The notes under the pieces were generated by a model. It was not told the origin of the DNA. It saw only the letters and a list, made by a program, of their open reading frames with translations, and made no database searches. The translations under genes and the position numbers were made by a program. DNA of 64,000 bases, taken from contig OZ316897.1 of NCBI GenBank assembly GCA_973895155.1, positions 7,740,470-7,804,469 of the forward strand. The letters run 5' to 3'. Of the stretch, positions 1 through 64,000 are shown piece after piece; positions within the stretch are counted from its first letter, which is position 1, and each line of letters starts with the position of its first letter. Source of the stretch: Marsupella aquatica. Taxonomy: Eukaryota; Plantae; Marchantiophyta.

Positions 1-162
1 GTACCACCTTTGACGTTTTTCCTGTGCTTGACTTGGCTGTGCTGTATGAAGATGACTGGGATTGTATGATTGGTGAGTGCATCTGCTCTGCAGGTGGTGT
101 TTCCCTGATTGCTGGGGGTGCGGGTGAAGAGTAAACACTTGCAGAAAAGGCTAGCACCACAT

Positions 163-853
163 TCAACGCGGTTGTCGGGGAGTAATAGGACGTATAGGGT
201 GCGGTGAATGGGGCCCTCGCAATCCCTGGCGCCTTGCGGGCCGCCCAGGGGTTTGGGTTTGTGTCCATAAGCGAGACTGTGGCAACGTGTTGTTTGATGC
301 AACAATGTCCAGCTCGTGGACAGATACAATTCCTTGATTGATTTGAAAGACCACATTGCACAGCGGAGCATGCTTCAAAGAATCATGGATGGCCTGGAAC
401 TGATCAACTGGGTCCATAGAGACTAATGCACTGGCAGAGAGGCCCACTAACTCTCTCGCGGCATCCCAAACGGCAGCTCGTAGGACAGGCTTCCCATAAT
501 GTGGATGCAAAGTACCATCCGTAAACAACCCCTCAAACCAAAAGAATTCAGTGTATGTTCCATTCTGTATGGCATCATGCTCGCATGCTTGTCTCTGGGA
601 CCTTTGATTGAAATTTTACACATATCTTGCTGAATGACCGCTGTACAGTCCCAATAGACAAATTTCTTCGGGAAAGGATTGGAGGCGATGAAATTTATAG
701 CCACTACACTACAGGGTCCCCCAAAACCCATTTCCTCTTCCATGACAGCACTTTGTACATCGAAGAGGGTTGTGGTCAACATTTGTCTTACCGTCTACAA
801 ATGTTGTGCTTCTGCAACTCGAACGTTCGGGACAGACGACAAAGTAGACTCTC
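163..853 (-). pseudogene. Frameshifted coding-like fragment of unknown protein
   Basis: Two overlapping minus-strand ORFs (447-782 and 163-528) read as one protein-like sequence across a frameshift near 530. An acceptor-like ttgttgcag lies at ~853. No family was recognised. Confidence 0.3.
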
Positions 854-1149
854 TGCAACAACAAGAAAATAATTGTGTAAGCAAAAGACAACAGCCATTC
901 ACCTTTAACTTCAATGAACGCAATACCTAAACATTAACAAAAGTTCTACTAAGAAAAGGATCCAGAGGACACACTCTCCGCATGGGCCCGTGGTCTGTCG
1001 GCGTCAAACGTAAGAAGTGTTCAGTGTGCAGGGTAGGTCGTGAGAACTGCATTAGGCGGGAAGAATGTGCGACAACATTCTCATGGTATTGAGAAGCAAA
1101 TCAGTTCATGTGCACAGGCCCACACACATACTTCCGTCTTTAGGTGTAT

Positions 1150-1300
1150 CTTACGGGAGAGAGAGAGTATTCCGGGGTACTGATGATGACCCGAGAGGGG
1201 AAATTTAGGAGCCGGCCGGGCGGCTTACGGGAGAGAGAGAATGCATTCTGGGGTACCGATGATGATCCGAGAGGGGAAATGTAGGAGCCGGGCAGGCGGC
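1150..1300. repeat. Tandem duplication, 2 x ~75 bp, GC-rich
   Basis: cttacgggagagagaga...gatgat.ccgagaggggaaat.taggagccgg at 1150 and 1224. Confidence 0.9.
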
Positions 1301-3367
1301 AATGGTCTCGGGACCAATCGCGCGGAGTTAGGGGCTGGGCAATAGAGGCAGCCCGGTGCTGCTCTCAAGGACAGGGTCGGCGGTCCGCAAGGGACAGTCT
1401 GCCCGAATAGGGGCGCAACTGCTCAAAGGGCTAATTACAGGTAATTACAGGGGTTACCCTACCGGGCAATGTCGATGCATTAATGTGCATCGATATTGCC
1501 AATCGCTCTGTGTACATGCTCAACTTTCCATTAGTTTGGAAGGCAGCAATAAAGGCAGTGTTGGCACAAGAAGACATAGCAGAGAAGAAGTGATTTGAGG
1601 AGGAAATGCAGGAAAACGAGGCTAGCTAGAGGTGAAAGTGAACATGAGGAGAGAGAGAGTTGGAAGAGAACGACATAGATGATTTGGATGGAGGGATTGG
1701 TGAGATATGGACACGAGAGAGAGTTGGAATTCTGTAATTTTGAAGTTCAGTATGGAGTGAATTTGTATCTGTAGTTTTGGTTTACTAGGTTCATGATTCT
1801 CCCAATTTGAACTTGGTTCATGGTTCAAATCGTCCCGGTTTGAACTTGGTTCATAGTTTGAACTGGAAGAGTTATGTTTGGGCTTCCATTTTAGCGCGTA
1901 AACAATGTGGTAATTACCGGGCCTGGAAACATGGCTGGTCGCTGCATCAGAAGAGACTCGCCACTTATTAGGGCTTTGGGCAGTCACTTTACTGGGCACC
2001 GGTGGGAGTGCTCATATGGGGTACTGGGTGAATAACACTACATGCCAACTCATGGGAAGGGGTGGCATACAAACGATACATACCCCCAAGGTCTAGGTAT
2101 TAATTCTATTGATAATATGGCATCTTGGACTTGTTTGAATCATCTAAGAGCCAACTTGCATTTGGGAGGTCTGAGTCCAAACAGACCTAATATGTGTTGT
2201 AGCTCCTGTTAAGTTGCTATGTCTAGTGCTAAGGAGTGAGTTTTGGGATGGTTGATCACACAACTCAATTTTTTTAATGTAAAAGCCTTTTGGGGCTCGT
2301 GTTAAGTCCACAAAAGCAAACATAGCAGTTGAACAATTTGCTATGATATACTCACACTCATCCAATTCCTCTTTAAACATTAACAATAATTGGGTCAGGT
2401 CCATTTACACGGTCTTGGGACCAAAAGGGTGGTGAGTAGTGCATTTAATAGTGTATGACAGAATGAGAAGAGACCAAGAGTTCATTCCAATATACTACCT
2501 CCAGAGGTGGTGTAAACTTTGGCCAAACTTACTTGTCAACAAATGCATTTTAGGGGACCCACTCCAGTCCACGTGGGATTGGGATAAGTCCAGTACATGG
2601 GACCTCTTAGCTGCATGTAAAGCCAAATTGAACTGGTTGCCAGATATTGATATGGATGGCTGAGATGAAATCTGAAAAAAATTCTTGGAAATAACTACTT
2701 AATTGTTTGCCTCATTCTTGTAAAGGCCCTAAGTCATTTAAACTTTCAGGGTCTTGTCAATTAGTGGCACGTGGTTTTCACTAAGTAGATTTCTCCCCAT
2801 CCCTCAGCCTCTCATTTGTTTCTCAACTAAAATATATTGCTATTACTATTAGAATTTAAAAGTCATCTACGCAATCTTGCGCCAAGGCAGAGCTAGACAA
2901 TAAAACACACACAAAGGATTCAAAAACCAATTACACTTGGATCTTTGGAGATCTTTGTGCAAGAAACAAGCCAGTCGTGAATGAGTTTGTTATTTGAGGA
3001 TGTTGTCTCTATGTATATTGGAGAGAATGGGGTTTAGGGTTTATATCACTCCACACCCCTGGGCCCAACTACACCTATGCCAAAGTCTACACAATATTTT
3101 AAATGTATCAGTTTTGACTTTAGAGCCAATAAGAATGCACTGCACTAGAGGGGTTGCCCCTAGAGTTTAACAGGGAGTGTAAGAAGGGGAGGGGGTGCCC
3201 CTAGCTAGAGTTTAATAGGGAGTGTGAGAGGAACTCATATTTCTTACACTCATATTTGTACACTCCTCATTCCTTGGGGAGGGGGGGTGCCCCTAAAGTT
3301 TAACAGGGAATGTGAGAGAAATAATATTTCCTACACTCATATTCGTACACTCATATTTGTACACTCC

Positions 3368-4770
3368 GTTTGAGATCAGGCCGTGGAGGGACCCCAGGCC
3401 GTGGGGGGACACCAGGCCGTGGAGGGACACCTAGTAGCGCTTCAGGGAGTACCAAGGCAGGAGACAACAACAAATTTGGTAAAGTAGAAGTGAATTCTGA
3501 TGGTTGGATAACTCCCACATGTGATGGTAAGAACCGTTGGCATTCTGACCTAAGAGGAGAAGTATTGCGTTGGTTAGATTTGAGCATTACAGAGTTTAGG
3601 AGTCAGAACAAAGCTGATTGGGCTGCTATCTGCAAGGACATTCTTGAACGGTGGGACTATGTTGGTAATGATGGTAAGGGCCCAGTTGAAGATTACATAT
3701 CAGATTATGCAATGAGGATTTTGAAACAAGAGAGGCATAGGTTGAAAAGGATGTGGATAGACAATGGTTCTAACAGGAGAATGCCACCACCCCCATCATT
3801 GGAACTGGATCAATGGACACGGTTAATCAAAAGGTTCATGTCGGAGGCTGGACAGAGCAAGAGTGAACTGATGTCAAATGCTCGAGGCAAAGTGAAACAC
3901 CTTTCACAGGCTGGGAGAGGAAGTTATGCTCCAGTGAAAGAACAATTGGTAAGGCAGTGACATGCCTGATAGTAAGCCTCAAACTTATCATCTTGCTACC
4001 ATTATTACATTTTCATTGACAATCAACACTTGGTTTCATTCATATGTATGTTGATGTGGACTGCAGAAGAAATTGACAGGTGAAGAACCATCAGCATAAG
4101 AAGTGAGAGAGGAGTTCATGAAACAAAGGAGTGAGGTGACAAGTGTGACTTCCAAATAGGTGATTATGTTGTAATTCTGTATGTTCTGTGACTATTTGGC
4201 CTTGAGTATCAGAAAGAAATGTAGTAGGAAGTAAGCAACCAGTTCTTGGAGACAATTATCTGAGATATGTAAGTTGTGTTATGACAAGGAACTGTTACAA
4301 CTCTCACAGAGATGTGTGAACGGTTGAAGTCATTAGAGTGTGAACTCCCTCGAGTGGAAACAAAATTGGCTGATCATTTGGATATTGTGGAGGCATCTGT
4401 AGCGAACCTTCTGGCATCAGTGGAATCTAATTTCAAGCTTGTGATTGAAAAATTGGGTGGTTCCCAACCAAACAATGAGGGCAACATTGTACAAAGTGTG
4501 CCCTTGTTAACAAAAAAGGGAATTGGCAAATCTGACATGGGTATGGAAATGACACCGGCCCATTGTTCATTTTGTCCTATGTTCAAATGTTAGAAGTAAG
4601 TTTTCATGAATTGAGTGAATGGTTTGAATGCAGGAAGAGTGGAGGCAGAGAAGGACCCTGTAATCAGTAAGCAGAAGGGCAAGAAGGTTGCTGAAACAAG
4701 TAACCTGCTATGATCCAGTATGAATCATTTGAAAAGTGCATGCATGGAGTTTGTGAAGCTTAAGCATCTT
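3368..4770 (+). pseudogene. CACTA (En/Spm) accessory 'Transposase_24/TnpA-like' gene remnant
   Basis: The 196-aa ORF ends PPPSLELDQWTRLIKRF...SKSELMSNARGKV...AGRGSYA, as in Ptta/En/Spm proteins, with a GT donor at ~3949. The next putative exon (~4067-4135) carries an in-frame stop. Confidence 0.7.
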
Positions 4771-5987
4771 CTCATCATCTTCGTGAGGGGGAGCGCAATT
4801 TTAGCAAAATCTTTAATGAACCGGCAATAATACCCTACGCAGCCCAAGAAGGAACGTACCGCCTTTTGATCTATGGGGAACACAACCGCCACCTCAATAC
4901 CCCATTGGGACACACGATGCCAGAGTAGTGCTCCCTCCTCTACCCCAAAAAAACATTTGGCAGGATGTAGCTTGAGATTAACCTCTCGGCATCGTTGTAG
5001 CGTACGCCATAGACGTTTGGGGTGCATGGCAACAGTCCCAAAGATGGCGAAGTCGTCAATAAATATTTCCATAAATTCCCATAGGAAATCATGGAAGATA
5101 TTCATCATGAGTCGCTGAAACATGGCCGGGGCGTTACACAACCCAAATGGCATTCTCCGAAATGCGAATGTCCCCCATTCCATAGTGAACGTTGTTTTAA
5201 GCTGATCTGCGAGGCGGATCCAGATTTGATTATAGCCCGAATACCCGTCAAGGAACGTATAAATTTTGTTTCGAGCTACCATATCCAGAACCATATCTGT
5301 GAATGGTAACGGGTAGTGGTCTTTTCGGGTAGCGTCGTTCAACTTACGATAGTCCTGATAGATGCGGATTTTAAGTTTTCCGTCCGTTCCTCCCTTCTTT
5401 GGCACAATGACGATAGGGGACACCCAATCACTAGCCATCACCGAGTAGATGATATCCACGGCTAGGAGACGATCAATCTCTTCTTTTACCAAGATGGAAT
5501 ATCTCGGGTTCATGCAATACTGGCGCTATCATACAACGTGCGCTCCTAAGTTCAAATCAATCGTATGTTCTCCTAACCCCGGGGAGACTCCAGTCAAGTC
5601 ATGATGGCTCCATGCAAACACATCTTCATACTCCTTAAGTAGTGATTGGATAGATTTCTCTGCCGAGCCTGTTAAGGCGTGACCTAAGTTGAAAGTCTTA
5701 TCCATCCCAATGGTATACTTCCTGTAGTGTTCTTTCCTTACGACCTCCACTTGGTTCCGCAAGCTAGGGTCCAGGCTAGCATCTAGCTCCGCCAGGCAAA
5801 CTCCTCTGTACATTGGTGCGGTCGGGATCGGCTCCGGGGTCAAGACTACTTCTTCTTCTGGCGGAATGGAAGGATCCCAAGACACTCGTTTCTTGTGCTT
5901 GGTTGCCGGAATTTTGGTTTTGGTCGACGGGCTGGTAGGCCCATGACTAGGTGATTTGGCACTCGTCATTAGGAGTCCCCAGTTCCT
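4770..5987 (-). pseudogene. Ty3/Gypsy reverse transcriptase fragment without LTRs, embedded in the CACTA remnant
   Basis: LLKEYEDVFAW, WVSPIVIVPKK, DYRKLNDATRKDHYPLP, FLDGYSGYNQI, MPFGLCNAPA, IFIDDF and VRSFLGCVGYY. There is a stop at ~5529 and both ends are truncated. Confidence 0.93.
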
Positions 5988-6889
5988 ATGTTTGAGATCA
6001 GGCCGTGGAGGGACCCCAGGCCGTGGGGGGACACCAGGCCGTGGAGGGACACCTAGTAGCGCTTCAGGGAGTACCAAGGCAGGAGACAACAACAAATTTG
6101 GTAAAGTAGAAGTGAATTCTGATGGTTGGATAACTCCCACATGTAATTGTAAGAACCGTTGGCTGATCATTTGGATATAATGTAACAAACTGGTTAATCT
6201 CAAACTGGCTCAAACTGGCTCAAACTGGCTCAAACATATGCTGACACACATGTGCACTCGCAGCCCCATGGAACCTAGGCCAATAGACCTGTCTTGTATG
6301 CTTGCAACTGTACAAAAGATTGCCCCAATTGCTTTCCACATAAGAATCAAAACAGTGGACCTGCTGGAGTGGCAGGTCTGGGCGATACAAGGTGCAAGTT
6401 TTGCGTTGCAATCATGATGAAACTTTAGCCGTGCATCTGATCTGAGCTGTCACTTGGCTTTTTTCGGGGAGTAAAGTTAGGGGAGCTTTCCCTTTTTGCA
6501 AAAAACTTCTCCTGGTACCAGACTACCAGCCCTGCTGGCCCTCTGGCCACCATGACCTTTGGTCCACATGGGTGCCAATTCCCTTTGTGGGCCAGCCTAT
6601 GTTTTATTTTAATTTATTATATGTTGGCTTTTTGAATTAAATGAATTGGCTTTTTCTAGCAAAAAACACAACTCCTCAATCTTCAGTCCTCATGTTGCTG
6701 CTGCAATAGAGCTCATAATAAAGTTTGTTCTCAAATAAAGGTTGAAAGATCATCTTGCGCAAAGTAGATGGAAACAATCAACCATCATATTGTCTCACGC
6801 GATGTGATAAGGTAATTATGCTTTGCTGTGTGCGACTATACGTTACTTGCCATCCATTCAATAGGGCATCTCAAAAAACATTTATTACA

Positions 6890-7038
6890 AATGATGACCT
6901 TTGGCCATAAACAAATGACCATAGGTTTTTCACTGGGTGATGTAACAGTTCTTCTTTTCACTAGTCAGTAAGGACTTATGGTCATGTCATATGATCAATC
7001 TTTATGGCATAAAGTCATAGATAGGAAATTTGGTAGTG
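6890..7038 (+). mobile_element. CACTA 3' terminus with subterminal repeats
   Basis: Ends ...GGAAATTTGGTAGTG (reverse complement CACTACCAAATTTCC), preceded by repeated atgacc/ggtcat motifs, downstream of the TnpA-like gene. No matching 5' TIR was found in the window. Confidence 0.65.
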
Positions 7039-7644
7039 TTTACTTAACGTCCATCAAATTTTGAGAGTTGAGGCCCCTTAATAGGATGGTAACTGGAAAG
7101 CCAAAGCAATATACTGTAGTTGACCTTCTGCTGTCCCATTGGGGAATCCTGAAGCTTGATAGTTAGGGATGATGGCTTTTGGCCATAGACAAATGATTAT
7201 AGCTTTTTCACAAGGATGTGTGATTTTGTTTTTTCCCACCAGCCTCTACATTGACTTTTGGTCATGACACATGACCAATCTTTATGCCAAACAGTTATAG
7301 ATCATGAATATGATAGTCCATAACCTTAACTACCTACTGTAGTTAAGAGCTATCAAAAGTCCGATGTTTGAGACCCTCTATTCATTCTCCAGCAAGCAGG
7401 ACCACCATCCCACAGCCTCCATGCCTGTTAGGTCGAATCTACATGCGTACAGTGATAGAATGGCGTCCAGACGTACCAATCGTGCTTTCCAGATGGACTT
7501 CGGTGGTGAAAGATGAACTATTCTGCAAATTATATATACACTTGATCTCTACTGTATATTTAGGGAGTAGACAGTTTGTACGAAGGACCCAAATTCACTC
7601 ACTGCCTAGCATTCAGAGCGATGTCTTACTACAGGATTCCAGTA

Positions 7645-7794
7645 CAAACAAGGACTTAACAGGACCCTCTGGCATCTCCTGGACTTAACCAGACCCTTGT
7701 GAATAAAATGCCATCAAGATCTGAGCAAAATTGGTAGGCACAGGGGTCCTGTTAATTCTTTTTTAAACACAGGGTCCTGTTAAGTCTTTTCCTG
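7645..7794. mobile_element. Small Mutator-like MITE (~150 bp)
   Basis: Inverted termini AAGGACTTAACAGGACCCT / AGGGTCCTGTTAAGTCTTT, each internally duplicated. It is flanked by the direct repeat GATTCCAGTA (7635-7644 and 7795-7804). Confidence 0.7.
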
Positions 7795-9136
7795 GATTCC
7801 AGTATCATGCAGAGGAAGGATTCCGGTAATGCCTTCTTCATCTCGTCTCTCGTTCTGATGACATGCCAACAGCACGTTCCCAACCCTGTAATGAATCATT
7901 ATTATTTGACAGCCAGTGCTGTACAGTGGATCCTGTACCTCCTTCTTCGCATGTGCATATAGTCACAGACAGAATCAACCAATCAGTCGGAGGGCATTTC
8001 GATTTCGAGGTTGCCGCTTCCTTGTCAGTCCATAAGACTCTACTATGCTGCGCTCTTACTTACCGTTGAGGGTGACATTCTGGTTTGACAGTGGCAGAGA
8101 GATATGTTTAGTAGACTCCTGCTTGAAAAAGTTTGCTTAATTAACCCCTCGATACTTTTCCCCAATCTGGACTATTGATGGACCTTTCAATCTCAGATCT
8201 GGACCATTGATAGACCTCAGACCATTGATAGACCTCAGAGGTAGATCAACTAACAAATTTCATTTTTGGAGTCCATCAAGCAAATAGCTCCACAGTGGCA
8301 TCGAAATATGGCCATGGACATGCTGTGGATCATCTTTTCGGGAGCTGGCTGGCGATTTGCATGGATAGGCACGATAGATCGCTCTTGCCTGGGGCTTGTT
8401 AGCTGAGCCTGCTTCATGATAAGCAGAATCTATTTCGAGGCGCATATCAAATGGGACAGTATGGATAACAATGATTCTCCTGCTGTACATTAAATACTTC
8501 TTTGGTTTTTAGAGGACGAATGCATTTATTTATGCATGGACGAATCGAGCTTGCACTTCCAAATTTCTGGATGGGGTATTCAGGTATTGGCTGCTCCCCT
8601 GCGGGATTCGAGGGCCTATGGAGATGCTTGGTAGACCTCTCTGGCATGTTACAGTGGATACGTTAGCCCCCACCCGGCCTCCCCCAGTCCCCCCGAACCA
8701 ACTTTCAATCTCAAATTGGTGTGAATTTCATTCCACAGCTAGGGCACTCCATATCAATCAAATTGAAGGTGGTCCCCATTGCACAGTATCACTGTATAAA
8801 CAATGAAGTGTCCAAAATTACTCCCTTTCGCACTCATTGCCCTGCTCTACAATCCAAGTCTCCTCCGTGATTTCATGAAAATGATTCCAAGTAGCTTGTA
8901 GGAGGGCCTTGGTATTTATCTAATGAAGGACTAAGGAAAGCTAGAATAAGGGCCTAGGATCTACAGTCAATACGGCCTACTGTACTGTCATTAGACTATG
9001 AGGCCCAAACCACTGTTTGGGTGAAACCGGAATGGTAGACCTACTAGTAAGAGCAATTTTAATATTTTGACTACGCTTGTGAATTCCTAGCTACTGTAGT
9101 TGGGACCGACTGACATTGTTACGTAAAAGATGCTGT

Positions 9137-9361
9137 ACAAAAGTTTTACTTTAGTAAAGAATAAATTATCATAGAAGAGATTATAATGTAAGAGTGAGAG
9201 AAAAGCTTAGCACAAAAGTTATACTTTAATAAAGAATAAATTATCATGGAAGAGATTATAAGGTAAGAGTGAGACAAAAGCTTAGCACAAAAGTTATAAT
9301 TTAGTAAAGAATAAATTATCATGGAAGAGATTATAATGTAAGAATAAGAGAAAAGCTTAGC
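9137..9361. repeat. Tandem repeat, 3 x 75 bp
   Basis: The unit acaaaagttatactttagtaaagaataaattatcat...aaaagcttagc starts at 9137, 9212 and 9287. Confidence 0.95.
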
Positions 9362-9419
9362 CAATATTGAAAAGCAAAGAGAACACAAATGATGAAGTCC
9401 TTATTCATTTAAGTAACTA

Positions 9420-10172
9420 CATACTCACGTGAGACGGGGAAGATGGTGTACTCGCATGGGAGGTGGGATGGGCAAGGATCAAGGAGGATTTTTTGCCTTC
9501 TGGATCCCTGCCCTTCCCCCTTCTCCCATCTGTGTATAGGAGAGAAGGGTCTTGGATTGAGTCTCCCCCTCCCTGTTTCCCATCAATGTGTCTCCCCCCT
9601 TTCTTTCTCCTTGATCCTAGTCCCTCCCCCATTTCCTGTTTTGTTGAGGCTTCTCCTCATTTTCTTGCCAGTCTTTCCTTGGCACGGAAAATGTAAAATT
9701 TTGGAAGAATACCATGTTAAAATACCACAGGAATTTTTATAATAGTTCATGGGTGCAAAAGTCTCATCATTTTGGTTGGGATGTTGTTGTTAGAGAAATA
9801 CTATCATTTTGGTCATTGATGATATCATCGATATTTCTAAAGTATTACTCTAAGAGAGTGTGAAGGTCAAAGCATGGGGATGTGAGATCGTGATGGCAAT
9901 CATCTCTTTGTGGACCCGAGCATGGTAACCCAATGGGAGGGAGTATTTGTATTTTAGGTTTTTACATAAATATTCTTGAAAATATACATTTCAAAATTTA
10001 ATTTTCAACTACATTTATTTTTATTTGATATATATTACAATGTTTATTTTTATTTTCATTTTTGGCAGGTTGTGGGCAGGTTGTGGCAGCTTGGGTAATA
10101 GACATTTGAGACAAGAGAGTGTCCGGGTGGATCTGAGAGTGCCCCAAAATTCAGTTTTGATGAAGGGCTAGG
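9420..10172. repeat. Dispersed non-autonomous element; related copy at ~58430-59051
   Basis: Collinear shared blocks: gggcaag.at..aggaggatttt, gtttcccatc.atgtg.ctccccc and ggcagcttggg..agacatttgaga...ggatctg..agtgcc..aaa.tcagtttt(t)gatgaag. Confidence 0.7.
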
Positions 10173-11240
10173 GTTAAGTCCTGCTACGAGCTCTTCCTGT
10201 CCATAGACACAAGTATTAGGGCTAGTAGTAGGAACAGACAATGGACTGCTTGTAGGGGTGCTCAGTGGTGGTCTACACTATCTGGTCACACCTGAAGTTC
10301 TGGTAATACCAGGGTATAAACCTGAAGTTCTGGTAATACTAGTCAGGGATGTGCCTGGATAGCTGTGGCTGTCCATAATGTTCTTCTCCCAATTCTTATA
10401 ATGGGTTAATTGCAATAGAACAACGTTGTTCTTTCTACTGCTGTCTGCATTCTTTCTTCCTTCCAAGGCCCATGTTGAGTCAGTGCTGTGAAAGACTGTA
10501 AGCTCATTTGAACTTGAGGGTGGCAACAAGTGTATTATAGCAGGTACACTGACTATGGTAGCAGAGGCTCTAGCTTCCCTGAAAATGGCACATCACATGC
10601 CAGAAACCATATTAAAGTTGTTTTATTTGTTCTAAGGGAACACTTTAAAAGAATTATTTTAAAACTTTTTTGAATCCAATGTTGAGAGTAAACAAAAAAA
10701 TAGGATTTTATAAACCAAATTTTGGAATAATCCAAAATTAATAACGGTAATGATGCGTGATGCAAATGGGGCCGCGTTTGCAGGCGAGGACACTGGCTAA
10801 CCTAATGTACTAGATCTCCTCAATTGCCAAAGGATGAACACCCCCCCCCCCCCCCGCGGTCTCCTTGACCATGGCCAGGAGCCAGCAGGGTCCCAGAAGC
10901 CAAGCGATCCCAGGGGACTCGTCGTGACAGAGCATTTCTACCCTTTGCCACAGGTCTTGCTAAGGATTTTACTTGGAAAGCCCACACCAAACTGAGAAAG
11001 CCCACACCAAATTGCTGGCAGTGAAACAATCCTGCAGGTTCTCAAATCATATCCCAGAGATGTAGCCCACTGGAAATTGTGGCAGTTGAAGAAAGACAGA
11101 AGAGAAAACCTCACACGAAAGAGAAAACTTGGTCTCCAGAATGAAACTCCCAACAAAACCTGGAGCCTCTGCAACTGCCGGGGATGAGGAGGACTGAAGG
11201 TCAGCAATGTCTCCACCAATGAAGGAGCAAGGGTTGGAAG

Positions 11241-12242
11241 ACCCTGAGTTAAATTTACATCAAGTTAATGCTCCCCCACTTTCCCGGGGCGCCGTACACT
11301 GCCCGTCCCAATCCCCGATGCTGCTGCCCGCTCCGGCCCAAGTTTGGCAGAACATAAACCAATACTCTACGATTTAACGCATGCGTTCCGGTCCGATCGA
11401 CTTTGCGCCATCGACTTCGGGTTTATGTTTTGGCACCCATCACTTTTTGTCGGCCGCTCCAGCCCGGTCTACTTTGTGTCATCAACTTTTTGGAAATAAG
11501 TGTTGCCAAGACATAAACCACAACTCCATAGAGAATAAGTACTTGGCATAACATAAACCAAGAGTCTAACAATCATGACTCTCAACCAAAGTATTAGGCT
11601 CCCCTTGAACACTTAGATTCTATTACAAAATAGGTATGACTCCATCGGAAAGAAGTGTTGCAAGAACATAAACCATGACTCCATCAAGAAGAAGCATTTG
11701 GAAAAATATCAACCAAGACTCTAGAATCATGACTCTTAACCCAAATACTAGGTTGTGCCTAAATGCTTAGACTGTCTTACTAAACAAACATCACTCCCTT
11801 GGAAAGAAGTGTTGCCAAAACATTAATCACAAGTCCATAGAGGATAAGTATTTGGCACAACATAAACCAAGACTCTATAAATCATAACTCTTAACAAAAG
11901 TACTAGGCTTGCCTTGAACACTTAGACTCTCTTACAAAGAAAACATAACTCTGTTGGAAAGAAGAGTTGTCAGAACATAAACCATGACTCCAGAAGGAAG
12001 AAGTCGATGACACAAACTTAAGTCGTTCGGGCTGGAGCGAGCGAATATGCCAAAACATAAACCCGCAGTCGATGGCGCAAAGTCGATCGGGCCGGAGCGC
12101 ATGCGTTAAATCTTAGAGTATTGGTTTATGTTCTGCCAAACTTGGGCCGGAGCGGGCAGCAGCATCGGGGATTGGGATGGGCAGTGTACGGCGCCCCAGG
12201 AAAGTGGGGGAGCATTAACTTGATGTAGATTTAACTCAGGGT
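11241..12242. mobile_element. Non-autonomous foldback-type DNA element: ~195-bp near-identical TIRs, internal ~155-bp tandem array, 8-bp TSD
   Basis: Ends ACCCTGAGTTAAAT...ATTTAACTCAGGGT; TSD GTTGGAAG at 11233-11240 and 12243-12250. Internal units restart at about 11491, 11646, 11800 and 11955. Confidence 0.93.
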
Positions 12243-12455
12243 GTTGGAAGAGTGCGCCAGCCCAAGAGAACTACCCGCCTGTCCCAACATGAGGCACTTA
12301 TAAAGATGATGTTGCACAAGGAGAACCCAGGGTTCCTCAATAAACTCAGACCACCGAGAAGCAATCACAACCAACCAACGGTAGCACTTCTTCTGAAATT
12401 GGACCCAACCCCCCAACAAGGACCAAAGGTTAGAAATGCCTTTTTTTTCTTCAAG

Positions 12456-12457
<2 letters not shown>

Positions 12458-12495
<38 letters not shown>
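12458..12495. repeat. (AG)n microsatellite
   Basis: Uninterrupted AG run of about 19 units. Confidence 0.97.
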
Positions 12496-12497
<2 letters not shown>

Positions 12498-15381
12498 TAA
12501 TCAACTTTTCTGAAAAGGTAATGATAATTTTATACTATCGTAAGCAGATAAATAACATTAGAAATAAGGGAAAGTATGGGCAGTTGGCTCCGCTTTTCAG
12601 CACTCCAATTTGTCAAGAATTGTATTGGTGAAGAGTAACATGATTTTTTAATGAGACACAATAGAAATTTGTGTTGACTTAAATACAAAAATGCTTCCTT
12701 GTATACCGATAGGGAGGCGGTCCGAGGTTCAATGATGTTTTATGTATATCCATCACAATTCAAATTGAATGAATAATAATTCTCGTATTCCCTATGAAAA
12801 TATAATCACTAAGCTCTTAAGGGATAAAGTGGGGCACCATGTAACACAAAGATACAAGATCATATGCGATTTCTTTGGGTCAAGGTAGAACAAGATACAG
12901 CCCTGTCATTATGCTGCATTTTGTACATACGTTGTTGTCTTCCTCTGGCTTCATGCAAAATGAAAAGTAACAAAATAAGGCCATCAGACTGCCAAAGAAC
13001 AAGCCTTTCTTGAGTTATGCAAAACAACGTAACAAAGTCAAGGAACAAAAAGCTCTAAATTCCTGAGACAGGACCCACTATGCCATGGACGCAATAAAGG
13101 GGAACACCAGAGCAACAAAAACTTGCAGCACCCCCTTCCCCTCCCACCACTCATCGGATTTCCACTTGCTCCTTTGGGCTCTTCACAATTTACGGTCAAG
13201 GGCTCAAAAGAAAGGTGTCTCCGAGAACTAAGGCTGGTAAAAATTACAACCAAAAAATGGGGTCTTAAGTGGGAATAAAGGAAAATCAATCTCTTTCATC
13301 TTGTTGGTGGAACTCAAACTCCTGGGATCTTAGCCGTCCATTCAAATTCAAATTCTTGTTATCTTGGCCATCCATTTTTGTTTGCAGCTAGCAATCTCAT
13401 CCGTCAATTTCAGAAGGCCATATATGGCTCGAAGAAAGATCTCAACAAGATCTATTAGTTTATTTTTTCCGATCAAAATATGAATAGATAGTATAGTATG
13501 TAAAATAAAAATTGAAGTGTGTTCGTTTTTGGACTGCCCAATGTCTGGAGGCTGGCCATTTTGTTCCTTGTAGTGAGTCCTGACCAGAGTAGAATACTGT
13601 ACATTATATGAAAACTTCTTCTATACATGTAGTTGTCGTTTAATTGATTGTGATGAGTGTCCTTTCTTTGAAGATCGAAGTTGGAAGTCTTGCTTTTTAG
13701 CATAATTTTACAGCTTATGTTATTCATATCTTTTGCATAGACAACCTTCAGAGTGACGTGCAATATCTGACAAACATTAATATTTCACCCCGGCCGCTCA
13801 ATCCTGTGGTCCTCTTACACAATGATTTTTCGGTGGGAGATGCTATTTTCCTTGAGCATGAGATCTCCTAAAACAACTATAGAGTGCCAAAAGAATAGAT
13901 CCAAAAGAATAGATCGCAGTATGTGGCGTTACAAAAAGTGAGCCTATGGGACCAGCTGTTATATTGTGTAAATGTTTCTTAGCCCCCTTGGCAAGCATCA
14001 CAGCTCGGGGGCAGCCAATTTAGGGTACTCTCCTGGTCAGAACCATATTGCTCCAATATTGCCCCCCGCTACCCCAATCAACTAACACAGGGCATTGAAT
14101 TCACAATTAAACTCACAGACGAAGCTGATGAAAATAGTATGGCCTGAACAACTCACGACTAACTGATCAAAATCTTATGGCCTGAACAATTTAATGATGA
14201 ATATAATGGAAACCTGCGAAATTGAGCTTTCAACATTGCTTCATTGTTAGGGCTTCCCGATTGTTGGGCTCACATGGACAAAGTGCTGTGCGCCAAGTTT
14301 GTGAGCTTTGTGTTCTGCTTGGTGCACATGGATGCTTTATCGTCAATCTGAGCCGTGCTTTCACTTCGGGTGTTTGATAATTGTGCAAAAGTTCTTGACA
14401 ATGTGATACTGTGACCGCGCAGGATCCTGACAGGATCACTGTGAGATAGCATGGGCTCAGATAGTCAGTGGGGACTTTTCATATAGATGCTATATACAAC
14501 ATCCGCAGTAACTTAGAGCGAGAAAATATAATCTCAGATATGCCTGACAGTAGAGAATTCACATATAGATTGTATACAACATCCACAGTGGCTTAGAAAA
14601 AGAAAATATCAACTCAGAAATGCCATCCCTGACAAGACTCGTGAGAAGAGATATCGTACTGGCTTAGAAAAAGAACATATCTCTCAGAAATGCCAGCCCT
14701 CACAGGATTACAGGAGAGACTCGGCTAGTTTCTTTCCTCTTACTTAGCGCTCTTTGTTCCGAAATGTTTCTGGCGTCCTCCTTTCCTAGATATAGCGGAA
14801 ATCTTGAAAATATACTGTGAACCCTGGTGAGATATATTTATTCACTACAGTTGCAAATATTCTAAACTTGTTCATCATATGGTTGTAGTTATTCTGACTT
14901 TCAACACCAGGGGCTTCAAATTTTGTCACTCAGTTCCAAAATTTCTAAAATTAATTAGTAAATCAGCAAATAGACCCTTAATTTAGTATACTTATTCGAA
15001 AGTGCTCAGATAATCATTGGAGAGTACACAACTATTCGGACACACAGCAGTCCAGTTCTCAAAAGGGCACCGCAGATACTGTCCCATGATCTCCCTTCTT
15101 GCTAGACCAATTCATTGGAAAATCACAGAAGATCTCCAGTATTCCTAGACCAATTCATTGGAAAATTCGACAAGAAGATAAAAAACAACTGAGCTACAAG
15201 TCTGCTGAGAAATAATGTCCTGGTGTTCACAGAAGGTTATCAATCAGCAATAAAATAAGTGAAATTGGCATCATATTTAACGTAATTCGGGAACAGAACT
15301 TGCAAATATTGAAGCGCAGACATGTTCCAAATAAGAATATTGCTGAATCAGAATGAACGCAATTCAAGTCTCAAGTCTAAC

Positions 15382-18300
15382 CTATTTCGCTGTTGACGAG
15401 TCAGTTTTAAAGAAATCACTGATTATAGACCTACCACCTGTTTTTGGCCTCTTAAGCCGAAGTTGGTTTCGTAGTTCTTGTTGGATCTCTTCTGGGAGTT
15501 CTGAAAGCACACCTTCATCAATCTCATCCTCCTTATAGTTCCAGCTGACAGTGCTACTCTTTTTCGCGTTTGGTGAGGGTTGTATGTTTGGTCTGGACTT
15601 TTCCCAGAGGTCATCCACTCTTTGAAAAACAAGCCTCTTGGATGAGCAAGCAGATGCTACTCGTTGACTGGCCATCGATCTTCGAGTCACATCATCAACC
15701 TTGGATTTCTGCACAGATCTTGGCAAAGAACTACTCAGGGTCGCAGTCCTATCGTCATTTTCCACTGCTGGGCTCACACTTTTCGAGAGCTCTCTACCAG
15801 GAACAGAATCAAAATCTTGAAATGGAGATCTGCCTATGTTAGCGAAGGATGTCGTCCTTTCACTGGTTTTTATGTTTCCCTCTCCATTCATCTCTATGGC
15901 ACATCTCGAGACTGGATCACTAATTTGCTCAAGGGGTGAGCAGGTAATCACTTCTGCGTCCGTCAGTGTCTCACTACTTCTACGACTCCCTTCTCCTGTT
16001 GATTGCACCAAAGTTGAATCATACGAGCAAACTGTAGACGAATCGTCTGGAAACTCCAGTGCAGTAAGACATCCTGCAGGCCTGACTGGCACACCAAACT
16101 TGGGAGTACACAGCAGATTTGTCTCACAATCTTCAGCACTAAAAGCTCCGTTTCCAGGTCTGTTGACAGGCCCCCTTTCATCCGTATCCCTCTGAGCATG
16201 CCTTGAATCATCATCGTCCGACTTCAAGAAATTTGTCTGCCTTCTATTGCTATTTACTGTCTCGAGTATTTCATTTGAGGCAGTACGGGCCACAGTCAAG
16301 TCTGTATTAGCCGAATCACAACAACGACGATTGCTGAATTGTCTTGATCCTAAAACTTTAATAATAGGAGAATCCACAGGAAGGGCAATACCATTGCCCG
16401 CCCTTTTATCAGATGAACTACACAAAGGACCTGATTCCATTCCCATACCGGTTGTGATATCCACATCCTCCTTACCAGTATTGTCCTTCCATTGGGAGGA
16501 CTTACCAAACCTATCCAGTTCGGCACAATTCTCTCCACCAGGTAAAGATACTAATGATGACGAACGCAGCGATGAGGGTGATGAAGGGGGTGTGGTGACG
16601 CTGCCCGGGTCACCTACAGTAGCAACAACGGTAGTACTAGCTGGAGCTGCAAAATATTGAGTAATAGGAGCCGTACCCTGTCAACAGATAGAGAGTTAAT
16701 ATGTCACTAGCTCCATATCAAACCTTCAAAACTACACATGCCCAGTTTAACAGGAGCACAACCATAAAGCGACTGCGTAATGTCAGCAAAAATGCCCTAA
16801 TGATTCAAGAAGTAACAGGGCTCAGGCGCATGACTATCTGTGACAACAATCAAATACACCTAGACAGCATGACGGGGCACTTACTGAGGCATCTACGATG
16901 CTACTAGCGCTTAGGCTGAGTGCTGTTACTCCCCAGCTGCAGCCGGAACCAACCTTCTCCCCTTTTGCAGGAGATAAACGATTTGGACAGAAGTCACTCA
17001 GAGCTCGCCTAAACAAGATGAGTGCATCGCATGCAATCTTCTCTTTGCCATACCTTATAGCACAAGACTTCGACGGAAAAGGCCTACCAGAATTGTCACC
17101 TTTTCTTTCCTACAGTCCAGGAACTTGTTATCAGAAACTTTCATTGTCATTATGATCTTCTGCCAACACAGCTTGTCTGAGCAGGTATCGCTGCAACGAC
17201 ATGAGTGATTCCCATACGACTAAAACAAACAATTATATCAAGATCTACCTACGTCGACTATTCAGAGTTCAACAACCCTCCCCACCCCACCCCCGTCCTA
17301 CACTGAAATGTATCATTCGCCAGAATTCTGAAATGATCATTGCTATGCTCCAATTGTCTTCTGCTATTTCATCCCCACATCCGCCAGATAACTAAGACAG
17401 AAGATAAAATCTGCGTATATAACTAACTGTTTTGAAATCCTTATTCAACTTCAGAAGATGGTACCAGATGACAAGCAGCATGGCACACAAGAAGTCTCGC
17501 TGAGCGATTGTTCTGCTGAAGGTCTAGATCCAAGCGTTCCTGTAACTCCCCGGACAGCTCTGAAAGCCAATGAGCAACCTGGATAGTTCATACATAGCAG
17601 GATTTTTCAAGAGGACCGACATATTCAAGCATGAAAAGTATCCAACTGCTTCTAAACCAGGAGGAAGTTGGAGGCTACCGTGCATACAAGTTTGACACGA
17701 GGAATCAATAAATTTAGAATTACTTCTGCATGTATGGAGACTCCTGGTCCATGAAATTGTAGCAGGGCAAGAGAATAAAGCTAAGAAATTGGCCAAATCT
17801 ACAAGATGGAGCAGCTTACAGAGTCAAGATCTTTTAACGCTTTTGGACCAGGAAATGTCTTTCCACAGCCGTGGCTCTTGGGCAGTGTGCGACCCTCAAC
17901 TTGATCACCGCTCATCCCCCTGGCCACTCTCCAGAGCCACGTGCTGCAAAAACAACAAAAGACCATGTCCAGAAAGTATGTGTTCATTATAGCCTGTCCT
18001 TTCTCGAAGGAAGCTCAATGGTAATCCAGACGTCGTACTAGAACTGAGAGAAACTTGTACTCTTGATGGCCTTACAGGGATATTGCTAGTAGAAATAATT
18101 AAAAAGCGCAGAAATATGAAAGTTGGATGAAGGAAGCACATGAGAGTTACAATTATGAAACGGAAGTGGGACACGTTTGCAAGGTTCAAAACTATGCAAT
18201 TTTGCTTTTACCCAGTATTTGTTCCATATAAATCTTGAAGTTTTGATTCAGAGTACGGGAGAAGGTCTCCAATTTTTTCAATCCCTAAATCTCTTTCCAC

Positions 18301-21300
18301 AGCTTTCCCTAGCTTTCCTCCCAATCCTTTCCTGAAAAGGATGGCATCAACGTCAGCTACAGAGATTTTCTCGAGTTCCATTTTACAGACAGTCAAGATC
18401 AGATAGTAATTAAGAAAAATTCAAGACCATCCTTACTAAAGTCCGCTCTGTAAGCTAACCAAAGAAATCAACAGTATCTGGCATTGACCTGCAATCAGTA
18501 CCTCCTTGCTATGAAACAAATCTCCAACTTCATATGGTGTTACTGAATATCATTACAATTCTACCTACTAGATGCGTCCACTTTCTGTGTGCGTTAACTT
18601 TTATTCACTCAAACAAAGTAGGGCTTTCATCCCCGGACAAAATCTTAGTGGACCTTCCACGTCCTTTCGTTGTTCAAATCCGCAAAGCTAATATCAGGAA
18701 GAATATTGTGTTCCTTGAAAAATATTTGCGTTCATAAGGTGATGTCTTGAGAATAACTTACAGTTTCTTGATTGGCAAGGAACCCAGTAAGCCAGCAGCG
18801 CCAGAAGAAGGAATAAGAGTTTGCTGGGAAGGCTTGTGCATACCACTGGCAAGCTTAGCTAGCATCTGGAGTATTTGGACAGGTACAAAATTGTAGACCA
18901 AGTTTCAGGCCACAAAATTATGCAGATTAAAAGCGGTATCACTCACGCTGTACGCAAGTCAAACTTGAAATAACAATGGCGTGGATTCAAACATGAACGG
19001 AAGCCGCAATGCAAGTAGGACAATCGAAACCTTGTTGTGAGCAATTCCTGCAGAGGTAGTGAACCCTGTCTCCTCATACACAGCAGTGCGTAGTTCTGCT
19101 ATTATCATGGCCCCACAGGCAAGCAATTGATCACTTCTGGACGCAGACACAGCACTCCGACACAACCAATCTTTCACCTCCACTCTCTTATCAGGACCCT
19201 GCTCCCACAGAAGTTCCACGGGTAATTCTGAGCTCCGAAAGTAACATATGCACGCTTATGCAATTTCAGGGAATTCTAAAGTGGTGTCTATCTTAAGTAC
19301 AGAATTAGTTGAACTTGAGCTTACGAACCTCAACCTATCAAACAAAAGAATGAACTAGATAATATTGTCTTCGTTCTATTTCTCATGTCTATTTATACGA
19401 ATTATCAAGGGTTGATCGCATGAAGCATGATTATGACTATCAGTTTCCGAATGGAGTGATTAAAAACCTGCATTGATACCTCTTCAATTCCGACAACGTG
19501 AGTGCCTAGAACTTGTGGGTTGAAGTCCTCTACAGTATCTGGGGGACTTTGCTGGAGGCGCTCAACGGCAGCTTCTGTGACGTCCAAGTACACTTCATCA
19601 ATGGATGCTCGCTCACATACTCCCCCTCTTGAGAAAACAGCTACCACCTGTAATTGAAAGAAAAATGTCTAGTGTTTTCATCTATTGTATGAGATTGATT
19701 TATAGATTCTAGTATTCCTATTGCTTGGACAAGTTAGTGCGGTGGTGCACCGAATGTAAGCCGTTCAGCTTTACAGAATAATGAAAGGGCAGCACACTAA
19801 AATAAGTTCTGGCCAAAACAGTACTCGACGAGGTGTTGAACAATTGCACAGATCATTATCGTTGCTGGCTACACATTATTCAAGGTTTGGTAGGAAACTT
19901 GTCGAAACAGTCACTCAATCTGAGGAAGTTATTCAACTATAATTGACGCTGCTGTGAACACACAAATGGGCCGGCATTCTGAACAGTGAGTCCTCACCTC
20001 TGAGCCAGCATCTCGGTAATCTGTGAGATCGGCTTTCCCGTAGTGCGTCGGGACTTGAATCAAGCTGATCTCTGCGCAAACCTTCCGGGCATCATCTCCA
20101 CGCATATTTCTGTTGAAAACCAGCTTCAGTCAGAAGTACTCAAACCCACGTTCTCTCTGGAAGCGCTCCAAAAGCATCACCGAGGCCCTTTCAGAAGAAA
20201 GCTAAGCAAAGTTTGCAGATAGATACGACCTAATGATGCAGAAAATAGATTCCTTTATACATGAGCTCCTACTATAAATTTCAGTGCTGTACTGGAGCCA
20301 TTTGAGTTCTAATTGACACATTTCATGATTCCACTCCTACTGGATTTTAGAAGGCTGAGAGAAGTGTTCACATATCCGGATATGAAACCTGAACCTTCAA
20401 TAGAAACGAGCCGAGGACCCACCGAGTGACCCCAGCAGCACGAGCCTCGTATCCTACAGCGATGATTCCACCACCTTTCCAAGGATTATACATCACCACT
20501 GCCGTCGGTTTTCCTTTGAGCTCTGGATGCCTTCTCTGTTCAACTGCACAAATCGTCCACAAGTCATCGAAACTAACTCTCAGATCTTCCAACTTACGAC
20601 CGCCCTTTAACCTGCACTTTTCCCTACCGAAGAGCATCGGACACGATAACAGAAGCAACCCTGCAGTTCACTTTTATAGAGAAATAATAAAGTTCTCGCG
20701 TTACAACAGACCTTCTCTGTGCCAGATTTCATATAAAGTTAAGGTTCTGAATTTCTCGGTGTAGATTATGCTGAATGTTAGAGATCAAACATAAAAATGT
20801 ATAGTCTCACAAGATTGTTTTCCGGAATTTTAAACTTTCTATTTCTTCTGAATGTAACGGCTTAAGAGTAAAAAAATTTAAGCCTTATGCTACCATCCTC
20901 AATTCTCCTGCATGTTCAGACTGAAGCGTAAGGCTTCGTAGTCTCATACAGTTATCATCCTCCATTTTAAGTTTATATTTCTCTTGAAAGCTAAGGCTAC
21001 TGTAGCTTTTGCTCACTCAAACGCGCATACGATTCCAGCTGGGTCAATGTCATATTAAGTCGACCACTGTCGAAGTACGACATTCCTCCAGTGAGGCTAT
21101 AAACATCACATAAATCCAGAGTTGGGAAGATGACATACAGAAACCTGCTACGCGATCCTGAAATCTCGATGGATTTGGCCAACTATTGAGGAGGATTCTA
21201 ACAAAAACTCAACTCGTCAAGGAATTCAATCAATCAAATCAGGTCATGTTGACCACAGCGCAAAGACAGGCACCTTGAACATAGAAACAGTCGAGATCCA

Positions 21301-21349
21301 CATGAGCTATGACCCTCGTGTCAGGCGGCTCAGCACGCGCCACCGGCAT
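15382..21349 (-). CDS. POLH: DNA polymerase eta (Y-family translesion polymerase), 11 exons: 21349-21274, 20543-20423, 20109-19998, 19647-19480, 19198-19031, 18865-18762, 18331-18212, 17943-17820, 17578-17465, 17109-16885, 16677-15382
   Basis: Spliced translation starts MPVARAEPPDTRVIAHVDLDCFYVQ|VEQRRHPELKGKPTAVVMYNPWKGGGIIAVGYEAR. It contains ERASIDEVYLD, TSAGIAHNK|MLAKLASGMHKP, GLGGKLG and LPKSHGCGKTF, then a C-terminal UBM-like EIDEGVLSELPEEIQQEL and a PIP-box-like SIISDFF. All introns are GT-AG and in frame. Confidence 0.96.
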
Positions 21350-22618
21350 TTTGCTCGCCTACTCCTCGTTACTTAGAACCTTCCCAATCTGCCAATTCTT
21401 GACAAGCTGAGAAGAGTTCAGCGTCCCATAAAAGTCCCTAGTTAATATGGGGCTACCATCCAAATGTTCACCTAAGATGCAATCATCTTAGAAAACTGGA
21501 GACTCGTCGACTCCGAATAGAATCCGACTTGGAGGAAATTCAGCCCGAATCACAGCCAGCTCTAAACCCCTGCTGACCCTTTTAAAGGAACGGATCGGTC
21601 AATCAAGAGAATCTTGAGCTGATGTGAAGAATGCTGGATGTTCCTTTCAGTCTTTGAATGACAGCACCAGAATTGTCCAAATTCAGGAGACTCGTTTGAA
21701 GCTCCAGCCTGTCTTGGGCCGCATGTTTCTAGAGATTAATCGAAACAATTCTTTCAGACTAAACAAAACCGACCAAACAAAGGGCTCATCGGTAGTCAGC
21801 ATGGGCCAGACAGAGAAAGACTACTGAAAACTTGACGCGCACAATCTCGCCCACCAGCGACCCACACGCCATTTGTCATCTCCACCGCAGAGAACATGAG
21901 AACGAACAAATGAGCGGACGGAAGACAATCGAAGGCATGATTGTGTCCCAGAAATGCGAGCATCCAGTTCATCCATGGAAACACGTCTCACTTTTGGCTC
22001 ATTCCGGACTTATCAATCCTGACTCTGTGCAAGGCGTCAGTGTAGGGGCCATGATTCAGCAGCGATTAGCAATGTAGTGTCAACAGACCAGTGTGACGTA
22101 AAGTATAAGCCTTTCTCTTGTTTAGCCCTACCTCTCTCCCTCGTATTTCCTTGGACCCAACAAAACATGCCTCGTGTTTCCTTTTGCCGAACAAAACGCA
22201 CAAAATTAATTCACCTATACTAGTCCCTGAAAATGCATTTATAGGAGTCCCTGGAAATGCTAAGAAATAAAGCAAGAAAATAAAACAAAGAAATTGTCCA
22301 AATCTACAAGATGGAGCAGCTTATAGAGTCAAGATCTTTTTGTAGAGGTTAACTCAATCTTAGGTTGAACTATGGTTAGTATGTTAACTGGGGTTAGAGT
22401 AAACCCTAGTTGAAGAGTTGATCCTTATCTCTTCAACTTCTATGTGGTGTGAGAACATACAAGAGAGTTCTCAAGAGAGAACACAGTGATATAGCAAGAG
22501 ATGAGAGCTTGAAGAGATGAAAGCTATGGTGATGCTTGAGTACACACATAACCGTTAATAAAGCTTTGTATTCCAATGGACATAGCCAACCTTGAGGCGA
22601 ACCACGTAACTATTGAGC

Positions 22619-22915
22619 CTCAGGGGTCTCACTATATGGGGACCTACCCATCACTTGCGACGTTTTTAGGCCTCGGACCCCCTAAAATGTAAGAAAAAAT
22701 TATTGTTTTTTAACCCCTATAAAGTTGGAATATTCTTGGAATATTCCAAAAAATGGACTAAAAAGGCCCTAATGTTCTTATAAGTCTCAAAATTGAATTT
22801 AAAAGACCCTATTGTTCTTCTACAAAAATTCGTAAGTCTTCCCTTACAACCAATAAAATGACCCTATCCTTCGTTGCACGTGATATGCCATTTTTGTGGA
22901 AGTGAAACCCCCGAG
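22619..22915. mobile_element. MITE (297 bp) with 15-bp TIRs and an 8-bp TSD, inserted in the Copia 5' LTR
   Basis: TIRs CTCAGGGGTCTCACT / AGTGAAACCCCCGAG; TSD TATTGAGC at 22611-22618 and 22916-22923. The 3' LTR shows the empty site with a single TATTGAGC. Confidence 0.93.
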
Positions 22916-23325
22916 TATTGAGCACGTGTATGTTTGGAGTGTTCTTCCTGATCTGATTTCTCTCCACAATTGGTATCAGAGCTCAGGTTTTCAGTCGATT
23001 AGGAACTCCATAGAACTTGCTTCAAGCAAAGCGAACAGCGGATGATTTCCTCTTCGAAGCGGAGCTATTGAAAGAAGATCGGACTCAATCTTCTCACAAG
23101 TGTGGAGCACACAACCAGGGGCTCATTTCAGTGAAGCAATGAAGGCCTGAGGTCAGAAACGGAAACAATTGTAAGTGACGGTTTTCAATTTACGTTATCA
23201 GGCAAGAGATAAGGACCAACTCTTCAACTAGGGTTTACTCTAACCCCAGTTAACATACTAACCATAGTTCAACCCAAGACTGAGTTAACCTCTACAAACT
23301 CCCCCTTGACTCATGTCTTGGAAGG

Positions 23326-24349
23326 CACCACACTTCTTGCCGAAGTCAATTTGGTCACATCTCAGGAGGAGAAAATCAATTTATGGCATGCTCGGTTTGG
23401 TCACATGAGTGAAAAAAGTTTGGAAATCCTACACAAGCGACATCTTCTACCAGGATTGCAAGCATGCAAGTTGAGTTTTTGTGATCATTGCATTGTCGGC
23501 AAGAAAACAAGAACTTCATTTTCGACTGTCATTCATCATTCTAAAGTTGTACTTGAGTATATTCATTCCGACGTGTGGGGTCCTGCTTCGGTTTCCTCAC
23601 ATTCAGGCAAACAATACTATGTATCGTTTATCGATGATTACTCAAGGTTTGTTTGGATTTATTTCATTGCCCATAAGTTTGAAGTGTTTTCCATCTTCAA
23701 ACAATGGGTAGCTCAAGTTGAGACACAGACTGCAAAGAATGTGAGATATCTACGATCAGATAATGGTGGTGAATACACCTCTGGCGAGTTCAACACGTAT
23801 TGTGCAAATAAGGGAATTACTCACCATCTCACAACTGTGTACACTCCTGAGCAAAATGGTGTTGCTGAGCGACTCAACCGCACATTGTTGGAGCGAGCAA
23901 GGAGCATGTTGAGCCACTCTAAATTGCCACAAATCTTTTGGGCGAAAGCTGTCAACATAGCTGCTTATCTCGTAAATCTCTCTCCTAGTCGGGCAATTAT
24001 TTACAAAACCCCCTTTGAGCTATGGCACAATCGACCTGCTGATTATTCAAAGCTTAAGGTTTTTGGCTGTAAAGCATATGCACATGTTCCTAGCAACAAT
24101 AGGACTAAGCTAGATCCTAGAGCCCAAAAATGCATTTTTCTTGGTTATCAGCGTGACGTTAAAGGATATCGATTGTGGGATCCAGTTGATTGCAAGTTAC
24201 TTGTTAGTCGGGATGTATCCTTCAATGAAGACAAATCATTGAAGGAGGGGGAGATAGATCAATTCCCTACTACTAACAAAGTGCAATCTCCTCCTCTAGA
24301 GGATTTAAGAGGAGAGGATGTGTCAAATAAAGAATATGTTGACACTACT
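23326..24349 (+). pseudogene. Copia pol, GAG-pre-integrase + integrase portion
   Basis: LWHARFGHMSEK, CDHCIVGK, YIHSDVWGP, FIDDYSR, LRSDNGGEY, PEQNGVAER and KGYRLWDP. It is interrupted by a solo LTR at 24350. Confidence 0.95.
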
Positions 24350-26126
24350 TGTAGTATCACACTAGGGACAAAAATAAACATTTAAGATCCAAAACTCGGT
24401 ATTCGTTCCCATGGAAGAACATGTAAGGAATGATTTTCTATGATTTAGCACTTATGAATGAATAAGGTAACAAAAACACAAAGGTTGAGCCTTTTACTAT
24501 GGTTGCTCAGCAAGGCATAGTTTTAAATGTCTGCTTGACATTGTAAATAAAATTAACAAATGGAAACAATTAATAAAACACAATGAAAACCTTGAGGTAT
24601 GGTGAGGGCGTTAGGAAACAACCAAGGTGACTCCTCAACATAACTTCATTTGATATGATTTAGGTGGTATATCCGCAAGAACATTTCTGGAAAGGATTAC
24701 GATACTAGGATGATTACTAAAATACCGTCAACATGTCTCAACTTTTCCTTCCAAGGTACTGAGTGGAGACTAGTAATCAATCACTTCTGTATCCAATCGG
24801 TACTTTCTGTCACAAATAAGAGACACCATCATAATCAAATTTGAAGCCATAAGTAATTGATAAGTAACAATCTTTGCATCCCGTGCACAAGCAATGTCAC
24901 GTCAAAAACTATGCATCAAGAACTAAGGAATATGTAGAACATCACCAGCAAGGAATCTATTTCCACATACTCAAAAGATTTAACAATCACAATAATTTTA
25001 CTTCAAGGGTCCAAACTTCTCATTCATTTAGACTTGAAGGGGGAAGAATTTCTTTGTATTAAGTACTCATATGCAATGGAGTGCTTGCTACAAATGGAGG
25101 TAACAAAGTTGCAATCTTGCAACTGAGCGCTCATGAAATTTCTTCACACTAAAAGTGACAGAAATTCAAGTACATATAGGGTGGCAGGAACTAAAGAGAA
25201 AAGAGATAATGAAAGGACATGCCCTTTCATATCTTAAGGGTCATAAACTAAAGTAAAAAGTATGAAAATATGCTACAAGAGTACTCAAGGTTGAGTAGAA
25301 TGCTCCTGGAATCAAAAACTAACTAAAAGTTATCCCTAGTGTAAACTGGAGTAAAAGTGTTTTTACACTTTTGTGATAAAACTAATAAATAGTGAGTTTA
25401 TTGGAATTTTAATTTCTAACATAAAAGTCAAAATGGGGTGAAACTTTCCTAGGTGGAAGATTTATATACATGTTACATGCTGGCAAAATTTTAGACTTTT
25501 CTGAGGTGTCTAAGTGCCTTAATAAAATAGTTGAAAAGTGCTGTAGGATAAACAAAATACATTTTCCGGAAATTTTTCTAAGTGTTGGAGGCGCCGTTGC
25601 GCCTTTGCGCTTTGGAGCACTAGCGCCTTTGCGCCTTTGCGCAATTACGCTTAAGCAAAACTAAAAATGCTATAACTTCTAAAGTATATGTCAGTTTCGG
25701 TCGATACTTTCAGGGTATGGTCTACTATGTAAGGGCTATCTCCTGAAAAAGTATGAGACTTTTCTAACTACTTTAGCTATTTAATTAAAATTGCACAGAT
25801 CGATTGATCTTAACTATTGTCGTAGGAGAACTAATCTTGTTGGAGTAGTGTTGTCTGGTCTGGTTGCTGAACTCTTGTGTAGGTATTCTCTCGCATAGCT
25901 TCTTGAATTTCATCCATGTCTTGAGTGTGATGCCGATAGAAAGGTAAAGACTTCCGTTGTCGTTCAAGATCCAGAACAGGAAGTAGTCTTCGGTGTAGCA
26001 TGGTATTAGGTAAAGTGTTCAGTTGATCTAAATTGCTACAAAAGGTAGCTATACTGCACCTTTGACTTAGAAAAAGTTCAAAATTTATAATTTTTTAATT
26101 ATTTCTAACTAATGTACTATATTACA
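24350..26126. mobile_element. Solo LTR (1777 bp) of another LTR retrotransposon family inserted in the Copia IN-RT linker; TSD CTACT
   Basis: Begins TGTAGTAT and ends ATATTACA (imperfect terminal inverted repeat). It is flanked by CTACT at 24345-24349 and 26127-26131 and has no substantial ORF. Removal restores ...EYVDTTVRQSTLQSDQPESSVRRG... Confidence 0.9.
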
Positions 26127-26131
26127 CTACT

Positions 26132-27859
26132 GTAAGGCAAAGCACACTACAATCAGATCAGCCAGAGTCTTCAGTGCGAAGAGGAACTCGTAAACGTCAA
26201 GCCCGGGAAAGGTATGGAACTTGGCTTCTTTCTGATCAAGTGGATTTGGATGAAGAATCTATTGATGCATTGGTGACAGAAGATGGAGATCCATCATCAT
26301 TTCAAGAGGTCCTAGCTTCTATGGAGAAGCAACAATGGCAGGCGGCGATGCGCATGGAAATGAAATCACTTCACGATAACAAGACTTGGGAACTCACAAG
26401 TCTACCTAGTGACAAGCAGGCTGTTGACAGCAAGTGGGTGTATAGGAAGAAAGATGGACCCACGGAGGATGCTGAGAAGATATTTAAGGCTCGGTTGGTA
26501 GCCAAGGGTTTTACTCAACAAAAAGGTATAGACTACAATGAAGTTTTTTCACCTGTAGCAAAGTATTCAACAATACGTTTGCTATGTGCTCTTGTAGTTT
26601 TATTTGATCTGGTTTTAGATCAAATGGATGTTGTCACAGCATTCTTATATGGATCGTTGGATGAGGTGATTTACATGAGGCAACCAAAGGATTTTGTGCA
26701 AAAGGGCAAGGAAAATTTGGTATGCAGGTTGCTAAAATCCTTATATGGATTAAAGCAGAGCCCAAGGCAGTGGAACAAGCGTTTTGATGAATTTTTGAAA
26801 TCGCTTGGATTCGTGCAAAGCGTGTACGATCCATGTGTTTACATCAGGCGTGTGAACAACACAGGTTTTAAGCTTGTCATCCTTGTACTTTATGTGGATG
26901 ACATGCTCATTGCAGCACAGGATAGGGGCGAAGTTGATAAGCTTAAGGCCCAACTCAGTTCTGAGTTTAAGATGAAGGATTTGGGCATAGCCAAGAGGAT
27001 CCTAGGCATGGAGATTGTCAGGGATGTTAACAAAGCCAAACTTTGGCTGACGCAGAAAAGATATGCAGACAAGGTACTCTCAAAATTCAACATGGCAGAT
27101 GCTAAGGCTGTGAGTGTTCCTTTGGCAAGGCATTTCAATATTTCTGCAGCATTTTGTCCATCGGATGCGACAGAAAAAAGTTTGATGTCCAAAGTTTCTT
27201 ATGAAAGTGCTGTGGGTAGTTTAATGTATCTCATGGTATGCACCCGACCAAACATAGCTTATGCCGTTAGCAAGGTAAGCAGATATATGGCAAATCCAGG
27301 AAAAGTTCATTGGGAAGCAGTGAAATGGATTTTGCGCTACATCAGAGGTTCCACTAAGAAGGGTTTATTATTTGATGCAAGTTCAAACAATATGAAAGTG
27401 CTTCAAGGTTATGTGGATGCAGACTACGCAGGTGATCTGGATAAGAGAAGATCGACAACTGGATATGTATTTACACTTGCTGGTGGATGCATTAGTTGGA
27501 AGTCTACTCTCCAAAAGTGCGTTGCAAAGTCTACTATGGATGCCGAGTATGTAGTGGCAGCAGAAGCAGCATCAGAGACCATTTGGTTGGAAAAGCTTGT
27601 CACGGAGATGGGCTTATCACAAGATTGTGTCTATCTTCATTGTGACAGTCAAAGTGCAATTTACACTGCCAAGAATCAGGTGATGGATGGTAGGGTAAAG
27701 CACATTGATGTCCGCTATCATTTCATCCGACAGGCATTATCGGATGATGAGTTTGAGCTTGTCAAGATTGATGGAAAGCTTAATCCAACGGATGCTTTTA
27801 CCAAAGTATTAGACTCCAATAGTTTTTCAAGGCATTGTAATTATTTACAAATATTGTAA
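26132..27859 (+). pseudogene. Copia pol, reverse transcriptase + RNase H portion
   Basis: KARLVAKGF, QMDVVTAFL, SLYGLKQSPRQW, LYVDDML, GYVDADYAGD and KHIDVRYHFIR. It is in frame with the integrase once the solo LTR is removed. Confidence 0.95.
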
Positions 27860-29229
27860 ATATAGAGTTAACCAAGAAAATGTCTCTATATGAGTACTCC
27901 ATCCGATGGCTTATCGGCTACGACTTAGTTCTAGTTAACCCTTGCATTAGGGGGAGGGTCTTTGGGCCCTACTGTCTTGAACTTCCCGCGGAGGAACTTG
28001 TAAGGAAAAGACAATGTTATGAACCCTCCCAAGACGTGAGTCAAGGGGGAGTTTGTAGAGGTTAACTCAGTCTTGGGTTGAACTATGGTTAGTATGTTAA
28101 TTGGGGTTAGAGTAAACCCTAGTTGAAGAGTTGGTCTTTATCTCTTCAACTTCTATGTGGTGTGAGAACACACAAGAGAGTTCTCAAGAGAGAACACAGT
28201 GATATAGCAAGAGATGAGAGCTTGAAGAGATGAGAGCTATGGTGATGCTTGAGTACACACATAACCGTTAATAAAGCTTTGTATTCCCGTGGACGTAGCC
28301 AACCTTGAGGCGAACCACGTAACTATTGAGCACGTGTATGTTTGGAGTGTTCTTCCTGATCTGATTTCTCCCCACACTTTTAAAGTCTTTCCACAGCCGT
28401 GGCTCTTGGGCAGTGTGCGAACCCTCAACTTGATCACCACTCAGACCAACTTTTGATCATGCCAATGTAGGTTGGCAATAAATGCATACAATAGAATATC
28501 TGATCGTGCCCGTTCTGACCTATCATCTGTTTACAAAGTATCATATAGTTGGAGTAAATCCTGTCATTCACTGAAAAAATGTTTTTTCATCATCATGCAA
28601 TTGGCCAATAACTTGCCACACTTAGCCCATTTGGAAGGCATACAAGAGGCCTCTTCCTCAAAATCAGTAGTCCCTGGGTTGCAATCCTAGTGCTTTCCAT
28701 CATTGCACTATGATGTTACTACAATACTTGTGTGCTGCTTCTACCTCGAACAGCCGATGGCACCCTCTAGCATCCCATTGCTCGGTGATATTGCCATAGC
28801 TGGCGTGGATGAGCCCAGAGTTCTTCTAACAAGAAAGGAAGTGCAAGTGCAAAATACAAAAAGCGGCCCCAGCAGTGCAAAATACAAGATTGCCATTGAC
28901 AAAGATCCACAAAGGCGAGAGGCTCAATAAAGAGGGAGAGAACAAGGGAAATGGTCTGTGAGTCCCACATATTCACATCTTACTTATAAAGCATCAATTA
29001 CAAGCTAGAGTTGGGGCCTAAGCTTCTAGAGTGAGCCTCTAGACCGTAACTCCTGGCTCATCACACAGATGGGACAGCTCATGAGTATGAGGTATGTCAC
29101 TTGATAATCATGCATGCTTTTTGTCAGAATTTCTATTTACATTAAAAAATGTACTCTATGGTCACACAATAACATATGAGCATAGAAAGAGGGATGTGCA
29201 TAGAAAAGAGTATGGTATGTTATGTATGA

Positions 29230-31070
29230 CTAGCCCAATGCCCGTGCGTTGCACAAAAGATGTCGAGTGATAAAAATATGTCAAGGTGATAATAAGATGT
29301 CAAGTGACAAAAAGATGTCGAGCTGATAAAAAGATGTCGAGGTGACAAAGATGTCAAGGTGATAAAAAGATGTTGATGTGAGAAAAAGATGTCAAAAATA
29401 GAAAAAGATATTGAGGTGAGCAAAAGATGTTGAGATGAACAAAAGATGTTCATGAGAGAAAAGATGAGGAGCAGACAAAAACATTTTGCGATAAAAAAAA
29501 CATATGTTTAGGCGAGGCACAAACGTCAAGGTGATAAAAGATTTAGGGTTATATAACTGTTCATATAACCTTAAACCTTAGTGCCTGTGCATTGCACAAA
29601 AGATGTCGGGGTGAGGAAAATATGTCGAGGTGAGGACAAAATATATGCTGAAGGGAGCAAACAATATCAAGGAGAGGGAAAGACGTCAAAGTGACACAAA
29701 GATGTCGAGGCGATGCAAAGAGATATAGGCGAGGGTTGCACAAAAGATTTTGAGGCAAGGAAAAGATGTGAAGGCAAGGTCAAGGTGAGGAAAGTATGTG
29801 GAGTGAGGAAACAATTTTGAGGCGAGGAAAAGATGTCAAGGCGAGGAAAAAATGTCAACTAAGGAGAGACAAAGATGTCAAGGCAACACAAATGAATATG
29901 GGCGAGCTCATTCTCCTTGCATTGCACAAAAATATTGTTGTGCAAAAGATGTCATTGCATAAAAATATTGTTGTGCTAAAGGTCATATACATAAAAGATG
30001 TTGTGGAAACAATATTGTAAACAAAAGAGGTGACGAAGAAAAATTTGCATTATGTAAAAGAAATTGTTGTGTAAAAAATGTTGTTGCATTTAGGGTTTCA
30101 TTGCATATAAATATGTCTTGGTATAAAAGAATTAGTTTTGTATATTAAAAAATTAATTTTAATTTCAATTTTTGGTATGCACAAAAATATTAAACTATTC
30201 CAAGATTATTTTACTTCTCATCTTTTCCCCAAATTTTACTACTTTACTCCATTTATTACACTTTTCCTTTCCTTACTTGTTTTTTTCTATAAACCACCCC
30301 TCCCCCCCTTTTTCCTTGAGGCCAACTTCTTATCCTTATGATACAAAGTGTGGTATCTTTTGGGGAGTGTATTATGAGAAATCAAAAAGTACACTCTAAT
30401 TAGCCCCATCATTGCTGTACTTTCAATTAAGGACGAAAAGCAATATCAAGGCTAATCAATGCTACTTAGCAATGATTAGCCCGTGCGTACGCCCCTGCTG
30501 CCCGCTGTAACCGACGCTTTTATTAGGGTAAATACTATATGCGAACGGCAGTGGTCATCATTGGGTTAGGGACTCGATGGTAGAGCGTCTGAGTGGGAAG
30601 CGATAGGTCGGGGGGTCAAATCCTGGCGAGTCATGATACTTTTAACAATCACCCCACCCAAAAGTGGGGTTCATTCAAACGCTAGTGACACTTAGAAAAA
30701 TAGTGTCACCATTTGCGACAAACACGGGCAGCGGGCAGAGAATGTGGGCAGTCCGGTATGGGAGGCTCTTTATGAGCCTCGAGATTGCTTTTTGTGCTGA
30801 ATTACTTTCAAGTACAATTGCCCACAGGCATAGAGCATTAAATGGTTAAGTGTGCCTTGGAGGTGGTACCTTGGCCTTACGTACCTTTGACAGTGTACTT
30901 TTTGCCTGTGAAATAAAATTGAGGAGAGACAAATGGATGATTTTGGTATATCTGATGGTTATTAAAAATTATCTTTTCAATGGATGATCTAGATTTGTTC
31001 CCGCCTTTTTAGATTTTGGTAAGTAGACGAAACCCAGAAATGAGCGGGATTGAATATTATAATAACTTGA
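29230..31070 (-). mobile_element. Non-autonomous Helitron
   Basis: The minus strand starts TC (31070) and ends GTGCAACGCACGGGCATTGGGCTAG (hairpin + CTAG). It sits between A and T with no TSD. The host sequence tatga|ttattaaaatgat is uninterrupted in the related copy at ~49952. There are internal ~18-20-bp degenerate AAAAGATGTCGAGGTG repeats. Confidence 0.85.
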
Positions 31071-31499
31071 TTATTAAAATGATGACATGCATGATGATTA
31101 TTTAATCATTTCATTAACCATCAAAGAATATGAATAAAGAATATATTTTGGTGTCATTTTTATTATAGTCCCCGCTATAAACGTTCCTAGAACAGGTAGT
31201 TGGGGCTAGTAGGAAGTAAAGCCTAAAGAACTGACAAACCTACAAGCTCACACATAACCAAACATAGAAGGGTAAAATTTGTCTTGAGCCCCTGAGCCTC
31301 AGCAATTGGATGTACTTATTTTTTGCCCAAGAAGAGGTAGAAGTAGTTTGTAAATGAACTTATGAAAGACGGCATTCTGTTCTCCTGACCAAGTACTTTT
31401 TGCCAAAGTGAGTATTGGGATGACAGGACCAAATGTGTTGTCTTATATAGTGTATCATTCCAGTAGTCTATATAGGTCGCAACAATTTATCCAAAGTTA

Positions 31500-31621
31500 A
31501 CATCTTGTCAAACATGTTGGTGGTCTATGACAGCTTCAATTTGGGGAATTTCCTATATCCACATCTTGTCAAACATGTTGGTGGTCTATGACAGCTTCAA
31601 TTTGGGGACCTTCCTATATAC
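31500..31621. repeat. Tandem duplication, 2 x 61 bp
   Basis: acatcttgtcaaacatgttggtggtctatgacagcttcaatttgggga occurs twice. Confidence 0.9.
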
Positions 31622-33648
31622 ACCGCGCAATTTGTCAAAGCATCTTAAGATGGTCTATGAGAGATCCTAAATCCAACTTCAAGTGGCCATTTTCAAAAAA
31701 TGAATGTCTCACAAGTAATATTAGAAACTTCACAATGGAAAACTAATGTCAACCTTGAAAACCTTCACCCCTGGTAAGGGGCTTGAAGAAAATTCATGTT
31801 TTCAAAAAGTGGCTCTCTCACAATCACTCTCATAGTCTCCATCATTGGATTTTTGTTTTCATGATCACAGTAATTTATTTCAATTATCATGTCAAGTTTT
31901 TGAATTCCGATATTTGCCTGTGTGGTTGGAGAGTCAATTATCTTAGCTAGTTTTTGAATTTGGGTATTTGTCTGTGTGTGGAACTGTTACCCTTCTAGAG
32001 CCTCACTAACTTGGGAACTTAATTTCCATTGACACTTTTTTAATCTACAGAACGTTCCTTATGAAAACCCATATCTTAAGGTAAGAAAATCTATTTTTTT
32101 GGTTAATAACACTCATTTTCCACACTCTTCTTTGCAGCTATCAGATCCTAATCAGTAGCTATCAACACTAATCAGGGTCAAGTGATCCCTAATAGATGCT
32201 TTAGCCTTCAAGATTATAGAGCTCTCCGCACCTCCAAATGCTCTACTGTTGGATGTGAAATAAACTTTCCAAAATTGATCCCACACAAGAGTAAATGTGG
32301 CGGAGCTCTCAAATCCCTAATAAATACTCTAGCCCTCCATTACTAGAGAGCTTTCACCTCTAGATGCTCTATAATAATATGTTGGACAAAACATTTAAAC
32401 CACCACTCGGGGTATAAAGCCCCCCTCCAGCCTGCCCGTGCGTACGGACCACTCTGCCCAAGTCGGGCACAGTGCAGGGCGCCCCAGCCTCGCCCGTTGC
32501 TCACAGGGCCATTGCAGCGCCCCCGGCCTCCATGCAGCGCCCCTCCCAGCCCTAGCACTGCTGCTGTTACGAGCCCCTGTGCTACGAGCCCCTGTGTTAC
32601 AGTGCTACTGTGAGCTGCTGGTCCGAGCCACTGCTGCAAGGAGGCAAGACCTGCTGCTGCCATAGCCAGCTGCGAGCTCCCAACCGATGCTGCTCATCCC
32701 GCTCGCCTCCGGCTCAACTTGCTTGCCACCTGCTTGCCTGATTGTCAACTTGCTGCTACCGTTTCAAGCTCCCAAGATTTTGTGGCTGCCATAGCCAGCT
32801 GCCCCTCGCCTGCTCCTCGACTTGCTTGAAGCCTCGCTGCTCGACCTCCTCGCTTGCTGCTCGACCTCCTCGCTTGTTGCTCACCTGATTCTCGACTAGC
32901 TGCCACCGCTTTGAGCTCTCAAGACTTCATGGCTGCCATAGCCAGCTGCTTGCCTGCTGCTCAACTCGCTGCCAACCGAGCTACTTGCCTGCTGTTGAAC
33001 TTGCTCGCCTGCTGCTCCTCCCACTCCTTGGCTACTGCTCGACTCGCTGCCATAGCATGGGGAAACAAAGCAGCTCGCCTTGCTGCCAATCTTGGCATAC
33101 TTTGTGACTGCCATAGCTTTGATCCTGTTTGCTCATCGTTTTCTTACTTCATTTTGTCTCGATTTCATTTCAGCTCAATTTGTGGGCAGAAGTGCTGTTG
33201 TTTCTTGCCCTTCTGCTTGCCCGGAAGATGCAGAGCCTGTGCTGCCATTTGTGAGCATTGCTTGTGTTCATTCCGGGGTTCATTTGATTCTACTGTGGCC
33301 TGGGTGGAGTTCCTGGTGCAATACTCTACTCGGATTTTGGCTGGAGTTGAGGCTGCGATTGATCCTAATCAATTTTTGCTCAGGTTTGTGCTTCATTTCT
33401 TTTGCTATTGCTGCCATTTTTGTTCATAGAATTTCAGCAGCAAGTTGCTGCAATTTCAGTTTCTCATATGTCTATGTTGCGCTCTCTGTTGTGAGGATTT
33501 CAGTTGTTGCAAGTGCTGTGAGAGTTTTCGGTGTTGATCCTGCTATTTTTGCCGTGACAACAGGGTGTCATTTTCAATTTACATTCTTTGCTAATGTTGG
33601 GCAAGAGCAGCAAGTGACATTGAATGTGATTGTTCTTGTGTCAGGAAG

Positions 33649-34047
33649 ATGGCACCGACTAGAAAATTGAGAGCCATGTTGACTGAAAATGGCAATGGGA
33701 TCTACAATTTGACCTGGCAGGATCCTAGTGATGTTGAGGGCACTCCACCCACTGTCCGGACTGTCACTCTGCAAGAGGTCCTTGCTGATTTTCCAGATTT
33801 TTGTACCGCAATTACAGAGTGTCACAGTGATCTCAACCCTGTAGTCCCAATTGAACAGTTGATCATGTGCGCTGCATATAGTTATGTTGAAACTGTCATG
33901 AGAAGGAAGAGATACCAAGTCTACACTCACTTGGCCTACGTAGCAGGGTATGCCGAGAGAACTAAGTTTCCTGAACCTGTTGAAGCTTCTGTGAAAGCAA
34001 CTTGGCATGATGAAGGAGAGGAATTCGTAGGATTCCTTGCTAATTAG
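33649..34047 (+). CDS. KolX-like accessory protein (P2X7 C-terminal ballast/nanor-like motif), 132 aa, convergent with the transposase
   Basis: The C-terminus RRKRYQVYTHLAYVAGYAERTKFPEPVEASVKATWHDEGEEFVGF fits the RYxxY...GxxxRxxxPxxVxxx(I/V)xxx(F/W)x(D/E)xxxx(Y/F)xGF pattern of KolX/P2RX7-C domains. A splice-acceptor-like gtgtcag lies just upstream of the ATG (~33644). Confidence 0.65.
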   Translation: MAPTRKLRAMLTENGNGIYNLTWQDPSDVEGTPPTVRTVTLQEVLADFPDFCTAITECHSDLNPVVPIEQLIMCAAYSYVETVMRRKRYQVYTHLAYVAGYAERTKFPEPVEASVKATWHDEGEEFVGFLAN

Positions 34048-35104
34048 GGATAGAGTGGCTTCTACCATACTTCATGTTTTTCTTTCAATGTTTGATATGA
34101 CTAATAAAGTTTTTTGCAGAATACAACTCCTGCTGGTTGGCGGCATAAGGGGTTCAATTCCCCTTGGGAGTACATGTTACATCAACACAATAACAAATTT
34201 GCATGAGAAATACTTTGTTCTATCTTACTTACATTCTCCCTAGCTTGTATATTATCTTCATTTCTTCTTTCCCAAATGTCGCATTTCTCAAAAGTTGGTA
34301 GTATATCGTACAACACAAGAAAGGTCCTCCTCCAGTCTATTGTGCATGTCGACCAAACTACTTTTCTCACCAAACACTAAGTGTTTCATGTTCAAACTGC
34401 AAGATTTCCTTGTAGTGATGGGTCATTGGGGTCGGCACCCTGAAAATTTGCCTCATTGTAGTCTCTAAAATGGCACTCTATAGTCTATGAAATGACACCC
34501 ATAAAATTTTGCTCATTTCTCTAAAATGACACTCTGAAATATGAAATATTGTTCCACCACAATAAACACTTCACATTTGTTTGACCACAACAAGAACTTC
34601 ATAGTTACAAGATCAGTCACAAAATAACACCAAAAAGACAAAATAAAAATTTCCAATGTTCATAGCTCTCATATGAGAGTCAAAAGCTCCATCCATAGCT
34701 CTTGCCTTCAGTCCCAACACTACTGGTGCGAGGTCATCATTTTTCTAGTCAGGTCTCGGCCCTCCTCAAGAGAATCACCCCTACAACAATGACAACCATT
34801 TTAGAGGTAGTTACACAATGACAACCATTTTACAGCCATTGAAATGATATCTATTTCAATGAACTAATTTTATTATTTGTCTATACTCACATGAAGTATG
34901 TTAGCCGAGGTCTTTTATGGAGGGTTGGCACCACTCCATAAGTACACTGACAACTATGTTCACCATGTCTCAACCCTCCTGCATAAATCTCCCACAAAAT
35001 TGTACATTATAATATTAATAATTGTCATCAACATCGATCTAGCAATATGCTTACATTGCCACTTGTAAAAGACAATTAGCTCATCACATTACTTTACCTT
35101 GGTT

Positions 35105-38100
35105 CTAAGATGGAGGTGGAACTCCATAAATACGCTCACTCGTTCGGTCCTTCCAATTAGTGGTCCGGTCCACCAACACTCGAGTTCGACCAGGACGCTC
35201 TCTAATAGCAGTATTCACGGGCGTGCGATGGTAGACCTTCCATACATGTCGGCGGATATTCTCATTCCAATCAAGGGCAGCACAACACAAGCGAGCCTCA
35301 TGAGTAGCCGAGAAATGAATACGCTTGATGGCATACTTGCCCATCACAGAGTGATAGGTCTCTGACATGAAGTTCTCCCGAGCCATCGTATAAAACCTCA
35401 TCTTGGAAGGAGTAATATACTTCTTCATGAACTTTTGCATGGCCAAGTGAGTCTCGCCACCTACATGCACAAAACCCACTGACATTGTGAATAATGGGAC
35501 CCAACAATAACACCCAAATGATATCAGGACAACTATAGTAAGTCACATTCATTTGTACCTCGCTCATAATAACGGTCAACCTGGATGGCTCCAGGGTCTC
35601 CAAGATGCTGACAAGGTCTATCCGATAGTCTTGCACATAATGCATGATCGCCAGCCCAATGATCGGCACAATTTCCCAACTCAAAGGCCAACGACTCTGC
35701 ATCTCCCCCACTGCCAAACAAAGAAATACTCAAAACTCTATTATAAATGCTACTACACTTCAACCCATATGACAACAATTACACATAAAATGCAAAATTC
35801 AAGAAGTCACACCATGCATAAAAAGTTCACATACCTGGTCCTACAGCGTCGACAACATACATAGAACCATGTCTTCAATTTTGTGGCCAAGTTATGCTGA
35901 GATAACTCTGGATACTTTTGACCGCGAGTCTGAATGTGTGCTAGCTCCTCATCAGGTAACCCACGCATGTCAGCAACTTTGTGGACCAGTCCCTCCTTCC
36001 TAAGGGTGGAGTACCCTCTCACTCCCTGTGCTTTCAACCAATCTTGCAACTTTTTAGCAGTAACCGCTTGGAGCTGAGAACGAGATGTGGCAGTATCGAT
36101 GTCAATAGTAATAGTGTATGTGACGCTCACCATCTTCTCCACAAACTTTTTGACCAGGTTCTTAGCCTTATGCCATAGGTCTTTATGGTTCCTAATCCCC
36201 ATATCCTCCACAATATTATCAATAGTGGCTTTATCATCATGGATAACCTCTGTGATAGATATCCCTGCCTCTCTCAAACTATCCAATGCCTTTTTGGTAC
36301 CCCTGTCCTCCATGTACCAGGCATTTCTCTCCTCTCGCCGAGTAATTGTGACCATCTCAATTACTCTATTATCTTCAGTGTTGAGGATAGAGGTGGTACC
36401 GTCAAACCACACACAAGTACTAAGAATAAAATTTTAGGAGAAATTGCATCATGATACTAGAAATTTATGACTGGTCTTCTAGGGGAACTAACTTACTAAC
36501 CTGTCTCAGTCGTCCGTCGATGCTGAAGCTGGTCCTTCAGCTGCTCCCATAGATGATTTTTGTCTTCCTTCCACTCTTGCTTCACAGCTGCTATCCATCC
36601 ACCTTGGGGTCGCCCACGACCACTCTGAAAATCATGCCAATGACCCGCAGTAGGGACATGTAATCCTAGGTGCGAGGTAACAGAAGCCAAGGATGTGTAG
36701 GTCAATCCGGAGCAAAGGGTAGAATGATATAACTTGGGAGTAATCATGGGGGAACTCCTCCCTGGCTCATTGTCACCTGTAACAAAGGTCCAACCATGTC
36801 CATCCACACCACAACCAATGCAAATTGACCATAACTGATGCAACTCCCTAACACGCTCAACTATCGGAGTCCTCAAACATCCCTGTACATGACATCGAGG
36901 GAGTAGCCGATCAACAAACGTAACCAGTAAATGGCGATCAAAAAACCCTACTGTAGCTGGCCGACGGGGTGGTGCTCTATGAGTCGGCTGAGAGTCCGGA
37001 ACTGGAGTGGGCTGAGAGTCCAGAACTGGAGCCGGCTGAGAGTCCGGAACTGGAGTGGGCTGAGAGTCCGAAACTGGAGCCGAGTGAGATTCCGGAACGG
37101 GAGATGGCTGAATGTCTGGAATTGGAGATGCCTCCTGATATAATAAATCCACAATCTTATGTCAATAATTATTTTTGATTTTTCTACAAAGTTTTTGAAA
37201 AGGTGACGGTCATGAAAGATCTCATACCTGAAAGGTATCCCCATCCACAATGTCCAAGGCCCCTAGAGCTGCAAGAGCAACTGGGTCATCATCTTGATAA
37301 AGAGCGTCATCCTCCGCATCTGAGGCATATTGCTCCGCAATATGTTCCTCCAAGACCTCATCCTCTACTCTATCTGAATCCCCTGCCTCATGTTGGGCAG
37401 TCTGCAAATAGTACAAAGGTGAAGTTTAGCAATGAATAGAACCCTAAAAGGTTACTAAACCCTAAAGTTGTAAAGTACCAAATTATGAGCAACACCCATA
37501 TGTTTGAGTTGTGAAAAATATTGTAGTAATAATATGACTGTGGTAACCCTAAAACATATGAAATTTTTTTATTCATGTGTTGGGGTTTCTTACAACAAAA
37601 CAAACCCTAACTTTGGCAAACCCTAAACTGTTGGTATTTATTAGTAATGACATATTTTCATGGATGTGAGTTAGGTGAGTATATAGGGGCTCGTTACAAA
37701 ACATAATTATAACTTAGCAAAACTATGCTCAATTGTCATAATCCAACCCTAAACCATAAAATGGTGAAATTGAAGGAAGGGGACTGTTGGCCGAAATAAA
37801 ATAGGAACACATGGATACATATATGAATGACACCATAAAAGAGACAATTGTACCTGAAGTGGTGGGCGTGAAGGCTGGCCACGGTCATGCTCAGCTGCGG
37901 CTGGAGGTGCTTCGTCCCCGGGTTCGTCCCCCATCAATTGAGTGGCCTCCGCTATACGCCATGCACGGAGTTCCTCAACCCCAGGTCGTGAGTGATCTAG
38001 TAACCATGTGACCACAGTAGAATGCGTGGTATCTGGTCCAAGCAAAGCTCTAAGGTCCTCCCACTCATCCCACCGCTCAAGTGGGACCCGGATTTCTGGC

Positions 38101-38234
38101 TTGGCATCCGGTCTCCGTCTCTTCTTATAATCTATATCATCACTCGGATACCGTCGCCTGGGTGGACCACCCCCTCGTTGGGGACGTTTCCGCCTCCCAT
38201 CCAGAAGATTGGGGGGGCGCCCCCCTGTGCTCAT
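35105..38234 (-). CDS. Kolobok-type DDE transposase, spliced: exons 38234-37854, 37401-37228, 37134-36497, 36419-35835, 35710-35559, 35460-35105
   Basis: In-frame GT-AG splicing gives a C-x4-C...C-x4-H-x-W Zn-finger-like region (LPRCHVQGC..CGVDGHGWTF) and STLCSGLTY. It also gives VWFDG (putative D1), AWYMEDRG, EVIHDD (putative D2), DLWHKAK, NCADHWAGDHALC and SETYHSVMGKYAIKRIHF..ARLCCAALDWNENIRR (putative E). This motif order is the one I recall for Kolobok transposases. Confidence 0.8.
36981..37130 (-). repeat. 24-bp coding tandem repeat (~6 copies, SQP(T/A)PV(P/L)D) inside transposase exon 3
   Basis: Repeated ggctgagagtccggaactggag units; the translation reads PVSDSQPTPVPDSQPAPVLDSQPTPVPDSQPT. 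Confidence 0.9.
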
Positions 38235-40221
38235 ACTGTCCTATCCTAACACCACCCTGTGAAAATGTACCTAAAACCTAAAAATAAAACCTTACAGATG
38301 AGAACTAGAGACCGGATGCCAAGCCCAACCCGGTGAACAAACACAAAATTACACAAAACAATGCAAAGTCAAAAATGGAGAGGAAGAAAAGGAAGGAGCA
38401 CTAGACCTCTTGGAGTCCACTTGTGAGTATGACACCCCAACCCTCCCCCCCCCCCGTCCCTCCCTCCTCCGTTGTCCTCCCCACCTCCCCTCCACGGCTG
38501 ATCACCTTGGCTGGAACAGAAACCCTAATCCCATGCTCTGGCCGCCACATTTTTGACCCCGTAGAGGGGACTTTCCCAAAAAACAATGTCATATGAACTG
38601 CAAGGATTCGAACTCAGGACCTCCTGGGTGGAAGGCAGGGGTTTGGACCATCATGCTAAGGGAGATATTCGAAGTTGCAGATTCCTAAACTGTATATGAG
38701 CTAGTAGGCTGCGCCTCAGCCCTGGCCACTTCCCTGTTCTCCCGGCCTGCACCCCGCTTTCTCCCCTGGCACCCGACACTTTGTCACACCAGGTGTCCCC
38801 TGCCCGGCCTGCCCGTAAATTTGAATTTCAAATTTACCTCCCCACCCAATCAGAAGCCCCCGTTTGTTTTTCAGTATTTTCTCGTTCATTTTGGATCATT
38901 TTCTAGTGCGGATTTTTCTGGGACGTAGATCTCAGCGAGATCTTCAAAATGAGCCGTAGATCGTTCAGTTTCATGGGCGGATGAGATTATGGCAGCGGTC
39001 GATCGGAGGGCTACCGATGGGTGCCCGTCCGCACTCGCGAGCATGCGGTTTCTGGAGTGAGTACTCCGGGTCACCCGGAGTACTTATATTACGAATTGTG
39101 GTTTAAACAAAATATTTTGAAAACTCCAAGAGTTGGACAAAACATTTAAACAAAACCTCAGGAAAAATATTTTGGAAATGACACCAATTATTGTTATTTC
39201 CAGATCAAATTCACATAAATTAGTGTGACTAGCACTAATTTAAATATAACACTAATTCTGGTATAACAATAATAACGGTGTCCTGTGTAGCTATGCAGAA
39301 TGTTCGAGATGGGTCCTTCAGTATCGAGATTGTTTTGATGGGTCTTGTAGTATCAAGAAGTGCAAACACATCTGAGAGGTGTAGAGCAGTTAGGCAGAAC
39401 GTTGTGAGATGCGTCCGTCGAATCAGTAAAACTGTAAACAGGTATTGGAAGGACACCGGTCTGCTTATCAAGGGCTTCGAGTCTCGAAGGGGAATATCTG
39501 CTGAATGCAGGACATTGCGAAGTTTGGGCTTGAATGGGCAATGATAGCTCTCCCACATTAGGTCAGTGCCCTACTCCTATCCAAGAGTATTACTCAAGCC
39601 GCTCAAGCCTCGCCGCGAAGGCCGTCAACAAGGTTCCAAGGCAGAACATCGTCAAGACAAGGCCCAAATGAAGGAGACTGCACCGATGGAGATCAAAAAA
39701 TGATATTTATCTTTATTGCAATTATATGATACACCTCTTAGACGAATCACAGGGAATTAAGAAGATCAACGCACCTCCCGTTCTCCATAACCAAAAGGCC
39801 TACACCGTGAAATGATACCACTGGAGATACAATTCTGTGGGCAGGTCTTGCCGTCATCCCCACCATGGGACCCTAGAAAATGGTTCTAGTAAATGACAGC
39901 TCCAATAATGCAACAGTGCAAAGCTAGCCTTCGCTTCAAAGTCCCTTGCACCCAAATGGATCAATCTCCTGGTCAACATCAGTTCATTGGTAGAATCCTT
40001 CGACGTTCACTGACAGATAAAATCCACTGCCATTTAGGCCAGGTAACTGCATCCACTACTTGTAAGAACTCTCCCTCATAAGGGAGCTTCCTTGGCTCCC
40101 CATCAAAGCTCCCGAACTCGAGACTTACCAACGTTTCCTCGAACAACTACACGACTTGCCATTTCTAATATGCCCCTATCTATTTCCTTACGAGCTTTCT
40201 TGCTCCTTGAAAGGAAACACA

Positions 40222-43200
40222 TCACTCACACTTAATGGATCGGTAGATGTGACGGACAAACAAAAGGGATGCTCTGAATCCAATAGTACCCAACATGAGG
40301 AAAAATCCAAGGCACACACAACCCATGTACCCAAAAAAGTAGGATGTCTGCATGAACCCGCTCATCTCCGATCGAGCGAAGTAGAAGTAAAAGCAATAGC
40401 CAAAGACAAACAAACCAGTCGAACCACCACAGAGCACGGACCTGCAAACCAAAACATATCTCGTGTTAAGCAACCCTAAATTATCTTAACAAGGAACATC
40501 AAGGGGCATGAATTACAAATTACAGAGGAAACAAATTGGAAAAACATCATAGCAGCAAGTTCGGCAACCACAGAAACCACACAAGCCAAGCAAAATCGAG
40601 GCTAGCAGACTTCTATAACATTTCACGAAAAGAAGGGAAAAGGGCAGTCAGAGAACAAGAATAAATTAATTTCTTTACCTCCACCACCAGCGATGGTCTT
40701 CCACTGCAAGCTGGAAATAGGTCAGGGCAATAGTGATGAACGCCGTCACTATGATGAGAATGATGAATACAATGAATAGAATACTGGCGATGATGTACAC
40801 CGTATGGCCCCAGATGCTAGCAAAGATGTAGTACAACTCGATGTAGATAGCACTGAATGGCAGAAATCCAGCCATTGCCATTTGTGGCACAGTGCGTCTA
40901 TACCAAGGCAGTGCTGGAATCTCTCGAGGATACTTGGTCGTTCTACAAGGAGCCTGAAACTCAGCTTTGCTATTCTTTCCGGCAATTCCCCCGAAGATAA
41001 GCAGTGGCGAGCTGACCAAAGTCCAGATCAGGAGGATCACGCAAATGGTTCCAAAAGGGAGAGCAGCGTTAGCTGCGTAGAATATAGCAACCGTGTTGAG
41101 GAAGGAGAAAGCCAAAAATAGTGGCCCCATGAAGAGGGCAGCAGTAAGGAGAATATTTCGAACCTGACAGAGCACCATCGATTAGCAGTTGCCTTAACTC
41201 AAGTAGAGACCGCAATGTAACCATAGGAAAATCTTGCAACAGAGTAGAAGACTCATCAAGACTACAGCAAAGAAGAGACTCATCCAAGAATAAGGGGACT
41301 TCCACGCTTCTAAAAATTCCAGTAATGCAGAGAGAGATCAACACCCTCTAACTCATTGGAGAAACACAGCCTAAAAAGCATTGGAACGTCTTTGCTTGAA
41401 TGATCTGCTGACACTAAGCAAGGTGAAATATAAAACCTACATGATGGTCATTCAGTCTCATTTTATAATGCTCTCTATCGAAGGGGTGAATGAGTGAGAA
41501 TTTATTGCAATGCAAATATATGTGCAGACGTAGCGCGCTGTGAGGCCCCACTAAATGCTAGTAGAGAACGCTTGCACTGAACTTTGAAGTTGAAATTCTC
41601 ATACTAATGCGTCTGAATGAAAGACCAAAGAACTCACCCAGTTGTGTCCATCAAGCATTTTGTAGAATGACGCAGCAGTATACCCAGCTATTCCAGAGGT
41701 AAGGGCATAAATCACAACAAGAGCTGTGTAGAGCGAGCCTCGGTTGTAAGGGTAGAAGACACCGACTAGGGCCAGTAGAAAGATGGCCAGTGCCCTGCAC
41801 AGTTATTCCCAATATATCAAATTCTGTCGTCAGACCACTGAAACAGTAAACCATGACACATGCTGGTTTTGAAAAAATAATGACAACACATGCTTACACC
41901 TTGGACCTACATGAACAAATTCACACATGTATGTCGAAGGTAAAGTATCACTCACAAGGCCAGAAGCTGCGTGCCAGTTCCGAGAACAGCACAGAACAAA
42001 GATTTATATGGTGGATATCTGAACACATCCCCATGAATGTACTTCCAGCCCGTTTCTTCTTGATCGTCTAGTGCCTCTTCATCTCTCGAATATCTTCACA
42101 TCACAGGATAAATAACTGATAAGTAGCGACGGACAAAAATAACTGTCAATACAACGACTTCTTGTAGAGGATCGACCTACAACGTCGGAAACAGTATGAA
42201 GTATCTCACAGTTCCACAAACCAATAGAAGACTAAACACACTTACTTGATGAAGTCATTCTTCAACACTCGCATGAGAATGGTTGCAAGAAATCCCGTAA
42301 GAAGCAATACGGTTACGCAAGAGTTGATGATGGAGAACCAGTGAATCTCTAGATGCTGTGGCAGAATTGAGTTCTCAATGTATTTTTCCATCCTCCGTTC
42401 GAATGGAATATCTACTTTGACCCATTTCGCGGAGTACGTAAATTCAACCTCCTGCTCTTTATCCTCTGTAATATCCTTAGAGTATTTTACCTCGGGGGTC
42501 ACTTTGATCTCTATAACTCTATCCCCATTGTAAGAAATGTCGAAATGGGCGTGAGTAAATAGAGTATATTTGCTGTCATCCTCGAGTTTCCCGATGAATC
42601 CCCAGATAGGGAGGTCATCGTAATACATCTGGAAATAATAATCATCCTTGATTGCTGCACGAAACTTTGCCACATCATCCTTCGAAAGAGATGCCTTGCA
42701 GAGCACCTCATATCCCTTGTCCACCAGAAAGTTAAGTTCATAACGGGCATGCACCAAACGGTCCCCATTGAGAACCTCTCCTAAGTCCTCTCTCTTTTCG
42801 TTGTAGTTATCTGCGCAAAAAAAAACTTTTCGCGTAACTAAAAATGAACAACTTAGCGGCCGAACAAATGTCAAGTGGCGTGGCCTGCATCAGGCTAAGG
42901 TTGTCGAGCATCCCAATTATCAGGACAATCTGATAGAGGCACAGTGTATCAGGAAATGAATGGAAAGTTACCTGGACGGCAAAATGGCAGGTCAAAGTAC
43001 CTGTACGTTTCACTGCATCACCACCACGTTCGCTCATATTAGCTTCATCTACACAAAACATCAACCGATATGACCAGCCACGACCATAATAAAAAAAGAC
43101 CGGGACTATGAAGTTTCAGAAGTAAAGAATGAACCCAAACATCCCATATATTTTGAAGGGAATTCGAGCTAGAGAATCTATTGTAATTTTTCTCCCGGTG

Positions 43201-44353
43201 TATCGGTGACCATTGTGGCATTGAACTCCGTCACTGACACGGCCCAAAGCATAAACTACTCAAAATCAAACTGGAACAGGATTACAAAAACAAGGCAGTC
43301 CCTTATTCTGCCCATTGCCACAGACATATATCTATATAGTTCAAAAAGGTCAGGGCGCTCTTGGAGTATACCCCATTACACACAGATCGCAACCTACGAA
43401 CCAGGTTAAGAACAAAAAATCCCACAAGCTCGAAAGGAAACTAACATCTTCATACCGAAATTCAGTATCTGATTGAAGAAGGAGACCGACATCATCCGAA
43501 CATTCTCCCCTCCCCCATTCAGATAGGTCTAACCTCTCGGAAAAGAGGACAGATCCGACCACAACCATCGCTAATAATTTGCTAAGCGACTGATCCATAG
43601 AGGACTCTCGGCTAATGAGTGGTGTGCTTTTCTCGACTTGTGAGAAACCTGGGACACCGGTTGACTGCACCCTTCAACATCCGTTTGCTTTCTTTAGCAG
43701 CGGTCCCTGCCGATGCTGCGTCAGGAGGCCCTCATTACCCTTACTATGTCACAGTCCAGGGTAACTTCCCCCAAAACCAGCATGCTCAAACCTAGTCAAC
43801 GTCGATCAAGTCTTACAAAACTGGATCTGACACGACCGCCGGAAAGGAAAGTCGAGGATACTTCTATTGCACGCCATTCAACCAGTTTAGCCATACTCTA
43901 AATAAGCTGATACGTCCGGACTGAGAGTTGCAAGCAACAACGCGAAAGATAAATGCCAAGACCTCTCGTCACAACCGACACCTCAACTCGAACGAGGAAC
44001 AGGACGGCAACCAAAATTGAACTTAGATTGACTAGAGAACATTGGAAAAGAACATACTCGCATAACGCTGCGCACATTGACTCCCAACAGGGTGCAAACG
44101 AAACCCTCAGCAGGAACACACACCTCGAAGACGCGGATCCAACACAATAGACAAATTAGTCGGTCGGTCACGTAAAATGGACATACCTTGGATTGTTGAA
44201 GGGGCCGACTTTGTTGGCGTATAGAGGCACCTGGTCCTTCTCCTTATATTTGTGATCGGAGGCGCTCGCGGCCACGTCGGAAACTCTCCCCGAAATAACT
44301 AAAACGAACACTGCAACCACCAGGGTCGCCAAGACAGGCGACCTCGATGCCAT
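40222..44353 (-). CDS. TMN: Transmembrane 9 superfamily protein (TM9SF/TMN/EMP70), 7 exons: 44353-44187, 43012-42972, 42810-42246, 42093-41956, 41794-41638, 41163-40679, 40441-40222
   Basis: Signal peptide, then [88 protein letters not shown] and EDHRWWWRS. The C-terminus IYRSIKCE matches the KxD/E Golgi-retention motif. Introns are GT-AG. Confidence 0.96.
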
Positions 44354-46548
44354 TTTCCGCTGCAGCATTTCTTCGGCTCCTCTCCACACTCCCTCCCTCC
44401 ACTTCTTGCGATCAGACCAGCAGCAGATCTGATGCGGAAATCTGCCAGTACGCTCGCTCCCTCGATCTCCCTGCACCGCCCCTCCCTCGCTTGCTTCCTC
44501 CTCCACCTCTTCCAAAAGAGGTATATCGACTACGCACTCCTAGGCTTTATCTTGCCGAGGAGACAGCAAATGTAACAAATCTTCAGTCCGCTGCTCCCGT
44601 TTCCTTTGCTTTCCTTTCAACCATCCGACAGAAGCGCAAACTAGCCTCCTCCTCTCCTTCACCCTCCTCCGCGTTTCTCGCAAGTACGAGGAGTGAATCT
44701 AAGGGCAAGGACCGCAAGACGATGTGACAGCACAAACCCTCGGCTGGTCGATGTACTCTAGTCTACACTACTCTGCTCATCCCCGACCACCTCCCTCTCT
44801 TTCTCTCGCCCAAATTGCGCTCTGAGTACTGTACTGCGTAGAATCAACTCTCCCTCTAGCCCGCGCACAAAAACCATCAATCGCCGTTGAGGTCTTTCTG
44901 TCACCCACATTAAGTCACGGCCGTGAACTCAAACAAACACCACCATTCTCGCTCCATCATCACGCAGCGAGGATTGCGGCCTCTTCGAGATGTTCTCACA
45001 CATATGTTTCGACGACGTGCGCGATCACACGCATCAGCGAAAGAACTTCTGGGGACGATCTTTTCAGCCGACACTCACTCAACCAGGCCTATTCAAGCAA
45101 GCTTGACTCGAAACCTACCGCGGAAAATGACATACTGTTGGAGTATAAACACGACAGAAAGTTCCAGGGCTGTCAAGGAACATGGCAATGTCCAAACTCC
45201 GATGGCCCGACCTGTCCCTTCCCAGGCATTATCGGAGCTCCAATAGTCCGATTTCTGAATCCTAAAATACTAGCATGGACCATGTCTGTTTCACGATGGA
45301 CGCCACAACCGACTTTGGACCACAGTACAGTAGTACAGCATTCACTCCAAACGTTCACTCATTCCCACGCTCTACTATACGGTACTGTAGGTCTTTTCGC
45401 GTGCAAGACAACCTCGCTGTTCACGCTTGCCAGTGCGACAAAAACCAGACACCGGCCAAACAGACCCTGGCAGAGTTCGAGCTCGGGTCGCGCACCACAA
45501 CTTACTACCCTCTTATTACTTTGCGGCACCTGGGCGTTCTGCCGTCCGTCCCGCGCTGGCCACCGAGCAATGTGAAGGAAACGAGGACAAGGAGGAAACG
45601 AGGACCAAAAACAACGGATTGTTTATGCACTTTCTTTTATACCAATCAAATGTTGGACGTCCGCCCCTGCCCCATCCTTGCCTTCCCCTCCCGCACGTCA
45701 ACCCTCGCCACTCACAAACCCATATTATTAGGGGGTCTCAATCCTTGGAGCCGCGGGACAAAAAAGAGGCCCAGAACTAGCAGTTTCGGTCATGGTGTCT
45801 GCCACTATTTTCCCGGGATTCAGTCTCTGATCGCAACCAGAAGCAACAACGCAAAGTTTAAGACGCCCTATTTGATTTCACCTCCTCTATTGCCTCCTCT
45901 CCGCCATATACGGTAGATTGGCCTCACCCCACCTGGGTCATCAACCCTCCCACATCCAAAGCCATGTTGTTATATTTCATAGGCTCTATTGCCCATTGCG
46001 CTATATATAGTCTACCATGGATAAGTGCAGCATGTGTAAGTGCATATATTCCTTGGGTAACTCCTGGTTGGTCATGTAGTCCCCTAATATTACACTTTTC
46101 TTTGTACATGCACCAAAAAATGCATATTTTGTAAGTGCAAGTTGACATTACTAAATGCAAAAACATAAGTGCATTTCCGTACATAAGAGTGCACACGCAT
46201 TAATCAAATGCTACAACACATACGCTAGAAGCATTCATTGATAAGTGCAGTGGACAACTACACATGGTAGTTTCATGCACTTATCCAGTTGAATCATGCA
46301 GTATATGAGGATTCTGGGTATGAGGAGTCCGATGTGTATGACCTGACAAGACACTTGCGACAATGCATAAGTGATTTCACATGCACAGTTTATTGGAAAG
46401 TGCAACATGCACAAATAGAGAAGTGTGTGGTTGACGCCCATGCATGCACTTATGACATAGTTTAGTTAAGACCAGCTAGTTATGTTATTACAATAGGGCG
46501 TCTCATAGTTGACAATTTGATGGACCTTGACTCCTTAGTTGTGGATTA

Positions 46549-47657
46549 CTAGCCCGATGCATGTGCGTTGCACAATAGATGTTGAGATGAACAAAGATGT
46601 CAAGGTGAAGAAAAGATGTCGGTGTGAAAAAAGTTGTCAATGAAAAAAAAATATGTCGAGTTGAGAAAAGGAAGTCAAAGTGAAGAAAACAAAATGTTGA
46701 GGAGAGAAAAGATGGCAAGGTGAGACAAGGATGTAAAGATGAGGAAAACATGTCAAAAAGAGAAAAGATGTCGAGGGTGAGGGAAAAATGTTGGGGTGAG
46801 GTAAAGAACACAAAAAATGTCCATGCATTGCACAGAAGATGTTGAGGTGAAAAAAAGATGTTGAAAGGAGAAAAAAAAATGTAGAGGTGGAGCAAAGTTG
46901 TTGAGGAAACACAAAAAAATGCAACCAAACTCACTCATTCCCTATGCACCGCAAAAGAAATGTAGCATAAATAATGTCATTGTTTGATAGTGTTTGTCAT
47001 TGTTACAAAAATGTTATCATTTTAGTCATTATTGTGAATGTGTTATTGTTGAGGAGGATGAAGGTGAGAACATGGAGATGCAAGATAAGTGAAAGTGGCC
47101 GTTACATCACATAGTCATAGCATGATCACCCAAAAGAAATGATGCAATTTTTCTTAAAATTAAAATTATTAATATTTTAAATACATAAATATATATACTT
47201 GTTTTTTTAAATGGGAGAAAATACAAAATTATCTAACTTTGTCCCCCTTCTCTATTTTTCCCTACCTTTTTCATTCTCCTCTTCCTCAATGTTTGTTCAT
47301 TTTTTCCTTTATCTCGCCTTCCCCCTTTTTTTCCTCCATGCCAATTTCTCATTACCTCATCCCTGATCTTTGGATAATGCTTTATCTTTATATTTTTATG
47401 ACAGTATAATATAATCATTGCAGGCTTGTAGAGTTGTAGTCCCCATGGGAGAATAGAAAGGACAATCTAGTACAATTCATAATTGTATTCTCAAGTACAA
47501 TTGTTCTTGTTCTCACCTAGACTATTCCAAGGTCATTTTGTGTTGATGTTTACCCTTGCCACGGAATTAATAATCTAACGGCTGTCATTCATTCCCGCCC
47601 AAAATGCATTTCGTAACGGGTTGAAAGACTGAAGTGAGCAGGATTCAATATTATAGA
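46549..47657 (-). mobile_element. Non-autonomous Helitron, same family as 29230-31070
   Basis: The minus strand reads TCTATAATATTGAATCC...GTGCAACGCACATGCATCGGGCTAG between A and T. It has the same internal AAAGATGT-type repeats and a similar 5' region to the 29-31 kb copy. Confidence 0.82.
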
Positions 47658-49651
47658 TGAAGATGGACACAAAAAGTTATGGAATATAGAATTCATAGTG
47701 CTACTTTTTTGCTTTTTGCCATAACTATTGGTCTTATGCCACAACCATTAGTCACTCTAGAGGCTTATGAAAGAAAAAGAAAAAGAATAAATTATGCAAT
47801 ATCTTCTGAAAAAGTTATGACCTTGTTTTATGACCAAATGTCATCATCTCCAATTTCCAAACTGTGAGAAGGCCTAATCAACAAACTTTGAGACGCCCTA
47901 GCTAATGAGTAGTTAGTGCCAGTCCATAGACAAGTACTTACCGGAAAGTTAAGTGCCAAAAAATATGGCTTTTTGTTCACTTTTTCACTCCATAAAAGTC
48001 AAGGTTTAGAGCATATCACTCCTCATGCCAGGTCCTTCGAACAGATTTTGAAGTATTACTACATTCCAAGAATTTGCCAATTTGATTGATGATTTGGCAA
48101 GCACTTTGCACATCAAGAGTTGTTCATGATTGATCGATACCCATCCCCAGTTATGAACGGGGCAAGCATGCGAAGCAAAGCAACAGAAAAGTCGTCAATT
48201 CTCTACCGTGCTCCCCTCTTTTACTGTGACATTGGAGTTCCACCAACGCAATAACTGCCATTGTTGCTTGGACCTGCAGTGCTGGGCTCACGTCCGAAAA
48301 CCACAATCCCACCAAACACTTCAGCAAGCCCGTAAATTCAGTGGCATCTCCCTTATGACGAGTGGTTGTTGCTCCATCATCAATCCCTTCTAGACTCACT
48401 ATGGCATTTCCTATCAAGTTTGACATCACCATAATTTTGGCCTTGACTTGCAAACAATGATGCCAGTCGTCCAGTAGAGTTTCTGAAGTTCGCTACAGTT
48501 CTGGAATTTGTGCATCTGGAAATCTGTTGAATTCATTTGGAGCAGGTTGTGTTTCCAATTCCAATTGGTGTTTGCAGCCTTCGTGGAAAAGCACTTCGCA
48601 CCGGCTTTGAGCTTGAGTTACTTGATGAGAAGCAGCCTCGTGTTGATGGTGATGGCATTGGTGATGATTGTGGTGAGGGCTTCCCATCATTGTGATTTCT
48701 CTGCCTCCAATCACAGCCAAAGCTGTACTATGTTAAGAGCTCAAGGTGATCTCTTATTCAGCATTTCTGAGACTTAAAAATACAAAAATCTTCAAAGGAC
48801 ATGGGCTGAAATCAGTGCCCTCTTGAGCAACTAGCAGCTAGAAATATATCTTATCCAGAATTGTCTCACAGTATTGGTAGACAATCAATGACACATGAGA
48901 CCAAACAGGATGTGAGGCAGAGTATTGAAGTAAGATGCAGAGCAATTCTCTTTCAATTACAGTGACTCTGAAAACAACTGTAAAGCTCTCACCAGTGATA
49001 TGCCAACCACCGACAAACAAGAACATCAAGTAATTGTGCACAGTGTACATCGGGAGTGAGGACACCAATCAGTCCTAATCGACTTGGGAGTCCCAACAAA
49101 GAGAAAATGGTACACGATTTTATCACCAAAACTACATATAAGTTCAGCTAACTAGTAAGATTCAACATAGACATTGTTTGATTCAAAACAAGAAATGGAA
49201 TGTTATAACAGACATCTCTGATAAATGATTCGAGATAGTTTTAGAAAAACAAAATAGAACATAGATCACTTCTGTTGAGTAATTCCTTCGTTTGTCAATC
49301 CTTCCATCCTCAGAACCTGTGCACAGATCTCCTTCTGTTGGTTGATTTATCCTTATTTGTTTGATGGCCTACAATTGCGAAGTGAAGGTACCAGCTGTGA
49401 TTGTCGAAACAGAAATTCCATTAGTACAATTGTTGACAAGTTTCACCTTGTCAAATCTTGTCGACGAAGCAAACCTACAAGAGTTTAAACTATCTAATTC
49501 AACTATTTGATTGGAACCAATGGTGGAAATACTTAACTAAAAATTAATATTCTAGTTTAGTTATCAAGGCTATCCTCATCCCTAGTTAGGGACTAACTCT
49601 TCTTATCTTTAGGTGGGAACCCACCCTAAAGCTAGACACATTCCAATACAT

Positions 49652-50160
49652 TTACTTATAAAGTGTCAACTACAAGTTAGAATTGGTGGCTAGGTTTCTA
49701 GAGTGTAACTCCATGATCCACCATGTGAATGTAAAACTTATGATGTATGTCAAATGATAATTATCATCTAACTCCATGGCCCACCATGTGAATGTAAAAC
49801 TTATAATTATGATGTATGTCAAATGACAATTATCATGCATGTTGTTTATTATGATTTCTATTTACGTTCAAAAAAATGTACTCTATAACCCCACCATAAC
49901 ATATGTCCATAGAAAGAGGAATGTATATAAAGAGGAGAATGATATTTTATATATGATTATTAAAATGATAACATGCATAATGTACTCTATAACCCCACCA
50001 TAACATATGTCCATAGAAAGAGGAATGTATATAAAGAGGAGAATGATATTTTATATATGATTATTAAAATGATAACATGCATGATATTTTTTTATTTTTT
50101 TCATTCATATTCAAGAATGTGAATAGAAAATATACTTTGGTGACATTTTTATTGTACTAC
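49652..50160. repeat. Dispersed AT-rich repeat (second copy at ~28982-29229 + 31071-31170) containing a perfect 104-bp tandem duplication
   Basis: Both copies share tacttataaag..tacaag.tag and aaaatgtactctat...catagaaagagg blocks. Positions 49875-49978 are repeated exactly at 49979-50082. Confidence 0.8.
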
Positions 50161-51629
50161 AGGCTACGAGTAGTAGGAGCTAGTAAGGTCAAAGTTTGGT
50201 GTTTGATTGCAAAAGAATATGCAAAGGTAAACCCCAAAAACCTAGAAAGAGGGGAAAATGAAGAAAAATGGGAAAAAATACTACCAATACCATAGTGTGA
50301 CAAGTATCTGAGTTAGGGTCTAGACTTCTGAGTTGGGGTCCTAGACTTCAAAACTTTAGACACTAACTCTATGGCCAACCATGTGAATGTGAAAGCTCAT
50401 GTTTTTGTCATGTTATCTATTTACATTCAAAATGAACATTCAGGCTCATCTGTGCAATAGTGTGATAACTAACTACCGCTCATAGCTCTGCAATAGTGTG
50501 ATAACTATGGTAAGTTCGGGTCCACCTCTATGCAATAATGTGATGAGCTAATGGTCCACAGTAAGTCTACAAATGGGACATCAATGTACTCTAAGGGAGC
50601 AAGCCTCTTGCTGATGGAGTATATTGGAAGTGATGCACATTACACCAATTTTACTAACATGCCTTTTACTAACATGCCCCTTGCGAGAATGCAAGGTCTC
50701 CAAGAGCACCCACAGGTCCATAGTTCTCAAGTTGTAACACATCTGAGTGTAAACTACCTGCATTTCCATTGACTCATCCTTCATTTACTTGAAACCAGCA
50801 ACATTTGTCTAGGCCAATATGAAACTCGATTCGACCTGGTGCAAGCTTGTGCTGCTCATTCACAGCTAAGATTGGATCACTCATATGCGTTCACCTATTT
50901 AGCTCCCAAACGGGTGATGTCGCAAAATTCTCATCCCCCATCAGCAAACGAAATGTGGGACAATGACTATCTGAAACACAATCCCGCAGATATTATGGTG
51001 TTTTTTTAATGTACTTCACTGCAGAACACAAACATCTTGTCAAAGAAGACCTTGCAACAGAAAAACTTGTAAATCTTGGATGGGACGACAGGAATACAAC
51101 AGCGTCGATGGATGCAAACCTGCACTCGACGTCTCAGGACCCAGATTGTTGTACGTTCACAAACGAGTGTGTTAATCACGTCAAAATTGCACGTAGTGGA
51201 ATGTGACAGGGCGTCAGACGCATGTGAATTGATATCTCGCCATTCGGGCCCATGGTAAGCTCCTTATGACAGCGGAAGAGATGAATTCAAGCAATGCGAA
51301 GAGAGATTAACAGACGTCTGCAGTTTATCCTAAGCTGCACACGAATGCTTCTGCAGAAACCGGGACTCGAAGTCCTACCAAATGTGACGGACCAAACCTT
51401 GGGAATAGTAATTAGATTACAACCAGGATCTGTGAAACACGCATCATATAATTGATGAATGTAAACACCTTCGCAGGAAGGAAGTACTACATCTGCCCTA
51501 TGACTTAGCACAAATTTCAAGTGCTGAAGTATAATCTTTCCACAACTCTTCATTTATACAAAAGAATGCCTTCTTTGAGAGGTAAACCAATCGAAGCGCC
51601 CTGACTACCTGTTTTCACCTGTAAATTGT

Positions 51630-54600
51630 TCACGTATCCAACAACAGAAGGAGCTCCTTCTTCTCCTGTAACCTTTTGAACAAATTCTTGCTATACAACC
51701 GGCGTCTGACTTTTTGCCGCCTCTTCAACCACACTGAGTAGTCCCTTCCTCTTTTAGTTACTATGAAATCCTTCAGATCATCAAAGCTATCGTTACTGGG
51801 ATCCTGCTTACTTAGAGAATTCACAAATACGTTCGAGCTGGTTGATGGAGGAACATCTCCATCCGTGACATCATCCATAAAATCACAGCTGCCCCAGTCT
51901 TGTCTCGATGTATTGCCCACTCCAGGAATAAATTTACTTACTTTGGCCAGCCTGCGATTACTCAAGGGATTCAGAATATTCGCTTTCTTGACACATCCAT
52001 TCATGCTTTGAAACGCAGGCACAGGCAGCAAGAAACTCGGTACCACATCACTGTCAAGAAAGGTATGTGATACACCCACCTACGTAAGGAGATTTAAGGC
52101 CCACCACGTTCGTTTACCTCAACCCTTGCATAAAGACTTACCGTCAAGGCTACGTTTCTAAGGTCAGCTTTACATTCGGGGCTTTTATTGTGTAAACCTC
52201 CACAACGTGTATAGAGTTAGGGACTTTCGAGTCAAAACAGAAATCAAAGAGACTTGAACGCAGTAGCAATCTGTGATTTACCTCTTATTACAAGTTTGAT
52301 AGCTGCTAGTTGATTTCCCCCTAGAAGGAGAAGTTTTCCGCAGCAATCTTTTGAGTATTGCAGAAGTTGAAGCGGAGCAGAGCTTCCTCTCCTGCGGTGT
52401 AGGCTGAGGTTTCTCGGAGCCTAATCCATAATCCTCTGCGTTCTGTTGCGTTATTAGTGAAGCTGATCTTGTCTGCCGCTTCTCAAATCTGACGACTGTG
52501 CTCGACACAATAAATTCAACATCGGAATTTGATTGTGCTATGATGAGCTCCTCTTGTCCAGCCAGATAACTTCCAATCGGAGGGCTTAGCTCCTCACTAC
52601 AAGAAACCTGATCTGTCTGAATTCGATCACCTACTACCGCTTCATCACAACCCGGAGTTTCCTGGCACTCCTGAATTTCCTCCACAACTCTCTCTGACAA
52701 TTCCTTTTGGTGGCCATCGGTATGGTCGCATCCTGCGCCTACAGCTAGGGAATTGGCCGGAAGACGACTGTCGGGCACTGTCGGGCACCGGGTTTGTTCA
52801 AAAAGGTCTCGAGATTCTGCCAGTATTTGTTCAGTTGGCAACTCTGAGAAGGCAGCGAAAAAACTCAACCCCTTCTCTAGCAAAGGCGTAAGTGCACAGT
52901 CAATCGAGGAGTCCACACTTCTTGCTAACTCTTCCACAGCATTTCTCAACATGTCCACTTGGTCAAGAAAGCTGTTGCACTGTCCAAGGCTCCCTGTCAT
53001 ATTCCATGCTTCTCCACCAAAATATGTCCCAGTAACTGTGCTAGTTACTGCAATCTTATGCCACGCCTCCTCGGGCATTGTTTTGCAGTGATGAGATAGC
53101 CAGTGAGCAGCTGCAATACCTTCTGTCAACACTCGATCGATTCCTTCACTTATTTTTAAAATAAATGAAATGAAGAATTCCTCTCCGTTCCTGATGAACA
53201 ATATCCGCTCACAAACTACTAATTGGGATGCTAAGGTCAAGATGTAAGCAATAGTCTCAAACGTCGAGGTAGGCTCCGCGATCTCCGACGCGGACATTGC
53301 CGCCGTGATGGATACGTGGTCTTGCAAGATGTCAACCATGTAGATAAGAAATGTAACCAAGGAGTAAGATTTTGTGGGCTCTGACAGAGACAGATGAAGG
53401 ACTTCTGTCATCAATCCTTCTGTCTTGAACAACTCTGGCCTTTCAATAATAGTTTGAAGAACACCCGATTGATTGTGGAAGCAACTGCTGAACGCCATAG
53501 CCACAAGACTCAGGGCATCACGTGCTGAGAGCTGCTTCAAAATGAAAAACAAGAAGAACTCTGGCATTGGGCGCTGAGATTGACAGCCCAGAGACGGTAC
53601 CGTTAGTAAGATGGTTTAGATTCTCAGAGGAAGAAATCTGCGCAACATTTGAACCATTGAAGTCGATGGCCAAAGAACTACCTCAGGTAAATTTCTATTG
53701 TGATTGGGAGTGCACGACACAATCTTCAGACGTTGGGAAAGGGTAGGTATCAAGGGGAAAAGAATTTAAGACAGCATCTTGCAACAAAAATTACAGAAAT
53801 CACCGTGGATAAAGCAGACAACCACCTGTTGTTCAGAGAGATCTTGTAACACTTCTCTCAAAGCTAGAATCATTTCCTCAAGATAGCTGGAAGTGCTGTC
53901 AGACTTTGGCGGTTGCCGTAAATCATTGTCAAATGACGATCTTCTGCACTTTCCGTACCCACGCACTTCGAGTGAATTGCTACAGATATCGTCACACAGC
54001 GTGCAATCACAGATCACATCACATTCTGGAGTAGATTTTCTATTGTCGTTTCTTTCATCCAGAGCGAGCAGCAAGGCCACCAAAGATTCTACGAGGTGAA
54101 AGTAGTCCTCCAGTGTTTCATCGGGTGCTCCACTGCTCACCTCACCACCGAGGATTCTTGTGAAGAATACAATTGTCTGTCCCACCAAATTACTCAAAGA
54201 TCCCCGTGAGTCCCCCTCATTCTGTCCGGCTATTCCACATCGTCGGTCGTGATGGATAGGGAATTGATCCGTGGCAGCAGGAAAGCACAAACTGAGATGA
54301 AGGCCAATACACTGGAGGATCTTGTCAAAATCTGCTGCGTTGTGCTCTGCCGATGGCGTCGCTCGGGGCTCGAGACCTGTATCTCCAAAAGCATCTGTAA
54401 GCCATGTTGACATACGAACTTCTCTACCAATACACTTGATTGCAGAACTCATCAACTGCAGAAGAGCAACGACCAACCCAGACGTGTCCTTGATGGCTTC
54501 CTCGTCAAAGACCACATTATTTCTTCTCTCGACACAGTGGAAGCCGGCAGCCAGAGAGTGACGCAGAAATTGACCTGCAAACCTAAAGGTACCAGTTCCA

Positions 54601-56419
54601 TCCTCGACAGGGAAGTCACTCTCAGTATCCAATGTTCCAGTTGAACAAGAATGGCAGTCGTCTCTGTACAAATTCACGTGTCCAATTCCAATATCTCCTC
54701 TACCTGAAACTTCATCCATAGTATCCAGCTCAGGGCCCTCGACCGAAACATCAAACAGGCGGGTGTACTTCGACAGATAGAATTCAAGCAAAGACATTTC
54801 TAGCGTTTGGCACCGATTTGGACGACTACCATCTCCGCAGGTATCTGAAGGTAAGGAGATTCTTGAGTACAACAGGATCGCTTGTTCAAGAATAGAAGAC
54901 GCAAAATTAAGCGTGGTTTCCGATGGTGAGGATCCGTGAAGACAGTGATAGTCGTTGAAATCAAAATTAGGTAGCAGTTCTTGGCTGCAATATGACCAAT
55001 CAACTCCACCAGCCCAACAATTCTTCACAAGTATTTGTCTTGTCCTACTGAGATCGTCAACTAGGCCAAAGCTTACAGGTGTCCTGTCATTCAATATTCT
55101 AGCAAGTAAACGGACAATGTGTGGAACATAGAAAGCTGGGACTTCTTCAGTGCTGAATTTCTCAAGTAAAATGAGTCCAGCTGGTAAACTTAAATTGCCT
55201 GCCAGGAATCCTTGCCTCCTTGATGCTGGTGAAGCCTGGTGAAATGCCGATGAGTAAAAGGATGATAGGACATGGACGAACGCTGCTTCAAGCGATGCTT
55301 CAGTATGTTTTACAAGGCAAGTCATTTGCTCCCTAGAGAATGACCGGCTCGTGTCTTCCCGTGACCTCAGTAAACGAGCAATCAAATCTGGGTGCAGGAG
55401 GAGCTCATCCAAATATACCTGCAGCAAACAATGAGGATCCCCTCAGGTGAAGATCGAAGTGAACAGGCTAATACAAGGCTTGGTCTTCCAAAGAGCTAGT
55501 AACCTTAGGACCTCCAGTTTCCAATCACCTCAAGGTGGAAATCAAACCTTTGGAATACGAAAATTTGCCCCAAATACTAAATGTTACAAAAATCGGACCA
55601 GCCCTTTCTTGCTCCAAGGCCTAGAAGTCGAAGAGAGTTGAAAGTGAGTGAGAGAAAAGTACCTCGAGCATTGCAAAGATAAGTTCTTTCCGATGCCGTG
55701 AGTCCATATCAAGTACATTTGGCATCCAAGCCTCATCACTTGGAGCCGTTTGGTGGCTTCTTTTACTGAGCATGCCCTCTGACGATTTCAATCTCAGGAG
55801 GTGAAAGAGCTTGGTTGGGTGGCAGAGCTGCTGTAATATGCCATCCAGCAGTTTTGTGGAGGCAAGACTGGCATCTTTGTCAAAGAAATCCGCGAGTGGT
55901 AAGATTCTTATGCAGGACCGCAGTGTTTGGGAAACTATTTTAAGATTGAGGACCATGGTAAAGTCGCCTTGGGCTCCTTCTTCGATCTGTCTGCTATATA
56001 TCCAGGACAATGCGGAAAGAAAATACGTCTGATCCTTTAGCTCCCGCACAACCAGCTCATGCAGCTGAGCAACTTCCTTGTGCCCCAGGGAAACGGACGA
56101 TGCCCCAACCCGTGTGGACAAAGCGTTAAACTCTGTGGAGAAAGACATCGTGGTTGCCACACATGATAGAAACATCGATAGAGATTGCAGAAGCTGCGCC
56201 TTGGAGGCCTGGAAAAAAACAACTGTTCATTCACCTGTCACAAACGCGACCTATAATATTGCTTGAGTTTCAGATTCAAATTGCAATTAGACTTGCTGTC
56301 AAGTGTGTTCGGAACCATACCATGTCAGCTACAGTTGAGAATTTTTCCAGACCATCACAATCGTCATCACTACCATCCACATCCTCCCGTGATGCGGCTG
56401 CTATCTCCCCCTCCTCCAT
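51630..56419 (-). CDS. Large uncharacterised plant protein, probable exons 56419-56321, 56208-55663, 55418-53826, 53573-52282, 52050-51630
   Basis: Four long open frames (184, 553, 429 and 149 aa) plus a short 99-nt first exon join with phase-compatible GT-AG junctions. The composition is helical and Leu-rich, and the C-terminus DDLKDFIVTKRGRDYSVWLKRRQK looks conserved. I do not recognise the family, and the first and last exon boundaries are inferred. Confidence 0.75.
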
Positions 56420-59400
56420 TTCTCACCGAAGTGAGGGCTCTCCCGAACAAAAGTGTTCTCCGTCCGTCCGCAGGGTGAAATCGCACGGGACACGGGAAGA
56501 AACCCTAAGTTACTTCAGTTGTGTTTTAGACCACGATAACCGGGAGTCCCGATTGCCGCAGAGAAGTTCAAGTAAACTGCAGGAGCCATTCAAGAGATCA
56601 CTGAATGCTCGAAAAGAGCGTCGTGCACAGATAAGGTGTTTGTGAATCTAAGATTTCTGCGCTGAGCTTGGAGAACATGCTTAACCCTCAAATGTAGTAG
56701 CGAACGGAACGAAGACTGCTCCTAGAACCCAGATTTCTCTGCGGGAGCTTCAGAAAATCCTTCGACCTACACTAGTTGCGAACGACTCGAAAGAAGTAGG
56801 CAGAGTGTTTAGCTAAGCTTGATGGGAGGAGCTTTAGCTAAATGCTTCAACCTCGTGTATCTTTGCGAACGAATTGACAAAATCGAACGAATGCTCCCAA
56901 AGACTGAGTGCGCGAAGAGAGAGCTCAACGAGAGGTATAGCTCCAGCACATCTGCACCATCGCTAATGCGCAACTATACTCGCGTGTTTCGTGCAGCCAT
57001 TGAATTGTTTCATGTGAACTTCGCCGCGAGAAAATGGCGCGGAGAACTTCTAGAGTTTTGTTTTGGTCAAACGCTCGGATGATGTCTATCCAAACCTTTC
57101 AGCTACCGTAGGATAAAAATACTAAAATGTTCTTTGTATAAAAACACCTTTGTATCCATCCCTTTTTGGCTCTTTGGTATTCATTCCTCTAGTTTTCTCC
57201 CTTTGTTTTTTCTCAAAGTATTAGGGTGTCTCAAACTACTGTAGCTGTGTTATGCAGATTCCCATGACCAAAAATGCTGCAGGCTGGGTCCCAGACTAGA
57301 AATCTGAGGGTCTCGCAAACCATGATCATCAGTAACTCAGGGGGGGTAGGAGCACCAGCATCCACATGAAGAATCTCTCCACACAAAATCGGGCAAAAAA
57401 TGCATCAGCGCCCTTCGAGAATGGTCAGTGCCCTTTGAAAAATCAATGATGGGCAGTGTTCTACAGGGGCATGGTGTATCCCAAAAAATCCCAGGCAAGG
57501 CAAATTTGACCAAAATTTAGTTTTGGTCATGATTGTGGATGTCTATTTTCCTTCATGGCTGTCCAAAATTTAAAGGGAATGTGCAGATTTGAGACACCCT
57601 CTGGTTCTCCTGTCTTTGTGGACCTGTCTCCCCTTTGATTTTCAGTTCTCCTGTTTCTCCCTTTAGTATTGGGTCTCCTGCCTCCAAGGACCTGTCTCCC
57701 CTCTGGGCATTTCTTTCTCTTTTGGGTTGTTTTTTACAAGCCTCAATGCCCATTCTTTGAATGATGATGATACTCCTCTTCATGCACATCCTTATTTCCA
57801 TGCACATAAATTCTGGTGGCCGTAGAGTCACTACACCCCAACTCTAGCTTGTCTTCACACTTCATAGGTAAGATTTACTTGTTCAATACCCATAAGCTGC
57901 ACAAACAATATTGTCTTTATAAACCTGTCTTCCCTTTGGGCATTTCTTTCTCTTAAATTTGTGTTGTTATATATTGACTATTTCAATACCCATAAGTTGC
58001 ATAGACAATGTTGTTGCACAAAAGATAACATTGCATGAAAGATGTCATCATTATGCAAGAAATGTCATTGAGGAAATGATATTACTATGTTCAAAAAGTT
58101 GCTGCATAAACTAAGTTGTTGTACAAAAGAAGGAATAAACAAACAGCGAATTTCGACAAAGGAGCTTAAATAGTCCGAAGTGAAAGAAAAACATAAATAG
58201 TAGTGCAATATGAAGATGATACACATGATAAAAACTTTATCCATTTCACTATAGAACTACCATCCTTGTATGGGAGGGAAAAACATAAATAGTAGTGGAA
58301 TATGAAGATGATACACACTTTGGTAGTGCTTGTTTCTTGATTCAAAAAATAGAATATTTTTTCTGGGAACATAGTCAACCAATGTGAGTGATAAAAACTT
58401 TATTCATTTCACTATAGAACTACCATACTTCTATGGGAGGGGGAGACTGAGTACTCAAGTGTGAGATGGGAAGGGCAAGAATAGAGGAGGATTTTGTCCC
58501 CCTCAATCAATCCTTGCCTCTCACCCGTTTCCCATCTATGTGCCTCCCCCCTGCCCTTTCTCCTCGATCCTCCCCCTTTGCCCTTTACTTGTTTTGTCTG
58601 GCCTCCCCTCCTTGATTTGCATCACAGTCCTTCCTTCTCATGACAGATGTCAAAATTTATAAACGATCACAGTAATAAACCACGGGTATTTCTCATAATT
58701 AATCTGTGGGTGCGAGTCTTGTAATTTTGGTTGGGTTGTTGTTGCAAAAATTCTATTATTTTTTGTCACTGTTGTTGTTGTGAAAGTGTCATTGTGAGAC
58801 TGTTGTTGTTGGAGAGGGCCCAAGATGGGTGACGGCACCCATTGCATCTCGGAATCCCACGCAAAAGAGAGGAGCATTTTTGTTTTAATTTTGTCTTGTT
58901 TTTAATTTCTTTAGTGATTAAAAAATATACTTTTCATATTTACGCAATTGGCAGGTGCGAGCATGTGTAGGGCAGCTTGGGCAGACATTTGAGATCAGCC
59001 TTATCTAGGGGATCTGGCAGTGCCAAAAAATCAGTTTTTGATGAAGACCTGACTCATGCTTTTTCCCCATTTTGAAACCAGGCAACATAGTTTTTTGGTT
59101 GGATAGGGTATTATTGTGTTGATATCATCCCATTTGTTTAAAATGATCCTCCTATGGACAGAGTCCATCAACAATGCAACTCTCATGGACCATGATATCC
59201 TTTACCTCTTCACTCATTGATATGCTTCTCTTTTACAATAAGTTTTCAACAACAAAGTTTGACCTTCAATCTCCATTGCTATTCAACAAAATAGCAATTC
59301 TTGGGCTCTGTGGAAGCTTCTTGGAAAGATCTTTCCAACCAGTCTAATATATCTCTAGTTTTCATGAAGGATTGAGTCATGAATCTCTAAAGATTACTTA

Positions 59401-59689
59401 ATCGCTCATTGTCCAATTTTTGCACTTCCAAAAGATTTTGAGCTCCTAACTTTGACATGCATTACCTCCCTCAATGTCCAATGGATCCAAATTATTCAAA
59501 ATTGATAGACCTAAAAACTTCCAACGATGACTGTCTGGAGTTTTCTCACATCCACTCATAGGTAAATTATGTACAACATGACAAGAAAAGAGGGCTTCTC
59601 TGCTTTCTAACCGGGTTGCAAAAGTCTATCCAAGAATTTTGGCAAGCCTGAAGGTCCATCAGGCGAGGAATTCATTTTCCATTGACTGA

Positions 59690-62600
59690 GGTGAGTGCCC
59701 CAAGGTATTGCATTACAAAACCCTGGTCATTACCTAGGTTCAGAACACACCAAAGCCTAGAATTTGCCAATCCTCTGAGAGAACGAGGCTGGGGAGGCCC
59801 GAGGGGAGAGGGAGGGGGAGAAAACATTTTAGGTGGAGCTCTGGGTGCAAAGACTATGAGGTTTTTCCGGTGAAGTTGGGTGACTGCGGTTTGGGATGTG
59901 CAGGTGACCATGTATAGTTCGTACTGGGAAGGGAGGAGGGTATTTTATGATCCAATGAATCCAAGGAGAAGTGCAAGGCTTTGGGAAGAAGGCCCTGCTA
60001 TGCACTTATAGATGGTTTGCATGCTATAAATGGAGTGTCTACAAATGACTTTGCCCTTGTAGATGGTATAGACCACCAAAATGAACCAACACTAGATAAT
60101 CAAGCTCCAATATATAAGTGCACACACCAAATAGTTGGCAGTTCTTAGTAGATAGAATGGACATGCCTTGTACCCCTGCCTCCTCAGATGCCCCTCATAC
60201 CAAACCCTAAACACAAATAAGTGCCACTTTCATTCAGAATACCCTTTGTGCGGTATATTCATAAATGTAGTTTGGAACTCCCCAAAGGAATGGAAATGGA
60301 CAGCCTTTGTTAATGTAGAACACTAAGCATTGACTACTTGGTACAATCCAACAAAAACTTCTGTCTAAATTAATATGGTTTGTTTTGCCATGGCAAGTGA
60401 TCCCAAAAAAACAAAACAACTTTTAACTACTTTGCCACGAAAGATGTTACAATTGACAATACTGCCACAGTTTTTTTTAAATGCTTGGGTGTTTATTAAC
60501 CAAACAACACTGCCATTGAAATGGGACCTGAGTTCCCCAAGTGCTACTGTCCAAAATTCTTGGTTTCCATAACATTTTTTACACCCAAATAATGTGACTA
60601 CTCGCGACAACAAGCTTCATGTTTTCATGAAACATTTTTTGTATCAATAGTCACACCACAAATAATCTGAATTGATTTGCATGATTAAGGTTATTGGTAA
60701 TATCTACCAATTGAATCACTCACAACGAAACTACCTTTTCATACTCTGTTAGTGTTACTGCTAGTGTTAGTCTTAAGACTATTTCGAGTTTGTGGGGATT
60801 CAAATTTTGAGAGCTACACATGCCATTAGTGTTAATAACACTAAGTAAGTGAAACAGTGTAGGTGATTACAGCTGTTCTCAAGGAATCACTCTTGACTTG
60901 TAAAATTATTTGTAGAAATGGAAATCATTTTAAGTATATATCAGGGGTTTGGATAGCACAATTGGCTCCAGCTTTGGGCTTGTTTATGAAGGGAGTTGAA
61001 CTGTTTGGCGTCAAAGATTTGTGTGACAATTCTTTGCAATAGTAGACATGCACCAAGGCTAACTTGACATTAGAACCTAAACTTTGCACATAATGGTATC
61101 TATCACCTTGGTAATTCATCTGTACGTAGGAGACAAAAACAAAAGTTCTGTTGTGATTCTTCTTCTTCTTAATTGGGGTAACACCTTGGGGGTAACACAA
61201 GCAAAACTATTGGCTGAGGCTCCAATAAGGCTGGGAGTAAGGCTTTTAGATAGTAAATGGACAATAAACTCTATTAAGGAGAATGAATTGACAATTACAC
61301 AAACTTACCATTTAAGCAAATATGGTTGTCCCCAGGTTGGAGATTGTGATATATTGTGCTCTTTTGCGGAATCCACTACTTTAGGAGATCTTGACAAACT
61401 AAGAATTGTACCACATATTTGTTATTACGAAGTCACCTTGTCTGATAATACTCATTCAAAGCTTTTGGTTTTGTTAAACTCAATGCCGTATTTTTCATTT
61501 GAATCAGATTGAGTAAACAATACCTGCTTGGGGAGACTTCCGTACTCTTGGGGACGGTGGAGTACTATCCCTCTTCTTACTAGAAATTACAGGAGGGGAT
61601 GAATCTTGGGCAGGTTGGGAACTATTTTTCCTCCTAAAAATTGCACAGGAGGATGACTCCTTACAAGGTTGACAATCAGTCCTATTCATGTTGGGAATGA
61701 CAGGTTGGGGCAACTCTCTTGACAAAGAAGGTTGAGAACAATTCTTTCCTACATTGGAAATAGTGCGTGGGGATGATTTTTGAGATAGAGAAGGTCGACA
61801 AGAACTGCTGTACTCAGTATCATACAAAATGAATCTTGATGACTCTCCAAATTGAGAAGACATTGATGGCCGTCGAGAGTTAGTTTTCTCCATATTGGGC
61901 AAAGCAAATCTTGGTGACTCTCTAGGTTGAGAAGACAAAGAAGACCGATCAGAACTATTGGTCTCTGAATTGGGTAAGATATGCCTTGGTGACTCTCCAA
62001 TTTGAGAAGCTTGTGAAGTATTCTCCATGTCGGACACCACAAATCTGGAGGACTCACAACGTTGAGAATTAGTTTTCACCTGATTTGAAATTGCAGATTG
62101 AGGTGACTCCCTAGTCTTGTCCATATTGGAAATTACAAATCGGTATGACTCTTTGCACTGGGAAGGTTGAGAGTTGTTTTTCTCCTTTTGCGGAATTATT
62201 GGTTGGGATGATGCTGTAGGTTGAGAACCAGCTTCTGTCGTACTTGAATTGAGAATCAGGGGCAAGTCTTTCAGTTGAGGAGAGTGTGACAATTTAAGTA
62301 AATCCACACCCACTGAACTTGGTTTGTGCTCATCTTCCATGGAAGACATATGATCTGGGTCTTGATATTCTTTTGCAGATGTTGGGGTTAGTGATGACAA
62401 CAACTGATTGACATCATGACCTTGGCTTGTAACTTTATTTGGGATTTTATCTTGGACGGGGCTTGTATGGTTTGGGCTTGTACCTCTACTTCCTACCGGA
62501 CTTGGACCTAGAAGGAACAATCCACGCTCACTCTTAGCTGCCAAGAAGCCATTTAACTTCCCACTCATGATTTTTGACTTCTCTTGCTCTTCCTTCAATG

Positions 62601-62750
62601 ATTGCATTAAGTTTTGCATCTTTTTGACACTACTTCGAAGGGTACCCAACACTTCCTTTCTCACTTCTGGCTCACACAATCCAAAGCTTGAAAGCTTCTC
62701 CTTAGTAATTGAATGCCAATCAATTAGAATAGGTGTGAGTCCCTGTTGAT
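59690..62750 (-). pseudogene. Decayed gene with a Ser/Pro/Gln-rich repeat region and possible Ulp1 (C48 peptidase) remnant, probably TE-borne
   Basis: The 391-aa ORF at 61504-62679 has a coiled-coil stretch and recurring ES(P/S)RF-type motifs. Downstream broken frames give YILELDYLVLVHF, PCT/FSLDSL and NDQGFVMQYL, which resemble Ulp1 motifs but contain stops and frameshifts. Confidence 0.4.
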
Positions 62751-64000
62751 ATTGCTATGTTACAACATAGCAATATCACATTCAAGTCATATATCAGTGA
62801 TGTTTAGTAGACTTATACTTGTTGCTTCAGAGACAACATTTTACTATACAATCACAAAGCAAAGTTAGATGTAAGGTCTACGGTCTAGAGTGATGCCTCC
62901 AAACCATGACTCAGGGGCCAAGACAGAAGGACACGGGGAAGAGAGGACATGTAGTATTGGGATGAGAGTACACTAAGGGGGAGGGTGCTACAATGCACAC
63001 AAAGTATCTCCTGGGCTTTCAGCTGGCTAATTTGAATAAGTAACCTTTGTTTAGTACTCACTACATCCAAAAACCCTCTTCCTAGAAATCACAGTTTGCT
63101 AAAAAAAACACACTGGCGGTTTTGAGCTAGATACTTAAAGACACTATCATAGAGACAAGATACATGGAGACTTACCAAGGAATAAAAGTTGGGTTTATTA
63201 AATATTTCAAGCACAACTACATTCCAATTTACACAACAGCATCGTGAGCAATAATGGTGCCATTATTTTGCTACTAGCTCAAATATGACGAATGCAAGCA
63301 AAGTACTTCACCCTATCACCTATTTTGGGTGCACAGAGTTACTCACATGGTTGGATTCACTTGGATGATTCAATAGAAATTTATTGGCAATGTTGTTACT
63401 TCAAAAGAGGCAGTTCTAGAGAAAAACAAACATATTTATTGGCCGGCATGGTAAATTGTAGATCATTCCCTTTATTGCCCACATAACACTTCTAAGAGAG
63501 GTACAATCACGGTTAAATTTCTAGTCTAGTTCATGCTGAAGATATGTAGGGAAGATGTGTTTGTTAGTTTGAAGATTTGCTTAAGAGTGAGGGTGCATAG
63601 ATGCGTAATTATGTCACTGGGAATACCTGATCAATGGAGGATTGAGGTTTTATTAGCTCTTCAATTGTTGATTGCAATCCTTTATTGACAACTCGTAATT
63701 GTGTTACATTGTCCACCAACTGCACAGTTCAGGTTGTGCAGAGTCCATTATAAAATTGAGGCTGAAAATCTTTAAACTAGAAACCCTACTATCACTATCA
63801 CATGCAAATAATGACTATCTAGACAATGGATTCATTTCTACTAATAGAAACAGAATCCCACCATTGCCTAAAATGCCTGGATGAACATTCATAACCCAGA
63901 TAGAATCTGAGCAAACATGTAAATGTGCTCCATTAGCATTGTTTGCAACTATTTTAGAAATGTTTGTGAAAACATGTATGCAGCTCCCTCGTCCGGTTTA

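Follow-up and report, generated by a model that had tools for sequence, protein, structure and literature searches.

Structure of the element and its insertion site

The window analysed here, a stretch of 64,000 nucleotides from the liverwort Marsupella aquatica (contig OZ316897.1), contains a 6,704-bp insertion (positions 32399-39102) that is bracketed by two copies of TTAA and carries two convergent genes, a large transposase gene and a small gene lying tail-to-tail with it (Table 1). The original prediction for this locus had proposed TTAA on both sides, 19-bp imperfect terminal inverted repeats and an empty site that rebuilds a neighbouring host repeat, and all three were recovered. The inverted ends, which open with ACCAC, match at 14 of 19 positions (ACCACCACTCGGGGTATAA versus ACCACAATTCGTAATATAA) and, together with TTTAA, were detected by the repeat search as 24 nt at 79%. 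This pair of ends ranks best among 408 TTAA-flanked pairs around the genes, with a lead of one match over an unrelated pair. Joining the flanks without the insertion gives GTTGGACAAAACATTTAAACAAAA, in which 24 nt are identical to positions 39132-39155; removal of the insertion thus rebuilds a host repeat whose intact copy lies 30 bp away. Three contigs from run X2, belonging to other copies, are common up to position 39106 and then, directly past the TTAA, continue into different flanks. Near the left end, the 18-mer GCTGCCATAGCCAGCTGC occurs three times (0.03 expected). The insertion has the structure of a genuine cut-and-paste transposon. In the mechanism that we propose, the transposase would bind the ends, excise the element and reinsert it at another TTAA.

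Table 1. Features of the element and of its insertion site (positions in the window)
Feature	Position	Strand	Basis
TTAA target-site duplication, left copy	32395..32398	none	sequence; Riccia copies fix the duplication as exactly TTAA
Left terminal inverted repeat	32399..32417	+	tip ACCACCACT; repeat search
Left subterminal repeats, units of ~129/147 bp	32650..33117	+	exact 18-mer, three copies
Partner gene, single-exon ATG ORF of 132 aa	33649..34047	+	tail-to-tail with the minus-strand transposase gene
Transposase gene, six predicted exons	35105..38234	-	stop TAG 35107-35105; tblastn of homologues
SAP-like helix-extended-helix insert	35966..36061	-	between DLWH motif and zinc finger; aligns with SAP-matching homologues
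Deletion scar	36401..36496	-	residual 77-nt intron plus 19 nt in place of the first-Asp block
24-nt tandem repeats, exon 3	36957..37148	-	encode a Pro/Ser/Gln-rich linker (PTPVPDSQ-like); repeat search
Right terminal inverted repeat	39084..39102	-	repeat search
TTAA target-site duplication, right copy	39103..39106	none	sequence; three contigs of run X2 diverge past 39106
Host repeat, intact adjacent copy (other copy split by the insertion)	39132..39166	+	repeat search

The transposase gene and the loss of its D1 block

The predicted exons of the transposase gene (38234-37854, 37401-37228, 37155-36497, 36419-35835, 35710-35574 and 35478-35105) yield about 769 stop-free codons with GT-AG introns, and tblastn searches with the homologous proteins P0012, P0006 and P0032 cover the N-terminal domain, the zinc finger, the core and the C-terminal block. 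The six-exon model without stops that had been predicted holds, except that its exon 5/6 junction is in frame solely through a weak donor (C/GTTATT), a better-looking one (CAG/GTTGAC) being in the wrong phase. The blocks ME, HDD, DLWH, the zinc finger and SETYHS...KYAIKR...ARLCCAALDWNEN are intact. Exon 4 contains KDLWHKAK, of which W and H are invariant in the homologue alignment (the C/DxxH signature), and exon 5 contains the zinc finger CADHWAGDHALCARLSDRPC, located between DxWH and the catalytic E, with nearly invariant H and C. Pfam detects a SAP domain in the insert of 28 of the 112 homologues, and the corresponding insert in the exon of this copy is below Pfam significance.

The block containing the first catalytic Asp (D1) has the consensus hhhD[ACGT]R[FYW]DS[ST]R.G[FY]HGT in 36 homologues, whose hosts range from Chara to sea urchin. 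The element had been described as apparently complete, with counterparts for all transposase motifs, a description that fails at this point: the copy studied here lacks the D1 block (hhhDxRxDSSRxGxH), its spliced reading passing from ...TTETG to YTCVWFDGTTSILN, and the only open splice model thus has no complete catalytic triad. The FDGT of this copy aligns with the FHGT that trails the D1 block in the homologues. Sister contigs part from this copy at position 36400 and continue into sequence coding for RWDSSRSGFH; two sister variants of the block differ by three nucleotides, all three synonymous. In Calypogeia fissa the D1 block is also kept, with an intron of ~300 nt followed by ...VVYLDAQWDSSRNGFHGT. 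Among the reads, the D1-less structure is itself carried by two or more sequence variants (contigs over 36401-36570). The deletion took out the 3' portion of the intron preceding the core and roughly the first 15 codons of the core exon, the first-Asp block among them.

Since a conserved block is missing, the transposase of this copy is most likely inactive. The copy is probably non-autonomous, unable to move by itself, and its mobility would require transposase supplied by intact sister copies in the same species. It could be argued instead that the 769-aa spliced protein is active and the copy autonomous, with the Asp of VWFDG, which falls near the expected place, acting as the first catalytic residue after a shortening of the beta1-beta2 loop. 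The stop-free GT-AG model, the integrity of all remaining catalytic and zinc-binding blocks and the recurrence of the same structure among the read variants are in line with this proposal. However, FDGT corresponds to an FHGT located downstream of the D1 block in every homologue, DxRxDS[ST]R has been retained across all 36 of them, and the sister copies retain D1 with synonymous change only. Moreover, deletion derivatives that are non-autonomous often amplify, and the open model depends on the weak exon 5/6 donor. Autonomy of this copy therefore appears improbable.

The partner gene

The presence of a convergent small gene, also predicted originally, was borne out. Homologues of the 132-aa protein are encoded at the same position in the Riccia and Calypogeia elements. 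Liverwort elements conserve this gene as a partner of the transposase, and its product is about 130 aa long in the family. The suggestion that it is KolX-like fared less well. KolX proteins have a cytoplasmic-ballast fold with seven conserved Cys and bind two zinc ions (PMC9587614). The partner protein gave no Pfam or PDB profile match, and a search for the seven zinc-binding Cys of KolX found neither WCxCxxC, ExxCC nor PSC, and no invariant Cys. In its favour, the partner gene, like KolX, accompanies a Kolobok transposase, and over its C-terminal ~80 aa it resembles KolX, the P2X7 ballast (rat P2X7, PDB 6u9v) and zebrafish Nanor in a co-linear series of motifs (C-x-IT, A-Y, R-x-x-LP and a terminal (F/Y)VG(F/Y)), whereas its N-terminal part is a three-stranded sheet that replaces the Cys-rich part. 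AF2 models of the partner protein have pLDDT values of 80-85, and two of them superpose on P2X7 residues 506-594 with an rmsd of 2.9 A over 68-69 residues, at ranks 17 and 35 of 48,161 and with Z scores (3.5-4.0) within the noise band. These data hint weakly at a relationship between the partner and the KolX/P2X7 ballast domain.

Related copies in liverworts and charophytes

We identified four related elements with the same ACC(A/C)CCA tips, three from Riccia sorocarpa and the fourth from the alga Chara braunii. Two of the Riccia elements have TTAA at both ends, one with tips ACCACCACT (L006) and the other with an inverted repeat matching at 18 of 20 positions (L007); in both, the TTAA duplication is exact and cannot be extended. 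The third (L009) has a left end reading TTAA followed by ACCACCACT, the fetched DNA covering the left end only. The Chara element (L010) has TTAA at both ends and a 16/20 inverted repeat opening with ACCACCAGT. Counting the Marsupella copy, three species thus provide four complete elements and one half-element flanked by exact TTAA. Two suggestions of the original prediction, that TTAA is a true target duplication and that the ACC tip sets a lineage apart, agree with the recurrence of both traits in Riccia and Chara. Derivatives with internal deletions are also present in the reads, with joints 35381>38318 and 35478>37180.

The autonomous form of the family most likely carries two convergent genes within short ACC-tipped inverted repeats, one for the small partner protein and the other, with introns, for the transposase. 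This transposase would combine a helix-rich N-terminal domain with a C-C...C-H zinc finger and with a DDE core of the RNase-H-like type, in which DxWH and a SAP-like insert are joined by another zinc finger ahead of the catalytic Glu.

Assignment to the Kolobok superfamily

A phmmer search with exon 4 alone led to 112 matches, the named ones coming from Riccia, Calypogeia, Chara, Closterium and Pyramimonas/Prorocentrum, then from sea urchin and amphioxus. In BLASTP, the intact relative P0012 matches the sea-urchin protein P0123 (motif GDGRNDSPGF) with an E-value of 9e-10, and the intact relative P0032 matches the animal protein P0113 at 1e-12 (4e-5 for the C-terminal block), both animal proteins being recognised as Kolobok by their GDGRxDSPG motif. 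The liverwort transposase is co-linear with the alignment in Data S5 of Kojima and Bao (2022) over DxRxDS (in the intact relatives), ME, D(R/D), DxWH..K, W..C, H..GDH..C...C and E..HS, the tie to named Kolobok families resting on a reading of that alignment by eye and on the motif-identified animal proteins. The nearest Atlas clusters carry PF20700 and stem from groups already known to host Kolobok, namely chordates, molluscs, cnidarians and Parabasalia. All Kolobok lineages except Kolobok1, unlike MuDR, P and hAT, have a zinc finger placed after C/DxxH and before the catalytic E (PMC9587614). The tips of this copy and of the Riccia and Chara elements are 5'-AC...GT-3' and depart from the 5'-RR...YY-3' usual for Kolobok, for which classification rests on the transposase instead (Kojima and Bao, 2022; PMC9587614); we read the AC...GT tips as a lineage trait. 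The TTAA duplication, the signature blocks and the matches to animal proteins with the Kolobok motif all favour the predicted Kolobok-type element in a land-plant genome. We estimate at about 80% the probability that the element belongs to a Kolobok-type family, of which this copy is D1-deleted, with a transposase that is likely inactive and mobility only via intact sister copies.

A Mutator-like (MuDR/MULE) element with coincidental TTAA flanks would explain the name of the nearest Pfam family of the relatives, PF20700 'Mutator-like transposase', matched below or at threshold, but the PF20700 clusters stem from classical Kolobok host groups. PF10551 (MULE) matches 2 of the 112 homologues, distant proteins of animal or unknown origin; neither SWIM nor DBD_Tnp_Mut was detected by Pfam in any of the 112, no plant MULE or FAR1 protein is among these phmmer matches, and the plant MULE domain set (PF10551 combined with SWIM, the MuDR DNA-binding domain or both) has no Pfam match in the exons of this copy. 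The C/DxxH signature is common to Kolobok and MuDR, but a zinc finger lies here between DxxH and the catalytic E, and MuDR has none (PMC9587614). The inverted repeats are short, and the exact TTAA duplications in the relatives rule out the 8-10-bp duplication of the Mutator type. Resemblance to MuDR/MULE lies in the RNase-H-like DDE core, the C/DxxH signature and a database name, and this identity, largely refuted by the target duplications, the missing SWIM and DBD_Tnp_Mut domains and the zinc finger, is very unlikely. Even less credible is that the KolX-like gene belongs to a piggyBac-type element or to some other one inserting at TTAA, although piggyBac duplicates TTAA and a few piggyBac families encode KolX (Kojima and Bao, PMC9587614). 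Pfam detected no piggyBac-type DDD transposase in the exons of this copy or in the homologues, and the catalytic layout here is DDE, accompanied by DxWH and a zinc finger. The tips of piggyBac elements are CCC...GGG, those here ACC...GGT, so that the likeness lies in the TTAA target, with an unrelated transposase and different tips.

Host range and implications

Previously described Kolobok elements come from animals, fungi, algae and protists. Among plants, only chlorophytes and rhodophytes are listed as hosts (Kojima and Bao, 2022; PMC9587614), and our literature search found no Kolobok in land plants, apart from an unverified automated count for spinach. With the Kolobok-type assignment, the reach of the superfamily comes to include land plants and the algae related to them. 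Chara, Closterium, Riccia and Calypogeia all have relatives of the element, and the position of the intron directly 5' of the D1 block is shared by Riccia and Calypogeia, which makes the long residence in the green lineage previously suggested plausible. More tentatively, and at rather less than even odds, the family could represent an old streptophyte-wide Kolobok lineage, from Chara to liverworts, that kept TTAA and the ACCACCA tip, gained a DNA-binding SAP insert in its catalytic core and carried a Cys-free relative of KolX.

The locus itself is modest, a single defective copy of a multi-copy family. As anticipated, relatives are labelled in databases as 'Mutator-like', or just as 'SAP domain-containing', so that repeat annotation of bryophytes will misfile these genes. 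Through the partner gene, a connection of a protein from plant transposons with the KolX/P2X7 ballast family becomes testable: if it is truly a KolX homologue, the animal P2X7 ballast would belong to a transposon protein family older than the plant-animal split, and the ballast domain could function without zinc. TTAA-specific transposases, such as that of piggyBac, are prized for scar-free excision. If the streptophyte-lineage reading is true, intact sister copies would encode a plant-native TTAA-specific transposase, and an active one could serve plant genome engineering.

Comparison with known Kolobok elements

The closest parallel is the Kol0 group (Kolobok-1_XT, -1_BF and -1_NV; Kapitonov and Jurka; PMC9587614), with which the liverwort family shares the TTAA duplication, a two-protein layout of a DDE transposase and a small second protein, a D1 of the DxRxDSxx type (in the intact relatives), the blocks ME, D(R/D), DxWH..K, W..C and E..HS, and a zinc finger ahead of the catalytic E. 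The C-terminal block KYAPKR...AR...A.D.N is likewise shared with the animal relatives P0113 and P0123. The host differs, being here a liverwort, with relatives in charophytes. The liverwort family is further distinguished from Kol0 by its AC...GT tips, by the SAP-like insert in the core and by DSSR instead of DSPG in D1, and the liverwort element by plant-type introns, by a partner devoid of the seven Cys of KolX and, in this copy, by the loss of D1. Kolobok-1_CCri from the red alga Chondrus crispus has a D1 of the DGAWSHGR type and a RecQ helicase in place of a small partner gene, whereas the start of its zinc finger, DHWRGDHSQC, is nearly identical to the DHWAGDHALC of the liverwort element (Data S5, PMC9587614).

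Transposase gene and relationship to Kolobok

The minus-strand transposase gene can be modelled as six GT-AG exons that stay open over about 769 codons (see the table of features). All splice sites are predicted from sequence, and phase across the exon 5/6 junction is kept solely by a weak donor (C/GTTATT). The short contigs of four public runs containing this stretch, none of them recorded as RNA, show no intron-like joints. Single exons or intact homologues, never joined exons, were used for all sequence searches and folds. With exon 4 alone (201 aa), phmmer retrieved 112 matches from 1.84 billion representatives. The named sources include the liverworts Riccia sorocarpa and Calypogeia fissa (identity up to 61%), the streptophyte algae Chara braunii and Closterium, and also Pyramimonas and Prorocentrum; sea urchin, amphioxus and tick proteins are matched at E ~1e-4. 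When three intact family transposases, P0012 (691 aa), P0006 (657 aa) and P0032 (891 aa), were used in tblastn, the entire protein mapped to the minus strand of the window. The N-terminal segment of exon 1 (...IRVPLERWDEWEDLRALLG...THSTVVTWLLD) is kept in Riccia and metagenome homologues and can be aligned to the sea-urchin protein P0123; its strand-helix-helix pattern suggests a putative ribbon-helix-helix-like DNA-binding domain.

The conserved blocks were set against the published alignment of Kolobok transposases (Kojima and Bao, 2022; PMC9587614, Data S5). The S/N-W-x-ME block of the window has a counterpart in this alignment, and the blocks HDD, KDLWHKAK, KTWFYVCC, CADHWAGDHALC...C and SETYHS correspond to TDR, DVWHxxK, HLWWCSQTC, DHWRGDHSQC of Kolobok-1_CCri and LESFHS, respectively. 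According to the same authors, a zinc finger between C/DxxH and E sets Kolobok apart from MuDR, P and hAT. P0012 aligns with P0123 over 223 residues (E 9e-10). The block of P0123 that contains the first catalytic Asp (D1 block, GDGRNDSPGFCARY) is almost the same as in Kolobok-1_NV and Kolobok-1_PiPr. P0032 matches the animal relative P0113 at E 1e-12, the C-terminal KYAPKR...AR...A.D.N block separately at 4e-5.

Pfam, which is without a Kolobok model, gave no relevant match for any window exon or the small ORF. Among the 112 relatives, it detects PF20700 ('Mutator-like transposase') in seven, near threshold, MULE in two distant ones, and a SWIM or MuDR DNA-binding domain in none. The Pfam SAP domain is matched by 28 of the 112, the window's own exon falling under significance, and UniRef names the Riccia homologues 'SAP domain-containing'. 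In the language-model Atlas, P0012 adjoins PF20700 clusters (203-209 of 256 features in common) drawn from chordates, molluscs, cnidarians (with THAP) and Parabasalia, which are classical Kolobok hosts (Kojima and Bao, 2022; PMC9587614). The original prediction that automated pipelines would call this lineage 'Mutator-like' was thus correct, since its relatives receive PF20700 in Pfam and adjoin PF20700 clusters in the Atlas; the label is misleading. A text search of published papers found no mention of PF20700, and the 64-kb window holds no plant MULE transposase usable as an outgroup. Judged by its sequence, the window element is best read as a real Kolobok-type element representing a distinct streptophyte lineage.

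Features of the window and of related loci
Sequence	Feature	Position	Strand	Remarks
Window	Transposase exon 1	38234-37854	-	
Window	Transposase exon 2	37401-37228	-	
Window	Transposase exon 3	37155-36497	-	
Window	Transposase exon 4	36419-35835	-	
Window	Transposase exon 5	35710-35574	-	
Window	Transposase exon 6	35478-35105	-	
Window	N-terminal segment, exon 1	38160-37975	-	
Window	Tandem units, exon 3	36957-37148	-	24 nt, n=6; coding PTPVPDSQ-like linker
Window	SAP-like helix-extended-helix insert	35966-36061	-	In catalytic core, between DLWH and zinc finger
Window	Partner gene	33649-34047	+	132 aa
Window	Left subterminal repeats	32650-33117	+	~129/147 bp; exact 18-mer GCTGCCATAGCCAGCTGC 3x vs 0.03 expected
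Window	Insertion site	32381-32398 + 39103-39166		Short host tandem repeat, period ~43 bp
Window	Host EMP70 / transmembrane-9 superfamily gene	40675-42874	-	Two exons; Pfam E 5e-60, 1e-53
Window	Copia-type integrase ORF	23306-24385	+	gag_pre-integrs, rve, SH3_retrovirus; separate element
Window	Reverse-transcriptase ORF	4725-5513	-	Separate element
Riccia L006	Element ends	TTAA 6876 + 15581		ACCACCACTAAC... / ACCACCACTACA...
Riccia L007	Element ends	TTAA 9244 + 14700		18/20 inverted repeat ACCCCCAGTATGAC
Riccia L009	Left end alone			TTAA-ACCACCACTACC; Copia farther right
Chara L010	Element ends	TTAA 5464 + 22269		ACCACCAGTCCG / ACCAGCAGTCCG, 16/20
Chara L010	TTAA-flanked element	5464-22272		16.8 kb; same ACCACCA tip; encloses 664-aa transposase relative
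Calypogeia L011	Tandem partner-gene pair	12418-12753 + 12881-13270	-	One decayed element; one gene with in-frame stop

Termini and target site duplication

The element is flanked on the left by ...GGACAAAACAT-TTAA-ACCACCACTCGGGGTATAA... and on the right by ...TTATATTACGAATTGTGGT-TTAA-ACAAAATATT..., and its ends are inverted repeats identical at 14 of 19 positions (24 nt at 79% in a repeat search, with TTTAA counted in). This pair ranks first among 408 TTAA-flanked pairs around the element's genes, with a margin of one match over an unrelated pair; taken alone, the terminal inverted repeat of the window copy is weak evidence. Reconstruction of the empty site is a stronger internal control: the left flank, a single TTAA and the right flank rebuild GTTGGACAAAACATTTAAACAAAA, the sequence with which the units of the host tandem repeat begin, 24 nt being identical to the intact unit at 39132. 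At its right end, the element has no inverted copy of the left subterminal repeats, and the host EMP70 / transmembrane-9 gene lies 1.6 kb off that end.

By itself, the window permits duplication lengths from TTAA up to TTTAAAC, and copies in relatives decide for TTAA. At each of their loci, all TTAA pairs surrounding the gene were scanned for inverted ends. The nucleotides bordering TTAA, on its outer as well as its inner side, differ in Riccia L006 and L007, which sets the duplication at exactly 4 bp. Around Riccia L005 and L008, probably truncated copies, the scan detected no TTAA-flanked inverted repeats. Three contigs of X2, one of the public sequencing runs holding the family, have common sequence as far as 39106 and then continue into separate flanks. 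Duplications of 9-11 bp with other ends, which would have made the TTAA match coincidental, do not occur at these loci of the relatives: the TTAA duplication and the ACC tip are traits of the family.

Loss of the first catalytic block

The first catalytic Asp belongs to the motif hhhD[ACGT]R[FYW]DS[ST]R.G[FY]HGT in 36 homologues. In the window, exon 3 ends with ...QHRRTTETG, followed by a 77-nt intron and by YTCVWFDGTTSILN at the start of exon 4, where FDGT aligns with FHGT of the homologues; the preceding D1 block is therefore gone. Contigs from runs X2-X4, which hold sister copies, match the window up to 36400, after which their reverse complement reads RWDSSRSGFH; two variants of this region differ by three bases, all synonymous. 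In Calypogeia fissa (L011), an intron of ~300 nt is followed by ...PGLVVYLDAQWDSSRNGFHGTISVIN, with only ~100 nt in the window from the end of exon 3 to GTTSILN, and the intron has the same place in Riccia L005. These two independent comparisons, with the sister copies and with Calypogeia, show that the block was lost: a deletion took away the intron's 3' portion together with some 15 codons, and the reading frame stays open through an AG remaining in the remnant. We also considered as D1 the sequence SFSIDGRLRQ, which lies in a different frame immediately ahead of the exon-3 donor. This reading was rejected, as it needs two frameshifts and in-phase splicing is impossible; the comparisons with Calypogeia and the sister copies account for the region as a deletion.

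The element was thus not 'apparently complete' with all motifs present, as originally predicted: the window copy, lacking a block kept in sister copies and in Calypogeia, is to all appearances defective. Since the D1-less structure recurs in at least two sequence variants among the reads (contigs over 36401-36570), such copies look like an amplified non-autonomous subfamily. Direct joints in contigs of runs X2 and X3 (35381>38318 and 35478>37180) mark internally deleted non-autonomous derivatives of the family from the same or a sister species.

Host range

Calypogeia fissa provides the nearest named relatives, with 72% DNA identity in coding parts. The element had been proposed to reflect either long residence or an old horizontal acquisition. 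Horizontal transfer of the family may have occurred; long residence in streptophytes is favoured by three observations: the occurrence of the family in Chara and Closterium, the common tip and the common intron position. None of the 30 exon-4 matches whose source was looked up comes from a vascular plant. Kolobok elements are known from animals, fungi, chlorophytes, rhodophytes and protists (Kojima and Bao, 2022; PMC9587614). No characterised land-plant Kolobok was found in the full-text literature on Kolobok and liverworts, Marchantia or land plants (Repbase aside), the sole land-plant mention being an automated Kolobok count in spinach.

The partner gene and its comparison with KolX

Homologues of the small gene convergent with the transposase gene occur in unlabelled Logan contigs (52-66% identity; one contig repeats the tail-to-tail layout) and, at 28-43% identity, inside Riccia elements and in the Calypogeia tandem pair, where they are convergent with the transposase in every case. 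The family includes at least 11 Riccia proteins annotated as 'hypothetical proteins', and a tblastn search of the Chara element gave no match. The partner gene is a conserved part of the element.

This protein had been predicted to be 'KolX-like', and profile searches did not bear this out. Pfam, including P2RX7_C, gave no match even at E 10. PDB sequence and profile searches returned only chance matches to formate dehydrogenase, Foldseek against PDB nothing at E <= 0.001, and the Atlas noise (phage Gp6-like clusters, low recognition). When a profile of the small protein was searched, all matches were proteins from liverworts or unlabelled Logan entries, none of which linked it to P2RX7_C. Two AF2 models (pLDDT 80 and 85) align to residues 506-594 of rat P2X7, the corresponding part of its cytoplasmic ballast domain, over 68-69 residues (rmsd 2.9 A), with Z scores of 4.0 and 3.5 (ranks 17 and 35 of 48,161 chains) that are inside the noise band of the tool. 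KolX, the second protein of Kol0 Kolobok, has seven zinc-binding Cys (Kojima and Bao, 2022; PMC9587614), whereas the partner family has no invariant Cys. The part of the prediction that stands is the co-linearity of the C-terminal 80 residues with KolX (Figure S6, PMC9587614), together with the low-Z P2X7 fold match. Evidence for kinship with KolX and the ballast domain is weak, and we lean slightly towards true homology; the co-linear motifs (Figure S6, PMC9587614) are FC-x-A-IT / CIT, A-Y, R-T-x-LP / R-x-V-LP and, at the end, FVGF / YVGF.
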